From a virus (taxonomy: Duplodnaviria > Caudoviricetes): DNA of 64,000 bases. The first letter of the stretch is position 1. Every line of letters begins with the position of its first letter. Below are positions 1-64,000 of the stretch, piece by piece. The notes under the pieces are model-generated. The model did no database searches. It worked only from the letters and a program-made list of their open reading frames with translations, and was not told where the DNA came from. A program made the translations under genes and the position numbers. The stretch lies in the IMG/VR virus record IMGVR_UViG_2974655483_000001, positions 32,001 to 96,000 of that record, one strand, 5' to 3'.

Positions 1-3
1 AAA

Positions 4-876
4 ATGATGAAACAGGACTCATTACAAGAAAAGAACCCTTCAAGTACGGACTCAGGTTCTAATCAACCGAATCTTCCTATTAGTAAAACATTGGAAGATT
101 TGAAAGATATTTCTGCTTGGGAAGTTGAAAACTCTGATGTAGCATTAATGCAGTGGGCAGATCAAATCCCATTTGGTCAAAGCGAATTTCAAAATCGTTA
201 TTATGTAATCAATTCACAAATAACTCCATGGAGACAATTGCGTCAAGCAATTATGGAGTTACAAGCACGAACAAATAGTCTGCAAAAGATTACAGTACAG
301 TATAGACGTAATCTTAATGATATGGCGCGTCTTGAAAGTGAGATTGCTGAAGAAGAAAACGAATTTACAAAAACTGATCTTGAGTGTCAACTCGAAATCT
401 GTAGACTTGACACACAAGTATGGATGAATAAAATCCGTCAGTGTAAAGAAGAAACCGATGGTATTTTGACTATCATCAAAGAACGCACTGATTGTGAAGA
501 TTTGGATGCTGTCATTGCAACATTTGAAGACCCTGCTATTATTGAAGCAGAAGAGCATAAGTATTGGATTGCTCGTATGGCAAAACAGTGTGCTATTGAT
601 TTATTAACTACTGGTAGAGTTCAATCAGGTAACTTAGAAAGTATGTTGATGATGAAACCTGAAGACCAGGCAGCAATCACTGATCTTGCTCTTACATACT
701 CTACTGCAATGAATCATTCTATTGGAAAGTTCAAAGAGATTGCAGAAGATAAAGTAGAAAATATGCTGTCAGGTCGTGGACCTGAAATGTTTGACACCTC
801 TGGAATATTCACTGATTATGCTATCAACAACATCGCAAACCGCAGTCTTCAGTCTTCCGATCAACCCGAAACTTGA
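4..876 (+). CDS. Hypothetical phage protein with a long coiled coil
   Basis: 290-aa ORF; heptad-rich helical centre (RQLRQAIMELQARTNSLQK...); overlaps the next gene. Confidence 0.8.
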   Translation: MMKQDSLQEKNPSSTDSGSNQPNLPISKTLEDLKDISAWEVENSDVALMQWADQIPFGQSEFQNRYYVINSQITPWRQLRQAIMELQARTNSLQKITVQYRRNLNDMARLESEIAEEENEFTKTDLECQLEICRLDTQVWMNKIRQCKEETDGILTIIKERTDCEDLDAVIATFEDPAIIEAEEHKYWIARMAKQCAIDLLTTGRVQSGNLESMLMMKPEDQAAITDLALTYSTAMNHSIGKFKEIAEDKVENMLSGRGPEMFDTSGIFTDYAINNIANRSLQSSDQPET

Positions 877-2542
877 TCCAGAGTATATTGAGGAGAGTTT
901 TATTCCTTTCCTCAATAAACATAAGCATTTAATTTACGACTTATATTTCACATCAAGGATGCCTCCATTCGTACAAGATGCGATGGGGGATGTTTTTCGT
1001 ACAACAAAGAATGCTCAGGGTGCTGCTAAAAACTCACTGTATATTATGCAGGAGACAGGTATTCCTCTGTCTGCTACATTCAATAACATATGGGTAAGAC
1101 CTGACCAAAAGAACTTAAATCTATGGATTGATAACTTTAAGTTTCTATATGATGCTGGTGTTAGAACTGTTACTCTTCCTCATACATCTTGGGTGATGAC
1201 AGGACAAATTCAGAAAGAATATCCTGACTTAAAGATTAAGAATACTATTCTTCGTGAGGTAGTTAAACCAAACGAGATTGTTACTCTTGCTAGTTCTGGG
1301 TTTCATTATATTAACTTGGATCGTGATATTATGAGGGACCAAGATGCCTTGGTTCGTATCATGGACGCGAAGAAGTATTGTGCAGAGAAAGGAACTCCCG
1401 TAGAGTTTTCATTGTTAGCTAATGAGCATTGTTGGGGTGGTTGCCCTATCATGCCAGAGCATTATCAATACAATAGTACACGTCAGGGCACAGAACCTCA
1501 GTATTTTAACAGCGAGATCAGTCGTATTTCATGCTCACGATGGGATGAATATGATTCGGCAACAGAACTTAAGCGTGCTAATATACCGCCCTGGAGAGAC
1601 GATTGGCAATGGTTTCTAGATAATGGCATAGATGTATTCAAACTGCACGGCAGAGAGGATGCTATGCGTCTTAGAGAGTCCATGGATATTATTGAACGGT
1701 GGGAAAATGGCGATGAGATGATGTTTCCTGACTTTGATAAGTATATGCAGGATGTTGATATGCCTGATGCGCCTATTAATATCTGGAGACAGAAGATTAA
1801 GACATGTAAGTTTGACTGTTGGGATTGCAACTATTGCGAGTCCGTGATACAATCTAAATTAAAGAAGCAAAATCGTACAATGAATCCTCTTGTAGAAAGA
1901 GTTACTCGTGCCATCGATGGTGCAGTTGATAATAACTCTAATTTTAATCCAACTGATTATGATATTGTTGGTCTGTCTTCTGACAAAGTAAGACATTTCC
2001 TTAACAACCTTCTTAGTGAGCGTGGAACAGTATATGCCGATGTTGGTTGTTATACTGGTAGCACATTATTTGCTGCTATCATGGGTAATACTGCTGTAAA
2101 AGCATATGCTATCGATGATTTTTCAGATTCTACGATGAAACCAATGCGTAAGGAACTTCAAGAAGACTTTGAGGTTGATAATCCTGCTGAAATATTTGTG
2201 CAAAACTATGAGAAGTGGCAGAATCCAAATGCTGCTGTTGGATTAGTTGTTAAACCTATCTCTCAGGTAGTATTTAATCCAGAGTATCCTCCTGAGGTTC
2301 TATTTTATGATGCTGAGAATGATCCTAAACGAATGCAACCAAATCTAGAGTATCTTCACAATCAATGTGCTGATTCTTATATTCTTGTTGTTGATGATGC
2401 AAACTTTGAAGGAGTTGTATCATGTACTGATGCGTTCTTAAGTGATAAGAATGTTATTTACAAGAGATTGATTACAACTGAGACGCCTGAAGATGCTAAC
2501 GATTGGTGGAATGGTGTGTATATTATGGTGATTGAAAAGTGA
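818..2542 (+). CDS. Peptidase-U32-like (Fe-S hydroxylase family) domain fused to a class I SAM-dependent methyltransferase
   Basis: N-half has NEHCWGGCP...H, a further Cys (SCSRW), FKLHGR (cf. U32 LKIEGR) and CKFDCWDCNYC. C-half from about 1880 has DVGCYTGST motif I, YAIDDF, FYDAE, VVDD. ATG 818 preferred over GTG 776. Confidence 0.7.
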   Translation: MLSTTSQTAVFSLPINPKLDPEYIEESFIPFLNKHKHLIYDLYFTSRMPPFVQDAMGDVFRTTKNAQGAAKNSLYIMQETGIPLSATFNNIWVRPDQKNLNLWIDNFKFLYDAGVRTVTLPHTSWVMTGQIQKEYPDLKIKNTILREVVKPNEIVTLASSGFHYINLDRDIMRDQDALVRIMDAKKYCAEKGTPVEFSLLANEHCWGGCPIMPEHYQYNSTRQGTEPQYFNSEISRISCSRWDEYDSATELKRANIPPWRDDWQWFLDNGIDVFKLHGREDAMRLRESMDIIERWENGDEMMFPDFDKYMQDVDMPDAPINIWRQKIKTCKFDCWDCNYCESVIQSKLKKQNRTMNPLVERVTRAIDGAVDNNSNFNPTDYDIVGLSSDKVRHFLNNLLSERGTVYADVGCYTGSTLFAAIMGNTAVKAYAIDDFSDSTMKPMRKELQEDFEVDNPAEIFVQNYEKWQNPNAAVGLVVKPISQVVFNPEYPPEVLFYDAENDPKRMQPNLEYLHNQCADSYILVVDDANFEGVVSCTDAFLSDKNVIYKRLITTETPEDANDWWNGVYIMVIEK

Positions 2543-3039
2543 TAGATGTTGTTGATAACTTTTTAACTAGGTTGGAGTTTGAACATATTCAAAAATCTAT
2601 GCTAGGTGATTTCTTTACTTGGAATATCTCTAAGATTGTTGACGATACTACTGATAACTATAATAGAAATGTGCAAATGGTTCATATGTTTTATGGACGA
2701 CATTCTCCAGTTGATGATAGTATTGGGTTACTATATCCTATACTCCAGAAACTACAACCATGTGCATTACTAAAAATAAAAGCAAACTTTTTGGTTGGTG
2801 TAGATAATATTGTTGAACATGGTTTGCATAATGATATTTTAGATGCTGAAGATCGTCCCTATCTAAGGACATCTATCTTTTATATGAACACCTGCAATGG
2901 TTACACATTGTTTGAAGATGGCACTAAAGTTGAATCAGTAGCAAATAGGATAGTAACATTTCCAAACAGCACAAAGCATACGGGAACAACTACAACTGAT
3001 TCAGAATACAGGATGGTAATTAACTTTAACTATGTTTAG
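2539..3039 (+). CDS. 2OG-Fe(II) oxygenase
   Basis: HxD (LHND), distal H (TKHTG) and R (YRMVINFNY); double-stranded beta-helix pattern typical of cyanophage oxygenases. Confidence 0.85.
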   Translation: MIDVVDNFLTRLEFEHIQKSMLGDFFTWNISKIVDDTTDNYNRNVQMVHMFYGRHSPVDDSIGLLYPILQKLQPCALLKIKANFLVGVDNIVEHGLHNDILDAEDRPYLRTSIFYMNTCNGYTLFEDGTKVESVANRIVTFPNSTKHTGTTTTDSEYRMVINFNYV

Positions 3040-3040
3040 T

Positions 3041-3100
3041 GTGCCAGTTGAAACAAGTGGCACAAGAGGGGTTGCGACCCCTCTTTTTTCATGCTATATT
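3041..3100 (+). promoter_or_regulatory. Early-promoter cassette copy 1 (palindrome + sigma70 promoter)
   Basis: GTGCCA-N11-TGGCAC at 3041-3063; -35 TTGCGA 3072-3077, 17-bp spacer, TGc-TATATT -10 at 3095-3100. Confidence 0.75.
3065..3089 (+). terminator. Intrinsic terminator overlapping the -35 box
   Basis: AGAGGGGT-TGCG-ACCCCTCT hairpin followed by a T run, just after the oxygenase stop. Confidence 0.8.
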
Positions 3101-3125
3101 ACATAGGTAAACAAATGACAGGATC

Positions 3126-3329
3126 ATGCCTCAATTCACTCTCATCTGTACCGATGAAGATTCGACAGTAACAACTAAAGAATTTGAAGCAACTATCCTA
3201 GAAGATGTTGTAGACAAGACAGAAGACTTTTTGAAGGGTGTTGGTTATTGTTTTGAACAACTACGCACACAAGTGTACCCTCTCCCCGAAATTGATGACA
3301 TTCGTTCAATTTACAAGGATGTAGACTGA
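3126..3329 (+). CDS. Small acidic hypothetical protein
   Basis: 67-aa ORF directly downstream of a promoter, with AGGA ribosome-binding site. Confidence 0.75.
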   Translation: MPQFTLICTDEDSTVTTKEFEATILEDVVDKTEDFLKGVGYCFEQLRTQVYPLPEIDDIRSIYKDVD

Positions 3330-3368
3330 TACATATTAATGTAATTTATCATTGATCATTTCATTACA

Positions 3369-3566
3369 ATGGGTAAAACTTTTCGGCGTGGCGGAAGCGA
3401 GCGAGGGTACTATTCTCCTGGCAAATCAATCCGTGATAAGCGAGCAAAAGGCGGCACTAATCGTTCACCAAGATCAGAAGAAAACTATGACGATTTCCAA
3501 ACTAAAGGAAACAAAAAAGGAAAAAAGTTCAACTCTGAACTTGACAATGATACTGGATGGTACTGA
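3369..3566 (+). CDS. Small basic hypothetical protein (MGKTFRRGG...)
   Basis: 65-aa ATG ORF; preferred over the overlapping 3352 frame. Confidence 0.7.
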   Translation: MGKTFRRGGSERGYYSPGKSIRDKRAKGGTNRSPRSEENYDDFQTKGNKKGKKFNSELDNDTGWY

Positions 3567-3642
3567 AACTGACTTGGAAGAATTGGAATTTGATGATTAT
3601 TCTGAGATAGATTACGATCTTGACTTCGCCGTACAGTATTAA
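3547..3642 (+). CDS. Very acidic 31-aa peptide
   Basis: ATG 3547, MILDGTETDLEELEFDDYSEIDYDLDFAVQY; fills the gap between neighbouring genes. Confidence 0.4.
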   Translation: MILDGTETDLEELEFDDYSEIDYDLDFAVQY

Positions 3643-3646
3643 TTCC

Positions 3647-3832
3647 ATGGACTTTGATAAAGAATCGCAAGACATTAAGTTCAACCGAGGACTTGATTTG
3701 TTCATGGAATCTGTCCTTAAACCAGACAGTAAGTTGCGTGAGTGTGCTCACAACCAAAAATGTTACACCGAACTGATGTATGTCCGTTCTTATGTTCTTG
3801 ATTATCTAAAAACTCTAAGAAGAGACGACTGA
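3647..3832 (+). CDS. Hypothetical cyanophage protein
   Basis: MDFDKESQDIKFNRGLDLFMESVLKPD...; translationally coupled to the next ORF (TGATG). Confidence 0.75.
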   Translation: MDFDKESQDIKFNRGLDLFMESVLKPDSKLRECAHNQKCYTELMYVRSYVLDYLKTLRRDD

Positions 3833-4029
3833 TGCAATTTCTACACTCAGCAATCCTTAATATGGATGAGAAGGTGGTACTAAAGGATGCGTTGCTTCTG
3901 TATGTTTCCGACATACAGAAACGATACTACGCTGATGGTGCAATTCCTGAAGATGTGTATCTAAGTAAGATGGAACACATAAAAGAAATAGTTGAAACAT
4001 TACATTTAAGTGAGTTATATCGCCAATGA
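3832..4029 (+). CDS. Hypothetical protein
   Basis: 65-aa ORF coupled on both sides. Confidence 0.7.
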   Translation: MQFLHSAILNMDEKVVLKDALLLYVSDIQKRYYADGAIPEDVYLSKMEHIKEIVETLHLSELYRQ

Positions 4030-4652
4030 GTATTGAAATGTTCTGTCCCCAATGGTATTACATTGGGACAGTTTCTGATGAGAATCAAACGTCTATTAGA
4101 GAATTGTTTGATGAGTTCTTATCAATTGAGGATAACTTTACACAACCAGATGAATGGAAGTGTACTGTAAAAAGTTCATATAATAATCCAGGAAACAATA
4201 CTGCTCCTTGGACAGAGTTTCTGTCATTAATAGATGAGCAGATTGATGAGTTTATGAATGGTATGTCTCCAACTGTTGATGTAACATTAATACCCAAAGA
4301 AGCATGGGTTAATAAGTATCCAAAGGGTGGTTTCCAAGAATATCACGATCACTCTGTGCCTAACTGTAACTTAAGTATGGTTTATTTCTTTACAGAATTT
4401 GACGATACTGTCTTTAGGTTCTATAATAACGAGGATTCTAAATATAAATCATCAGGATTAAAGCAGGTGTTCACTATTCCTAGTGCAAATGCAATTATTC
4501 CTAAAGTACATCAAGGAGATGTTATGATCTTTCCGTCATTCTATCCCCATTATGTGTGTCCCAATGGCAATGATGAAGAAAGGATTACATTTTCTGCTAA
4601 CTTCCTTGTGACACCTCAAGAACCTGCACAGGGTTCCCCCCAAACTCCCTAA
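4026..4652 (+). CDS. 2OG-Fe(II) oxygenase (TIGR02466/2OG-FeII_Oxy_5-like)
   Basis: AWVNKY..GGFQEYHDH, LSMVYF, GDVMIFPSFYPHYV, ERITFSANF. Confidence 0.85.
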   Translation: MSIEMFCPQWYYIGTVSDENQTSIRELFDEFLSIEDNFTQPDEWKCTVKSSYNNPGNNTAPWTEFLSLIDEQIDEFMNGMSPTVDVTLIPKEAWVNKYPKGGFQEYHDHSVPNCNLSMVYFFTEFDDTVFRFYNNEDSKYKSSGLKQVFTIPSANAIIPKVHQGDVMIFPSFYPHYVCPNGNDEERITFSANFLVTPQEPAQGSPQTP

Positions 4653-4665
4653 TCTATGCAATACT
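4608..4665 (+). promoter_or_regulatory. Early-promoter cassette copy 2 (degenerate, no TTG -35)
   Basis: GTGACA...TGCAC at 4608-4629; CCCCCCAAA in the -35 region; TGc-AATACT -10 at 4660-4665. Confidence 0.55.
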
Positions 4666-4669
4666 AATA

Positions 4670-4846
4670 ATGTTGGAGAAAGAAATCCGCCTATTGAACA
4701 AAGTCATCAAGAAAGGCGAAAGTGGTGAAGTCAGATATTCTGACGATGAACTGCACAGACTCAAGCAAAAACGTCGCCAGTTGAAAAACTGGAAACAATC
4801 AGCAATCACCTCACAAAACAATGGATTCGGTCAGTATGTTCAGTGA
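4670..4846 (+). CDS. Small basic hypothetical protein (58 aa, below ORF-track cutoff)
   Basis: MLEKEIRLLNKVIKKGESGEVRYSDDELHRLKQKRRQLKNWKQSAITSQNNGFGQYVQ. Confidence 0.65.
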   Translation: MLEKEIRLLNKVIKKGESGEVRYSDDELHRLKQKRRQLKNWKQSAITSQNNGFGQYVQ

Positions 4847-4967
4847 TGAAACCTTCAATGTCCAATGGGATTCAAAGGACAAAGTACAAATTGAGGAAGA
4901 CGATTGGGTCTCTTCTATTCTTGGAACTGAAGAAGATGCAATCTACGATGTGTTAGCGGAACTATGA
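4836..4967 (+). CDS. Small acidic hypothetical protein (43 aa)
   Basis: MFSDETFNVQWDSKDKVQIEEDDWVSSILGTEEDAIYDVLAEL; ATGA overlap with the next gene. Confidence 0.6.
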   Translation: MFSDETFNVQWDSKDKVQIEEDDWVSSILGTEEDAIYDVLAEL

Positions 4968-5155
4968 TTGGACTACGAGTTAGGATTAGACCCAAGAGCA
5001 GAGATGCTATTGAAAAGTTTAGATATGACATGAAGCGTAACAATGTGATGTATGTCACTGATCGTAAACGCTTGTGGCATCTATTTAATCCTGACTCGGG
5101 TATTAACTTATGGGTACACCCCACAGACGATCCTAACTGGGAAATTATTCGATGA
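4964..5155 (+). CDS. Hypothetical protein
   Basis: 63-aa ORF coupled on both sides by ATGA overlaps. Confidence 0.7.
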   Translation: MIGLRVRIRPKSRDAIEKFRYDMKRNNVMYVTDRKRLWHLFNPDSGINLWVHPTDDPNWEIIR

Positions 5156-5310
5156 AAGACTATGATCGTTGGCGTATTCTCTGGAAGAAAGAGAAGAAAC
5201 CAGGATTTTATGCAACTCAAGAAGTTGTAGTTTATGGAATGCACAATGTTGAATATGTAATTGACAATGTTGTGCCAGAAAATGTAAACTGGGATGTTCT
5301 CCCAGCGTGA
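5152..5310 (+). CDS. Hypothetical protein (52 aa)
   Basis: MKDYDRWRILWKKEKKPGFYATQEVVVYGMHNVEYVIDNVVPENVNWDVLPA; stop TGA lies in the cassette GTGACA. Confidence 0.65.
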   Translation: MKDYDRWRILWKKEKKPGFYATQEVVVYGMHNVEYVIDNVVPENVNWDVLPA

Positions 5311-5380
5311 CAGTCGCTGAACTGGTCGGGCACCCTTGACGCGGTGCCTTTTTTGTGCCATACTATAAGAGTCAAAGGAA
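5307..5380 (+). promoter_or_regulatory. Early-promoter cassette copy 3 with terminator-like hairpin
   Basis: GTGACAGTCGCTGAACTGGTC; TTGACG 5336-5341, 17 bp, TGc-CATACT 5359-5364; conserved ATAAGAGTCAAAGGAA leader. Confidence 0.85.
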
Positions 5381-5384
5381 ACGC

Positions 5385-5564
5385 ATGATTTTTGATTTTG
5401 AAACTGAGTATCATTGGGGTGCTCTCATGGTCAAACTTGTTCCTATGTTTGCCATGGATGTTTACAAAGCATCCGATGATGAATTAGTATGGGTCTTTGA
5501 TGTGAACAATCCCAAGAATGGGTATCATGTCCCCGCTCGCAATCTCTCCACCTATTCTTATTAA
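5385..5564 (+). CDS. Hypothetical protein (59 aa)
   Basis: ATG 5385 after AAAGGAA in the cassette leader; the 5355 extension in the ORF track runs through the promoter. Confidence 0.7.
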   Translation: MIFDFETEYHWGALMVKLVPMFAMDVYKASDDELVWVFDVNNPKNGYHVPARNLSTYSY

Positions 5565-5566
5565 TT

Positions 5567-6385
5567 ATGCGTAAACCATTCCTTAAGTGGGCAGGTAACA
5601 AGTATAGAGTTCTAGAGCATTTACTGCCTCTGATTGGTACTCCAAAAACATATGTCGAACCTTTCGCTGGTAGTTGTGCAGCAGCATTAAATGTTGATGC
5701 CAAACAATATGTGATGAATGATATTAATGCTGATCTTATCAATCTTTACAAGTACCTGACTAATCCAAACGACGGCAGTTTTATTCAACACTGTGGCGAC
5801 TTCTTTCATCACCAGAAGAATGACAAGGAAGAATATATTACACTTCGTAAGTATTTCAACGACAGCACTGATACACTAGAACGTTCACGCCTGTTTGTAT
5901 ATCTCAATCGTCACTGTTTCAATGGTCTGACTCGATACAATTCGAGTGGTGGTTTTAATGTGCCATTTGGTAAGATGAAGAATCCAATGTTACCTAGCAC
6001 AGCAATGATGGACTTTCGTATGTATTTTCTCATGCGTCAGCATATCTTTGCTAACGTACACTTTGATGATGACCGTTTATATACAGGACTAGGATCTGGT
6101 GATGTAGTATACATGGACCCTCCCTATGTTCCTGCCTCTGATACTGCTAACTTTGCAAGTTATGCCAAGGAAGGGTTCGCATATGATGAGCAAGTTGCAC
6201 TGGTAAAGAGAGCAGAATCTCTTGCTAGTCAGGGTGCTAAAGTTATCGTTAGCAACCATGATACTGACGTTAGTAGAGAACTATACAAAAATGCAGAAAT
6301 CTATCCGTTGCAGGTGTCCCGTAGCATCTCTGCCAAGGGCAGCAGCAGAAAAAAAGCAAATGAACTTATTGCAGTCTATTCATGA
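5567..6385 (+). CDS. dam: DNA adenine methyltransferase, Dam/D12 class
   Basis: FLKWAGNK, YVEPFAGS (motif I), YLNRHCFNGLTRYNSSGGFNVPFG, YMDPPY (motif IV). Confidence 0.95.
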   Translation: MRKPFLKWAGNKYRVLEHLLPLIGTPKTYVEPFAGSCAAALNVDAKQYVMNDINADLINLYKYLTNPNDGSFIQHCGDFFHHQKNDKEEYITLRKYFNDSTDTLERSRLFVYLNRHCFNGLTRYNSSGGFNVPFGKMKNPMLPSTAMMDFRMYFLMRQHIFANVHFDDDRLYTGLGSGDVVYMDPPYVPASDTANFASYAKEGFAYDEQVALVKRAESLASQGAKVIVSNHDTDVSRELYKNAEIYPLQVSRSISAKGSSRKKANELIAVYS

Positions 6386-6639
6386 TTACTAATCTAAAAC
6401 GAAAGACCATCAAACAGCACTTAGTGATGTGTGCAACTATGGGAATCTGTAGTAATGTGCAAACACCGAAAGAATGGGCACAACTTATGGGTTATAAGGT
6501 CCATTCTGTTCGTCATGCTAACCTCGCTACTCTAAATGTGGCAGCAGCAGGTAAAGAATTGAATAGAGAAATGGGTTACGATTACATTTATGAGCATTTT
6601 CCTCTATGGTCGCATAATAAGAAGTATAGTCCCATGTGA
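6382..6639 (+). CDS. Hypothetical protein
   Basis: 85-aa ORF with ATGA overlap with dam; stop inside the next cassette. Confidence 0.7.
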   Translation: MITNLKRKTIKQHLVMCATMGICSNVQTPKEWAQLMGYKVHSVRHANLATLNVAAAGKELNREMGYDYIYEHFPLWSHNKKYSPM

Positions 6640-6710
6640 CAGTTGATTGAACTGTCCACTATCACTTGCAAAGCACCTCAAAAGGTGCAATACTATAAGA
6701 GTCAAAGGAA
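6636..6710 (+). promoter_or_regulatory. Early-promoter cassette copy 4
   Basis: GTGACAGTTGATTGAACTGTCCAC; TTGCAA 6666-6671, 17 bp, AATACT 6689-6694; ATAAGAGTCAAAGGAA. Confidence 0.85.
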
Positions 6711-6722
6711 CCGATCAACCCC

Positions 6723-7157
6723 ATGGCAACACACGCTCCCCGCCGCACTGACAAGACTGGCAAATGCTTTGAATATTTTTGTGAGCATCTCTTGTGCCTC
6801 TCTGGTTCTAATGTAGAGGAGCAAGAAAACATCGGTTTGCGTCCTACAGGTGGTGCTCACAATACAGACCTAATCGTTGATGAGGAGGTTATTATTTCTC
6901 TGAAATATCAGGACGTTGCTGGTACTGCTGAGGAGAAGATTCCATACGAGCAGATGTGTTTACAGCACGCATGTGAGACCTATGGATATAAAAAAGCAGT
7001 CGTAGTCCTTGCTGGTCCTGGTTGGTCACACGATGATTCTTATCGTGAAAATGTGTTTGGGCAGTGGATGAATACTCCTGACGTTTCTATCATCAACTTC
7101 GATGAGTTTCTTGATGAGTTTCAACTATGGGAAACCTTCCTGTCTGAGGTCATGTGA
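6723..7157 (+). CDS. PD-(D/E)xK superfamily nuclease (restriction-endonuclease-like)
   Basis: GKCFE helix Glu, TDLIV, ISLKYQDVAGTAEEKIPY, VVVLAGPGW. Confidence 0.7.
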   Translation: MATHAPRRTDKTGKCFEYFCEHLLCLSGSNVEEQENIGLRPTGGAHNTDLIVDEEVIISLKYQDVAGTAEEKIPYEQMCLQHACETYGYKKAVVVLAGPGWSHDDSYRENVFGQWMNTPDVSIINFDEFLDEFQLWETFLSEVM

Positions 7158-7225
7158 CAGTTGGTTAAACTGTCCACCAAACCCCCCAAAGCACCCTGGA
7201 AGGTGCCATACTATAAAAGTCAAAA
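7154..7225 (+). promoter_or_regulatory. Early-promoter cassette copy 5 (CCCCCCAAA instead of TTG -35)
   Basis: GTGACAGTTGGTTAAACTGTCCAC; TGc-CATACT 7207-7212; ATAAAAGTCAAA. Confidence 0.75.
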
Positions 7226-7234
7226 CAAACATCC

Positions 7235-8146
7235 ATGACAAACCTCACCAAACTGGTAAAAGATATCGAGACGGGCAATCGTCCTTCCAATGATATTGAC
7301 ATCACCCAATTCTTCAAGAAAACAATTAGTGGTGAATATGTTCCTGATATGAGTACACGTATTCAGGTGCGTAATCGAGATCGTGATGTAGATTTTGTTG
7401 AGCGAACTGTTAATAAGATTAACAAAACTGGTGACAGAAGTAAACTTTCTACCCTGACTACTGTATTCTTTCCTAAGACAAATGCAGTAAAACTTCTCAA
7501 CGGAAACCATACTGCTGAGATCGAGTTGCAGTTGGGACTGCGAAAGGCAGTTGCTAACTCTATCAATTTTGATACAGAGTTGGGTGGTAAAATGTCACTG
7601 GCACGGCGTCTTGGTAATCTACTCAACCGTGAGGAAGTAGAACGCAATTCTACTTCTGCTGATGACGTAAGAGGAGAACTCTATGCAATCATGGACGAAC
7701 GTATTGCTGAAGGAAAAGATGCAAAACCTTCAGAAAGTGAAATTCAAGAACTGATTGAGTTGTATCCTTTTGTCAGTCGCTTAACAATCGGGCAATGGAT
7801 TTCTTATCACGCCCAGGGTGGAAGCAGACGTGCTCCTTTGAAATCTTACTCGGGAGAAGAACTTAAGCAACAGAAAGAATTTTACACTAAGCAGAGAAAG
7901 TATCGTGATTATGTAATCCTGGCACCTCGTACACTTGGCGCATGGGAGAGTACAGGAGTTGCACAATCATTCATTCAATGTAAGAATGAAAATAAGACTA
8001 AGGTTCTTGTTCCATTCTATTGTGCATCTGTTGCAGAGTCTGAAAAACTTGAGAAAGGCGAAGATGTAAGAATTGAAACATTTTATAGGGAACTTGGTGC
8101 ATACTATGGTCTCACTTTTGAAGTTGATTTTCTGAGTTGTGAGTGA
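7235..8146 (+). CDS. Hypothetical protein, possibly with a ParB/Srx-like N-terminal domain
   Basis: 303 aa; IQVR...LLNGNHT resembles the ParB/Srx hhDGxHR motif. ORF is secure, function is weak. Confidence 0.6.
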   Translation: MTNLTKLVKDIETGNRPSNDIDITQFFKKTISGEYVPDMSTRIQVRNRDRDVDFVERTVNKINKTGDRSKLSTLTTVFFPKTNAVKLLNGNHTAEIELQLGLRKAVANSINFDTELGGKMSLARRLGNLLNREEVERNSTSADDVRGELYAIMDERIAEGKDAKPSESEIQELIELYPFVSRLTIGQWISYHAQGGSRRAPLKSYSGEELKQQKEFYTKQRKYRDYVILAPRTLGAWESTGVAQSFIQCKNENKTKVLVPFYCASVAESEKLEKGEDVRIETFYRELGAYYGLTFEVDFLSCE

Positions 8147-8149
8147 CGT

Positions 8150-8223
8150 GTGACAATCGCTGAACTGGTCTGGACCCCTTGACGGGGGTCTATTTTTATG
8201 CCATACTATAAGAGTCAAAGGAA
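8150..8223 (+). promoter_or_regulatory. Early-promoter cassette copy 6 with terminator-like hairpin
   Basis: 64/74 identical to copy 3; TTGACG 8179-8184, 17 bp, CATACT 8202-8207. Confidence 0.85.
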
Positions 8224-8232
8224 CGCCATTCA

Positions 8233-9471
8233 ATGCAACTCCGTCCCCACCAGCAACGCGCATTCGATGCCATGCAGGCAAACGACTGTGGGCAGGTGAT
8301 CATCCCTACGGGTGGTGGCAAGACTTACATCATGATCGCAGATGCTCTGCATCGTGCTGCACAGGGTCAAACGATTGTTGTTGTTGCTCCACGCATCTTG
8401 CTCGCTAATCAACTCTGTGAGGAGTTTATGGAGCACATCAGTGGCACTTGGACGCATGTCTGTCATGCACATAGCGGAGAGACTCACTACTTCAGCAGCA
8501 CAAAACCTGAGAAGATTGCACTCTTCAATGATACTGCACGGGCAGCGGGTGAGAGTTGCATTATATTCACCACCTATCATTCTCTGCACCGCGTTGTAGA
8601 TAGTGGCATCAATATTGACACTATCTATTTCGATGAAGCACACAATGGTTGTGGTCGTCACTTCCACAAAGCAGTATTTGCCACGGCACAGTATGCCAAG
8701 CGTCGTTACTATTTCACTGCTACCCCTAAGAATGGTCGTGGTGTGAGTCTTTCGCGTGGCATGAATAACACCTCTGTTTATGGTCGCACTCTGTGCAATG
8801 TGCCTGCTGCTGAGTTGATCGCTGCTGGTGCAATCGTGCCCCCTAAAGTTGTTGCTTTTGAGACGAGTCGTACTCGTAACAAGTACAACGCACACGAGGT
8901 TGATGGTGACAACCTGAAGGATATGTTCGAGCAACTCGATGTATTCCAGAACCCTAAAGTCTTGGTGGCAGCACCATCTAGCAAGGTTCTGGGTAACATG
9001 CTCGGACAGACTGACATCCTTGAGTATTTCTATCGCAAGGGATATGACGTGATGCACATCACCTCTAAGTTTGGTGCTATCATCAACGACAAGAAAGTAG
9101 GACGCGAGGAGTTCTTCAACACGCTGCAATCGTGGGGTGCTGATGACTCTAAGAAGTTTGTTATCTTTCACTATTCCATTCTGTCTGAGGGTATCAATGT
9201 GCCAGGTCTGACGCATACAATCTTGCTGCGTAATCTGCCCATCGTAGAGATGGCACAGACAATCGGTCGTGTTATCCGTGTCCACCAAGATGACCGCGCT
9301 GCTGTTGCTGAGGGTCGCATTCCTGCTGGTGCGTTTCATCTTTACAAGAAGTCTGAAGGTATTGTTACCATGCCAACAGGTTACAAGATGGGTAACGCTA
9401 TCGCTCAAAGATTGCAGAATGTTGTTAACGCTATCTTCATCGAAGGTATTCCTCCCGTCGCATTCTGCTAA
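8233..9471 (+). CDS. Superfamily 2 DEAH-type helicase (type III restriction Res-like)
   Basis: Q motif LRPHQ, PTGGGKT, FDEAH, TATP, LSEGINVP, QTIGRVIR. Confidence 0.92.
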   Translation: MQLRPHQQRAFDAMQANDCGQVIIPTGGGKTYIMIADALHRAAQGQTIVVVAPRILLANQLCEEFMEHISGTWTHVCHAHSGETHYFSSTKPEKIALFNDTARAAGESCIIFTTYHSLHRVVDSGINIDTIYFDEAHNGCGRHFHKAVFATAQYAKRRYYFTATPKNGRGVSLSRGMNNTSVYGRTLCNVPAAELIAAGAIVPPKVVAFETSRTRNKYNAHEVDGDNLKDMFEQLDVFQNPKVLVAAPSSKVLGNMLGQTDILEYFYRKGYDVMHITSKFGAIINDKKVGREEFFNTLQSWGADDSKKFVIFHYSILSEGINVPGLTHTILLRNLPIVEMAQTIGRVIRVHQDDRAAVAEGRIPAGAFHLYKKSEGIVTMPTGYKMGNAIAQRLQNVVNAIFIEGIPPVAFC

Positions 9472-9698
9472 TGTCTGATTATGTTTTTGACCGAGATGAT
9501 TGGGAAATGGTTTTTGAAGCAATATGTTTCTATGACATGCACAAGGAGGAAGATTCATTTAATGATAAACAAGACTTAGCATGGAGAACACTTTACGATG
9601 AATGTCAGTATCAACTATATGGAGAACCTGATATCGTTTTTGCTGCCGCGCTGGCAAAAAGGGCACAATCAAAACTTAAACCTTCGCAGTGGGCATAA
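9471..9698 (+). CDS. Hypothetical acidic protein
   Basis: 75 aa; TAATG coupling on both sides. Confidence 0.7.
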   Translation: MSDYVFDRDDWEMVFEAICFYDMHKEEDSFNDKQDLAWRTLYDECQYQLYGEPDIVFAAALAKRAQSKLKPSQWA

Positions 9699-9886
9699 TG
9701 ACACCAACAACTGACTCCACTTGGTTTACACACACATCCGACAAATTGTATGATCGGCACTATTACACAATCGACAAAAAACGATTCGATGACTATGACC
9801 AACTCAGAGCATATTGGTTCCAAATTCCTATCACTAATCAAACTGTGATTGTTCATGACTATAAAAAGAAGAAGGGGTTTAGTTAG
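9698..9886 (+). CDS. Hypothetical cyanophage protein
   Basis: MTPTTDSTWFTHTSDKLYDRHYY...KKKGFS. Confidence 0.7.
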   Translation: MTPTTDSTWFTHTSDKLYDRHYYTIDKKRFDDYDQLRAYWFQIPITNQTVIVHDYKKKKGFS

Positions 9887-10042
9887 TATCACTTAGTCTT
9901 TTTTCCATAACGAGAGCGGGAGGCATGACCAAACACACCTGACGGACAGAATTATGCAAAAAACAGGTCTTTGCTCTAGTGGTGGCAAGGGTTCTCAAGG
10001 CATGACAGCGACAGGATGACAGCATACCACCAACCAACCCAA

Positions 10043-10114
10043 ACCAGTTGGCGAACTGGTCAAAACCCCTTGCCAAATGCCTCAAAATCTGCAATACTAT
10101 AAGAGTCAAAGGAA
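10043..10114 (+). promoter_or_regulatory. Early-promoter cassette copy 7
   Basis: ACCAGTTGGCGAACTGGT; TTGCCA 10070-10075, 17 bp, AATACT 10093-10098; ATAAGAGTCAAAGGAA. Confidence 0.85.
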
Positions 10115-10121
10115 CAGCACC

Positions 10122-10295
10122 ATGCGAACCGTCACCAAAGTCCAAGCACTAGAGCAATTCCGTTACAACTGGATGGCAACCAAATCAACAGATAATGTCG
10201 CAAAGCGTGAGGCATGGGGTATCTTCACTGATGAACTTTGCCGTGAGGGTTATATCACCATGAAAAAGTACGAGTCCTGGAGCAACCCTTTTTGA
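10122..10295 (+). CDS. Small hypothetical early protein
   Basis: MRTVTKVQALEQF...EGYITMKKYESWSNPF; ATG after the cassette leader. Confidence 0.75.
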   Translation: MRTVTKVQALEQFRYNWMATKSTDNVAKREAWGIFTDELCREGYITMKKYESWSNPF

Positions 10296-10510
10296 TGAAG
10301 ATTGACACGGTTGGTAGAGTCATAGGATCATTTCTTGTGGTCACTGCATATTTCATCATCCTACATGTTAACATATCATTAGGGGTGATTATGCAGTTTG
10401 TTGGTGATGCTATCTCCGTGCCATTCTTCATCCGAACTAAATCTTGGGATGTTGTAATCATGCTCGCGTTCCTGTTAATCATCTCATCTACTAAATTGCT
10501 ACCGAACTAA
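10295..10510 (+). CDS. Small membrane protein (about 3 transmembrane helices)
   Basis: Three hydrophobic segments in 71 aa; coupled start. Confidence 0.75.
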   Translation: MKIDTVGRVIGSFLVVTAYFIILHVNISLGVIMQFVGDAISVPFFIRTKSWDVVIMLAFLLIISSTKLLPN

Positions 10511-10554
10511 TGTCTTGGGGTCTCATTCCATGGTCACGTCTTAAACACAGAAAA

Positions 10555-10728
10555 ATGACTTATCTTCAACTTCTAGAACAACTTCAGTGCTGCTCAAAAG
10601 AAACTCTACAGCAAACTGTGACGCTGTATAGTATCAAAAATGACGAGTTTACTCCCGCTTATATGACAGATTACACTGACAGTGAGGAACAAGTTCTCGA
10701 CCCTAATCATTTTGTAATTACTTTCTGA
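10555..10728 (+). CDS. Hypothetical protein (start may be 10510)
   Basis: MTYLQLLEQLQCCSKETLQQTVT...LDPNHFVITF. Confidence 0.65.
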   Translation: MTYLQLLEQLQCCSKETLQQTVTLYSIKNDEFTPAYMTDYTDSEEQVLDPNHFVITF

Positions 10729-10964
10729 TGACCGAATTTACTCCTCCTGATAATGCTGAACTCATTGATGATGTATTTTATGTTTGGAAGTCTCGGTATG
10801 GACTATACTCAACAGCAACAAAAGAAGGTCGCCAGATGATGACTGGTGCCACTAAAGATGGTGTTACTCTCATGACAAGATGGCATCTTAAGTGTGAACA
10901 AGATGGCACACTTGAACAATACACAAGAGTTGTAGGATCCTCCGTTGTGAGTGGTAAACTATGA
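10728..10964 (+). CDS. Hypothetical cyanophage protein
   Basis: 78 aa, coupled on both sides. Confidence 0.75.
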   Translation: MTEFTPPDNAELIDDVFYVWKSRYGLYSTATKEGRQMMTGATKDGVTLMTRWHLKCEQDGTLEQYTRVVGSSVVSGKL

Positions 10965-11248
10965 CCGAACTTCCTGTCGATTTTGTTCATGATGCTCCAA
11001 AGGGTTACTCTTATGAGGTTGAAGATTTCAAGCGAAATGTCGTTTCTATTTGGTTACTTCATCATCAAATCTTTTCTTATACTAGTGATCCTGTTCGTAC
11101 AATCTGGGGTTTCTACAACACAAAGAAACGGGAGTATTTTGCACCCATCAACTCAAAGAAGTGTGGAAGCAAAGTAATCATAACTGACACGACTCCGTAT
11201 ACATCCATGAAGGTCAATCGTAGGGGGTTAGAGATACTTTGGATGTGA
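10961..11248 (+). CDS. Hypothetical cyanophage protein
   Basis: 95 aa; ATGA overlap. Confidence 0.75.
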   Translation: MTELPVDFVHDAPKGYSYEVEDFKRNVVSIWLLHHQIFSYTSDPVRTIWGFYNTKKREYFAPINSKKCGSKVIITDTTPYTSMKVNRRGLEILWM

Positions 11249-11251
11249 TGG

Positions 11252-11330
11252 GTGTGCCAGTCCCCTAAAGTGGCACACAGGCGCTTGTAAAGGGGTCTCA
11301 AAGGTGCAATACTATAAGAGTCAAAGGAAA
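11252..11330 (+). promoter_or_regulatory. Early-promoter cassette copy 8
   Basis: GTGTGCCA-N11-TGGCACAC; TTGTAA 11285-11290, 17 bp, AATACT 11308-11313; ATAAGAGTCAAAGGAA. Confidence 0.85.
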
Positions 11331-11339
11331 CGAACTCAA

Positions 11340-11546
11340 ATGCTTTTCAAAGGTCCAAACGGTTCAACCTGCTCCACTCTCAGCGGTCCCCAAATCATCG
11401 CACTATCTAACACCGATGAATTCATTGAAAACACCAAAATCGTTGCTGAAAAAACTGGGTCAATGGATCTCTGGCGTGAAATGTTCGGTGATGATGATGG
11501 CATCGGACAGGACTCTGCCTTTATGGATGACAACTTCGGAGGGTAA
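11340..11546 (+). CDS. Hypothetical protein
   Basis: ATG 11340 after the cassette leader. Confidence 0.7.
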   Translation: MLFKGPNGSTCSTLSGPQIIALSNTDEFIENTKIVAEKTGSMDLWREMFGDDDGIGQDSAFMDDNFGG

Positions 11547-11587
11547 CTTCGACAACTAAGTAAAACACACTCACTTCACTAACTAAC

Positions 11588-11824
11588 ATGTTTGACACCA
11601 CTCTTGACCTCTTCGCATTCAACGAGACTGACGATCGTGATGACATGATTGATACTATGGCAGAGACTTATTTCAAAGCAATGACAACATTGGCAGCAGA
11701 TAACCGCAACTTTGATGCAATCGCCTGCTATGAGGAGTGGGTTGTTGATGGTGTAGACCCTCAAGATGGTGGTGTAGAGATATTCTTCGCACCTGATCTT
11801 ACACGCGAAAGAGAAGAGAATTAA
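11588..11824 (+). CDS. Very acidic hypothetical protein
   Basis: 78-aa ORF, Asp/Glu-rich. Confidence 0.7.
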   Translation: MFDTTLDLFAFNETDDRDDMIDTMAETYFKAMTTLAADNRNFDAIACYEEWVVDGVDPQDGGVEIFFAPDLTREREEN

Positions 11825-11831
11825 AGTCCGC

Positions 11832-11903
11832 GTGTGCCAGTTCCCAAAGAGCACACCATCGCTTGATTTCCGCACCGATTGGTGCAATACTATAAGAGTC
11901 AAA
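11832..11903 (+). promoter_or_regulatory. Early-promoter cassette copy 9
   Basis: GTGTGCCAGTT...GAGCACAC; TTGATT 11863-11868, 17 bp, AATACT 11886-11891; ATAAGAGTCAAA. Confidence 0.8.
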
Positions 11904-11915
11904 CAAACACACCTC

Positions 11916-12188
11916 ATGCAACTCTCAAACTCCGTCTGTATCGTTGATTTCTTCCCTGAGGCATTCATTGCTGAGTCAGATGATATCAAAGGCATGAAAG
12001 TTACAGTTCGTCGTTTTAACAAGCGTGTGACATTCATTGATAACGGTGCTAAGTCTTATAGCACTGTGACAGCACTCACAGCACGTAATGAGTGGATGGA
12101 GCGTATTGCTAGCGGTGCAACAGTTACTGACTACCACACCGACAAAATGCCTCGCTCTGAGTATGCTCCCATGGCATGTGTGGGGTGA
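11916..12188 (+). CDS. Hypothetical cyanophage early protein
   Basis: MQLSNSVCIVDFFPEAFIAE...; ATG after the cassette. Confidence 0.75.
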   Translation: MQLSNSVCIVDFFPEAFIAESDDIKGMKVTVRRFNKRVTFIDNGAKSYSTVTALTARNEWMERIASGATVTDYHTDKMPRSEYAPMACVG

Positions 12189-12223
12189 TTCCCCTCACTC
12201 ACTGCAAACCCTTATCTAACATC

Positions 12224-12391
12224 ATGCTCAAAACACAACTACTCAAAGTCGTCGGTGAAACTGCAAACAGCGTTGATACTAAAATGACACGATTGGAAAA
12301 GTTTGAAGTATTCTGTCGCGTGTGTGATGGGTTACTTGAAGATGGTCGAATCAGTTCTGCTAAACATTACGCATGGACCAACGTATTCTAA
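12224..12391 (+). CDS. Small hypothetical protein, probable paralogue of 10122..10295
   Basis: C-terminus CDGLLEDGRISSAKHYAWTNVF. Confidence 0.7.
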   Translation: MLKTQLLKVVGETANSVDTKMTRLEKFEVFCRVCDGLLEDGRISSAKHYAWTNVF

Positions 12392-12433
12392 CTCCTAACT
12401 AACTCCAAATCTCATCCAAATTAGGACTAAATC

Positions 12434-12724
12434 ATGAATTACACTCTCAAGCAACTTCAAGACCGTGTTAATAGTATGATCAAAGAACAGGGAGAAGATG
12501 CAGAATGTGCAGCATGGATTTATACCAAGCATGATTGTCATCTAAAGGATGAAGATGGTGAGACTGATTATGACAATAATGTAGAAGATCCTGAAGTTCT
12601 TGCACGCATCTTCTATCAAGTTGGTGATTCTGATTACATCTATCAGTGCATTCAAGATGAAGTGGATGAAGCAACAGAGGAGCAACTTGTGCAGTATCAG
12701 CAAGAGTTAGTGGAGGTAAAATGA
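12434..12724 (+). CDS. Acidic hypothetical protein
   Basis: 96 aa, AGGA ribosome-binding site. Confidence 0.75.
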   Translation: MNYTLKQLQDRVNSMIKEQGEDAECAAWIYTKHDCHLKDEDGETDYDNNVEDPEVLARIFYQVGDSDYIYQCIQDEVDEATEEQLVQYQQELVEVK

Positions 12725-12855
12725 GAATTACGCAATACTTACTCAGTGGCATCTTTGTCGTTGTTGGTATCACTTGTTATCTGATATTCTTAGCAGAACG
12801 TGATACTAAGATGATGAACTACTACGATTCAACTACTATTCAGGGGGCACGATGA
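12721..12855 (+). CDS. Small single-pass membrane protein (44 aa)
   Basis: MRITQYLLSGIFVVVGITCYLIFLAERDTKMMNYYDSTTIQGAR; GGAGGT ribosome-binding site. Confidence 0.65.
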   Translation: MRITQYLLSGIFVVVGITCYLIFLAERDTKMMNYYDSTTIQGAR

Positions 12856-13055
12856 ACTACACTAAAGAACAACTGATTGAGGCACTCTGTCGTGAATATG
12901 ATTACCTCTGTCATGATGATTATGATCCTGAGGTTGATGATACTCCAGAAGAATATCGTCTCAGACTTGAATGCTACTCTCTTGAAGAGTTAGTAGAAGA
13001 TACATGCACGGGCGAAGGTTACACACTTGACGAATTCATGGAGAACTGGAACTAA
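12852..13055 (+). CDS. Very acidic hypothetical protein
   Basis: 67 aa, coupled on both sides. Confidence 0.75.
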   Translation: MNYTKEQLIEALCREYDYLCHDDYDPEVDDTPEEYRLRLECYSLEELVEDTCTGEGYTLDEFMENWN

Positions 13056-13231
13056 TGGACAAGATTGATACACAGGGCATGAGTCTTCCTGGTGATGGTA
13101 ATACTAACTCACAGCGTGAGTATCCTCCAATGCCAGTAAGAAAGCGCACTATCTTCACAGCAGAAGAGAGAATAGAACTCAAAGAGATAATTAACGAAGC
13201 ACTCGATGAGCGTAACGACGCCAGACGATAA
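13055..13231 (+). CDS. Hypothetical protein (58 aa)
   Basis: MDKIDTQGMSLPGDG...IFTAEERIELKEIINEALDERNDARR; TAATG coupling. Confidence 0.65.
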   Translation: MDKIDTQGMSLPGDGNTNSQREYPPMPVRKRTIFTAEERIELKEIINEALDERNDARR

Positions 13232-13245
13232 CCGCAAGATCCCTT

Positions 13246-13304
13246 GTGCCAGTTGGTCAAAGTGTCCACTATCGCTTGCAATTCGCCCGATTCTCTGCCA
13301 TACT
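13246..13304 (+). promoter_or_regulatory. Early-promoter cassette copy 10
   Basis: GTGCCAGTTGGTCAAAGTGTCCAC; TTGCAA 13276-13281, 17 bp, CATACT 13299-13304. Confidence 0.8.
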
Positions 13305-13331
13305 AACAGTATGGAAATCAAGGAAACCAAC

Positions 13332-13535
13332 ATGACTGCCAACAAAATGCTTCTCAACAATCCTTCTTTCGTCAACGCCCTTCGTGGTCTGCAATCTTTC
13401 GTGATGGAAACAGGTGCCGACGTTGATATGGCGTTTGATTGGGTATGCGACCAGGCAGAAATCAACTCCTTTGCAGGTGATTTAGATGCCTTCTCTTGCT
13501 TCTATGATGTATACTGCGATGCCGCAAATGATTGA
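13332..13535 (+). CDS. Hypothetical protein
   Basis: ATG 13332 after AAGGAA. Confidence 0.7.
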   Translation: MTANKMLLNNPSFVNALRGLQSFVMETGADVDMAFDWVCDQAEINSFAGDLDAFSCFYDVYCDAAND

Positions 13536-13587
13536 TATCTTTCACAACTCCTTACAACAACTTACAGATCTTTCTATCTACAAACCT

Positions 13588-13767
13588 ATGACTACTGGCA
13601 ACCCTTACACTGATACCCTGCTCGAAATGGGTTATGACAGACAAGACATCGAAGTTGCAGGCGCTATGTTTCAAAAGCATACGTTCCCATGTGTTATCCA
13701 TGGTCGTCAATTTGACACTGAAGAGCAATACTTTGCTGAACTACATGAGTATATGAATGGCATGTAA
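13588..13767 (+). CDS. Hypothetical protein
   Basis: MTTGNPYTDTLLEMGYDRQDIE... Confidence 0.65.
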   Translation: MTTGNPYTDTLLEMGYDRQDIEVAGAMFQKHTFPCVIHGRQFDTEEQYFAELHEYMNGM

Positions 13768-13822
13768 TTGAAGCGTTTATCTGATACTAATCGCTTCACA
13801 TTCTTTACTAAATCTTTTCCTC

Positions 13823-13954
13823 ATGCGTATTGCTCTTGCTGCTATCATCGTCCTTTGTGGTGCTAACTTACTCATTGAGTTGCTAGATTCATCCATGGTT
13901 GATGTTATTAAAGAAAGGAACGAAACGATCCAACGCCAAATCGACGCCATGTGA
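13823..13954 (+). CDS. Small membrane-anchored protein (43 aa)
   Basis: MRIALAAIIVLCGANLLIELLDSSMVDVIKERNETIQRQIDAM; stop inside the next cassette. Confidence 0.65.
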   Translation: MRIALAAIIVLCGANLLIELLDSSMVDVIKERNETIQRQIDAM

Positions 13955-14018
13955 CAATCAGGGAACTGTACCCAATATCGGGTTTTACCGTTGCGCCACC
14001 CTCCAAAACTGCTACAAT
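13951..14018 (+). promoter_or_regulatory. Early-promoter cassette copy 11 (divergent)
   Basis: GTGACAATCAGGGAACTGTAC; TTGCGC 13991-13996, 16 bp, TGc-TACAAT 14013-14018. Confidence 0.65.
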
Positions 14019-14072
14019 ACAGACAAGCGGGAAACGAAACGAAACCGCCTCTCAACCTTTTCTCTTCTCATC

Positions 14073-14420
14073 ATGCGTAAGATTGAATCCCAAATGTGTG
14101 CCGCTGTCCAGTCCTCCTCCAACTGGACTAGCAGCAATACGGCAGTTTATTTTGATGAGACGACTAGCACCTCTGTCGTTCGCCTGCATGGCAATAAGAT
14201 TGCTGAGATCACAGACGACACCATGACCATTTTCGATGGCGGTTGGCAGTCAACTACAACCAAATCCAGATTAAATGCACTATGTGATGAATTCTGTGTT
14301 GCTGGTGAAGGTGTATTCCAAAAGAATTACAAGTGGTTTGTAAGAAAGTTCACTGCACAACTAGGCACTGAAAAAGTATTCACTACAGAAGAATTCACCA
14401 ACGGTTACATCTTCGCATGA
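14073..14420 (+). CDS. Conserved-type phage hypothetical protein
   Basis: MRKIESQMCAAV...LHGNKIAEI...FDGGWQSTTTKSRLNAL...FQKNYKWF. Confidence 0.8.
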   Translation: MRKIESQMCAAVQSSSNWTSSNTAVYFDETTSTSVVRLHGNKIAEITDDTMTIFDGGWQSTTTKSRLNALCDEFCVAGEGVFQKNYKWFVRKFTAQLGTEKVFTTEEFTNGYIFA

Positions 14421-14494
14421 TTAAAACTAAGAAAGAGTGGGCAAAGACCTACGCTAACTTCTATTCAATCGTTCTAATCCTCATCCTCTTATGA
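14417..14494 (+). CDS. 25-aa hydrophobic peptide
   Basis: MIKTKKEWAKTYANFYSIVLILILL; ATGA overlaps at both ends. Confidence 0.45.
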   Translation: MIKTKKEWAKTYANFYSIVLILILL

Positions 14495-14709
14495 TCATTA
14501 AAGTTTCTCGCTCTACACGTAAGAAGAACACAATCGAGACCTTTGTATCATTCCCATCTAATACTTCCTTTCAAACTGCATATCGCCTCCTAGGTAATCG
14601 TTCTAATGGTATTAACATTAAACGTGCCACTATCTCTCAAGTAACACAAAATCAAGTCACCAAACATATCAAATACTATGATTTCGCAACGCATCAAGTA
14701 GTACGCTAA
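14491..14709 (+). CDS. Basic hypothetical protein
   Basis: 72-aa ORF. Confidence 0.6.
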   Translation: MIIKVSRSTRKKNTIETFVSFPSNTSFQTAYRLLGNRSNGINIKRATISQVTQNQVTKHIKYYDFATHQVVR

Positions 14710-14729
14710 CTATCTCTACAATCTATTAC

Positions 14730-14990
14730 TTTTCCACAGATGAAAGACTTTACTAAGGGACAACAAGTTACTTACAATCAGTTCCAAGGTAAAGTAAACT
14801 TTATAGGTGATCACTATGTAACCCTTACTATAAGGGAATGGGATAAAACCCCGCAGGAACAAAGAAACGCTAAACATAACACTCACCAAGTCAACTTATG
14901 TGTATACAGAGAACATTGGAAAGATATACATTTAGTCCCTCCACAGGTTAATAATACTTTTTCCACAGATAATGCGGAAATTGTGGAAAA
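14730..14990. other. Cluster of cyanobacterial-type DnaA boxes (candidate origin element)
   Basis: Perfect TTTTCCACA at 14730-14738 (+), 14959-14967 (+) and 14982-14990 (-). Confidence 0.55.
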
Positions 14991-14997
14991 CTATTAA
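14740..14997 (+). CDS. Hypothetical protein
   Basis: 85-aa ORF; its 3' end overlaps the DnaA-box-like cluster. Confidence 0.65.
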   Translation: MKDFTKGQQVTYNQFQGKVNFIGDHYVTLTIREWDKTPQEQRNAKHNTHQVNLCVYREHWKDIHLVPPQVNNTFSTDNAEIVENY

Positions 14998-15046
14998 TAA
15001 ATCTATTTGTGTTACTTATATGCCTTAAAGGTGCTCTGGAGATGTA

Positions 15047-15075
15047 GTCTTAGCACGCTCCCTAACAGTTGTCAA
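15047..15075 (-). promoter_or_regulatory. Leftward sigma70-like promoter
   Basis: Minus strand TTGACA (15075-15070), 17 bp, TGc-TAAGAC(T); -10 is imperfect. Confidence 0.45.
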
Positions 15076-15149
15076 CCCCTCTGAAATACTCGGAGAATAC
15101 TCTCATCACCATTGCTAATCATTCCCCTCTGAGGGTCATACAGAGGCAC

Positions 15150-15178
15150 TTGACAAACTATCAAATAGATGGTACAAT
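15150..15178 (+). promoter_or_regulatory. Near-consensus sigma70 promoter
   Basis: TTGACA-17 bp-TACAAT with extended -10 TG. Confidence 0.85.
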
Positions 15179-15222
15179 AACCTTGTAGAGGTTCAGAAAC
15201 ACTCCTTGTATCTTTGAGACTT

Positions 15223-15426
15223 ATGCATTACCTTATCTACGACAACACAGAGACACTTAGAGCAACATTCGTAAGTGTCTATGATCTCGAGAAGTTCATC
15301 GATGGTATTAGAAACTCTCGGGGAGATAGTTACCCAAATACTCCGAGAATGTCTACCTTTGATTACATCAAGACTATCGGATGGTACTGGGAGGTTGTTG
15401 ACAAATCAGCAGAGGTTAGTGTATAA
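15223..15426 (+). CDS. Hypothetical protein
   Basis: MHYLIYDNTETLRATFVSVYDLEKFIDG...; downstream of a strong promoter. Confidence 0.65.
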   Translation: MHYLIYDNTETLRATFVSVYDLEKFIDGIRNSRGDSYPNTPRMSTFDYIKTIGWYWEVVDKSAEVSV

Positions 15427-15427
15427 T
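15398..15427 (+). promoter_or_regulatory. Consensus sigma70 promoter
   Basis: TTGACA-18 bp-TATAAT. Confidence 0.75.
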
Positions 15428-15612
15428 AGCAGAGGTAATCGGAGGTCCTTTGAGTAACACTTAGCGGCAGTACTAAATGTTACTTTGGCAGTTTATTGGG
15501 CCCCCTTAAATATAAAATAAGCCACTACCCTAACCTACAAAGGTTCCCAGACGCCTTAGATATTATTCAATAATACTTTAGTGTCAATCTAAAAAAATTT
15601 CTGAGGTAAAAA

Positions 15613-15831
15613 ATGGATGCTAAGACCCGCGTAGAGAGACAAGACACTCGTGTATGGGCACTAGAGCAACTAATAAGGTTAGAGGCATTCCTAGACCCTC
15701 GTATGTACGAGTGTGCAGACTATTACACATCATCTTATGCCTCTCAGGTTGTAGAAGATCTATATACACTATGGGTTGAGTGGAAAGAAGATAATCCCAC
15801 AGATAATCCCCAAGTAATAAATCGTATGTAA
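15613..15831 (+). CDS. Hypothetical cyanophage protein
   Basis: 72 aa, GAGGT ribosome-binding site. Confidence 0.75.
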   Translation: MDAKTRVERQDTRVWALEQLIRLEAFLDPRMYECADYYTSSYASQVVEDLYTLWVEWKEDNPTDNPQVINRM

Positions 15832-15838
15832 TAGAGTT

Positions 15839-16009
15839 ATGTCCCAGAGATTCACAACAATTTTAGAAGAGGATGATTTAGGAGATTTAATATTAGTAAT
15901 ACCTTATGAGGTATGTGAGGAGATGGGGTGGGATGTTGGTACAGAATTAGAGTATGAATTAGAAGACCAATCATTTATTTTAAAAAAGCATGACGAATCC
16001 GAAAATTGA
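15839..16009 (+). CDS. AbrB/MazE/SpoVT-like small DNA-binding protein (56 aa, missed by ORF track)
   Basis: MSQRFTTILEEDDLGDLILVIPYEVCEEMGWDVGTELEYELEDQSFILKKHDESEN; fits the swapped-hairpin pattern hxIPxxhxxxhGhxxGxxhxh. Confidence 0.7.
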   Translation: MSQRFTTILEEDDLGDLILVIPYEVCEEMGWDVGTELEYELEDQSFILKKHDESEN

Positions 16010-16229
16010 TCGCTGGGCAGATAATGCCGAAGCACACGAGATTATTAATGAATGTTTAATATCATTAGCAGAGCGATTAAAGAAACTAGAAGAGTATGTG
16101 GTACAGATTCCAACACCCGAAAAGATTTTGTATAAACCGAAGGGTGAGGAAGAGTATCTAAATTTAAAAGAAAATTATGATTTAATCTATAAAAGTATAG
16201 AGGAATTAAGGAATGGGATGCAAGACTAA
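15990..16229 (+). CDS. Hypothetical helical protein
   Basis: 79-aa ORF overlapping both neighbours. Confidence 0.7.
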   Translation: MTNPKIDRWADNAEAHEIINECLISLAERLKKLEEYVVQIPTPEKILYKPKGEEEYLNLKENYDLIYKSIEELRNGMQD

Positions 16230-18771
16230 TTATTCTTCAGGGGAAAGCAGTCCATGTTTTAGAACAAATCATTGTTCGGTGAATGTACCATTACCTGTAG
16301 ATCAAGCAACCACTGTAGAGTTTCGTGAGTATCCACTTTCAGAGATTCGTAATAGTAGTATCAACTATCAGATTGATAAGAGAGATAGTGTTGCGATTAT
16401 GCACCCAAGTATTGCATTACCAGCAGTATCTGGTGGCGGTTTACCTCCTGCTAGTGGTGCAACCTGTGGAAAAGTGTTTAGAGCAGCAACTTGTCTTGAT
16501 GTAAGTCAATGGGTCTATGATTATGTACCTAATGAGTTATCGTTTGACTTAGGATTTAGTGATCGATATTTTTCGTATCTATATGACACATCAGATAATG
16601 CTGGTCATGTTGGTATTGCTTGTTATTACTTAGAGACTAGAAATAGTACAAATACCACTGCTAGTACTCCTGCAAGTGGTACAGAGGGGCAACCTGATTA
16701 TGTTGCTGGCACTCCTGGTGTATCAACTACAACTTCATCGACTGTTTGTAAACCTTGTACAGCATTTACATGTGCTACAAGTAAGACTACTATATCCTAT
16801 TCTGGTACAGAAAATGTAACGGGCGACCCCGACGCGCCGCATCCCACATTATTTGCAATTGGTACAGATTCAGATAAAGTTGTAGTATCATATGATTCGT
16901 TAAGTACCACAATACCAAATGGTGTTACTGATATGGAGTTTTCATATGATGGTGTAACTTATACTGATGTATGGGATCAGACAACACAAGCAGGTCTTGT
17001 ATACGATTCACCTCAAAATCCATTTGTAACTGGTCAAAATCAATTAACTGACTTTGAAATTTATGACTTAGATGTTGGTCTTGCGACAGGATTCCGAATT
17101 AAAGTTGCTATTACATCAATTGCAGATGACACTGCAGAACCTGGACCCACCTTTTCTGGTGTTAGATGGCAGATTACAGAACTCATGGACCCTGGAGCAG
17201 ATTATGCAGTAGGTACAGTAATTCCTTTGACGTATGCATATACCAAACCAGACAATACAGTTGTTAATTTAACAATGAATTTAAAGATTACTGGAGTTGG
17301 TCCTACTACATCAGTATTATCTCAGGCAGGATTTAATATTCTAAGAGTAGGTGATACTCTTAATGGACATACAGTAACTCGTGCTTTTCATACTGATATT
17401 GATAATTTTCCATATCATGTCATTTATTTGAATGGTAGTGGTAGTAATTTTGTTAAAGATACGCAATATACATCTGATAGGAATCATGTAGTTACTGCAC
17501 ACGCAGGATTTGGCATTATAGACAGAGGAATACTAGTTGGAAAGTATGAATTTTCTGATAAATCTATACAATATAGCACTGTAGATGTTGATAAAAATGC
17601 ACCAGATGTGTTTAATACTCTTAAACAACCAGATGTTACTCTATCAGTATCAAATGGACGAGTAACAGGTGCCACAATCGTCTCTGGAGGTGCTGGATGG
17701 AAAGATGGTGCTACTCTTTCGGTAAGTTCTCCGCAAGATGCTTTTAAATTTGAGCTAGATGATGACGGTCGTGTGGAATCCGTAGTAACAAACCCCAAAA
17801 ACGAGTCTAATATTGCTAAATTAGAAGGAACTTTTACTAATGGAGTGCTAACTGCGGTAACTGTAGTCGATGGCGGTAAAGGATATAACACAGTATTGAC
17901 AAATGTGGACGAAGATGGTAATGAATATACCGAAGAAAATCTACCTACCGTGTTTGTGAGTGATATTGTAAATTATAAGACAAGTACTGCTCCAAATGCA
18001 GCATATGAACCCGAAAAAGCGGACGATTATATGGATACATTGGGTAAATTTCCTCAAGATATCTCTCCAGAACTAGAAAATCAAATTTTTAGCGGATTTG
18101 ACCAGGATCCTAAGTATATTGATAATATTCCTGCATCAAATATCAATCAAAAACGCGATCCTGAGCGATTAAAAATCGATAAACAACCGCAGAGACTATA
18201 TTCTGCGGCATCTGTCGATGAATATAGGGAAACTTATGAGTTAAAAGGTGATTTAACAGAGGATATTCTCGCTCCTGACTTTGATAGTAGTATTAAAGAT
18301 GCTGTCTTAAAGGGTTATAATGATGAAGTTAATGCAAGAAAGGAACATTCTGATGCATTGGTGCAAGAAGTAATCCCTGAGTCTACAATTGGTAATGAAG
18401 CATTGATTGAAACAGTTCAAGGTACATTTAACGATATTCCAGTTGCATCAACGTATACTAAATATTTTATGAAACAATATCGTCCAGATCCAACTTCGGA
18501 GGTTACACTGAAAGTTACTCTTGGTTGTGAAGTTGCTCAAGCAGGATGTGGACATGTTCCATGCTCTCCTGTACCATCTGTAGGGAGCACTACAAATAAT
18601 CCTGATGGTTCTACGGATGTGGTCACATTTACTCCACAAGTAGGACCTTTGGGGGGTGGTTGTAGAAACTGGAGTGCAACTGGAAACTTACCTATTTTGC
18701 ATGATATGACTTCATCTGGCAATACTTTTCGTGAAGCATGTGATGCTTTTGGAAATCCTTACGCTACTTAA
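16213..18771 (+). CDS. Putative virion/baseplate-associated protein with Cys-rich termini
   Basis: 852 aa; contains the GGxGY/W beta-module seen in other baseplate proteins; lies before PAAR and gp25. Confidence 0.7.
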   Translation: MGCKTNYSSGESSPCFRTNHCSVNVPLPVDQATTVEFREYPLSEIRNSSINYQIDKRDSVAIMHPSIALPAVSGGGLPPASGATCGKVFRAATCLDVSQWVYDYVPNELSFDLGFSDRYFSYLYDTSDNAGHVGIACYYLETRNSTNTTASTPASGTEGQPDYVAGTPGVSTTTSSTVCKPCTAFTCATSKTTISYSGTENVTGDPDAPHPTLFAIGTDSDKVVVSYDSLSTTIPNGVTDMEFSYDGVTYTDVWDQTTQAGLVYDSPQNPFVTGQNQLTDFEIYDLDVGLATGFRIKVAITSIADDTAEPGPTFSGVRWQITELMDPGADYAVGTVIPLTYAYTKPDNTVVNLTMNLKITGVGPTTSVLSQAGFNILRVGDTLNGHTVTRAFHTDIDNFPYHVIYLNGSGSNFVKDTQYTSDRNHVVTAHAGFGIIDRGILVGKYEFSDKSIQYSTVDVDKNAPDVFNTLKQPDVTLSVSNGRVTGATIVSGGAGWKDGATLSVSSPQDAFKFELDDDGRVESVVTNPKNESNIAKLEGTFTNGVLTAVTVVDGGKGYNTVLTNVDEDGNEYTEENLPTVFVSDIVNYKTSTAPNAAYEPEKADDYMDTLGKFPQDISPELENQIFSGFDQDPKYIDNIPASNINQKRDPERLKIDKQPQRLYSAASVDEYRETYELKGDLTEDILAPDFDSSIKDAVLKGYNDEVNARKEHSDALVQEVIPESTIGNEALIETVQGTFNDIPVASTYTKYFMKQYRPDPTSEVTLKVTLGCEVAQAGCGHVPCSPVPSVGSTTNNPDGSTDVVTFTPQVGPLGGGCRNWSATGNLPILHDMTSSGNTFREACDAFGNPYAT

Positions 18772-18776
18772 CTACT

Positions 18777-19328
18777 ATGGCATTTGCAGCATTGTATATG
18801 GGGTCATGTTCTGGACATGGAGCAGGTGCGGGAGGATCTTGGATGCCTGGACCTGGAGGAGGAGCTACTACACCCTGTTCTCCTGGAAATCTACCTAGTA
18901 TTACACATTTGCCAGGTCCAGTTCATGATGCTATGGCTACTTGGTTACCAACACCTTTACTTCCATTAACCCCATTGGGAGCAGCCCGAAATGTCTTTAT
19001 TAATGGTATAATACCTATTGTAGACCAAGATCTACTGACACCCCACCCAACACTATCAGTTTATGCTGTAACTAGAACAGTTGGTAAATGCACCATTGTG
19101 GCACCTGCAAATGCCTGGTGGTGTCATACCTATACTGGAGTAGGAACAGTAGCTGGTAGAGAGCCACCTATTGGTCATGCACGCAAAGCAATTGCAACTA
19201 CCCTATCCGTTTGGATTAATGGTAGGCGTGCATGTAGAGTAGGAGATCCTTTAGGGGATTTCACAACTGCATTCCCATGTAGGTCTCTTATTTCAGCGGG
19301 GTCACCAAACGTTATTATTGGAGTTTAA
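18777..19328 (+). CDS. PAAR-like baseplate spike-tip protein (gp5.4-like)
   Basis: CSGHG, NVFINGIIP, SVWINGRRACRVGDPL, ISAGSPNVIIG. Confidence 0.8.
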   Translation: MAFAALYMGSCSGHGAGAGGSWMPGPGGGATTPCSPGNLPSITHLPGPVHDAMATWLPTPLLPLTPLGAARNVFINGIIPIVDQDLLTPHPTLSVYAVTRTVGKCTIVAPANAWWCHTYTGVGTVAGREPPIGHARKAIATTLSVWINGRRACRVGDPLGDFTTAFPCRSLISAGSPNVIIGV

Positions 19329-19329
19329 A

Positions 19330-19476
19330 ATGGCAGCACGAAGAAAGTCCCTTTCTGGGGCAAACATGATTGAGGCATCGCCTAAAAAAAGTAGGCAAGG
19401 AAGAGGAAAGCATACGAAATATGCTTCAACTTCAAGGAATAACGCCAAGAAGCGTTATCGTGGTCAGGGTAATTGA
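19330..19476 (+). CDS. Small highly basic protein (48 aa)
   Basis: MAARRKSLSGANMIEASPKKSRQGRGKHTKYASTSRNNAKKRYRGQGN. Confidence 0.7.
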   Translation: MAARRKSLSGANMIEASPKKSRQGRGKHTKYASTSRNNAKKRYRGQGN

Positions 19477-19483
19477 ATAAATA
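19477..19483 (+). promoter_or_regulatory. T4-type late promoter
   Basis: ATAAATA 24 nt upstream of gp25. Confidence 0.7.
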
Positions 19484-19507
19484 GATAGGATATATCTCAT
19501 CGTGTAG

Positions 19508-19927
19508 ATGGCATTAAAGGAACTAGGGGGAAAGGACTTTAAAAAGTCGCGATCTTTCTCCGACATTTTGATTTCTATGCAGAGGAATCCTTTTACGGAT
19601 GATACCTCTGTTGTTAAAAATGATAATGCCATCAAACAAGCAGTTAAGAATTTAGTCCTTACGCAACCAGGTGAGAAACCTTTTCAACCGTTAGTCGGAT
19701 CTAAAGTTTATAATCTCCTCTTTGAACCTCTAGATGCTTTCACAGCAGATAGTATCAAGGATGAGATCATAAATACCATTAATCAGTATGAACCTAGGGT
19801 AGAACTTACAACTGTAGATGTTACTGCTATTACTGAAGGTAACAAACTAAATGTTACTATTGAGTATAGGATTGTAGGGTTACCGATTGTTGAAACAATT
19901 TCATTTGTTTTACAGAGACCTGAATAA
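19508..19927 (+). CDS. gp25: Baseplate wedge subunit gp25
   Basis: AIKQAVKNLVLTQPGEKPFQPLVGS...LLFEPLD...YEPRV. Confidence 0.95.
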   Translation: MALKELGGKDFKKSRSFSDILISMQRNPFTDDTSVVKNDNAIKQAVKNLVLTQPGEKPFQPLVGSKVYNLLFEPLDAFTADSIKDEIINTINQYEPRVELTTVDVTAITEGNKLNVTIEYRIVGLPIVETISFVLQRPE

Positions 19928-21957
19928 TGCAACCAAATAATTTAACAGCTTTAGATTTTGAGGATATAAAATCTTCTATTAAATCGTATCTAAGAACAAG
20001 AACAGAGTTTTCGGATTACGACTTTGATGGTTCTGCCTTGTCATATCTTATTGATATGTTGGCATACAATACTTACTATACTTCATTTAATGCAAATATG
20101 GCATTGAATGAAGTATTTTTGCAATCTTCTACAGTTAGAGATAATGTTGTTAATATATCAAAACTTTTAAATTATACCCCAAGGTCAATTTCAGCATCTA
20201 AGGCATGTTTGAAACTAAATTTAGCAACTTTACCTGTTAATGGAGTTTACCCTAGTTCTATCACATTAAAATCTGGGGCAGTTTGTACAGGGGGTAATTT
20301 TATTTGGAATATTCTTAATGATATTACTGTTGCAGTTAATACAACTACTGGTGCGGCAGAATTTGATAATGTCACAGTTTATGAGGGAAGTGTCCTTAAT
20401 TTCACTTACGTTGTAAATACATTTGCCAGACAAGTATATACAATTCCTTCTCAGAATGTAGATATTGATACGCTTACTGTTAAAATTAAATCTAACGAAT
20501 CTTCTACATCCTCAGATATTTACAGTAAAGTTGATATTGTTACTAACTTAACTGCGACTAGTAAATCATATTTTGTCTCCGAAGGCGAAGATATGAGATA
20601 TGAAGTTAAATTCGGAGATGATAGTGTTGGTAGAGCAGTAAAAGATGGCGAAGTCATTGATCTTCAATATTTGACTACTTCGGGTGCAGAAGCAAATGAA
20701 GTTAGTAGGTTCTCATTTATCGGTAGATTTGTAGATTCCTTTGATGTTGCCTATGGTGGATCTGTTGCATCAGTAACAGTCAAGGAGAGATCGCAGCAAG
20801 GGTCTGCAGCAGAGACTATTGAGTCTATTAAGTATAATGCTCCTAGATTCTATGCATCGCAGTACAGGGCGGTTACAGCGCAAGATTATGCATTGATTAC
20901 AAAAAATATATATTCTAATGCCGAAACTGTTGTTGCCTATGGTGGAGATTCTTTAAATCCTCCTATCTATGGAAAAGTATTCATTACAGTAAGAACAAAA
21001 ACAGGTTCTACACTTAATGATATTACAAAAAAACAACTTTCTTCGGATTTGAGGAAGTATGCAATGGCTGCTATTGATCCAGTTATTGTTGACCCTGATA
21101 ATATTTACATTTATACTAAAGTTTTTGCATTATATGATACTGGAAGTGGTTCAAATTCCTCTTCGATTAAAACAAATATCCAGAATGCTATAACTCAGTG
21201 GGCTAATCAGGTTAATATCAATAACTTTAACTCCACATTTAAAAGTCAGGATTATCAAAGAGCAATCGGTCTTTCAGATTCTGCAATTAGTGACGTTTCT
21301 GTTCAAACGACTCTTCTGAAGTATATTGAACCAACAACAAATCAAACAAACACATATTGCATTTCTACTGGAAGTGCTCTTTATAATAGTGCTCCTAGTC
21401 AAGATGCTGGTGATGGAACATGTAAGAAAGAACCTATTCTAATTTCAGGAACTTTCAGGACTTTTGATAGACCTGGTGTTGACCAACAGTTTGAGGATGA
21501 TGGATTTGGAAATCTTAGAACATATTACAATAGTGGTACTAAGAAAGTTTATACGAATGATAATGCAGGAACTGTAAATTATGATACTGGTAAGGTTTGT
21601 TTTGGTCCTATCAATATTATCGGGGCAGGGGTAAATATTACTGCTACAAGCAATCTTAATATTACAGATTCTGTTACTGGAGCAGGATTGGTTATCGATC
21701 TAGACCAACTTCCAAATAATCTCCAAATACCAGTACTACTCATTCCAGCAAACAGTACAACCATCCCTGCTTCCACTCCTGGAACAATTATTAACATTAT
21801 CAATCCCGAAGTTACTGTAGCACCAATTGGCACTACTCCTCCTACAACTATACCTCTAAATAGTTTGACGCCAAGTGTCTTCAATTCTACGCCAACTACG
21901 ATTGAACTTACACCATTAGACAATAGCGGCTCCGTAAACACTTCTAGTTGTTTTTAA
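19927..21957 (+). CDS. gp6: Baseplate wedge subunit gp6
   Basis: LDFEDIKSSIK..FSDYDFDGSALSYLIDMLAYNTYY; ETIESIKYNAPRFYASQYRAVTAQDY. Confidence 0.95.
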   Translation: MQPNNLTALDFEDIKSSIKSYLRTRTEFSDYDFDGSALSYLIDMLAYNTYYTSFNANMALNEVFLQSSTVRDNVVNISKLLNYTPRSISASKACLKLNLATLPVNGVYPSSITLKSGAVCTGGNFIWNILNDITVAVNTTTGAAEFDNVTVYEGSVLNFTYVVNTFARQVYTIPSQNVDIDTLTVKIKSNESSTSSDIYSKVDIVTNLTATSKSYFVSEGEDMRYEVKFGDDSVGRAVKDGEVIDLQYLTTSGAEANEVSRFSFIGRFVDSFDVAYGGSVASVTVKERSQQGSAAETIESIKYNAPRFYASQYRAVTAQDYALITKNIYSNAETVVAYGGDSLNPPIYGKVFITVRTKTGSTLNDITKKQLSSDLRKYAMAAIDPVIVDPDNIYIYTKVFALYDTGSGSNSSSIKTNIQNAITQWANQVNINNFNSTFKSQDYQRAIGLSDSAISDVSVQTTLLKYIEPTTNQTNTYCISTGSALYNSAPSQDAGDGTCKKEPILISGTFRTFDRPGVDQQFEDDGFGNLRTYYNSGTKKVYTNDNAGTVNYDTGKVCFGPINIIGAGVNITATSNLNITDSVTGAGLVIDLDQLPNNLQIPVLLIPANSTTIPASTPGTIINIINPEVTVAPIGTTPPTTIPLNSLTPSVFNSTPTTIELTPLDNSGSVNTSSCF

Positions 21958-21964
21958 AAAATAG

Positions 21965-24900
21965 ATGGATATCAATAAGGTTTCACACGTCTCCTCTTAT
22001 CAAACTCCTCAGTTTATAGAGAGTGAGTATCCCCTATTCAATAAATTTATTGAATACTATTATCAGTCCCAAGAAAAGACTGGATTGGGTCAAAATATCA
22101 TTAATAATTTTCTTCAATATCTTGATATTGATAAATTGGATATTGGTATTCTTGACGGTGTTACTAAAGTTGTTGATCCTGTTAATGTAACTGATACCAC
22201 AATCACTGTTGAGACTGTAGACCCCTTTCTTGAGAAAAATGGTTCTATTCTAATTGGTGATGAAGTAATTTATTATGAAGAGACTGTATCTTCTCCAAAT
22301 ATTGCATTAACTCCTGGTATTTCTTATACTCAGGTTCAACTTAAGTGGGTTCTGCTTGCCAACAATATTAGTCTCTTTGACGGTGTACGAAGAGTCTTTC
22401 CCTTAGTTTCTCAAGATAATCCTATCGGACCTTCTTCACCACAACACATTATTGTTAAAGTTTATGGAAAAACTTTAACTCCAGTAGTAGATTACACTGT
22501 TAGTGGAACTAACATTGTTTATACAATTGCTCCTAGAACGGCGACAGCGGCTGATGATACTAGTACTACTAGTGTTACATACTTAAATGGTTTTAGTGAG
22601 AATACCATTGTACAAATTGATGATATTTCTAGTGCTTTTGGTGATAATAAAACTACTTTTGAACTGACTGTTAATAGTGAGAAGTATGAACCTATTGCAG
22701 ATGAGTTTTTACTTGCTGTTTATGATGATAGACTACTTGTTCCTAAGGTAGATTATTTTATTGACGGATCTATCTTTATATTCAATGTAGCACCATTGAA
22801 TGGTAGATCTCTGTCCTTATATTCCATTGAAGCACCTATTCCATCTTTTGGTTCTGGTGCCGTTGGATATTCCAGAGTAAATGATCTTGGAAATATTAGT
22901 TCTGTAATTCCAAGTACAAACGGTTTTGGGTATAGATTTGATTATCCTCCCAAGGTTAGTGTAAATTCTAGTGTAGGTTCTGGTGCTTCTGTAAAGACCC
23001 TAGTAGATGGAATCAAGTCAGTTTCATTACTTAGTGGTGGTGCTGGATATAGCGAAAGTAATCCCCCTACTGTAAAAGTACAATTTCCTACAAAAGAAGG
23101 ATATGTAGAACCTACTTTAAAGGCAACAGTAACTAATGGTGCAGTTAGTGCTATTGACATCATTAGTTCGGGTAGTGGATATACATTTACTCCTAGAATC
23201 ACTTTTGAACAACCTGGAGGCGCTGTGCTTGCTCCCCCAACCATTGTTGGAGGATCGGTTAGTGGTGCTATTACTATTACTAATGGTGGTCAAGGATATA
23301 CTACTCCTCCTTTGGTATACATTGATGAACCCACTGGACTTGATGGTATTAAAGCATCATTTACAACTACCTTGACAGATGGTGAAATTACTGCTGTTAA
23401 TATTTTAAATGCTGGTCAGGGTTATGAAACAGTCCCTAGAATTTCTGTTATTGATCCTGTTGGAGCACAAGTTCTTGAAACTGTAGTTGATGGAGATGGT
23501 AGAGTTATTTCTGTCGAACTTCTGTTTGGTGGCAGCGGTTACACAGACGTTCCATCTGTTTATATTGTAGATAATCGTCAGAATGATGTTGGTACTTATA
23601 TTGGAGGAACGGGTGCTACTGCAGTAGCAGCAATCTTTAATGGACAAATCACTGATATTAACATTACTAACTTTGGTACTGGTTATAGTGCAGATAATCC
23701 TCCTCAAATTGTAATCCAAAAACCTGTTGATGCTAAAGCATCTGCAACAGTTGGTTTGCAGGAAATTACAGGTTTTTCTGTTCTTAAAGCAGGAAAGGAA
23801 TATACTAAAGCACAATTCCTTGGTTGTGCCAGAGCTGCTTCGGGTATTACTGATTATACGCAAGATGGTAATGCAGTATTCTCTAACAGCACTACAGCAG
23901 CAGAGGCATCAACAGATACCTCTGTAAAGTGTCTGGATGCATTGTTTATTAAAAGACTACTCGATAAGTATACTGAGCAGTTCTTACCTGATGTTCCTAC
24001 ACTTGATTATAGTAAGATTGATGTTCGTACATCTATTAAGACTATTAAAGACTTCTATTCTGCAAAGGGTACATCTTTCAGTATTGCATATTTGTTTAAA
24101 CTTCTTTATGGAGAAACTGTTACAGTTTCATATCCTAAAGATCAAATTATCAAACCATCTGCAGCAACCTGGTCTGTTGATACGGTTTTACGTGCAACAT
24201 TAGTTAGTGGTCTTCCAGAAAATATTCAAGATGGTCTTCTTGAGCAAGTTGCTGATATTTCAGATCCAAATATTTTAGCAGCAACAGCATTGATTGAAAA
24301 CTTTATTTCAATTCAAACTGCCCAAGATACAATATATGAACTAGCACTTTCAGAAGAAACAATTGAAGGTACATTTGTAGTTCCATACAAAACAAAACTT
24401 GCTGAACCTCTTAATACTACAGAAGGTATCATCACTGTTGACTCTACTATTGGATGGCCAGAAAGAAATGGTGAATTTGTAATTTCGTCAGGTGTTGGTT
24501 CTGAAGTTGTTCAGTACAAAGAAAAATCACTAAACCAGTTTATTGAGTGTACTCGTTCTGTTAATGGTGTTGTAGAAGATTGGGATTCTGCCACTCAGGT
24601 ATCGTCTAATTTTAATGTATTCATTAATAGAGGAACTGCTCAAGAAGTAGTATTGAATATTGTTGGTATTGTTGATGCTCAACAAACAACACTCACCGAT
24701 ACAGGTTCTTATTACTTACCAGGAGATAAACTGTTAATCTCTAAACTGGGTGGTACTGGAACAGGTCCAGAACTCACAACTTGGTTGTATAATGTTAAAA
24801 AGTTGATTGAAGTTGAATCAATCGCTTTTGGTGGAATTAATAATCAATCTGCTACTGTAACTTGCAGCAATCCTCATGGTCTATTGGTCGGAGATCAAGT

Positions 24901-27900
24901 TACAATTTATGGTGCAAATCCAATCATCTACAACGGATCTTTCCTTGTAACCTCTAGAGACAGTACTACTGTATTTCAGTATCAACTTCCTCAACCTGCA
25001 AATGTAGTTCCTCAAGGAAATATCCTTGTTTCCATTGACTTGAACAAAGGTAAGTCGGATAGTTCTGCAGTTAATAATGCAATTAGTCCTTACACAACTA
25101 ATGTTCAAAATACTTTCTTCAATACTACAAACACTTATATTGCGTCTACAGGTATTCCAAACTACAATATTGGACCTTTCCCTGGATCGGCATTATTACC
25201 TGGCAACCAACGTAAATTGAATAGGTTTCCAATCACTCCTGTTACAATCTCAACTAAAAATCTGATTGTACCTGGTCCTATTGGAACATGGGTAAATGGT
25301 GTCTCTATTTGGTCCTATAAGTCTGATGTCACTAAAATCTTTGGTGCCGTAACGTCAATTGCTATCAATAATGCAGGAAATGGATATGATGCTGCACTCC
25401 CACCAGCAATTACGATTAGTGGTGGTGGGGGAACTGGAGCAGCAGCAACTGCGACTGTTAATGGTTCTATTAGTGAGGTTACAGTAACTGAAGGCGGTTC
25501 TGGGTACACTTCTTCTCCATTGGTATCTATTGTTGGTGGAGGCGGTTCTGGAGCGTCAGCAACAGCAATTATTACAAAGGGTGTAGTTTCTAGTATTCTT
25601 GTCAATTCTGGAGGAACTGGATATACTTCCCAACCATCTATCACTGTTGTTGGTGGTGGAGGATCTGGTGCTGAAGGTACTGCAGCGGTTCGAGGGCCAA
25701 TTCAATCAGTCGCCATCACTAATGGTGGGGCATCTTATACATCTAATCCTAGTATTATTCTTAGTTCTGGTGCTGGTGCTGTTGCACAGGCAATTATTAA
25801 TGATGGACGTATTATTTCAATTGCTATCATTTCGGCAGGTTCTGGATATACTACAGCACCAGAGGTAACTATCCAGGGAGATGGTTTTGGTGCTGTTGCT
25901 AGAGCAACTATTGATGTTGATGGTGAAAATGCTGGTAAAGTTACTGGAATTGAAATTGTTAATAGAGGTATTGGATATAGTCAAGGTACGACTATTATTA
26001 ACTTAAACTCTGTTGGTCAAGGTGCTTCTTTCTTAGCAAATGTATTCCAATGGACTTATAATTTGCAAGAGACAACAACCGTTGATAGTGCTAAGGGATC
26101 TGTATTTGAAGGATTTAATAATCAGTACGGTGGAGAATATGCACACCTTTCCAATCCTCAAAGACTTAGATACATTCTAGGCGACAATCTATTTGCTAAT
26201 GTAAATGATCAAATTCTTGAACAGGATGATCAATTAGGACATTCTCCTATTATTGGATGGGCATTTGATGGCAATCCAATTTATGGTCCTTATGGATATT
26301 CAGACCCTACCAATCAGTCTTCTTCAATCTCTAGATTGAGAACTTCTTATAGATTAAAGGCAAATTTAGTTTATGATGAGGTTACTAATCCAACTCCTGT
26401 TAGAACTGATGGACCTCTGCTATCAGAGGAGATTGCAGGTAAGTTTGTAGAAGATTATGAGTATTCCTTCAGTTTAGGAGATCTTGATCAATATAATGGT
26501 AGGTTCTGTAAGACTCCAGAATATCCCACTGGTAGGTATTGCTATTTTGTAACTATTGATGCTACAGAGCAAGGTAATCCAGTATTTCCATATATTCTTG
26601 GACCAAGTTTTAACTCGGTTGTTGATACCTGGAATCTTTCTACGACTGCTGTTCAACAAAATATTCCTATTGGTGTTGTTCGTTATCGCGATCCTTATGA
26701 AAATGTAGATATTGATGTTGAAAGAGCACCAAATGCATCTACTAATGGATTGACATTGGAAAATGGAGATATTCTAACTTTCGATGTAGAAGATGAAAAT
26801 AGAGATGGTGTTATTAGTGCAGAAGAAACTGCAGATCCAGATCAAATATTTGAAGAGTCTCCATTACAACTATTCGATTACTTCCCGACAGTAAAATTAG
26901 ACTCTAAGGTTGATATTGAAGTAGAAACTATCACTAAATTTGAAGATGCTTCAATTACGGGATTTGTTGTTGAAAATGCTGGTATTAACTATCAGGTAGA
27001 TGATAGACTCATCTTTGATAATACAGATACTGGTGGTGATGGTGCTTCTGCACGAATTTCTAGAATTAAGGGAGAAACAGTTTCTGCGTATACATTTGAA
27101 AATGTTAGTGGCAATAATTTTGGCGTACTAACTACCAGTGTTCCCCATAATTTACAGGTTACAGATACTGTTTTTGTAGATTATACTCCTATAATGGATA
27201 ATACAAATAAAACATTTGTAGTCCGCCAATTTAAGGGTATTGAAAATATTACAATTGCACAATCTGGTTCTGGATACAACGAAGATATCCCTCCTACTCT
27301 TGTTATTGATGGTGACGGTGTTTCTGGTAAACTTGAAGCAGTTGTTACTAGTGTTGGATCAATTGATACTGTAAATATTCTTAATTCTGGTTCTGGATAC
27401 ACTTCCAATCCTAGAGTTATTATTAGTCATCCTCAGGTATTCAAAAAAGCAGAATATATTGTTTCTAAAATAGAAAACAATGAAAATGTAAAAGTTAATG
27501 ACATATTTGTAAACAATAATAAAGAAATCTTTATCTGTGGTAAAACTTTAGATTCTAGTGGCAACAGTGTTGCATTTGTCTCTAAACTTTCTACAACAGG
27601 TGTTAAAGAATGGGAAAAAACATTAGAACTTAGTACAGGAACTAATTATGCAGAATTCCAGAAACTTTATGTTGATGGTGATGATATCTGGGTAGTTGGT
27701 GTCAACCGACCAAATATTTTGGTTCTGGATGCATATAATCCAGATATTATTTTGGTGAAATATACACAATCTGATAATGGATTGAGTGCGTCTCTTCAGT
27801 TCCAAAAAGGATATTCGGGGATCTCTGGTGCTACTAGAGCGGATAATATCACATGTATCAAAAAATATTCAGATACTCGATATGTAATTGGAGGATTTAC

Positions 27901-30900
27901 TAATACTAACTCAGGAAGTCCTTTTGATGCATTTATTGCCTTAATTGACACTGCAGGTAGTTTTGCAATTAAGAGGAAAATTGCTTCTGTAAATGATTCA
28001 GAAAAACTTACCGATATTGTTGTAGATGAAGGTAACATTTACTTTACTTTAGAAACTTCTAATACAAACACTGATAATAATGTTAATGTTGCATTTGGTA
28101 AAGCAACTGTAGGAACCAATTCTATTCAGGTTGAATATGTTAATGAGTACAGCAATGCTGGGTATTCGTTCTTAGATAGTAGTCTTGCTATTGATGAATT
28201 TAAAGAACTTTATATTAATGCTACACTTAGAGCAAAGAGTGATAATGTCACTAGAGATAGTGTTTGGGTTGGTAAAGTTGATACTACTGGTGAGTTTGTT
28301 TGGAACTATAGATACCTTGCTCCAGGTAGAGATGTTAATGCCGTTGGTAAATGTGCTATTGATATTTTTGGTGATTTAAACATTGCATTTAATAGAGTAG
28401 ATAATACTACTGGTCTTAAAACTGTAGATACTGTTAAGATTGGATATGATGGTGTACTTAAAAATCATACAACTAATGAGTTTAATGAATATAGAATTGA
28501 GGGTATTACAGCACATTCTATCGATGTAGATAATTCTGGTGATGTATATGTCTTTGGTCAAACTTCGTGGAACAGAAATGAATTCTTACTTGAGTTCACT
28601 GGTGGTGCCACTACAGATACTTTTGGTAATTACACCCCGACATTTGTTGGTGCTGATGCAACACAATCACTACATTTAGATGGTGGAGTTGCAAAAATTT
28701 ATGGTAGAGATGTTGCAACTCCTGCTAATTGGGAAAATGCATACATCGAATTCCCTAACAGCACCTTAGGAAATACACTGAATGAAAACTGGACTTTAGA
28801 GTTCATGTTGTATCAAAATTCTGCTTCGACGGATACTCATAGTCAAGATCAACAAACTTTAGTTGCTATTGGCGATGCTACTGATGCAACTGGTGGTCTC
28901 TGGTTGTATTATGATCGTACTGCAGCAGGTCCATCTGGATATTTGGAGTTGATTGTAACCAATAACACCACATCTATCAATTCTGCTGGAGGTGCTGTAC
29001 AATCTTCTCTAACTACAATGTTTGCTGATGATACTTGGCAATTTATTGGATTGAAAAAAGAAGATAATCTATTTACGGTTTATGTAAATGGTATTAGTGT
29101 TATTACTGCTACTGTTGCTGATACATCGTTTACATCTAAGAAACTTTATATTGGTAATATTGCTGGTAGAAATGGTACAACTGGAAATTGGAGATCTGAT
29201 GAGCAAGGTCAGTATTTTGTAGATAATCTTAAACTGAGAAATCGCGCTATTACTCCTACGGTTCCTTCTGACGTATCTGCTCTACCTACTAGTAGTACAT
29301 TTGGTTTAAGTTACAGTTGGACTGATACATCATGGTTCGACACATATAATAATTTGCATGATTATATTGATTATTCTGGTTGGGGTGTAAAAGTTGATAA
29401 AAATGCTGATGCTACAAGAATTGGTGATCAAGGTATTCAACTGAATACTCAACTTGGATATGTTCGTACTGCGGTTACTCCTGTAACAGGTAGTGCTTTA
29501 ACTATTGGTAGTACGGGATTTGCTCTAGGTTCTTTAGGTCTTCAATCTTTAGACTTTGATGATGCAACAACTACAATGTCTGAGGATACTGAGACACTAA
29601 CTTACACTAAAGATATTTGGAGTTCCAGAACTGCCACAATTCCTTCTCCTGGATCACAGAAACTGATTATTAATGCGGTTGTCAAGGATAGGTATTACTT
29701 CAAAGTTACTGATACTGTTAAAATTGACAATATTCAAATTTTGACTATTAATCAGGCATTTAGATTTACTGTTGGTACAAAATTAGTTTTGAATGACGAT
29801 AGTGGAAGTTTTATTAATAGCGGATATATTACAAAAGTTGATAATGCTAATAACAAAGTATATTTGGCAATTAATAACAATTCTTGGACTAATGACTTAA
29901 ATACAGGTCAACTTTCTACATCTCAGTTTGATGAGCAGTCTACATACGGCATTGTTGGACCAATTCCTCTTGATATCAATCAAATTGATTCATATACATT
30001 TGCTGAGGTAGATAATACCACTCCTGGCACCTTCACCATTGATCTTGACAAATATAACTTAGATGGTACTTATAATGCAGCGGGTGGTCAAAATCTTGAT
30101 TCCTTTGCTCAGTTTAAACCATATTCTGATGATGATTATTCAGTTAGAATTGATGAAATTTCAGGATCTTCCACATTCATTGTAGGATCTGTAGTTACTA
30201 TAAGTGGCGGAGATATTAGTTATAATGCAGCATATAGCACAGCAACTATTACTAATCTCACTGGTGTTCTTAAAATTACATTAGTTGCTAATCTGACAAA
30301 GATTCTTAGAGTTACTGCTGTATCAAATAGCGATGAAGTTTATGTCATCACTGATACTAGACATTATCTAACTCCTGGATCTATGTTGAATGTAGATGGA
30401 AATCCATCAGAAACTGTTAATACAGTTGTTTATGATGAATATGATGGTTCTTTCCCTGTAGATACTGTAATTAGTCCTTTAGAATTTACATATAAACTTC
30501 CACAGGCAGCAATTACAAGTCCTGCTACCAGTGCTTCTAATGTCAGTATCTATATTAAGTCTCCTGTCCTGAAGATGTATTATGGTCACCAGTATTTGTT
30601 TGACCTCAGTCATTCTTCAATGGTTGGTGGTAATTTATCTTTTTCAAAAGATCCTCTTTATAAACTTGAGTATTCATTCAACTCTATTGAAAGAGTTGGA
30701 ACTCCTGGAGTAACTGGCGAAGGTGCCACTACACCTACCGTTAAGTTTAAAGTTGATGAAGATGTTGTAACAAATATTTCATACTATTTCGATCCTTCGA
30801 GGGTTGGTGATAACGATTCGCCTATCATTCAAGGTAGTTATCTGGATGTTGTTTCTTCTCCATATAGAGGTACATTCCAAGTTAGTGGTGTTGCTGGTGC

Positions 30901-33900
30901 AACAATTACTAGGGGAGCAGACCAGATTAAATTCCCTCTACAGAATGAACCAGAAGGTAACGCTGATGTTTCTAGGGCGTCATATTCAACTAGTTCTAGA
31001 AGGGCAGTTGGTTCTATTGATAATATTCGTATTGTTAATCCTGGCGGATTCTACACAAGACTTCCAATTGTCGATAGTATTCAATCCACAAGACAGATTG
31101 AAAGAGTTACTATCAACGAACCTGGTACTGAATATGCTGTAGGACAGTATACTGGTGTTTCTATTGCTGGTGACGGCGAGGGTGGTTTCGTTACTATTAC
31201 AGTTGCTGATGGAACTGATGCTGAGGGTGGTGCAATTCCTGGACAAGTTCAAAGTGTCATCGTCACATCACCAGGAAAAGGATATACTACAGCAACAGTT
31301 GATATTGATTCTGTGCCAGGTATTCTTGGCGCTGGTCTGACTGGTTCTGGCGCTGAAGTTACAGTAGTTATTCCCCCATTCGGAACAGCAGCATCTATCT
31401 TTACTGTAGGTTCTAGTGTTGGTAAGATTAAAAAACTGAAGAATAATAACTTTGGTTATGATTATCCTCATGACTACACATTACGTCCTGAGATTACATT
31501 CCCAATTAATGCACAGTTAACATCTACTAGTATTTTGGATAGTGTTACAGTCACTGATCCTGGTTCTGGTTATTCTCAGGCACCTGCAGTTATTATTACT
31601 GGCGGTGGTGGTACTGGTGCTATTGCTCAATCTACTATTAAGAATGGTCGTTTGGATAGAATTGAAGTCAAGGATCCTGGTCTTGGATATTCTTCTACAC
31701 CAACTGTAGAATTGAAATCTTCGTTTAATTATGTTGTTAACCTAGATTTGGGACTTTTACAATTCTCCTTCCCACATGGTATTGCACAAGGTTCTGCAAT
31801 TACTCTCGCTGTAGTAGATACTGGTGATGGTGCTGAGTTCCCAATCGCTGCTGGCGCAGTTGGTAGATTGAACGGGGTTACTACTTATTATGCAATTTCA
31901 GGAGCAGCAAATTCTCTTGAAGATGACCAGTTAAAGTTTGCAATTACTCCAGCAAACGCAGCACTTGGAGATGCATTATCATTTACTAATGCTGGTACAG
32001 GTCGTCAACAAGTTCTTACAACATCCTTTGGTGGTGCAGCAACAGCAAATGTTATTACATCGACTTTCCTTGAAGGTGAGCAAGTGTACCAGGGCAGTTC
32101 CTTTGAAAACGCTACTGCATTTGGATTTGTCTCCACAAATAATGGTTGGCAAGTTGGACCTAGAATTGTAAAAATTGTCGATTACACTGGAGAGTTTAAC
32201 ATTGGAGAAAGTGTAACAGGTGTTATCTCCAAATCTTCTGGTACTATTAGTTCCTTGAATATCGCTACGGGCGTTCTTGATGTTGGATCTATTACAGAAA
32301 CCTCTGGTCAGTTTATTGATGATGTTGGCAAACCTTCGGAGATCATCCAAAAGATTCAAGACTCTTATTATTATCAGGACTTCTCTTATGCAGTTAAGTC
32401 TGCTGTTTCAATTAATGATTGGAAGGATATTCTTATCAAGAATGTTCACCCTGCATCCTTCAAAGTTTTTGGAGAACTTAATCTAAATGAATATGGATTT
32501 GTTCCTAATAAAGAAACATTCTTCCAATTAACAAAATCTGTTGAACTTGCAAGACAAGCAACTGTACCAAACATTCAAAGTTTTGCTTTGGTTGAACCTG
32601 TATATACTGCGTTTGATAATACAGAGGTACTATTCCGTCAGAAGAGATTGACTTCTTCGGAGAACATCCTAACATCAGTTGTTCAAAGACTTGATGATAT
32701 TTCAAATCTATTTGATGGTGAGAGAATTTCATTCCCACTACAAATTGATGGATCTAACGTTGTTGCCAACGCAAATCAACTGATGATTATTTTGAATGGT
32801 GTTGTACAAACTCCAGATACATCATTTGAAGTTCAAAACGATTCTATTGTTTTTGCCGAACCACCTCAACCTCCTGCTAGTGTTAAGTATGTAAATGTCA
32901 CTATTCAACCAATTCAGGTCTATAGGTTTACAGTTACTAATAATAGTGGTATTTTCCCAAGCACCAATAATACTGTTCTAGGAACACAATCTGGATCAAG
33001 ACTTACTGTTACTAGTGTTGTTGGTGATGATATCTTCGGTTTCGTTGCAGAAGGTAATGTTGGTATCGTTACGGCACTCGATAATGCCACATTAACTTCT
33101 GGTGCTGGTTATACTGATGGAACTTATACAGAGGTTGCTACTACTTCTAGTGGAGTTGGTACGGGACTTACTGTTAATATCACTGTTGCTGCTGGTGCTG
33201 TAACTCAAGTAAGTATCAATGGTGCTGGCGTTGGGTATGCTTCTTCTGAAGTTATTACAATCGCAGGTGGTACTACATCTGCAACTATTGCAGTCAGTAC
33301 TATTAGTGGATTTAATATTAACGAACTGATAAGTGTTGGTGCAACTGGATTTACAGCAACTCTCACACAAATTACTCCAATAGTTAATCTCAATCTGTTT
33401 AGTTTTAATGAGCAGATTAAAAACTTGACTGGTAAAATTGCTGTAGTTGAAGAGGTTAATCTAGAAACAGGAGATTCTGTTCCTCTTGCCGATTTAAGAT
33501 ACACTGTTGGTGCAGGAACGAGTTCTATTGAACTTATTGATAGTGATGCATTGACAGATACTGCAGTTCCAGCAAGTACCTTTACCGTAGGTGCTAACTA
33601 TCAGTTGGGAGCAGAGATTGTTACAGTTTCTGCTATTACAGTTGGACCTAATTCAACTACACTTACTGTAACAAGAGGGCAATTGGGAACAACTGCAACT
33701 TCCCACCAAGAAGACCTGCCTTTGTATGGTACTGACATTAGTGTTACTAATGAGTTGGCATTGAGTAAGACTGTAGGTACATATCAATCAAAACCTGGAC
33801 TATTCGATATTCAACTTGATGATGTTATTATTGGATCTCAATCGGGTGTTGTTGCTAGAATTACCTCAACATCTGCATACCAAGATCCCACCACAAATGA

Positions 33901-36900
33901 ATTTATTGAACAGGTTAATATTTCTGATGGATCGTCTTTCTTCGGTTTACTGTTCAACAGATTGACATCTGCTTCATATCCTAATATTATTCTTGATAAT
34001 ATTGCCGAGTCTCAAGTAAATATTGTTGATTTTACTGATAATACTACAAACTTTGATTCTAAATTCCCTGGAACTGAGTTTATCAGTAATTTAGTTATTC
34101 CTTATGACAATACTACAGGTACATTCCAAGAAAACGAGATTATTCGTAACTACAAACTTGGATATGGTAATGTAACGGGAGTTTTCAATTCTTCCGAGGA
34201 TATGGTTACTAAAAAACTTGCTTTTGATAGCAGAGTCGGGTCTGGATTCTTCCAACTCGGACAAGTTATTAGAACTCAAGATACTAAGGGAGAAGTTATT
34301 GGATACAATCAAGCACTCTCTACAATCTATCTTGGTAAAGTAGGTAGAACTCTTTCTACTGGTGAAGATTATCATAAGGTTACTTTCAATAATAATGCTC
34401 AATTAGATACCGATCAAAGTCATTATGGATTAAGTTCTTTGCTACTTGATGGTACTGGAGATTATCTGTCTATTCCAACTTCTACTGAATTTGGTTTTGG
34501 TACAGGTGCATTCACAATCGAATGTTGGATTCGTCCTTCTAGTGTTACAGGAACACAACAAATCTTCGATTTCAGAACGACTGCTGTTGAAGTTTCTTCC
34601 GAACTACTACTTGTAGGAACAAATCTTAACTATAGAGTTAATAACTCCACTACGATTACTGGAACAGCAACTCTTGCCGTAGATACTTGGTATCATGTTG
34701 CTATCTCAAGAAATGCTTCCACAACAAAGTTATTTGTTAATGGAACACAGGATGGTGGAGATTATTCCGATGGTAGTAACTACGGAACCACTAAACCAAT
34801 CATCATAGGTGCCTCCTATGCCTTTGGAGACGGTTTTGCTGGTCATATCGATGAGTTCAGAGTATCTAACACTTCGCGCTATCAGACGACATTTACTGCC
34901 CCTACAGGAATCTTCCAGGGTGATGCTAATACTAAGTTGCTGCTTCACTTTGAGGGTGACGATACTCAAACATATATTGAGGATTGGTCTGGTGGCGAGT
35001 CCTTTACAGACAACGAAGATTTCAACAATGATGCAATTCTCAAGAACTGGAATGAAAATTCTACAAACCTTCCTGCTGGATTTGCAGGTAAGTCGCAGCG
35101 ATATTATGATGCTGCTAACTTAATCGAATCCAATAAAAACTTCGTTGCTAAAGAAGCAGTTTACTTACTGACTCAACAGTATCCATCACTCATAATTCCT
35201 GGTGGTAATGTAAATTGTGAAGATGATATTCGTGATATCCTAACTGCTATGATTGAGGATCTCCGTAATGGATGTAATAGTCATATCTGGGATGCTTCGG
35301 CATTGTATGTTGATAGAACTGCTAATCCTATTACAATTAGTCATGTTGATACGGAAGTTACAGAAACTGTCTGGGCTTACGATAAAGTCAAAGATATTCT
35401 TCAATATATCATCAACAATACTCTTTGGTCTGTTTCTGGCAGTCATGGTGTAAGACAAATTACTGATACTACAATTACTGATTCTTCTACATCATCCTTT
35501 ACCACACTTCAACCATCAGCAATTTCATACAACGCTGCTACTGGTGATATGGTCATGACTTCAAATGGTCATGGATTAACAACATCCAATACAATCGCCA
35601 TTGCTGCAGAGTCATTGACATTCACCTGCACAAGTGATGGTAATGAAAGAGAATTGATTCATCCTCGTAAGAGTGATACTAGAGCATATAATCAAGTTCT
35701 TGCAATCACTGCAGCAGACACTAATACATTTACTGTAAATGTTGGTGCATCTCCAGCAGAGCAACAATATGTTCATACATTTGTAAGTGCAACTTCGGGT
35801 GCTGTTACAGTCCTTAATTACACTACAGGTGATTGTGCCGACGTATATTCTACGATTGGCAACCTTTTGGATATCCTCACAGATACACTTGAGCAAGCAA
35901 ATCTAGGCACTCCTGTAGACCACTTAGCAACTATTACTAAAGTAACTACTGAGTATGAGTTTGTTGGTGCTACTGTTAATGCATATCTTGAAGTTCCGTT
36001 TAGTACCACATATCATAGTGCTGCTTCGGATATCTTATACACCAATAGAATTGATGTTGCTGGTCGTGGAAGATTCCGTGATGCTTCAAATCTTATCAAT
36101 GCAAACGCATCAGTTATTGTTGATAAAGCAGCATTTGATATGCTTGCTAGATATCCAGATCTTGCTGTTGATATGCCTAGAAATGCTGATGGTAGTAGCA
36201 CTGATGGAACTCTTCGCTGTAAGACTGACTTAGGTTTAATCTTAGGAGCAATCGCGAAAGATATTTATGATGGAGGAAACTTCTTTACTGTCCAAGCTGC
36301 TAAGTTCTATATTGGTGAAAATGACGAACTCAGACATATCCGTTTGCAAGTATGGCAGTCTGTATATGCTCATGATAGACTTGCATACTATGCTAAGCAA
36401 GCAGTTACAGGTGATCTGACGTATGATAACACCGACAACATTATCGTTGGTGACTGGGGTGTTACTAATGACGCAGGAAACTGTGCAAATGTTCAATCTG
36501 CTATCGATACATTAGTTACTACCATCAATGATATTATTGCTCCAACTAGCGAAGACTTTAATATTGCTGGTGATAGATTATACTTCAACCGCGAATATAT
36601 TGCCGAAGAAATCACTGGTCTTACTGCAGCATATTTGACATATCAGGTTGATAACACAAATCAAGTAGCATATACATATGACGTTGCTAAGTGTGAGCGT
36701 GATATTAAGTTACTAATCACTGCAATTATCTCTGATCTACAAACAGGTGGTAATAATAGTACAGTTGATAATATGAACTTGTACTTAACTGCTAATGGAG
36801 AGCTCAATTATATAGAAGAAGAACTTCTTCCTACAGTATTTGCTTTTGAGCAGATTAGATCTCTTGGCGAAAAAGCAATAAGAAATCTTCTGTATGATTC

Positions 36901-39900
36901 AGGTTCAACTGTATCTGGTCAACAATATGCTGCTATTTTCAGTGATAATACTGCATATAGAGATAGTGAAACTCCTACAGATATTGATCAAGCAGTTTGG
37001 AGACTTCGTGATTTAGTTGATATTGTTACTAATGGTCTCGCACCAGCGGGCAATGCAGTTAGAAATGCTGCCAAGAACTTCTACTTCAACCTCAAGTATT
37101 ATAAGGATGAAATTGGAGCACAGATTGATAGTCAGTTTGGTGCTGGTTCTTGGGTATACGATTCATTCCTTGAAGAAACTGCAAATAATATTGCAACAGA
37201 CAGTATCACAACAGATACAAGTTCTTCAAATACGGTTGATGCTTATGAAATCTCACTTTCCAACATTATTGGAGACTTTACGGTAGGAGAGACAGTAACA
37301 TCCAGCAATGGTACTACTGCGACTGTGCTTGAGTTTGATAAGGATAATCAGTCAATGTATGTCGGTACTTTCTCATCTACTGCTTGGGCAGTTTCTAACA
37401 CACTGACAGGTGGAAGTAGTTCAGCAACTGCAACTATTGCGGAACCATATGGATCTGTAGTATTTGATGGGACTGGCGACTATTTACAAACTGCTGCGGG
37501 TATTTCACTTGGAACTGGAAACTTTACTATTGAAGGATGGATTCGTCGTACTGATACAACCAGTAACTTCTATATCTCTGGATCAACTAGTAATAACTTT
37601 GGTTTCTTTGTAGGAGCAGGTTCTTCTAGTATCGGTTTCTACGGTGGAAGTAGTGGTAACTTTGTCAATCTTACCAATACTTCTCTTACTATTTCTGGAG
37701 GTAGATGGTATCATGTTGCTGTCGTAAGAGAAGGAACAGGATCTAACCAAACTTCAATCTATATTGATGGCATTCTTCAAGGTAGTGGAACTATTGCAAC
37801 CAACTATGGTTCTACCACCTTTATTGTAGGTGCAAGCACTAACACCGCAGAATATGCCGATGGAAATATTTCGGACTGGAGATTATCTAGCGTTGCTGTT
37901 TATCCAAAAGGAACTACAGCAATTGGAGAGCAATTATTTGCACTTCCTACAAGACCATTTGTTGCTGCAGACGTTACTGAAACTGAACTTCTGTTGTGTC
38001 AAGGTGATACCATCCAAGATAACGGTCCTAATACTGTAGCAGTAACTGCTAACGGTGATGCTGCCGTATCTACAATATCACCCTTTGGATATTTCCCTGG
38101 TGTTTCTAACTCCTTTGATTGGTATGTCTATCCTACCAATGTGGAGATTCTTTCTCAAGCAAGAGCAATTAGTTCTCCTGTAACTGGAGAAGTTAGTAGC
38201 GCAAATCTCTGGACTAATCCAGAAAATCTAAATGCAACTAATTATACTTCTAACTTAGTCGCTTATTTCTCTAATGTCACAAGTGCTCCTGATGGAACAG
38301 AAACTGCCGAAAAACTTTATGCTACAGGTACTGGAGTACACTCACTAACTAGAGATTTTAATCTAACTTCGTTTGAAACTTTTGATAATTCAACAGTAAC
38401 ATTTGATAGTGGTACTGAAACATTTGATACTGGATTTGGTGGTATTAGTGAGCAGCAGACATTTACTTTGTCGGCATTCTTTAAGAAAGCAGAACTTGAT
38501 AGTCTCAACTTCAAACTTTCTTTGGATACTCAGTCGAAGAATGTTAACTTCAATGTCAACCTTTCCACAGGTCAGATTGATGCAGGAACATTATTTGTAA
38601 GTCCTGGTATTACTCTTAATGAATCTGGAGTTACTCCAGTTGGTAGTGATTGGTTCCGTGTATACGCAACAATTACCTTCGGTTTTGGTATTGATGATCT
38701 TCAAGCAGATTTTGCTATCTACAACCGTTCAGTTGTTGCTGCTTCAGGAAATCAAGGTTTCTATATCTGGGGTATTAAACTCAACTCTGGTTTCCTTGAT
38801 CCTTATACTGCTGGGTCTGGCAAGGTGTTCTATTCAAATACCGAATATAACATTAAGACATATGCGTTAGATCTTCTAACTGAGTATATGATTGCTTCAC
38901 TTTCTAATGAACTTGTCGTTCCTTCTCCTATTGCTGTTGTAGGTTCGTTCTACCAGGATCCAACATCTGCAAACGCTCTTTCTGACGGAAACTACAACAA
39001 CGAAACTATCAGTAGATTGATTCGTTATGGTACTAGTACGATTAAGAAACAGTTTATTAATGATGCTTACTATACAAACCTCATTCAATATAATGCTGTC
39101 AGTTTCGGTTCTAAAAACTATGGTGTTAGAGATATTCCTACAGGAATTACTGGAGGACTAAATGCCTCTGATTATTTCTATGGATTGAGTTCCGATTCAA
39201 ATGCTGAACTTGCTAATCTCACTACTAATGAAGGTCTGATTGTTAAAGTTTACAGGAGATTCCGCATAGACGGCGATATTACTGATGGTCCATTCACCAT
39301 GAATGAAACTGTCGCTAAGCAGGGTGCTCCTAGCATTACTGGTGTAGTTTACGGATTCTATGAGGACGAAAACTTCAAATATCTTGATGTTGAAGTTACT
39401 GCTGGTCCTTGGGCAGTTACAGACTTTATTGTTGGCGCGACTAACTCAACAACAGCACAAATTAGTGCCATCGAAGATCGTATTCATATCATCGATCTTA
39501 AAGGTAATTTTGTTGAGGATATCGAATTCCTTGGTTATACTTCTGGGGCAATTGCTCAACCTACTTCATTCCTTAAAACCGAGGCATCTGTTACTTCCAA
39601 TTCTGGAGGTCTTCTGACAGTTGATACTGAGAGCTTGGTAGGGACTTTTGAGAAAAACTCAGTAGTCTATCCAGAATCGTCTAGACAGTACATTGATGTG
39701 TCTCAAGTTGGTGGTCTTCAGATATCGGTTGGTGATCGTATCGCATCTGATGGATATATTAGATTAGGTATCTCAGTTATCTCAACTTCCAATACATTCA
39801 TTGTTGGAAATAGAATTTATAAGGTTGTTAACAATCTTCAAGATAACAGTGTATATGGTGTTATCACCGAAGTAGATCTTGATAACAACTACATCTACAT

Positions 39901-41095
39901 CACAATGATTCAAGGTGAATTCCAAAATGGTGATTATATTGGAGATTATGGTGTTGATATTTTCCCTCAAGGATTCGCGACAATTAGTACAAAGGTGACA
40001 ACTGCTGGTGCAGCAGCCGCTCGTGTTCAAGACATCAGAACAATAGGATTGTCTAAGAGACTCTATCTTACAGAGATTGCTGGAACATTCTCCAGTAAAG
40101 ATGCGATTATCGGAACTTCTGCATATAAGGCAGTTATCACCGATATTGTAGACCTTAAAGCTCGCGTTAAGAGATCGTCCAAAGGATTTGATGGTACACA
40201 AACTAACTTCTCTCTCACCATTGAAAATGGCACTCAATATCTGCCAGATCCCGAAGGTCACATGCTCATCTTCATTAATGGTATTCTTCAACCTCCTGGA
40301 GCAACTAACGCATACACAGCGTTCTCTGACCAAATTCAGTTCGCTGAGGCACCAGAACTTGGATCTTCGTTTACTGGATTCTATATTGGTAAGTTGAGGC
40401 AGTTGGATGATATCTCGTTCGAGTTTGATTCCTTACGCCAATCATTCAACCTTAAGCGTAATGAAGTGTTCTACTCACTCACGCTAACAGAAGGTGTCCA
40501 ATCTACTGTCATTAGACCTGAAAATAACATTATTGTTTCTCTCAATGGTGTTGTTCAGGAACCTGGAGTTGGTTTTGAGATTGTTGGTTCACGAATCATC
40601 TTCTCTGAAATTCCTCGCGTAGATTCCACATTCGTTGCGTTCTCTTATGTTGGTTCTGAAGCAGACGTTGATGCTGCTGAAGTAGTTCCACCAATCGAAG
40701 CAGGAGACTTCATCGAGATTGAAGGAGAGACTGTAGATCGTGAGGTGGCGGTTATTGAATCGTCAAACTCTCTCATCACATTCGATTACCTTGGATCTGT
40801 ATTTGGTCAAGGTGCCATCGGACAATCTGCACTCACAAGCGGATTTATTAGAAATGTTCAGGTCACTTCTGGAGGTTCTGGTTATACAAGCAGACCTACA
40901 GTTAGAATCGATTCTATCTCTGGTTTCGATGGTAACATCCGTGCATTGATTGGTATCTCTAGTGTTGAAATGAATACTTATGGTTCTGGATATCAAAATC
41001 CAGTCGTCGTTGTTGAGAGTGAAGTACCTGATGATTGGACCGCACCAAATCTCGCAAATTATGGTGAGGAATTAATTGATCCAGAGATCGCATAA
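21965..41095 (+). CDS. gp7: Giant multidomain baseplate wedge initiator, gp7-like (6376 aa)
   Basis: gp7-type segments (PQFIESEYPLF, IKDFYSAKGT..LFKLLYGE, IQDSYYYQDFSY..VHPA); follows gp6. Carries Ig-like, GxGY, YHYH-like, propeller, three LamG-like and helical globin-like domains. Confidence 0.85.
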   Translation: MDINKVSHVSSYQTPQFIESEYPLFNKFIEYYYQSQEKTGLGQNIINNFLQYLDIDKLDIGILDGVTKVVDPVNVTDTTITVETVDPFLEKNGSILIGDEVIYYEETVSSPNIALTPGISYTQVQLKWVLLANNISLFDGVRRVFPLVSQDNPIGPSSPQHIIVKVYGKTLTPVVDYTVSGTNIVYTIAPRTATAADDTSTTSVTYLNGFSENTIVQIDDISSAFGDNKTTFELTVNSEKYEPIADEFLLAVYDDRLLVPKVDYFIDGSIFIFNVAPLNGRSLSLYSIEAPIPSFGSGAVGYSRVNDLGNISSVIPSTNGFGYRFDYPPKVSVNSSVGSGASVKTLVDGIKSVSLLSGGAGYSESNPPTVKVQFPTKEGYVEPTLKATVTNGAVSAIDIISSGSGYTFTPRITFEQPGGAVLAPPTIVGGSVSGAITITNGGQGYTTPPLVYIDEPTGLDGIKASFTTTLTDGEITAVNILNAGQGYETVPRISVIDPVGAQVLETVVDGDGRVISVELLFGGSGYTDVPSVYIVDNRQNDVGTYIGGTGATAVAAIFNGQITDINITNFGTGYSADNPPQIVIQKPVDAKASATVGLQEITGFSVLKAGKEYTKAQFLGCARAASGITDYTQDGNAVFSNSTTAAEASTDTSVKCLDALFIKRLLDKYTEQFLPDVPTLDYSKIDVRTSIKTIKDFYSAKGTSFSIAYLFKLLYGETVTVSYPKDQIIKPSAATWSVDTVLRATLVSGLPENIQDGLLEQVADISDPNILAATALIENFISIQTAQDTIYELALSEETIEGTFVVPYKTKLAEPLNTTEGIITVDSTIGWPERNGEFVISSGVGSEVVQYKEKSLNQFIECTRSVNGVVEDWDSATQVSSNFNVFINRGTAQEVVLNIVGIVDAQQTTLTDTGSYYLPGDKLLISKLGGTGTGPELTTWLYNVKKLIEVESIAFGGINNQSATVTCSNPHGLLVGDQVTIYGANPIIYNGSFLVTSRDSTTVFQYQLPQPANVVPQGNILVSIDLNKGKSDSSAVNNAISPYTTNVQNTFFNTTNTYIASTGIPNYNIGPFPGSALLPGNQRKLNRFPITPVTISTKNLIVPGPIGTWVNGVSIWSYKSDVTKIFGAVTSIAINNAGNGYDAALPPAITISGGGGTGAAATATVNGSISEVTVTEGGSGYTSSPLVSIVGGGGSGASATAIITKGVVSSILVNSGGTGYTSQPSITVVGGGGSGAEGTAAVRGPIQSVAITNGGASYTSNPSIILSSGAGAVAQAIINDGRIISIAIISAGSGYTTAPEVTIQGDGFGAVARATIDVDGENAGKVTGIEIVNRGIGYSQGTTIINLNSVGQGASFLANVFQWTYNLQETTTVDSAKGSVFEGFNNQYGGEYAHLSNPQRLRYILGDNLFANVNDQILEQDDQLGHSPIIGWAFDGNPIYGPYGYSDPTNQSSSISRLRTSYRLKANLVYDEVTNPTPVRTDGPLLSEEIAGKFVEDYEYSFSLGDLDQYNGRFCKTPEYPTGRYCYFVTIDATEQGNPVFPYILGPSFNSVVDTWNLSTTAVQQNIPIGVVRYRDPYENVDIDVERAPNASTNGLTLENGDILTFDVEDENRDGVISAEETADPDQIFEESPLQLFDYFPTVKLDSKVDIEVETITKFEDASITGFVVENAGINYQVDDRLIFDNTDTGGDGASARISRIKGETVSAYTFENVSGNNFGVLTTSVPHNLQVTDTVFVDYTPIMDNTNKTFVVRQFKGIENITIAQSGSGYNEDIPPTLVIDGDGVSGKLEAVVTSVGSIDTVNILNSGSGYTSNPRVIISHPQVFKKAEYIVSKIENNENVKVNDIFVNNNKEIFICGKTLDSSGNSVAFVSKLSTTGVKEWEKTLELSTGTNYAEFQKLYVDGDDIWVVGVNRPNILVLDAYNPDIILVKYTQSDNGLSASLQFQKGYSGISGATRADNITCIKKYSDTRYVIGGFTNTNSGSPFDAFIALIDTAGSFAIKRKIASVNDSEKLTDIVVDEGNIYFTLETSNTNTDNNVNVAFGKATVGTNSIQVEYVNEYSNAGYSFLDSSLAIDEFKELYINATLRAKSDNVTRDSVWVGKVDTTGEFVWNYRYLAPGRDVNAVGKCAIDIFGDLNIAFNRVDNTTGLKTVDTVKIGYDGVLKNHTTNEFNEYRIEGITAHSIDVDNSGDVYVFGQTSWNRNEFLLEFTGGATTDTFGNYTPTFVGADATQSLHLDGGVAKIYGRDVATPANWENAYIEFPNSTLGNTLNENWTLEFMLYQNSASTDTHSQDQQTLVAIGDATDATGGLWLYYDRTAAGPSGYLELIVTNNTTSINSAGGAVQSSLTTMFADDTWQFIGLKKEDNLFTVYVNGISVITATVADTSFTSKKLYIGNIAGRNGTTGNWRSDEQGQYFVDNLKLRNRAITPTVPSDVSALPTSSTFGLSYSWTDTSWFDTYNNLHDYIDYSGWGVKVDKNADATRIGDQGIQLNTQLGYVRTAVTPVTGSALTIGSTGFALGSLGLQSLDFDDATTTMSEDTETLTYTKDIWSSRTATIPSPGSQKLIINAVVKDRYYFKVTDTVKIDNIQILTINQAFRFTVGTKLVLNDDSGSFINSGYITKVDNANNKVYLAINNNSWTNDLNTGQLSTSQFDEQSTYGIVGPIPLDINQIDSYTFAEVDNTTPGTFTIDLDKYNLDGTYNAAGGQNLDSFAQFKPYSDDDYSVRIDEISGSSTFIVGSVVTISGGDISYNAAYSTATITNLTGVLKITLVANLTKILRVTAVSNSDEVYVITDTRHYLTPGSMLNVDGNPSETVNTVVYDEYDGSFPVDTVISPLEFTYKLPQAAITSPATSASNVSIYIKSPVLKMYYGHQYLFDLSHSSMVGGNLSFSKDPLYKLEYSFNSIERVGTPGVTGEGATTPTVKFKVDEDVVTNISYYFDPSRVGDNDSPIIQGSYLDVVSSPYRGTFQVSGVAGATITRGADQIKFPLQNEPEGNADVSRASYSTSSRRAVGSIDNIRIVNPGGFYTRLPIVDSIQSTRQIERVTINEPGTEYAVGQYTGVSIAGDGEGGFVTITVADGTDAEGGAIPGQVQSVIVTSPGKGYTTATVDIDSVPGILGAGLTGSGAEVTVVIPPFGTAASIFTVGSSVGKIKKLKNNNFGYDYPHDYTLRPEITFPINAQLTSTSILDSVTVTDPGSGYSQAPAVIITGGGGTGAIAQSTIKNGRLDRIEVKDPGLGYSSTPTVELKSSFNYVVNLDLGLLQFSFPHGIAQGSAITLAVVDTGDGAEFPIAAGAVGRLNGVTTYYAISGAANSLEDDQLKFAITPANAALGDALSFTNAGTGRQQVLTTSFGGAATANVITSTFLEGEQVYQGSSFENATAFGFVSTNNGWQVGPRIVKIVDYTGEFNIGESVTGVISKSSGTISSLNIATGVLDVGSITETSGQFIDDVGKPSEIIQKIQDSYYYQDFSYAVKSAVSINDWKDILIKNVHPASFKVFGELNLNEYGFVPNKETFFQLTKSVELARQATVPNIQSFALVEPVYTAFDNTEVLFRQKRLTSSENILTSVVQRLDDISNLFDGERISFPLQIDGSNVVANANQLMIILNGVVQTPDTSFEVQNDSIVFAEPPQPPASVKYVNVTIQPIQVYRFTVTNNSGIFPSTNNTVLGTQSGSRLTVTSVVGDDIFGFVAEGNVGIVTALDNATLTSGAGYTDGTYTEVATTSSGVGTGLTVNITVAAGAVTQVSINGAGVGYASSEVITIAGGTTSATIAVSTISGFNINELISVGATGFTATLTQITPIVNLNLFSFNEQIKNLTGKIAVVEEVNLETGDSVPLADLRYTVGAGTSSIELIDSDALTDTAVPASTFTVGANYQLGAEIVTVSAITVGPNSTTLTVTRGQLGTTATSHQEDLPLYGTDISVTNELALSKTVGTYQSKPGLFDIQLDDVIIGSQSGVVARITSTSAYQDPTTNEFIEQVNISDGSSFFGLLFNRLTSASYPNIILDNIAESQVNIVDFTDNTTNFDSKFPGTEFISNLVIPYDNTTGTFQENEIIRNYKLGYGNVTGVFNSSEDMVTKKLAFDSRVGSGFFQLGQVIRTQDTKGEVIGYNQALSTIYLGKVGRTLSTGEDYHKVTFNNNAQLDTDQSHYGLSSLLLDGTGDYLSIPTSTEFGFGTGAFTIECWIRPSSVTGTQQIFDFRTTAVEVSSELLLVGTNLNYRVNNSTTITGTATLAVDTWYHVAISRNASTTKLFVNGTQDGGDYSDGSNYGTTKPIIIGASYAFGDGFAGHIDEFRVSNTSRYQTTFTAPTGIFQGDANTKLLLHFEGDDTQTYIEDWSGGESFTDNEDFNNDAILKNWNENSTNLPAGFAGKSQRYYDAANLIESNKNFVAKEAVYLLTQQYPSLIIPGGNVNCEDDIRDILTAMIEDLRNGCNSHIWDASALYVDRTANPITISHVDTEVTETVWAYDKVKDILQYIINNTLWSVSGSHGVRQITDTTITDSSTSSFTTLQPSAISYNAATGDMVMTSNGHGLTTSNTIAIAAESLTFTCTSDGNERELIHPRKSDTRAYNQVLAITAADTNTFTVNVGASPAEQQYVHTFVSATSGAVTVLNYTTGDCADVYSTIGNLLDILTDTLEQANLGTPVDHLATITKVTTEYEFVGATVNAYLEVPFSTTYHSAASDILYTNRIDVAGRGRFRDASNLINANASVIVDKAAFDMLARYPDLAVDMPRNADGSSTDGTLRCKTDLGLILGAIAKDIYDGGNFFTVQAAKFYIGENDELRHIRLQVWQSVYAHDRLAYYAKQAVTGDLTYDNTDNIIVGDWGVTNDAGNCANVQSAIDTLVTTINDIIAPTSEDFNIAGDRLYFNREYIAEEITGLTAAYLTYQVDNTNQVAYTYDVAKCERDIKLLITAIISDLQTGGNNSTVDNMNLYLTANGELNYIEEELLPTVFAFEQIRSLGEKAIRNLLYDSGSTVSGQQYAAIFSDNTAYRDSETPTDIDQAVWRLRDLVDIVTNGLAPAGNAVRNAAKNFYFNLKYYKDEIGAQIDSQFGAGSWVYDSFLEETANNIATDSITTDTSSSNTVDAYEISLSNIIGDFTVGETVTSSNGTTATVLEFDKDNQSMYVGTFSSTAWAVSNTLTGGSSSATATIAEPYGSVVFDGTGDYLQTAAGISLGTGNFTIEGWIRRTDTTSNFYISGSTSNNFGFFVGAGSSSIGFYGGSSGNFVNLTNTSLTISGGRWYHVAVVREGTGSNQTSIYIDGILQGSGTIATNYGSTTFIVGASTNTAEYADGNISDWRLSSVAVYPKGTTAIGEQLFALPTRPFVAADVTETELLLCQGDTIQDNGPNTVAVTANGDAAVSTISPFGYFPGVSNSFDWYVYPTNVEILSQARAISSPVTGEVSSANLWTNPENLNATNYTSNLVAYFSNVTSAPDGTETAEKLYATGTGVHSLTRDFNLTSFETFDNSTVTFDSGTETFDTGFGGISEQQTFTLSAFFKKAELDSLNFKLSLDTQSKNVNFNVNLSTGQIDAGTLFVSPGITLNESGVTPVGSDWFRVYATITFGFGIDDLQADFAIYNRSVVAASGNQGFYIWGIKLNSGFLDPYTAGSGKVFYSNTEYNIKTYALDLLTEYMIASLSNELVVPSPIAVVGSFYQDPTSANALSDGNYNNETISRLIRYGTSTIKKQFINDAYYTNLIQYNAVSFGSKNYGVRDIPTGITGGLNASDYFYGLSSDSNAELANLTTNEGLIVKVYRRFRIDGDITDGPFTMNETVAKQGAPSITGVVYGFYEDENFKYLDVEVTAGPWAVTDFIVGATNSTTAQISAIEDRIHIIDLKGNFVEDIEFLGYTSGAIAQPTSFLKTEASVTSNSGGLLTVDTESLVGTFEKNSVVYPESSRQYIDVSQVGGLQISVGDRIASDGYIRLGISVISTSNTFIVGNRIYKVVNNLQDNSVYGVITEVDLDNNYIYITMIQGEFQNGDYIGDYGVDIFPQGFATISTKVTTAGAAAARVQDIRTIGLSKRLYLTEIAGTFSSKDAIIGTSAYKAVITDIVDLKARVKRSSKGFDGTQTNFSLTIENGTQYLPDPEGHMLIFINGILQPPGATNAYTAFSDQIQFAEAPELGSSFTGFYIGKLRQLDDISFEFDSLRQSFNLKRNEVFYSLTLTEGVQSTVIRPENNIIVSLNGVVQEPGVGFEIVGSRIIFSEIPRVDSTFVAFSYVGSEADVDAAEVVPPIEAGDFIEIEGETVDREVAVIESSNSLITFDYLGSVFGQGAIGQSALTSGFIRNVQVTSGGSGYTSRPTVRIDSISGFDGNIRALIGISSVEMNTYGSGYQNPVVVVESEVPDDWTAPNLANYGEELIDPEIA

Positions 41096-41098
41096 ATA
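41092..41098 (+). promoter_or_regulatory. T4-type late promoter
   Basis: ATAAATA overlapping the gp7 stop, 19 nt before the next ATG. Confidence 0.7.
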
Positions 41099-41117
41099 AC
41101 TAAAAACGTAGTAAGTA

Positions 41118-42338
41118 ATGGCTAAACAAGCACTAAACCTTGGAGCTTCTGCTAATGATAATACGGGGGACACCCTCCGTATTGGTGGTGATAAAATCAA
41201 TGATAATTTTAACGAACTATATACCGCTTTAGGTAATGGAGTAAGTTTAACTGTTAATACATTGAACCCCGTATCGGGACAAGTTCTTCGTTATAATGGA
41301 TCTACTTTTCTGCCTTCAGATTATAGTAATCTTACATCTGCTTTGGATGTAAACGGAAACTCAATTATTTCCTCTAGTGATGGGAATATTCCTGTTGCTG
41401 CAAATGGCACTGGTGTTATTACATTAGCATCCAATTCAGTCACTTCGACATTTGGTGCTACTGTTGACATTCCTACAAGTGTAAAGTATAAAAACGAATA
41501 TGCATCTTTAGGTGTTGCTCCTGCTGCAGCATCTTATCCTGGTTATTTCTTTACTGTAGATGGTGTTGATGACCCATATGTAAATATTAATATCACTGCT
41601 GATGGTGTTGGTGATGTTAGAGCGAAACTTCTCACCGAATATTCAAGTATTGATACTTTAAGTAATGTTGATGTTACAACAACAGCACCAACAGCAAATC
41701 AAGTTCTTAAGTGGGATGGTTCTAACTGGGTTCCTGGAGATGACCAAGCAGGTGTAAGTGCCATTAATGTTTTCCAGACTGTCACTGCAGATTCTGGAAC
41801 TACTACAGCAAATAGTCAAGCAGACACTCTTACTATTGCTGGTGGTACTAATATTACTACAGCAGTTTCTGGTGATACCGTAACTGTAAACTTTAGTGGT
41901 ACTCTTACTACTACTCTGGCAGCATTAACTGATACTGATACTGCTGGTCTTACCCAGGGCGATATGCTCTATTGGAATGGTTCTAATTGGATTCCAACTC
42001 GCAGTCCAATGCTTTGGTATGAAATTGGAGCACCTCCAGGAAATAATTCCAATTACTATACAATAGCAGGACCTGGATCACCTATCTCTGTTCAAAATCC
42101 TACTATCTATGTTCATAGAGGATTCACATATGCCTTTGATAATAGTGTAGAAGGCGGTGGTCATCCTTTTAGAATTCAATCTACTCAAGGACTGACAGGC
42201 ACTCCATATACCGATGGACAGAGTGGAAGTATAACCAATGTTCTTTATTGGACAATTCCAATGAATGCACCTAATACATTGTATTATCAGTGTACTCTAC
42301 ATTCGTTGATGCAAGGCACCTTTACCGTCGTAAACTGA
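41118..42338 (+). CDS. gp9/gp10-like baseplate-fibre connector with a C-terminal cupredoxin-like domain
   Basis: N-terminal KQALNLGASANDNTGDTLRIGGDKINDNFNELY; C-terminal GHPF...YYQCTLHSLMQG. Confidence 0.8.
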   Translation: MAKQALNLGASANDNTGDTLRIGGDKINDNFNELYTALGNGVSLTVNTLNPVSGQVLRYNGSTFLPSDYSNLTSALDVNGNSIISSSDGNIPVAANGTGVITLASNSVTSTFGATVDIPTSVKYKNEYASLGVAPAAASYPGYFFTVDGVDDPYVNINITADGVGDVRAKLLTEYSSIDTLSNVDVTTTAPTANQVLKWDGSNWVPGDDQAGVSAINVFQTVTADSGTTTANSQADTLTIAGGTNITTAVSGDTVTVNFSGTLTTTLAALTDTDTAGLTQGDMLYWNGSNWIPTRSPMLWYEIGAPPGNNSNYYTIAGPGSPISVQNPTIYVHRGFTYAFDNSVEGGGHPFRIQSTQGLTGTPYTDGQSGSITNVLYWTIPMNAPNTLYYQCTLHSLMQGTFTVVN

Positions 42339-42341
42339 TAA

Positions 42342-45300
42342 ATGGCAAGAACAGTACCTGGATCAGGAGCGCAGATTAAACCGATCTTCGATGAAGTTTT
42401 TGGTGTTCGCTCTGTAGAATTAATTAGTGGTGGAACTGGATACGATCCTGCCGACCCTCCAAGATTGACAATCGATGGTTGTGGCACTCCTGCTCAAGAA
42501 GCATTGCTATATCCAATTATTGATGAAGATTCGGGAAGAATTGTTCATGTTCGTGTTCTTCAAAGAGGTAGGGGTTATGATCCCTTAAGACTTAAGATTG
42601 TTCCTACATCTGAAACACCAAATGTTTTAGATTCTTTTGATATCAATAGAATCTGGCAAAATCATCCAAATTCCTTGACAAGAGGAACCTTCCAGACTTC
42701 TGGTACACCTGCTGTTAAAACTGATAGACTTCGTATTGAGTCTGACAATCATCCTAAACCTACTTGGATATTAGCAGAGGCGCAACCTGGAGGTTCTGGA
42801 AATATTGTAGATAGATCTTTTGATCAAGTTTTTGTATATCGTGGTGGTAAAGATGTTCCTTATGTAGGAACTAGAAGTTTTCAAAACAATAAATCTTTAG
42901 GAATTCTGGCAAACGGTGGTTTATTGCATACTCCAGAATGGGGTACTTTTGGAAATGCACCAACAAACTTTTCTATTGATACTGTAAAATATGACTATGT
43001 TAAAGATACTGATGCTAATGATGTAATTGTTGACAGTACAACGCATTATTATCAGACCAGTAAAGTAATTAATGAATTTGATAATCCTAATGGTGTATTT
43101 CAGTGGGGAGCGCAAGAACAGTTTGTTTGGAATATCAAGGTAGAGTTTGATAATATCATGCTTTACGTTGATAACGTAGATGAAACTTTAAATCCGATTG
43201 AAGTTGGTAGAACGATAAACGAGGTGGGGGGAATCGCTTCTGGAGAGATCGCAAAAATTGTCCGAAATGATCAAGACCAGATTATTAGAATTTATTTAAG
43301 AGATGTTGTAGGGACATTTGAAACAACTGATTTTATCTTAGGATCTACTGGATTTACATTTAGAATCAATGGTGACCCAGTTCTATTCCCTAATGGTCTC
43401 TTCTATATTGATTTTGGCGTTGATGCTCAGGAGTTTGGTTCATTTACTCCTGGAAAATATTACCTTGCTCCAGAAAGTATCAAGGTCCAAAGAAACTATC
43501 TGATTATTTGGAATCAATCTGATGCCACAAATCAACCAAGTGCTTTACATGCTCAAGGACATCCAATGCAGTTTAGTACTACCCAGGATGGGGCTCTAAA
43601 CAACGGCACTCTATATTATAGTAGTACAGGTGCATCTGCTGCCCCTGCTTCTGATTATGAGAATGAGTTTAACCCATTGTTCATAATGAATGCGGATGAA
43701 ACTAATCGCATTTACTATTATTGCAAAGTCCATCGCTACATGTCTGGATATGAAGGCGATGAAGGATACATGTATCTCGATCCCGAAATTGAGGAAGAGG
43801 AAGAAGAGAACATAAACACCTACTATGTCGAAGACTTTTTCGGCACAGAGGTAGCAGGAACGAAAGATTTATCTAGACATGTAGACGGTCACTCAAAAGT
43901 TCTTGGTATGTCCTTTGATGGATATCCTATTTACGGACCATTTGGATATGTTACTGGTAGAACTGTCGGTAGAATGACGAGTTCTTTTAGATTAAAAACT
44001 ACTGAAGAACTTTCTGGTACTAGAGAAGAAGTTGTAACTGCAAGTACAATAACTTATACTGTTACTGTTTCAAATTCTAAATTTTATTTTGATGGGCAAG
44101 AAGAACAGTTACTGAATCTTAAAAGAGGAAAAACTTATATCTTCAATCAAGATGATGCTAGCAACACTGGTGATGGCAACTTCTTGATGTTCTCTTTGAC
44201 AGAAGATGGTTGGCATAGTACAGGAAGTTCGCTTAATATTGGAACAACTTCATATCTATATGATGCTGAAGGTTTAGTTGAATATTATTTGGATGGAGTT
44301 TTAACACCATACGCAACATATTTGGGTGGATTTGCTGCTGCGACGACAAGAGAAGTTCGTATCACTATTCCTGTAAATTCACCTCGGGTTGCTTATGCTT
44401 TTTCATATTCAAATCCTGGTTATGGAATTCGTCTTGTTAATGAAGGATACATTCTTGGTGATTTAACTCAGGATTATATCTACGATGCTTCTGTAGGTAT
44501 TCTTGATCAATATAATGGTAAGTATGTTGTTACCCCAGAATATCCGAATGGTACTTATGCATATTTCATGACAGAGGATGGTAGTGGGAATCCAGTTTAT
44601 CCATATGCGATTGGTCCCCAGTACTATGGAACACCTATATTTGAAGGCGATGCTGTTCCCGATCAAGTATCAGTCTTCCCCATTGAAGCAGAAGGTGATA
44701 TTGTCCTTAATACTGATGGGACCGTATCATATATTAAGATGACTAAAAACGGTGATAACTTCTTTGGTGCGGCAAAGGCAGTTATTCTTGGAGGTGAAGG
44801 AACTGGTGCTTTGGCAACTCCTGTTACTCAAACTATTACTGGTTTATCACTGTTAAATGAAGGTAGAAGTTATGCAACACCACCAAACCTTATTTTTGAA
44901 GGTGGTGGTGGACAAGGTGCTGAGGGTGCAGCATCAATTGATACTCTTGGCAAAGTTACGTCGATTAATATTGTTGATGGTGGTGAATTCTATCAGACAG
45001 AACCCTATATTCTTCTGACTGGTGGTGGTGGACTTGGTGCAAAGGCAGAAGCAGTTATTAATCAAGGTGCTATTACTGGTATTAGTATTACTGATCCTGG
45101 CAAAGGATATACCTCTGCACCAAATGTTGTCTTCACCAGACTTGTAAATCTTAAGCGTAAAACAAGAGCTCGTCAGGCATTCAACTCTTCTGATATTTAC
45201 TTAACAGGTCTCACTAAATCACTCGGGTCTAGTGATACTACAGTTTATGTTTCTTCTACAGATGCATATCCAGGATCTGGTTCTCTTATAGTTAATAGGG

Positions 45301-46556
45301 AAACTATTTCATATACTGCTAAGAGTAGGGGTAGATTTACTGGAATTACTAGAGGCGTCAATTTTAAATATGACCAAAGAGTTATATTGGATGATGGACA
45401 AAATGATGCTGATGGAAATTCTAACTATCAGTTTAGTGTTGGTGATAGGGTAATTCGTAGGGTTGAGAGTGCTAATAACAAGATTGCTAAAGTATATGAT
45501 TGGGATCCTAGCACTAGAGAACTTCTAGTTGTATTTGAAGTTGATGAACTTGCATTTATTGATGGTGGTATTCCTTCAACAACTGATGCTATTGTTCAGT
45601 TTGATGCTGGTGTTGCAAATAGTAGTGGAACAGGTGTTCTTCCGCATACAATTATTGCTGCAGTTGGTAGCAGTATATCTACATTAACCGTACCTATTGC
45701 AACAATTGTAGATAGTGCGTTTGAGGATAATGATGAGAATGAAGATCCTTTAAATCCAGGAACATTTTTGGGAGATGGTATTGCAGATTTGATTAACACT
45801 GCTACAGATTATGCAAGTCAGATCAGTCTAGATGGTGGCATATATAATTCATTGTATGGTATTGAAGAGACTCAAGGTGGTCAAAATACTACATTACTTC
45901 AAGTTGGAGATAATATCAAAGACGCAGATATACCTTTCAAATTTGCCACAATTACTTCTGCAGGTGGATTGAGTGATGGCGTCGAACATCCTGTTCTTCT
46001 AACACTTACTTTAGACTCTTCTAATGGTAATGGTCAAAATTATAGTACAAATGAAATTGTAACTGGTGCTATCTCTGGTATTCAAGGAACGGTAGTATCT
46101 TGGGATACTACTACATCAAAATTAGTATTGAAGGATATTGTTCCTTTTAATACAAATAATGTCAATATTGGTGTAAATGGATATCTATATGAGTTCTCAA
46201 GTAACAGTACAGTTGTTGATGTAGTTGTTGTAAATAACGGAACAAACTACACTGCAGTTCCAAGTATTGTTATTGAAAGTACGGGTGATATTCAAGCAAC
46301 TGGTACTGTTGTTATGTCAACATCTGGTGACCGAGTAGATTCTATAACTATTACAAATGGAGGTTATGGAATTCCTCAAACAGTTGACAATAGTTATAAT
46401 CTACACCCTACAATCACATTTACAAATGCAGGTGGTGATTCGACAGGTTCTGGTGCAGCGGCTCAGGCAGTTTTGGGTGGAGAAAATGTGACTGGTAATG
46501 CTGGAGCGAGTTATCGTATCAAATCTATTGAATACTCTACATTAGTTCGTTCGTAA
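42342..46556 (+). CDS. Virion structural protein with YHYH-like and cupredoxin-like domains
   Basis: [20 protein letters not shown]...LDQYNG...[12 protein letters not shown]; GHPMQF...[12 protein letters not shown]; GxGY repeats. Confidence 0.75.
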
Positions 46557-46561
46557 CCTTC

Positions 46562-46568
46562 ATAAATA
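46562..46568 (+). promoter_or_regulatory. T4-type late promoter
   Basis: ATAAATA upstream of gp8. Confidence 0.7.
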
Positions 46569-46595
46569 AACAAGAGGACAATAATCCCTTAGGAA

Positions 46596-48128
46596 ATGGC
46601 AGCTCTATTAACTGATCAATTTAGGATTTTCTCAGCGAGAAAGTTCATTAAGGCATTGGAAGGACCCGATGCCACTCAGAGTGATGATGTAGCAGGTACT
46701 ACGAGAGATCGTTTGTATCTGTTCATTGGTCGTCCTCAAACTTGGGATAATGAAAATTCTCCTCCCCAAGCAATAGATTCCTTTCAGGAATTTTCTAGTT
46801 CTTATGATGACATGATCTCTTTGAAGCGTGTCCTCGCTTCAGATACGGTTCAGGTTGTTCGTCGTATTGATTGGGTTTCTCCAGAGCAAACTACAGGTGG
46901 ACTTGGTTTCACCTATGATATGTATCGTCATGATTACTCTCCTAGTAAGACTGCTTCCTCTGGTGCTACCAAACTGTATGATTCAGATTTTTATGTTGTA
47001 AACTCACAATATCAAGTTTACAAGGTAATCTATAACGGAACATCTCCTTCGGATCCCAACGGCAAACCCTCTACAGTTGAACCTACAGGTTCCTCTACTA
47101 GTATTATTACTACAGGTGATGGGTATCGTTGGAAGTACATGTATACAATTCCTGTCGCCTCGGTTCTTAAGTTTTTCTCTAATGATTATATGCCCGTCTT
47201 TACAAATGACGCGGTAAGAACCAATGCTGTTTCTGGAGAGATTGATACTGTAGTTATTAGTTCTGCAGGTTCTGGATACAATAATGGCACATACGATAAT
47301 GTTGCTATTAACGGTGATGGTACTGGTGGTAGAGTTTCTATTGTTATTGATGGCGGCAGAATTATTTCTGCTACTGTAACCTCTGGTGGTACTGGATATA
47401 CATTTGGTAAAATCAGTATTGATTCTATTACTGGTATTGGTACTGGTGCTAGTGGTATTGTTGATGTTATCATGCCTCCTCCTGGTGGTCATGGTTCTGA
47501 CTCTGTTGTAGAACTTGGTGCATTCCGAGTTATGGTTAACGCTAAACTTTCTTATGATGAAGGTGCTGGTGATTTCCCGATCGATAACGACTACCGTCGT
47601 ATTGGTCTTGTTACCAATCCTCTGAAGTTTGGTACTGAAGAACTCATTTCGGATTTGACAGTTTCTGCTGCTAAAGCAGTTATCTTCTCTCCTACATTCC
47701 AAGGCAACTATGTTCCTGATGAAATTATTACTCAAACAAGAGTTGTTGGTGGTACAAGCATCACCGCTCGTGGTAGAGTAGTTTCATGGAATCCTACTAC
47801 TAAAGTATTGAAGTACTATCAGAACTCAATTGATGGTATTTTCCCTGAAGTTACAGGCACGCAAAATGAACTTGACGGGTCTAATGTTATCAGTGGGGCA
47901 ACTTCTGGTGCTGCTGGGCAACCAGATGTAAACTTCCCTGCTGTTCCCAACTCATCTTCCCGAACAATTAATAATACGGAATATGATTTGGGTATGAAAT
48001 TTAATAATGGTTATGCGAAACCCGAAATCAAATCAAACAGCGGTAATGTTGTTTACATAGATAATAGACGAGCAATCAGTCGTGCAAACGACCAGGTAGA
48101 AGACATCAAAATCGTAATCGAATTCTAA
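46596..48128 (+). CDS. gp8: Baseplate wedge subunit gp8
   Basis: MAALLTDQFRI, LYLFIGRPQTW, GDGYRWKYMYTI, YIDNRRAISRANDQVEDIKIVIEF. Confidence 0.93.
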   Translation: MAALLTDQFRIFSARKFIKALEGPDATQSDDVAGTTRDRLYLFIGRPQTWDNENSPPQAIDSFQEFSSSYDDMISLKRVLASDTVQVVRRIDWVSPEQTTGGLGFTYDMYRHDYSPSKTASSGATKLYDSDFYVVNSQYQVYKVIYNGTSPSDPNGKPSTVEPTGSSTSIITTGDGYRWKYMYTIPVASVLKFFSNDYMPVFTNDAVRTNAVSGEIDTVVISSAGSGYNNGTYDNVAINGDGTGGRVSIVIDGGRIISATVTSGGTGYTFGKISIDSITGIGTGASGIVDVIMPPPGGHGSDSVVELGAFRVMVNAKLSYDEGAGDFPIDNDYRRIGLVTNPLKFGTEELISDLTVSAAKAVIFSPTFQGNYVPDEIITQTRVVGGTSITARGRVVSWNPTTKVLKYYQNSIDGIFPEVTGTQNELDGSNVISGATSGAAGQPDVNFPAVPNSSSRTINNTEYDLGMKFNNGYAKPEIKSNSGNVVYIDNRRAISRANDQVEDIKIVIEF

Positions 48129-51100
48129 TGGCACAAAATACCAATCTAAACGTTACACCCTATTACGACGATTTCGATAAAGATAAGAATTTTTATCGAG
48201 TTCTATTTCGTCCTGGATTTCCAATTCAGGCGAGAGAACTTACTACAATGCAGAGCATTCTGCAAAACCAGGTTGAGAATGTAGGTTCTCACCTGTTTAA
48301 GGATGGTGCAATGGTCATCCCAGGTCAAGTGGGTTATGACTTGACTGTCGATGCTATCATGCTTCAAGAATCTTTCCTTGGTGCTGATGTTGAGTCTTAT
48401 AGATCTCAATTGGATGGATTAATTATTGAAGGTTTGACAACTGGTGTTAAGGCAAAAGTTTTATATAGTATTTCCTCAACGGAATCTGATAAGGGATATA
48501 TTACATTATATTTAAAGTACATCGAATCTGGCGGTACTAATAATTCTACTGAACTGTTTGCAAGTAATGAACAGTTAGTTACAGATACGGAAATTACTTT
48601 CGGCACAACTCTAATTGAGGTAGGTTCTCCTTTCGCTCAGTTATTGCCTACAGATGCACTACAACAAGGTTCTGTCTCATATGTGCAGCAAGGAGTTTAT
48701 TTCATTAGAGGATTCTTTGTTGATGTAGATTATCAATATATCCTCCTTGATCAATATGGAAGTAACCCCTCCTATCGTATCGGTCTCAACATTCAAGAAT
48801 CGATTGTTACCCCAGAAGACGACCTTAGTCTTAACGATAACGCTGCTGGAACATCTAACTATGCTGCTCCTGGTTCTCATAGATTTAGAATCAAAACAAC
48901 ATTAATCAAGAAACTTTTAACCGATGATGCTGACAAGAACTTCATCGAACTTCTTCGTATCAACAACTCTAAGGTAGAGAAGTTAGTTGATAGAAGTGCG
49001 TTAAATGAACTAGAAAAAGGTCTTGCATTAAGAACTTATGAGGAATCTGGTAATTATGTTGTAAAAGATTTTGAAATTTCCGTCAGAGAAAGTCTTGATG
49101 ATGGATTCAATAATGGTGTATATCCTGCAGGAGCAACAACTTCTAATGGAACTGCTACCTCCGATGCCAAATATGCTGTTGAATTTGGTGCTGGTATTGC
49201 ATATATTAAAGGTTATAGAGTTAAGCGTCTTTCTCCATCGTATGTCGATTTAGACAAACCCCGTGAAACTCTAGATGCACAAAACGTCATTGTCCCATTT
49301 GAAATGGGTAACTTTAGTAATGTTACTAATATTTTTGGATTCCCGAATACATCAGGTTCCACTATTACCAATGCATATCATACTTTAGAATTAAGAGATA
49401 CTGCTAGTTCTTCTGCAGGTTCTGCTGCAGGTGATTTGATTGGATACGCTAGAGTCACATCAATCGAGCACCTTAACGATCCTGACAATACCTTTGGTAA
49501 TGCGGATGACCAGTATAAACTGAACGTCATGGATGTTCAGATGTTCACTGTATTGGAACTTGCTAGTGCTAAAAGTATTGCTCAAGGTTCTTTGGTGATT
49601 GGTGGCACTTCTGGTGCTAGAGCATATATTGTATCTGCTACAACTTCTAGTGATAGAGTTGATGTATATCAAGTAGAAGGAACATTTTTACAAAATGAAA
49701 TGCTTCTTGTTGATGGTGCATTCCTTGATACTATTAATCATATCCATAGTTATCAGTATTCAGATACCCGTCAATTTGTTGCTAGAGATGAGTCAACTTC
49801 TGCTATTGAGTTTACTGCAGATTTAGTTCTTGAAGATGTTCAGTTGGTGGAAGGTAGTACTTTCACTTATAATGCAACTGGTGGATCTGAAACTATCACA
49901 GGTCTACAATCAAACTTTGCCTTAGATCTTCGTCCTGGAGATAGAATCTACTTCAATAGTACTGAATTTGTAACTGTTGATCTTGTCACTCCTGGAGATC
50001 TTGCAACAGGAAGTAGTGCATCTATCTTTGACTATATAAATCAGGTTGTTAATGTAACTCCTCCTGGCAGCAACTTCCCTAGTGCAGGAACTTATAATAC
50101 CCTACTTAGATATAGATCTAAACTATTTGATGTTGCAAATGCAGACCTTCTTAGCGATATGCCTAAGAAGTATATTAAGAGTATTTCTGACGAATCTATG
50201 ATCGTTAGAAGAACTTTTGATGCCCAAACAGTTTCTTCTGATTCAATCTCAATCACACTGCCAGAGAATGAGCAGTTTGAAAGTATTACCGATGAAGCAT
50301 ATACTGTAACTGTATTAGCAGGTACAAATGGCACTCATCCTGTAGGAGATCAAATTACCTTGGACACTGTTACTACTAGTGCTCTTGGTTATACCTCATT
50401 CACATCAGCAGACAGAACTACTCTTCAGATTGAGAATCTTACAAATATCACATCAGTTAAAGTAACTGCCACAGTTTCTAAGAATGTAACTGTCAGAAAA
50501 ACTAAATCTGGCAATGAGATGTTTGTTTTAAAGGTAACAAATACTACTGCTAATTTAGATAAGCAAAATTATAACCTAACATATTCTAACCTTTATGGTA
50601 CTAGAATTGAAGATAAGGAGTTGTCCCTTGGTCTGACAGATAGTTATAGATTACATGCAGTATATGAGTCTAATGATGATGACGATCCTGTCCTTCCATC
50701 AGTAATTTTGGTTGAACCTGTATTCTTTGCTAATGGCACTATTGTAACTGGTAGAACATCTAAATCAAGAGCAAAGGTTGTTGATTTTGCATCGGGTAGT
50801 TTAAAACTTAGTTTAGTTTATATCACTGGTTCGTTCATATCTGGTGAAACCTTGGATGGTTTTGATAGTACTGGGGCAGCGATTTCTGCAATTATTAACG
50901 ACAGCGAAGGTTCTATTGTAGCTGGTTCTAAAGTCGTAACTGATAATTACTTCCTGGAAGTCGCACAAACTGGTTTTATCTATAATATCTCTAGGGTTGT
51001 TCGCAAAAAAGGTACTATTGCCCCTATCAGAAAACTAAAACTTGTTCTCGATTACTATTCACACTCTTCAACGGGTGATTATTTTGGTGGTCAGTCATAT

Positions 51101-54100
51101 CTGAATACTGCTTATACCGATATTCCTTTCTTTGGATTTAAATTCCTTGCAGATTACTTGGATTTCCGTCCAGGTGTAAAGAATTTGTATAGTGGAACTG
51201 GTACTGTAGCATCTCCAGCATATGTAAACTGTTCCACATTCGACTTTAAGTCACGAGTATTTAATATTTCAGGCACTCCAAACGCAACTGTCTTTGATAT
51301 TCCTAAGTTGAACAGCAACTTCCGTTGTGATTTTGATTGGTATTTACCTAGAAAGGATAAAGCATTCGTCACACCTGATGGAGAGTTCCAGATTATTAAG
51401 GGTAAGTCTTCAGATATTCCAGAAGAACCCGATGATTTAAAAGATGGTATGCTTCTGGCAACTATTAGTCACAAACCATATGGTTTTGATCCTGAAAATG
51501 ATACTGTAATTGTCCGTTCTGATAATAGACGATATACGATGCGAGACATCGGTGCTATTGAGCGTCGTTTAGATCAAGTCGAATATTACACATCACTCAA
51601 TCTACTTGAAAGTGATACCTTCAATAGTCAGATTTTGGATTCTAGTGGAAAAAATCGTTTAAAGAATGGATTTATTGTTGATGACTTCAGTGATCATGGC
51701 AAATCAGATACTTCTCATGAAGATTTTTCAGCGGCACTTGATTTTGAGTATGGGGAATGCCGTCCAGCACACTACACAACCAATGTCCCTTTAATTATTA
51801 ACGAAAGTCTCTCAACAAATTATCAGCAGACTGGTCCTCTAATCACATTACCTTACACTGAATTTAAAATTATTGAGCAACCATATGCATCTAGAGTTGA
51901 AAATATCAACCCATTTAATGTCTTCACATATATTGGGCGTATTACATTAACTCCTGGTTCTGATGATTGGTTGGATACTTCTAGAGTTCCTGCAAGAGTC
52001 ACTCAAATTGAAGGAGATTTCCAACAGGTTTCTTCTGAAATGAATGTTGACCAGAATGGTTTTGCTCCTATCCAATGGAGAGCATGGCAAACTAATTGGA
52101 TTGGTGAAAGAGTTCTTGGTTCATCAACTGTAAGAAACACAGGATGGTTAGCAGAAGATAGAGGTAGATCTCCATTGCCTGGTGTCTGGGGTGGTCGTGG
52201 TATGCGTCGTATTAATAGAACGACAACAATTGAAGCGGTAAGCGGACAAACTCGTGAAGGTGTAAGAAGTAGAGTTATTCCTAGAATTGATAGACAATCT
52301 TTAGGTGATAGCATTCTTTCTAGCACAAGTATTCCTTGGATTCGTTCCAGAAATATTGATGTTGATGTTGCTCGCTTAAAGCCAAGAACTCGTTTCTATT
52401 CATTCTTTGATGGAAGATCTACAGTCGATTATCAAGTTCCTAAGATGATTGAAATCATTAAGGATCCATCTATTGATACCAGAACAAACTCCACACCATT
52501 CGTTATTGGTGAAACTGTAACAGGTTTGACTTCTGGTTGTAAGTTCAAAGTTGCTGCGCCAAATGACTTCTATAGGTTTAATCCATATGATGACAGCGCA
52601 CTTCCAGATTCTTATGCATCTACAACAGCATTCCTGAATATTGATACTATTGAATTGTCTAAGCAGGCAACTGGTGACTATTATGGAAACTTCCAAGTTC
52701 AGGAAGTTTTAGTTGGTACTTCTGGTGCAACAGCAGTTGTAAGAGACCGTCGTTTAATTTCAGATCGTTTCGGCAAACTTAGAACTTCATTCTTTATTCC
52801 ATCTCCATCTCTTGATACCAATCCTAGATGGGCAACTGGTACTAGAACATTGAGACTATCTACTTCTGATGTTGACTCACGTCTTGCGGGTGCAGTAGCA
52901 TCTGCCGCTGAAACTAATTATGAAGCATCTGGTACTTTGAACACTATCCAAGAAAATGTTCTTGCTGTTCGTAATGCTGATGTTGTTCGTGATACGGTAA
53001 CTCAGAATAGAACAATTCGTTCTACTAGAACTGAACTTAGACAGATTGGTTGGTATGACCCTCTGGCACAATCATTCATCGTCGATGAAACTGATGGTGT
53101 GTTCTTAACTTCTATTGATGTATATTTCTTTAAGAAAGATGCCAGTATTCCTGTTTCGATGCAAATCAGAACTATGGAAAATGGTTATCCAACAACAACT
53201 ATTCTGCCATTCTCTGATGTAACTCTTGAACCAGACTCGGTTCAGTTGTCAGAATCTGCTGCTGTTGCAACTAAGTTTACATTTGATGCACCAGTATTCA
53301 TCCCTCAGTCAGTTGAGCATTGTTTTGTTCTCTTATCAGACTCCAACTCTTATCAGATTTGGATCTCTAGAATGGGAGAACAAGATATTAGTGGAGACAG
53401 AACAATTTCTGAGCAACCTTATGCTGGTGTTCTATTCAAATCACAGAACGCATCTACATGGACTGCTGACCAGTATGAAGATCTCAAGTTTATTGTCAAC
53501 CGAGCAGAGTTCACCAATACATTAAACAGTAGAGTTGTTGTTAATAATACTGCGTTAGCTAGAGGTAATGGTGGTGAGTTGAATCTTCGCAGAGATGCCA
53601 TTCAGACATTCACTCCTGAGTTGGTATTGACATTAAACTCCACTACATTACCTTATACCGTTGGATCTCGTATCTACCAAAAAACTACTTTGGCAGAAGG
53701 TACTATCTCCGCTGTACAAACTACTGTTGCTGGAGTTCTACTGACAATCAAAGACATTAGTGGCAGTTGGGCAGCAGGTTCTAATACTGGTGGAGTTATT
53801 ACTAACCGCATAGTATCATCTAAGACACTAGCAACTATGGTTGTTAGTACTCCCACAGGAGACTTCACTCCTGGTGAAACTATTACTGGTAATAGTGCTG
53901 ATGCACCAACTGCAGAAGTTGTAACTTGGAACTCGGGAACCAATACATTAACACTCCGTTATGTATCTACCGACTTTACTGCTTCTACAGAAACTATTAC
54001 TGGAGGAACATCTGCTATTACAGCAACAGTTAGTACTGTCAGTTATAGTGGAGACGCTATCGAATCTTCTGCAGTCAGTGATTCATTCGTTAGTGCTACA

Positions 54101-55336
54101 CCTACTTACAGCACTGCACAAAGAAAGGTTCGTGTTTATCACAGTAATCACTGTATGCATAGCACTTCCAACAATGTAATTGTTAGTGGTGCAGTCTCTG
54201 AGGTTAGCGACACTTCATTAACTGCGTCACTTTCGGCATCTGATGTTAGTATTTCGGTATCGGATGCTACGGCATTCCATAAAATCATTAACGGTCTTGC
54301 GATTTCCGTCAGTAATGTTGGATTTATTAAGATTGGTACTGAGGTTATTTCTTATAGTGCAATCAGTGGTGATAACAAAACTATTACTGTATACGAAAGA
54401 GGTGTTGATGGTACGACTGCTATATCTCATGCAGACGAATCAGTTGTTGAGTGCTACAACCTGGATGGTATTCCATTACCCCAAATCAATAAAACTCATA
54501 CAGGAATCTTGAATCCTACTCTTGATTACTATGAATTGAGCACCTCTTCTATTGCAAGATTGGGTATTGTTGGTGGTGGTGCTAACATTACTGCTACACA
54601 AAATGTTCAGTATAATGTTCTCGTTCCTCAGATTGAGAGAATGCTCCTACCTAAGACCGATATTACTGCTCGAATTAATACGATCAGTGGTACATCAATC
54701 AATGATGGAACGTCATTAGCGCAAGCATCATTCGCTAACGATGGAGTATTCAGTGATGTTATCTTAGGAACAGATAACTATCTTGCAAAACCTGCATTGA
54801 TTTGTTCTACTGTCAACGAATCTGCAGAACTAAGTGGCGCTAAGTCATTCAGACTAGACCTAACGATGATTAGTGATAAAACTAACATCAGTCCTGTAAT
54901 TGATACTGATAGATTATCTGCTACATTGGTATCCAATAGGGTTAATAATCCTGCCGATGTCAACAGTGCAAACCTTGCCGTTGGCGATAAGCATGAAGCA
55001 GTTTACATTACAAGAACTGCTGATTTGAAGAATCCTTCGGGTTCTATCAAGTTATATTTTACAGGATACCGTCCTCCCAACACAACAATTAAGGTCCTAT
55101 ATAGAGTACGACCGATTGGTTCTACAACACCCATTGAAGAATTGGGATTCAACTTCTTCCCAACAGCAAATTCTGAAGTACCACCTACATCAGAGACTCA
55201 AATTTTCAGTGAATATGAGTACGAGGTAAGTGGTCTGAACTTTGATCAGTATCAAATTAAGGTTCTGTTTGTATCTCCAAACCAATCCTTAGTTCCTATT
55301 ATCAAAGATTTGAGAGCGATTGCTCTTGCTGTATAA
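48128..55336 (+). CDS. Large virion structural protein, VrlC/DUF4815-like
   Basis: NLNVTPYYDDFD..KNFYRVLFRPGFPIQARELTTMQSILQNQ; YTMRDIGAIERR; DPLAQSF; LFKSQNASTW. Confidence 0.85.
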   Translation: MAQNTNLNVTPYYDDFDKDKNFYRVLFRPGFPIQARELTTMQSILQNQVENVGSHLFKDGAMVIPGQVGYDLTVDAIMLQESFLGADVESYRSQLDGLIIEGLTTGVKAKVLYSISSTESDKGYITLYLKYIESGGTNNSTELFASNEQLVTDTEITFGTTLIEVGSPFAQLLPTDALQQGSVSYVQQGVYFIRGFFVDVDYQYILLDQYGSNPSYRIGLNIQESIVTPEDDLSLNDNAAGTSNYAAPGSHRFRIKTTLIKKLLTDDADKNFIELLRINNSKVEKLVDRSALNELEKGLALRTYEESGNYVVKDFEISVRESLDDGFNNGVYPAGATTSNGTATSDAKYAVEFGAGIAYIKGYRVKRLSPSYVDLDKPRETLDAQNVIVPFEMGNFSNVTNIFGFPNTSGSTITNAYHTLELRDTASSSAGSAAGDLIGYARVTSIEHLNDPDNTFGNADDQYKLNVMDVQMFTVLELASAKSIAQGSLVIGGTSGARAYIVSATTSSDRVDVYQVEGTFLQNEMLLVDGAFLDTINHIHSYQYSDTRQFVARDESTSAIEFTADLVLEDVQLVEGSTFTYNATGGSETITGLQSNFALDLRPGDRIYFNSTEFVTVDLVTPGDLATGSSASIFDYINQVVNVTPPGSNFPSAGTYNTLLRYRSKLFDVANADLLSDMPKKYIKSISDESMIVRRTFDAQTVSSDSISITLPENEQFESITDEAYTVTVLAGTNGTHPVGDQITLDTVTTSALGYTSFTSADRTTLQIENLTNITSVKVTATVSKNVTVRKTKSGNEMFVLKVTNTTANLDKQNYNLTYSNLYGTRIEDKELSLGLTDSYRLHAVYESNDDDDPVLPSVILVEPVFFANGTIVTGRTSKSRAKVVDFASGSLKLSLVYITGSFISGETLDGFDSTGAAISAIINDSEGSIVAGSKVVTDNYFLEVAQTGFIYNISRVVRKKGTIAPIRKLKLVLDYYSHSSTGDYFGGQSYLNTAYTDIPFFGFKFLADYLDFRPGVKNLYSGTGTVASPAYVNCSTFDFKSRVFNISGTPNATVFDIPKLNSNFRCDFDWYLPRKDKAFVTPDGEFQIIKGKSSDIPEEPDDLKDGMLLATISHKPYGFDPENDTVIVRSDNRRYTMRDIGAIERRLDQVEYYTSLNLLESDTFNSQILDSSGKNRLKNGFIVDDFSDHGKSDTSHEDFSAALDFEYGECRPAHYTTNVPLIINESLSTNYQQTGPLITLPYTEFKIIEQPYASRVENINPFNVFTYIGRITLTPGSDDWLDTSRVPARVTQIEGDFQQVSSEMNVDQNGFAPIQWRAWQTNWIGERVLGSSTVRNTGWLAEDRGRSPLPGVWGGRGMRRINRTTTIEAVSGQTREGVRSRVIPRIDRQSLGDSILSSTSIPWIRSRNIDVDVARLKPRTRFYSFFDGRSTVDYQVPKMIEIIKDPSIDTRTNSTPFVIGETVTGLTSGCKFKVAAPNDFYRFNPYDDSALPDSYASTTAFLNIDTIELSKQATGDYYGNFQVQEVLVGTSGATAVVRDRRLISDRFGKLRTSFFIPSPSLDTNPRWATGTRTLRLSTSDVDSRLAGAVASAAETNYEASGTLNTIQENVLAVRNADVVRDTVTQNRTIRSTRTELRQIGWYDPLAQSFIVDETDGVFLTSIDVYFFKKDASIPVSMQIRTMENGYPTTTILPFSDVTLEPDSVQLSESAAVATKFTFDAPVFIPQSVEHCFVLLSDSNSYQIWISRMGEQDISGDRTISEQPYAGVLFKSQNASTWTADQYEDLKFIVNRAEFTNTLNSRVVVNNTALARGNGGELNLRRDAIQTFTPELVLTLNSTTLPYTVGSRIYQKTTLAEGTISAVQTTVAGVLLTIKDISGSWAAGSNTGGVITNRIVSSKTLATMVVSTPTGDFTPGETITGNSADAPTAEVVTWNSGTNTLTLRYVSTDFTASTETITGGTSAITATVSTVSYSGDAIESSAVSDSFVSATPTYSTAQRKVRVYHSNHCMHSTSNNVIVSGAVSEVSDTSLTASLSASDVSISVSDATAFHKIINGLAISVSNVGFIKIGTEVISYSAISGDNKTITVYERGVDGTTAISHADESVVECYNLDGIPLPQINKTHTGILNPTLDYYELSTSSIARLGIVGGGANITATQNVQYNVLVPQIERMLLPKTDITARINTISGTSINDGTSLAQASFANDGVFSDVILGTDNYLAKPALICSTVNESAELSGAKSFRLDLTMISDKTNISPVIDTDRLSATLVSNRVNNPADVNSANLAVGDKHEAVYITRTADLKNPSGSIKLYFTGYRPPNTTIKVLYRVRPIGSTTPIEELGFNFFPTANSEVPPTSETQIFSEYEYEVSGLNFDQYQIKVLFVSPNQSLVPIIKDLRAIALAV

Positions 55337-55572
55337 TGTCACACATTCCTGTAAAAAATAAAGATAATTGGTACAGAAACTCGGAAACGGGTTCTGTACT
55401 GTGTTCTGATTCTGATACATATCAGAAATATATGACTGCGTATAAAGCAGATAAACAGAAAGAGGAGGACTTTACCACTTTACAAAATGAAGTTTCTGAG
55501 TTAAAATCGGATCTAGGTGATATCAAATCACTTTTACTAACGTTAGTCCAAAGTAAAGAGAACAAATTATGA
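55336..55572 (+). CDS. Small coiled-coil hypothetical protein
   Basis: 78 aa, LQNEVSELKSDLGDIKSLL. Confidence 0.8.
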   Translation: MSHIPVKNKDNWYRNSETGSVLCSDSDTYQKYMTAYKADKQKEEDFTTLQNEVSELKSDLGDIKSLLLTLVQSKENKL

Positions 55573-55787
55573 CGATTGAACAAGTTCCTCAAACTGACAT
55601 GATTGCTCAATTCAAAGAGCGTCTTCAGCAGATCATTACTGAGAACCAGCAACTTGCTGCAAAAATTAAAGAAAATGAAACAACGGGACTGAAACTTCAG
55701 GGTGCTATTGAAGCACTTGAATATTATAATCCTCAGGAGGAAGAGACCGCTTCCCAACCTCCAGAAGAAGAAGAAACTGAAGAGTGA
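55569..55787 (+). CDS. Small coiled-coil hypothetical protein
   Basis: 72 aa, LKLQGAIEALE. Confidence 0.8.
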   Translation: MTIEQVPQTDMIAQFKERLQQIITENQQLAAKIKENETTGLKLQGAIEALEYYNPQEEETASQPPEEEETEE

Positions 55788-55794
55788 TAGGATT

Positions 55795-55816
55795 AGGGGC
55801 AGAAATGCCCCTTTTC
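55795..55816 (+). terminator. Intrinsic terminator
   Basis: AGGGGCA-GAAA-TGCCCCT followed by TTT; GNRA loop. Confidence 0.8.
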
Positions 55817-55824
55817 TATTACGC

Positions 55825-55831
55825 ATAAATA
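55825..55831 (+). promoter_or_regulatory. T4-type late promoter
   Basis: ATAAATA between the terminator and the fibre gene. Confidence 0.7.
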
Positions 55832-55868
55832 ACTTGGAAGCATAATCACTATCGAGTTGTCGTAAAAA

Positions 55869-58800
55869 ATGGCAAATAGAATACAGTTAAGACGCGGTGG
55901 TGCTCAGGAATGGGCAAACGCGAATCCAACTCTTGCACAGGGTGAACTTGGAATTGAACTTGATACTGGTCGGTTCAAAATCGGTGATGGTGCAACGGCA
56001 TGGAACACGCTGAGATATGAGCGTCCTGTAGAGTCCAACACTAATACTCCAAACAGTCTTGTACAGAGAGACGCAGATGGAAGTTTTTCTGCAGGTACTA
56101 TTACATCAACTCTTATTGGTAATGCTTCAACATCAACTAGACTTGAACAGACTAGACAGATTCAGTTATCTAATGATGTAACAGCGACTGGTAACTTTGA
56201 TGGTTCCCAAAACTTAAATTTAAGTACTGCTTTATCACTGATCAATACTCTTCCCCATTACTTGGAAGGTGGTGTAAGTAGTACTACTAGAACTTTTACT
56301 GAGGTTACTGTTGACCAGAAGGGTAGAGTTGTAAATGCTAGAACTCCTTCTCAACTAAATCTTACTGATTATGGTCTTGATGGTTCTGCAACTAGTGACA
56401 CAACTTTAGCACAACCTTGGAATGCAAACTTAGAAGCAATTTCAGACGAAACTGGTACTGGTTTATATTCAAAAACTGCAGCGGGTGTTGTTGAGACCAG
56501 ACTTATTACTGGTGCTGCTGGTCAAATTGTTATCACTGACGGTGGTGGTATTAGTGGCAATCCTCTTGTCTCATTGTCGATTCAAGCAAACGTTGTTCCT
56601 GGAGACTATAATACAGAATCTCTCACTTCAGTATCTCAAGCTGGTAGTGGTGGAGAACCTTTTGGTACAGAGACTGTTAATGCTTCTAAGTTCTCTGTTG
56701 ACGATAAAGGACGTTTAACAACCGTAACGAATGTACCTATTGCTACTGCTACCGAGGGTAGTAAGTATGCGGCATATGCAGCAGGTACAACATATGTTAG
56801 ATATGATATCATTGAAGATAGTAGTAGAGTATATCAAGCAATTACAGGAATTGCTGCAGGTGGTGGCGCTCCAACTCATACTGATGGTTCAGATGCTGGT
56901 GGGTGGAGATATCTTGCTGCTGCAGCAGTAGAGCAGAAAGGACTTGCTTCTTTCGCACAAGAAGATTTTGATGTTGATGCCAACGGACATGTAACTATTG
57001 CTGCTGTTGGTGTAGATAATACACAACTCCAAAACAATCGTATTGGTTTCGCTGACGGTAATACCGTAGAAAATTTTGAACTGGATCAAGAACTTACTGC
57101 AACCACTGGATACCGAGGATTCAATTATCTTAACTATCTTAAAGTTAATGATACGAGCGGTAATCTACTCGTTGGCGCTAATAATACGGGGGACAGCGGA
57201 GCTGGCGAACTTGATGTTAATGTACGGTCGTACTTCTCTGACCCTGATATTACTCTTGATGGCGATGTTAATCAGACACTGGATAAAACTGGGGATGGTG
57301 AGCTTACCTTCCAGTTAACTCAGAATACTGCTACGAATAGAAACTTTAATATTCTGACAACTAATGCTGGGTCTGGATCCAGCAACATTATTATTACCGC
57401 TGAAGATACTGTACAGATTAGTGCATCGGAAGCAACTGGTAAGGTCCATGTAGAGGATGCAAAATTCCAAGATAATTACATCGCCACAACCAATGCGACG
57501 ATGAACCTCGACCCTGGTGATGACCGTGCAGTCACTGGTTTAGTTCGTGTCTGGGGTAACCTTCAGATTGATGGCACAACAACTACAATTAATTCCACAC
57601 AATTGACTGTAGATGATGTCACCATTCTACTTGGTGGTGATACTGTTCCTACAACTGATGATAATCTGGATCGTGGTATTGAATTCAACTATTATGACAC
57701 TGAAGCACGCTTAGGTTTCTACGGTTGGGATACCAATTATTCCGATTTAGGTGGTCATGCAGGCGGATATCGTTTCCTTCATGCTGCTACAAATACCAAC
57801 GAAGTCTTTACGGGTACTGATTCTGGTATTATTGCAGGTAATGTAAAACTGACAACTGGTACTAACTCAACCTCTAATACAACTGGTGACCTTGTAGTTG
57901 CTGGTGGTGTTGGTATTACTCAGGATGTAAATATCGGCGGTCTTCTAGATGTTGATAGTACATTGCGTGTTACTAGCACCTCTCGTTTCGACGATAATGT
58001 AGTTCTGCAGGGTGCTTCTAAGACTTTACAACTGAATAATGGTAGTGGTACAACCAAGATTGAATTCCAATCTACAACTGGTAACGGTTCTCTTGCTGGT
58101 ATTCTGGATGTAACTGGAAACTTCAATATTAATACTGATAAGTTTAATGTTGTTGCTACTTCTGGCAATACCTCCATTGCTGGCACATTGGGTGTTACAA
58201 ACATTGCAACATTCTCTAACGACATTGATGCTAACGCCAACATGACATTGGCTGGTGACCTCCACATGGAGAGCACTAATGACATTACGGTTGCTAAGAA
58301 TGTTGGCACTGGTGTTTGGGAGATTCAATCTAACGACTATGGTGCTCTCCGTCTTGATGGGGGCGCATATGTTGCTGGTGATGCACTGATTGATGGCACC
58401 CTACACGTTAACGGTGCTATTGAAGTTCAAGATAGTGCAACAGAGACTGAATCTAGACTGAACTGGTTGAGAGTTAGGTATAGAGGTCGTTTCGGTGACA
58501 CTTATCAGGCAACTCCTTCCTATGCATCTCACAATACTACAACTATCAGAGCACATGGTGGTGCTGGTATTGAAAGAACTCTACATGTTGGTGGCACAGG
58601 ATCTGGTGAAGGTCTGTTTGTTGGTAAGAGATACTCTGGTGATACTGTTAAGTTCTCTGTTCTTGGTGCATCTGGTAACACTGACATTCAAGGCACATTC
58701 GATGTTGCTGGTAACTCCGAGTTCAATGGCACAGTTGATGTTGATGCAGACTTTGCTGTAAGAAATGGCACAACGGATAAATTCTTTGTTGATAATGTAA

Positions 58801-61592
58801 CTGGCAACACCGATATCCAAGGCACTCTGGATGTCAATGGTGCAACTGAGATTACAAATACTCTGGATGTTAGCAACGCTGTTACATTCGACCAGACACT
58901 GTTAGTCCAAGGCAACTCTGAGTTTAACGGTACTGTTGATGTTGATGCTAACTTCGCTGTAAGAAGTGGTAGCACGGATAAGATGACCGTTGCTTCTTCT
59001 TCAGGTAACATTGCAACTGACGGCACACTGGTTGTCCAAGGTCAAACAACCATTAACGATTCACTGATTGTTGATGCTGCTAATGAAGTCTTCTCTGTCA
59101 GAAACGGATCTGCTGTTGAGAAGTTTGGTGTTGATGCTGATAACGGTAATACAAATATCATCGGCACACTGACCGTTGGTGATGCAACTCAGATTAATGA
59201 CACCTTCGGTGCATCTGGTATTGTCACACTTACCAATAACACTGAGCAAACTCTGACAGGTAGTTATGGTGCTGATGGTGCTCTAAGACTTACTGGTGGT
59301 GCTGCTGTCCAAAGAAACCTCGCTGTTGGTGGTGCTGCAAGAGTCTACGGCAACACTGAACTGACTGGTACTCTCGACCTTAACAATAGTGCAGACATCT
59401 CTGGTGCTTTAGTAACACATGATAATGTTACGATTACTGCAGACAATAAGACATTTGCAATTCAGAATGCATCTGCTGCTAATAAATTTACGGTAGATAC
59501 TGATAATGGAAACACTGATCTTCGTGGCACCTTAGACATCGGTGGTGATGTAACTGCTGAGTCCAATCTTACTGTTACTGGAAATCTTACTATCAATGGA
59601 ACGACAACTACTGTCAACTCTACGGTCACAACTATCGATGACCCTATTATTACTGTGGGTGGTGACACAGCACCAGCGTCTAACGACGGTAAGGATCGTG
59701 GTGTTGAGTTCCGTTATTACGACAGCTCTGCGAAAATTGGTTTCTTCGGATACGATAGATCCGCCAACCAATTCGCATTCGTAGTAGACGCAACTAATTC
59801 ATCAGAAGTTCTTTCTGGTACTGACGGTAACCTTCGTGCTGGTAGTCTCAATCTTACTGGTGCTGGCACTGCACTCGATGTTGATGCAAATGCAAATATT
59901 GATGGCACTCTGACTGTAGATGGTCAAATCATCTCTCAGGTTTCTTCTGGTGCTGCTCTAGTCATTCCTAACACAACCAAGATTAACAACCTCAATGCTG
60001 ACCTTCTGGACAGCATGACAACTGCTTCTGCAGCAACTGCAACTACTGTTGTTGCTCGTGACTCTAGTGGAGACTTTGCTGCAAATATCATTACGGTTGC
60101 TTCTGGTGTAGGTGCCGCTGCTGGTATTCAAGGTAATGCTCTTACTGCAGATACACTTAAAACGGCAAGAAACATCACAGTTGCTGGTGTTGTTTCTGGA
60201 GATGCTGAGTTTAATGGTTCTGGTGATATTACAATCACTACAACATATGTTGATGCAGACATCACTGCACTTGCTGCAATGGCAGGAACTGGTTTTGTTT
60301 CCAGAACTGCTGCCAATACATATGCTCAACGCACACTCGCTGTCACAGCATCTTCTGGTATTACACTGACAAATGCTGATGGTGTTTCTGGCAATCCAAC
60401 CATTAATGTCGCTTCTACAGCAAGTAACTCAGCAAACAACCTCGTCCTTCGTGATGCATCTGGTGACTTTGCTGCTGGGACTATTACTGCAGCATTAGTT
60501 GGTAATGTTACTGGTCAAACATCTGATATTAGTAATCACGATACTGGAGACCTTTCTGAGGGATCCAATCTATACTTTACTAATGAGCGTGTTGATGACA
60601 GAATTGACGCACTGTTTGTTGCTAGCACAGGCATTACTAAGGTATATGATGACACTGCAGGCACCTATACGCTCTCTGTAACGCAGGCAGACGTTAATAC
60701 TGACAATGTAACCGAAGGTTCCACAAACCTCTTTACAACCGCTGCTAGGACCCGCACACACTTCACATACGGCACAGGCGTAGAACTTAGTGGTGCAGGT
60801 GCTCTGAGTGTCACTCAGGCAGACATTGATACTGATAATGTAACTGAAGGTTCTACTAATATCTTCTACACTGAGGCACGCTTTAATACAAGTCTTGCAA
60901 CTAAAGATACTGATAATGTGAGTGAAGGTTCTTCCAATCTATACTTCACTAATACTCGTGCAGATACCCGTGCTGATTTGAGAGTTGCAGCAGCAACTGG
61001 TGCAAACCTAGATCTTTCTAGTAAGTCTACCACCAATCTTTCTGAGGGTACAAATCAGTACTACACTGAAGCAAGAGTTCAAGATAAACTCGATAATGCG
61101 TTTGCTCAACTTAGTGCAATGCTCAATAATCTTGCAACCGCCACTACTTTGGTATTAAATCTATCTGGTGATCCTACACCTGGTGACGTAACTGCTTTTA
61201 ATAATGGCACATTATCTGGTGGTACATTGTATAACACTGGAACTGCAGTTGCTACCACCTCTAGCGGTAGTGGCACTGGATTAACAGTAGATATCACCGC
61301 ATCTGGTGGTGCTATCACTGCAGTTGCTATCAACGCAGCAGGTTCTGGTTATGTAGTTGGTGAGACAATTACAATCTCTACTGGTGGTGGAGATGCCACA
61401 ATAAATGTCTCTGCTGTTACTGAAATGGCAATTGGTGATACTGTCACAGGCAGTACATCAGGCACCACAGGTGTTATCACTGCTGTTGGTGCAACTTCAG
61501 TTACTGTTGACACTGTTAATGGATTCTTTAAGAAGACTGAGACAGTATCTGCTGGAGATGTTTCTACATTAACAATCACTTCATTCGCCTGA
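55869..61592 (+). CDS. Tail fibre / fibre-like protein (1907 aa)
   Basis: Mtd/hyaluronidase-type N-terminus RIQLRRG..EW...NPTLAQGELGIELDTGRFKIGDG; Gly/Thr beta-spiral repeats; EGSTNL(Y/F) repeats. Confidence 0.85.
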   Translation: MANRIQLRRGGAQEWANANPTLAQGELGIELDTGRFKIGDGATAWNTLRYERPVESNTNTPNSLVQRDADGSFSAGTITSTLIGNASTSTRLEQTRQIQLSNDVTATGNFDGSQNLNLSTALSLINTLPHYLEGGVSSTTRTFTEVTVDQKGRVVNARTPSQLNLTDYGLDGSATSDTTLAQPWNANLEAISDETGTGLYSKTAAGVVETRLITGAAGQIVITDGGGISGNPLVSLSIQANVVPGDYNTESLTSVSQAGSGGEPFGTETVNASKFSVDDKGRLTTVTNVPIATATEGSKYAAYAAGTTYVRYDIIEDSSRVYQAITGIAAGGGAPTHTDGSDAGGWRYLAAAAVEQKGLASFAQEDFDVDANGHVTIAAVGVDNTQLQNNRIGFADGNTVENFELDQELTATTGYRGFNYLNYLKVNDTSGNLLVGANNTGDSGAGELDVNVRSYFSDPDITLDGDVNQTLDKTGDGELTFQLTQNTATNRNFNILTTNAGSGSSNIIITAEDTVQISASEATGKVHVEDAKFQDNYIATTNATMNLDPGDDRAVTGLVRVWGNLQIDGTTTTINSTQLTVDDVTILLGGDTVPTTDDNLDRGIEFNYYDTEARLGFYGWDTNYSDLGGHAGGYRFLHAATNTNEVFTGTDSGIIAGNVKLTTGTNSTSNTTGDLVVAGGVGITQDVNIGGLLDVDSTLRVTSTSRFDDNVVLQGASKTLQLNNGSGTTKIEFQSTTGNGSLAGILDVTGNFNINTDKFNVVATSGNTSIAGTLGVTNIATFSNDIDANANMTLAGDLHMESTNDITVAKNVGTGVWEIQSNDYGALRLDGGAYVAGDALIDGTLHVNGAIEVQDSATETESRLNWLRVRYRGRFGDTYQATPSYASHNTTTIRAHGGAGIERTLHVGGTGSGEGLFVGKRYSGDTVKFSVLGASGNTDIQGTFDVAGNSEFNGTVDVDADFAVRNGTTDKFFVDNVTGNTDIQGTLDVNGATEITNTLDVSNAVTFDQTLLVQGNSEFNGTVDVDANFAVRSGSTDKMTVASSSGNIATDGTLVVQGQTTINDSLIVDAANEVFSVRNGSAVEKFGVDADNGNTNIIGTLTVGDATQINDTFGASGIVTLTNNTEQTLTGSYGADGALRLTGGAAVQRNLAVGGAARVYGNTELTGTLDLNNSADISGALVTHDNVTITADNKTFAIQNASAANKFTVDTDNGNTDLRGTLDIGGDVTAESNLTVTGNLTINGTTTTVNSTVTTIDDPIITVGGDTAPASNDGKDRGVEFRYYDSSAKIGFFGYDRSANQFAFVVDATNSSEVLSGTDGNLRAGSLNLTGAGTALDVDANANIDGTLTVDGQIISQVSSGAALVIPNTTKINNLNADLLDSMTTASAATATTVVARDSSGDFAANIITVASGVGAAAGIQGNALTADTLKTARNITVAGVVSGDAEFNGSGDITITTTYVDADITALAAMAGTGFVSRTAANTYAQRTLAVTASSGITLTNADGVSGNPTINVASTASNSANNLVLRDASGDFAAGTITAALVGNVTGQTSDISNHDTGDLSEGSNLYFTNERVDDRIDALFVASTGITKVYDDTAGTYTLSVTQADVNTDNVTEGSTNLFTTAARTRTHFTYGTGVELSGAGALSVTQADIDTDNVTEGSTNIFYTEARFNTSLATKDTDNVSEGSSNLYFTNTRADTRADLRVAAATGANLDLSSKSTTNLSEGTNQYYTEARVQDKLDNAFAQLSAMLNNLATATTLVLNLSGDPTPGDVTAFNNGTLSGGTLYNTGTAVATTSSGSGTGLTVDITASGGAITAVAINAAGSGYVVGETITISTGGGDATINVSAVTEMAIGDTVTGSTSGTTGVITAVGATSVTVDTVNGFFKKTETVSAGDVSTLTITSFA

Positions 61593-61598
61593 TAACAA

Positions 61599-62405
61599 AT
61601 GTCCGCTACAAGACCCGCTTCTAAAACAGAGTTAAAAAACTACGCTCTTCGTAGATTAGGTTTTCCTGCTATTGATATCAATGTATGTGATGAGCAGTTG
61701 GATGACCTAATCGAAGAAGCAGTAGATTACTTTCAAGAGTTTGCATATAACGGTAGTTATAAAGCATTCATCAAGATTGAAGTAACTGATGCTATCAAAA
61801 CTGCTGCCAAAACTGGCAGTGCTTTAGGTGCTACCGATTGGACAGAGGGGAATGAATATGTATCACTTCCTCCTGGAGTCTTGGCGGTCAATCATGTTTA
61901 TAGTCAGATCGGTGCTTCTAGTGTAACTCCTGGTAATATTTTTAATATTAAATATCAAATTTTCTTGAATGATATCTATGCAATGACGCATGGACATATT
62001 CTTCATTACTTTATGACTTCTCAATATCTTGAGACTCTTGATTGGGTTACAAACTCAGATAGAAATCGTAGAGTCCGATTTAATGAATATCAAGGAAAAC
62101 TTTATCTTGACTTTGATTGGGCAAATTTGCAGACTGGTAATCAAATTGTAGTAGAAGTTTTGATGCGTCAAGACCCTGATACTTACACCGCAATGTATAA
62201 TGATGCTTGGTTGAAGGATTATGTTGAGGCATTATTCCAACAGCAATGGGGTCGCAATCTCAGTAAGTATGATGGCATTCAAATGCTTGGTGGTGTAACT
62301 TTGAATGGTCGTCAAATTCTTGAGGATGGAAGCAAATTTAAAACAGACCTTGAAGCAGATATTCGCAAGACTTATGAACTCCCCCCAATGGATTTAATCG
62401 GTTGA
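61599..62405 (+). CDS. gp13: Neck protein gp13
   Basis: ELKNYALRRLGFPAIDINV..EQLDDLIEEA; QWGRNLSKYDGIQMLGGVTLNG. Confidence 0.95.
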   Translation: MSATRPASKTELKNYALRRLGFPAIDINVCDEQLDDLIEEAVDYFQEFAYNGSYKAFIKIEVTDAIKTAAKTGSALGATDWTEGNEYVSLPPGVLAVNHVYSQIGASSVTPGNIFNIKYQIFLNDIYAMTHGHILHYFMTSQYLETLDWVTNSDRNRRVRFNEYQGKLYLDFDWANLQTGNQIVVEVLMRQDPDTYTAMYNDAWLKDYVEALFQQQWGRNLSKYDGIQMLGGVTLNGRQILEDGSKFKTDLEADIRKTYELPPMDLIG

Positions 62406-62406
62406 T

Positions 62407-63579
62407 ATGACTTACAGAAACGATCCCCCAGAAAATTGTATTCAGTCAGACTACACTAGTAGTTGCCGACTAAATCTAAATGGTTCTTCCCAGGAACAAA
62501 TGTTTATGGGTAATCTGATCATTGAGAGTATTGAACTCTATGGTCAGGATATCTATTATCTACCCAGAACATATGTCAATAGAGACACAATCTTTCAAGA
62601 AGTAGAAAGTAGTAATTTTACACAGGCACTTGCTATTAGAGCATATGTTAATAATGTGGAAGGATGGGAAGGTCAAGGAGAACTGCTAAGTAAGTTTGGA
62701 GTTCGTATTGAAGATAAGACTACCTTCATCTTTTCTAGAAGTAAATTTACCGAGAAGGTAGATGATAATGCAGTATTGAATGTAGAAGGTCGTCCTAATG
62801 AAGGTGACCTTATTTGGTTCCCAACAACAAAACATTTATTTGAGATTAAGTTTGTAGAAGCAGAAAGACCTTTCTATCAGTTAGGTAAGGGTTATGTTTG
62901 GGAATGTCAGTGCGAACTCTTTGAGTACAGTGACGAACAACTTGATACTGGTGTCGCAGCAATTGATGCTATCGAAACTGCATTTGCGAATTCTATCAAG
63001 TTGGTTATGGATGCTGGCGGTTCGGGAGACTTTACAGTTGGTGAGGAGATCGTTGGAGATCTATATCTTGCTACAGCAACAGCAGCGATTACTGGTGATG
63101 CAGTAAGTTCGTTTACTATCACTGATGGTGGTGAGCATTATAAAACAGCATTGCCACCTACAGTTACTATTACAGGAGGCGGTGGAAGTGGAGCGACAGG
63201 AACAGCGGTGGTTTCGGCTACAGGCATTGTTAGCAGTATCACTGTTTCAAGTGGTGGTACTGGCTACACTAGTGCCCCATCTGTTACAATTGACTACTCT
63301 CCAAAAGACTCTAGAGCAGAAGTCAAGTCCTGGAACAGTGGGACAAGGGAACTCCAAGTCATTAATAGAACAGGAACCTTCAATACTTCAGAAACTGTTA
63401 AAGGATTAACATCAGGTGCTCTTTGGAGTCCTGAATCTTATAACACTCTAAATAATACTAATACCGCTGATAGCATTGACCAGAACTATAGTTTTGAAAC
63501 TGCTGATGACGATATTCTAGATTTCACTGAAGGCAATCCCTTTGGTTCTATTGGGTCCACCACTGATACTACAATCTGA
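62407..63579 (+). CDS. gp14: Neck protein gp14
   Basis: ESIELYGQDIYYLPR; RPNEGDLIWFP; FEIKFVE..PFYQLGK; DFTEGNPFG. Confidence 0.95.
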   Translation: MTYRNDPPENCIQSDYTSSCRLNLNGSSQEQMFMGNLIIESIELYGQDIYYLPRTYVNRDTIFQEVESSNFTQALAIRAYVNNVEGWEGQGELLSKFGVRIEDKTTFIFSRSKFTEKVDDNAVLNVEGRPNEGDLIWFPTTKHLFEIKFVEAERPFYQLGKGYVWECQCELFEYSDEQLDTGVAAIDAIETAFANSIKLVMDAGGSGDFTVGEEIVGDLYLATATAAITGDAVSSFTITDGGEHYKTALPPTVTITGGGGSGATGTAVVSATGIVSSITVSSGGTGYTSAPSVTIDYSPKDSRAEVKSWNSGTRELQVINRTGTFNTSETVKGLTSGALWSPESYNTLNNTNTADSIDQNYSFETADDDILDFTEGNPFGSIGSTTDTTI

Positions 63580-64000
63580 TGTTAGGCACGTATTCATATA
63601 ACGAAATTTTTAGAAAAACTATTGTAGCGTTTGGAACGCTGTTCAATAACATCGAACTTCGTCGTTCGACTGAAGTGATGAAAGTGCCTCTGGCATATGG
63701 TCCGAAGCAGAAGTTTCTAGCGCGTCTTGATCAAAATCCAGACCCTACAAACAAGAGAGTTCAGATTACTCTTCCTAGAATCTCATTTGAGATTAATGGA
63801 ATCACATATGATTCTTCTAGGAAAGTTTCTCCCACACAAAAAATTAAATTTGCAAAAGATACTGACGAAAATAAGAACGTGTTTATGCCCGTTCCTTACA
63901 ATCTATCATTTGAGTTAGCAATTATCTCCAAAAATCAAGAGGATGGATTGCAGATTTTGGAGCAAATTTTACCATTCTTTCAACCTCATTATAATTTATC
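63579..64000 (+). CDS. gp15: Tail sheath stabiliser/terminator gp15 (truncated by window end)
   Basis: MLGTYSYNEIFRKTIVAFGTLFNNI...KVPLAYGPKQKFLARL...LPRISFE...PVPYNLSFEL...LQILEQILPFFQP. Confidence 0.93.
   Translation, partial: MLGTYSYNEIFRKTIVAFGTLFNNIELRRSTEVMKVPLAYGPKQKFLARLDQNPDPTNKRVQITLPRISFEINGITYDSSRKVSPTQKIKFAKDTDENKNVFMPVPYNLSFELAIISKNQEDGLQILEQILPFFQPHYNL

Follow-up and report, generated by a model that had tools for sequence, protein, structure and literature searches.

Three perfect copies of the cyanobacterial DnaA box, situated where the early island of a cyanomyovirus meets its baseplate module, may constitute a conserved cis-acting docking site for host DnaA on a cassette of AT-rich DNA and promoters. 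We assign this reading a probability of roughly 0.35. One of the boxes is distal, and the other two converge on a degenerate box that lies between them. The virus probably docks the host initiator at these boxes, and the docking site is possibly a start of phage replication, an origin role being plausible to about the degree given for the overall reading. We infer both the binding of DnaA and any role in replication from sequence. Genome comparison shows the sites to be real, confined to a single locus, syntenic across genera, helically phased, and similar to the dnaA-linked pairs of bacteria.

DnaA boxes in the window

The window, that is, the whole stretch of DNA analysed, is 64,000 bp long and comprises positions 32001–96000 of the 174.7-kb (174,670-bp) genome of an S-RIM12/Syn33-like cyanomyovirus. 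The features of the region are collected in Table 1.

Table 1. The box cluster and its surroundings, in window coordinates
Feature	Position	Strand	Remarks
DnaA box 1 (TTTTCCACA)	14730..14738	+	perfect match; 229 bp upstream of box 2
Small ORF, 85 aa, phrog_522	14740..14997	+	residues 1–65 predicted SH3-like beta-barrel
DnaA box 2, left arm of convergent pair	14959..14967	+	perfect TTTTCCACA
Degenerate box in pair spacer, abutting box 3	14973..14981	-	TGCGGAAAT; reads ATTTCCGCA on the minus strand, with 2 mismatches
DnaA box 3, right arm of convergent pair	14982..14990	-	perfect TTTTCCACA
AT-rich tract, gp25 side of pair	14991..15025	.	83% A+T over 14991–15020
Conserved non-coding block GGTGCTCT..GTAGTCTTAGCACGC..TTGTCAA	15026..15098	+	weak promoter-like TTGTCA-18-GAGAAT
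Sigma-70-type promoter P2, TTGACA-17-TACAAT, TG-extended	15150..15178	+	11/12 matches; in front of ORF 15223
Small ORF, 67 aa, phrog_718, no assigned function	15223..15426	+	
Sigma-70-type promoter P3, TTGACA-18-TATAAT	15398..15427	+	12/12 matches; followed by about 185 nt without ORF
Highly conserved non-coding block	15498..15550	+	late-promoter-like TATAAAATA and invariant 24-mer; kept with or without boxes
Fourth perfect box	16465..16473	-	inside baseplate wedge gene 16213–18771

A preliminary description of this DNA had placed three perfect boxes at 14730 (+), 14959 (+) and 14982 (-), a degenerate box between the arms of the inverted pair, and an AT-rich stretch at 14991–15020. All of these are there, and the A+T content of the stretch is matched by only about 0.1% of the 30-nt windows of the genome. 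Box 1 directly adjoins the ATG of ORF 14740, while boxes 2 and 3 are convergent, with a spacer of 14 nt and a start-to-start distance of 23 bp. The fourth perfect box was absent from the earlier list. It is read in the frame of the wedge gene as TGT GGA AAA (Cys-Gly-Lys), and may thus have arisen by coincidence from coding; gp94 of Syn9 contains a box in this frame as well, and close relatives repeat the wedge-gene box at about -3.05 kb from gp25.

The 9-mer TTTTCCACA is the DnaA box of most cyanobacteria and is bound in vitro by domain IV of the Cyanothece DnaA (PMC4674748). The earlier identification of the motif as the cyanobacterial box therefore agrees with that study and with the Ori-Finder and DoriC papers. 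Three perfect boxes occur within 261 bp, as scored against the general cyanobacterial consensus (PMC4674748). The enrichment that the preliminary description proposed to check is present: the genome contains six copies of the 9-mer against about 1.4 expected under a third-order Markov model, and three of the six fall inside these 261 bp (P = 1.4e-4). The box cluster is not due to chance.

Conservation of the cluster in cyanophages

The 33-nt pair element is invariant in five phages of three genera, the sole change being at one spacer position in S-CAM8, and GTTTTCCACAGATG at box 1 is invariant in the same number of phages and genera, with a differing sequence upstream. Among 19 relatives, identity to the window is 0.81 for box 1 versus 0.43 for the 40 nt upstream of it, and 0.94 for the pair spacer versus 0.77 for codon positions 1 and 2 of the ORF. 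In the relatives L123, L154 and ACG-2014a the ORF stops before the pair, and the pair is still kept. The pair is evidently conserved at the DNA level, independently of coding.

In IMG/VR, the motif and its reversed control each yielded at least 120 matches, and the two were compared by the identity of the loci rather than by match counts. Cyanomyovirus contigs with the pair 2.2–9.1 kb upstream of gp25 account for 63 of the 120 listed loci with the pair, whereas none of the 119 listed loci of the control palindrome of the same composition has that setting. The dominant spacer length is 14–15 nt (63 of the 133 pairs at the 120 matches listed). An unbiased sample anchored at gp25 gives 31 boxes in 15.5 kb at -5.0 to -4.5 kb, 14 boxes in the bin from -3.5 to -3.0 kb, mostly the wedge-gene box, and 16 boxes in all remaining bins together, roughly 900 kb.

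The same cluster is found at the same place, 2–9 kb upstream of gp25, in 12 of 20 reference cyanomyoviruses, and elsewhere in those genomes boxes occur at the control level; the synteny in related phages that the preliminary description wished to see thus extends over several genera. Six of the eight reference phages lacking the cluster were isolated on Prochlorococcus. By isolation host, the cluster is present in 11 of 13 Synechococcus phages, this genome included, and in two of eight Prochlorococcus phages. T4, RB49, KVP40 and Aeh1 have no DnaA-box cluster. The S-PM2d deletion (5,799–15,339; PMC4503421) was considered as a test of dispensability and set aside: it ends short of the S-PM2 box cluster at 19.2 kb, and hence is uninformative in this respect.

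The arrays consist of two to eight boxes, depending on the lineage. Boxes of the same orientation are spaced by 11–12, 19–22, 31–35, 42–43 or 52–54 bp, that is, in helical phase, and convergent boxes by 13, 23–25 or 34–36 bp; some relatives carry iteron-like 22-nt box repeats. The phage boxes have the marks of a DNA element under selection: their sequence, position and helical phasing are all conserved.

Such conservation bears on two other explanations. The inverted pair might form an RNA hairpin where the mRNA of ORF 14740 ends, serving as a terminator or stabilising the transcript, or else the cluster might have no function at all; we consider this explanation, in either form, very improbable. 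The 9-bp arms could pair over a 14-nt loop, and the pair does lie at the end of the ORF. However, the sequence of the arms is itself conserved and shows no covariation, while the loop is free in sequence and fixed in length at 14–15 nt. The 9-mer is also found in direct tandem repeats or singly as a distal box, the pair lacks a T-run after it, and the plus strand has no terminator-like match.

The second is a decoy similar to datA, where multiplying phage genomes would soak up DnaA, halt host initiation and free resources, the boxes having no function in cis. Perfect boxes of the high-affinity type, their number varying between lineages from two to eight, their dispensability in many lineages and the absence of an unwinding module (see below) would all suit a decoy. 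It has no rationale, however, for a fixed syntenic spot that in distant genera adjoins one and the same cassette of AT-rich DNA and promoters; moreover, this genome has just three or four boxes, and T4-like phages usually shut the host down by other means. Hence we regard a decoy as improbable.

The surrounding cassette

The ORF between box 1 and the AT-rich tract offers little guidance. Its product, an SH3-like barrel of a generic kind, has no significant match in the PDB (best E = 0.04) and was rejected as a functional clue; boxes 2 and 3 encode its C-terminal tail, a stretch for which disorder is predicted. Several small ORFs without assigned function and a gene for an AbrB/MazE-like protein are situated nearby. 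The phrog_522 ORF and the neighbouring ORFs, including the AbrB-like one, are also found in phages without boxes.

In 60 unique relatives, the A+T content of the 30 nt downstream of the pair is 0.72 versus a background of 0.62, the upstream side being flat. The block at 15026–15098 follows the boxes in S-PM2, where the order is boxes, the same conserved block, and an AT-rich region of tandem repeats with about 200 nt free of ORFs. Promoter P2 is invariant across five phages; conservation of P3 is lost in ACG-2014a. Shuffled sequence folds as well as the stretch of about 185 nt after P3 (z = 0.00; covariation term -0.11), no tRNA was found, and no Rfam family matches even at E <= 1. RNA explanations of the region were rejected on these grounds.

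P-RSM4 has no boxes and retains the AT-rich tract, the conserved block and the promoters. Hence the boxes are an optional add-on to a conserved cassette formed by the AT-rich tract and the promoters.

GC skew and DNA unwinding

The preliminary description had also reported a flip in composition across the region, with a cumulative-skew minimum expected near 15–15.6 kb. The counts for its two sample lines (17 C and 5 G; 3 C and 22 G) are correct, but the switch is only a local dip, with the maximum at window position 9663, the minimum at 15270 and a depth of 130 units. Over the whole genome the cumulative GC skew climbs almost steadily from 0 to 5543 with the global minimum at genome position 4254, and there is no minimum of the replication type near 15–15.6 kb. 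Four-fold degenerate sites have a negative skew in each of the 10-kb bins, with no change of sign at genome position 47 kb. Since the cumulative skew rises throughout and the four-fold sign is constant, the site has no replication-type extremum, and GC skew was rejected as evidence for an origin. Under recombination-driven replication of the T4 type, a change in skew would not be expected.

The bacterial basal unwinding system (BUS, PMC8287927) was sought as a box with at most two mismatches, in the correct orientation and separated by a spacer of 0–16 bp from at least three DnaA-trios, the orientation rule for the trios being our own derivation from the E. coli DUE-R1 layout and the 3'-GAT-5' convention. 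No perfect box has a same-orientation run of three or more trios within 16 bp. The sole match is a minus-strand box with two mismatches, a spacer of 15 and the minimum of three trios. For a bacterial DnaA-box/DnaA-trio module the AT-rich tract would have to lie on the other side of the nearest perfect box, and this system was rejected since no perfect box has properly placed trios.

Other attributes of an origin are present. The AT-rich region beside the boxes belongs to the top 0.1% of 30-nt windows, and P2 and P3 would provide promoters active before late transcription, as at T4-type origins, although they are of the sigma-70 rather than the MotA type. The 179 nt after P3 contain 64% A+T overall and 81% in the last 57 nt only, the strongest AT tract being upstream of the promoters. 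The boxes themselves cannot be an indispensable core of the origin, because eight of the 20 reference phages have none and at least one of the box-less phages, P-RSM4, retains the remainder of the region.

Similarity to bacterial DnaA sites

In bacteria, the same pair occurs at most 8 kb from dnaA in 51 of the 120 listed loci, mostly immediately upstream of dnaA. The preferences in the flanks are similar: the phage boxes have A at -2 in 63% of cases, G at -1 in 64%, a purine at +9 in 95% and T at +11 in 59%, and the dnaA-linked bacterial boxes 40%, 47%, 71% and 59%, respectively. The phage element thus looks like bona fide bacterial pairs of DnaA boxes. Neither PF00308 nor PF08299 was found in the phage genome, and a phage-encoded DnaA was rejected. 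With no DnaA gene in the phage, the simplest reading would be that host DnaA is recruited or titrated; this part of the earlier proposal of host DnaA acting at a bidirectional origin is supported, whereas its support from skew fails. We found no paper linking cyanophages with DnaA boxes in the literature searched.

The motif could also be read by a phage-encoded or another host DNA-binding protein, the identity with the DnaA box being coincidence or mimicry. Conservation beyond the 9-mer (extended motif AG-TTTTCCACA-R-n-T) suits a dedicated dimeric regulator on a convergent pair, and candidates might be seen among the small ORFs without annotated function and in the AbrB/MazE-like protein. But dnaA-linked boxes in unrelated bacterial phyla have the same flank preferences, the tandem arrays with an 11–12-bp step correspond to the spacing of DnaA oligomer sites, the candidate ORFs, the AbrB-like one and phrog_522 included, exist in box-less phages, and the motif occurs at one locus, with no regulon. 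We find such a protein unlikely.

The geometry of the pair, seen in bacteria mostly at the dnaA promoter, suits an operator as well as an origin. At the early/late boundary DnaA could act as an operator-bound regulator or roadblock, repressing, activating or terminating early transcription there and taking no part in replication. The layout would be box 1 over the start of ORF 14740, where it abuts the ATG with a TACAAT hexamer 6 nt upstream, and the pair at the 3' end of the ORF, 80–160 bp upstream of P1/P2. An identical N14/15 convergent pair immediately upstream of dnaA in many bacteria is the classic autoregulatory position; strong promoters follow the phage pair; the boxes are optional on an otherwise conserved promoter region, as a regulatory input would be; and the DnaA-trio module is absent. 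On the other hand, five to eight helically phased boxes in some lineages exceed the need of an operator, the pair is clear of the -35 and -10 hexamers of P2 and P3, and there is no evident reason for a lytic phage to put a few tiny ORFs under DnaA. An operator seems to us somewhat unlikely.

Possible mechanism and significance

We return to the docking site for host DnaA. What follows the boxes resembles the context of an origin: the AT-rich tract, two near-consensus promoters, and non-coding DNA predicted to be transcribed. Early in infection host DnaA would bind cooperatively to the high-affinity boxes along a single helical face, and the bound complex would modulate opening or firing of the adjacent cassette, which, with its promoter and putative AT-rich unwinding element, would be the best candidate for a T4-style transcript-primed start. 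Initiation of phage replication would thereby be coupled to the state of the host initiator. That many Kyanoviridae use host DnaA to license or time origin firing at the early/late boundary is a still more tentative extension, which we consider doubtful.

T4-like cyanophages are among the ocean's most abundant viruses, and we know of no mapped replication origin in them. The conserved single-locus array of perfect boxes is a precise and cheap place to seek one. T4 itself begins replication without the host initiator; if the proposed reading is true, it would supply the first example among T4-type phages of an origin dependent on host DnaA. Cyanobacterial DnaA is linked to light, growth state and the cell cycle. 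If the phage uses it, phage replication or the control of early genes would be tied to the host initiator, which could help to explain light-dependent cyanophage replication. The uneven spread between Synechococcus and Prochlorococcus phages could bear on host range.

Comparison with known systems

The phage 9-mer is identical to the cyanobacterial consensus, and the clusters at bacterial oriC and dnaA promoters (PMC8287927, PMC6669920, PMC4674748) share with the phage element the convergent N14/15 pair geometry, the flank preferences, helically phased arrays and an adjacent AT-rich tract. Looping to a distal box, as at incC of B. subtilis, permits the distance of about 229 bp seen in the phage. 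Unlike the bacterial clusters, the phage element has only three or four boxes and resides on a lytic T4-like phage, with no initiator gene and no dnaA or dnaN nearby, whereas the cyanobacterial oriC lies next to dnaN (PMC4674748). It also departs from the rule of the unwinding system, as the perfect box closest to the AT tract has the opposite orientation and no perfect box is followed by a run of trios.

The T4 origins oriF (uvsY) and oriG (gene 34) consist of a promoter and a downstream AT-rich unwinding element and are primed by R-loops (PMC3016281). The phage type is the same, with a T4-like replisome (relatives have the gp59 helicase loader), and here too strong promoters precede non-coding, in part AT-rich, DNA beside baseplate genes near gp25. 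T4 has several origins, each dispensable, and such redundancy would account for the loss of boxes. The T4 origins differ in having MotA-dependent middle promoters and no host initiator (PMC3016281); as the preliminary description had held, they do without DnaA, which the review of T4 origins never names (PMC3016281), and T4 has no box cluster. A positional analogy with the T4 order uvsW–oriF(uvsY)–gene 25 was rejected, since the upstream SF2 helicase (8233–9468) is not UvsW-like: it has only a weak PDB match to RAD25/XPB and none to T4 UvsW.

The third group comprises the titration or inactivation loci of the datA type and the DnaA boxes of plasmid and phage replicons, namely P1 oriR, F and pSC101, where the boxes are accessory to another initiation system. 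The plasmid replicons differ from this phage, in which no Rep-type initiator gene is recognised beside the boxes. The phage shares with this group a multicopy replicon bearing clustered high-affinity boxes away from the host origin; the cluster has three or four boxes here and up to eight in relatives.

The box cluster and its surroundings

The source record is 174,670 bp long (the window covers bases 32001-96000), and among annotated phages Cyanophage S-RIM12 and Syn33 (Kyanoviridae, Brizovirus) are the nearest to it, with 96–98% identity over the box region; this region is also recognisable in S-CAM8 (84%) and ACG-2014a (73%). The plus strand carries all genes around it. On the 5' side small early-type ORFs, each preceded by copies of a promoter cassette, form an island, and the 3' side carries a large baseplate wedge gene, a PAAR protein, gp25 and gp6. 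The early-promoter cassette is repeated at least 11 times across window positions 3040–14018, throughout the island, and is made up of a GTGTGACAGT..AACTGTCCAC palindrome, a TTG −35 box, a TGCCATACT-type −10 box and the common leader AAGAGTCAAAGGAA. These cassettes are akin to the promoter-early-stem-loop cassettes of T4-like phages.

The three perfect boxes, the inverted pair with a degenerate box between them and the AT-rich stretch of the preliminary description are confirmed, and there is also a fourth copy of the box (see the table). The density of boxes is indeed above background: TTTTCCACA occurs six times in the genome, compared to about 1.4 expected under a third-order Markov model, and three of the six sites fall within 261 bp (P = 1.4e-4 by simulation).

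Features of the box region (window coordinates)
Feature	Position	Strand	Remarks
Perfect box TTTTCCACA, box 1	14730	+	
Perfect box TTTTCCACA, box 2	14959	+	
Degenerate box	14973-14981		2 mismatches; within the 14-nt spacer of the 14959/14982 pair, abuts box 3
Perfect box TTTTCCACA, box 3	14982	-	
AT-rich tract	14991-15020		directly 3' of the pair, first element of the cassette; 83% A+T, top 0.1% of 30-nt windows
Conserved block GGTGCTCT..CTTAGCACGC..TTGTCAA			3' of the AT-rich tract
Promoter P2	15150-15178		near-consensus
67-aa ORF			3' of P2
Promoter P3	15398-15427		perfect consensus
ORF-free stretch			~185 nt, 3' of P3; followed by genes running into the baseplate module
Perfect box TTTTCCACA	16465	-	additional fourth copy

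Distribution among phages

Scanning IMG/VR for TTTTCCACA-N6..30-TGTGGAAAA yielded at least 120 loci. Among the matches listed, spacers of 14 nt (44 pairs) and 15 nt (19 pairs) form a sharp peak, the spacer sequences are highly diverse, and cyanomyovirus contigs account for 63 of the 120 loci. The pair is situated 2.2–9.1 kb 5' of gp25 in every listed cyanomyovirus contig that also holds gp25, and the SF2 helicase, where present, lies 4–9 kb 5' of the pair. For a reversed control palindrome of the same composition, marker genes (gp25 etc.) were found in none of the 119 loci listed; the two patterns were compared by locus identity, as the raw match counts, both being lower bounds, are uninformative. 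The control palindrome ACACCTTTT-N10-AAAAGGTGT is itself recurrent, with a spacer of exactly 10 in 56 of the 119 matches listed (L345–L463); it occurs in viral contigs unrelated to the box locus and may be a hairpin family.

The second sample consisted of 80 contigs picked by gp25 similarity alone, with roughly 900 kb surveyed. Here the bin from −5.0 to −4.5 kb, 15.5 kb of sequence in all, contains 31 perfect boxes and the bin from −3.5 to −3.0 kb contains 14, mostly the wedge-gene box; all other bins together have 16. Synteny in related phages, proposed as a check, is observed 5' of gp25 in metagenomic contigs and, at the matching place of whole records, in 12 of 20 reference cyanomyoviruses (Syn33, S-CAM8, ACG-2014a, Syn9, S-PM2, S-SM1, P-SSM7, P-TIM68, Syn1, Syn19, S-ShM2, S-RIM8). 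The cluster is absent from P-RSM4, P-SSM2, P-SSM4, P-HM1, P-HM2, P-RSM3, S-SSM7 and S-RSM4. Elsewhere in the reference genomes boxes are as frequent as the reversed-pattern control. By isolation host, this genome included, the cluster is present in 11 of 13 Synechococcus and two of eight Prochlorococcus phages (raw counts, phylogeny ignored). T4, RB49, KVP40 and Aeh1 have no TT[A/T]TCCACA cluster.

Plasmids and some temperate phages are known to carry DnaA boxes, and the R-loop origins of T4 are likewise known. In the literature searched, we found no description of a conserved syntenic host-type DnaA-box array in T4-like phages. Seven perfect TTTTCCACA boxes are packed into 110 bp of an IMG/VR contig that is GC-rich (0.60) and shows no similarity to the phage (L069:6064–6171); this contig could belong to a different virus or be a bacterial origin that was misbinned.

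GC skew

The switch of GC skew proposed for this region did not survive. The C and G counts of the two hand-picked lines are correct; the switch is only a local dip of 130 units, from window position 9663 to 15270, over the C-rich island of small ORFs. The genome-wide minimum of the cumulative skew, expected near 15–15.6 kb, is at genome position 4254, and the curve rises over the whole length, from 0 to 5543. Every 10-kb bin of the genome has a negative skew at its four-fold degenerate sites (−0.05 to −0.34), with no shift at 47 kb, whereas the total skew is positive and arises from codon positions 1–2. Hence the overall positive skew reflects coding rather than replication.

Selection on the DNA element

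When five phages of three genera are aligned, GTTTTCCACAGATG, which comprises box 1 and the start codon, is invariant although two of them have unrelated DNA 5' of box 1. The 33-nt pair element varies at a single spacer position only, in S-CAM8, whereas the surrounding ORF diverges. This ORF (14740–14997, phrog_522) is predicted to form an SH3-like beta-barrel, confident at residues 1–65 (pLDDT > 90 at about 9–65), with a disordered read-through tail over the pair (FST..VEN). Its PDB matches are weak and non-significant (ribosomal KOW-type proteins, cyanobacterial NdhS/Ssl0352; best E = 0.04). Tails vary within the family, members of which also occur in box-less phages. The pair is kept in ACG-2014a and in the database loci L123 and L154, although there the ORF counterpart ends short of it. 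Across 19 relatives, the identity to the window is 0.94 for the spacer versus 0.77 at codon positions 1+2 and 0.62 at position 3 of the ORF; the spacer is outside all search patterns. Judging by these alignments, the box cluster is a selected DNA element. An RNA hairpin or the lack of any function is highly improbable.

The downstream control region

The A+T content is elevated solely on the gp25 side of the pair (0.72 vs 0.62 in 60 unique relatives). The boxes of S-PM2 are intergenic; the same conserved block comes next, and then about 200 nt of AT-rich tandem repeats. The RefSeq record NC_006820 has tRNA-Asn and tRNA-Leu annotated exactly over this cluster (19177–19333; L332:1378–1534); ARAGORN yields no tRNA there, and the annotations look misplaced.

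P-RSM4, with no perfect boxes, retains the block and the promoters together with the AT-rich TAAATAAAT and one box with a single mismatch. Further, the non-coding block at 15498–15550, GGGCCCCCTTAAATATAAAATAAG..TA(A/C)CCTAACCTACAAAGGTTCCC, with a 24-mer that does not vary among 12 aligned relatives, is matched in 67 cyanomyovirus loci with or without boxes, including Syn9 and box-less P-RSM4. Hence the control region is conserved and the boxes are an optional addition to it. The latter block has no RNA-structure signal and is possibly a late-type promoter with the 5' leader of the baseplate operon. A minus-strand promoter-like element, TTGACA-16-TAATAT (15560–15587), is aimed back at P3 and the boxes and is conserved in the closest relatives only. 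In two cyanomyovirus contigs (L075:370–700 and L090:4720–5060) some 330 bp free of genes contain 6–8 perfect boxes, part of them arranged as iteron-like tandem repeats of 22 nt, with a strong promoter antisense to the genes, TTGACA-17-TA(C/G)AAT, between the array and the convergent pair.

DnaA as the candidate reader

The preliminary description took TTTTCCACA for the cyanobacterial DnaA-box variant; in the literature it is the DnaA box of most cyanobacteria, where oriC adjoins dnaN (PMC4674748; also the Ori-Finder and DoriC papers); for marine Synechococcus this rests on the literature. The domain IV of Cyanothece DnaA binds the box in vitro (PMC4674748). With one genome scanned per prokaryotic species, a protein with a DnaA signature (Walker-A or domain-IV) is encoded within the 8-kb locus at 51 of the 120 listed occurrences of the convergent N14/15 pair, against a chance level of about 0.2%, and the bacterial pair is mostly immediately 5' of dnaA. 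Many MAGs, among them Acidobacteriota and Clostridia, have TTTTCCACA-N14/15-TGTGGAAAA directly before dnaA (L207–L326), often with a third box inside the spacer, in what seems to be a widespread and conserved layout of the dnaA promoter or oriC. The same geometry provides a precedent for a purely transcriptional operator or roadblock, a possible if doubtful role for the phage boxes.

The flank preferences of 222 unique phage boxes agree with those of 136 dnaA-linked bacterial boxes: A at −2 (63% and 40%, respectively), G at −1 (64% and 47%; A, 3% and 9%), purine at +9 (95% and 71%) and T at +11 (59% in both). The phage arrays contain up to 7–8 boxes, some as 22-nt iteron-like repeats, and the spacings are in helical phase, both for the same orientation (11–12, 19–22, 31–35, 42–43, 52–54 bp) and for convergent boxes (13, 23–25, 34–36 bp). 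Arrayed DnaA sites in the E. coli oriC are set in an 11-bp register. The phage genome itself encodes neither the AAA+ nor the DNA-binding domain of DnaA. Taken together, the bacterial pair beside dnaA, the flanks, the helical phase and the absence of a phage DnaA point to DnaA as the reader, and the boxes are probably bound by DnaA; a different binding protein is unlikely. That the boxes serve as a DnaA decoy is improbable as well. In our main reading, to which we tentatively assign a probability of about 0.35, host DnaA would dock on them and modulate a transcript-primed replication initiation site at the cassette.

Comparison with known systems

The bacterial basal unwinding system requires three or more DnaA-trios no farther than 16 bp from a box whose orientation is fixed (PMC8287927, PMC6669920). 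In contrast, no perfect box of the phage has a qualifying, correctly oriented trio run within this distance. Since, moreover, both perfect boxes of the pair face inward and the AT-rich tract is behind box 3, DnaA-driven melting of the bacterial type is unsupported. T4, as stated initially, has R-loop origins without DnaA: of its several origins none is known to use DnaA, and oriF and oriG consist of a promoter and an AT-rich unwinding element, the transcript forming the priming R-loop (PMC3016281). In the phage cassette the strongest AT-rich tract lies 5' of the promoters, and the 179 nt 3' of P3 have 64% A+T overall, reaching 81% only in the last 57 nt. With its promoters and a merely possible unwinding element, the cassette is a loose fit to oriF and oriG.
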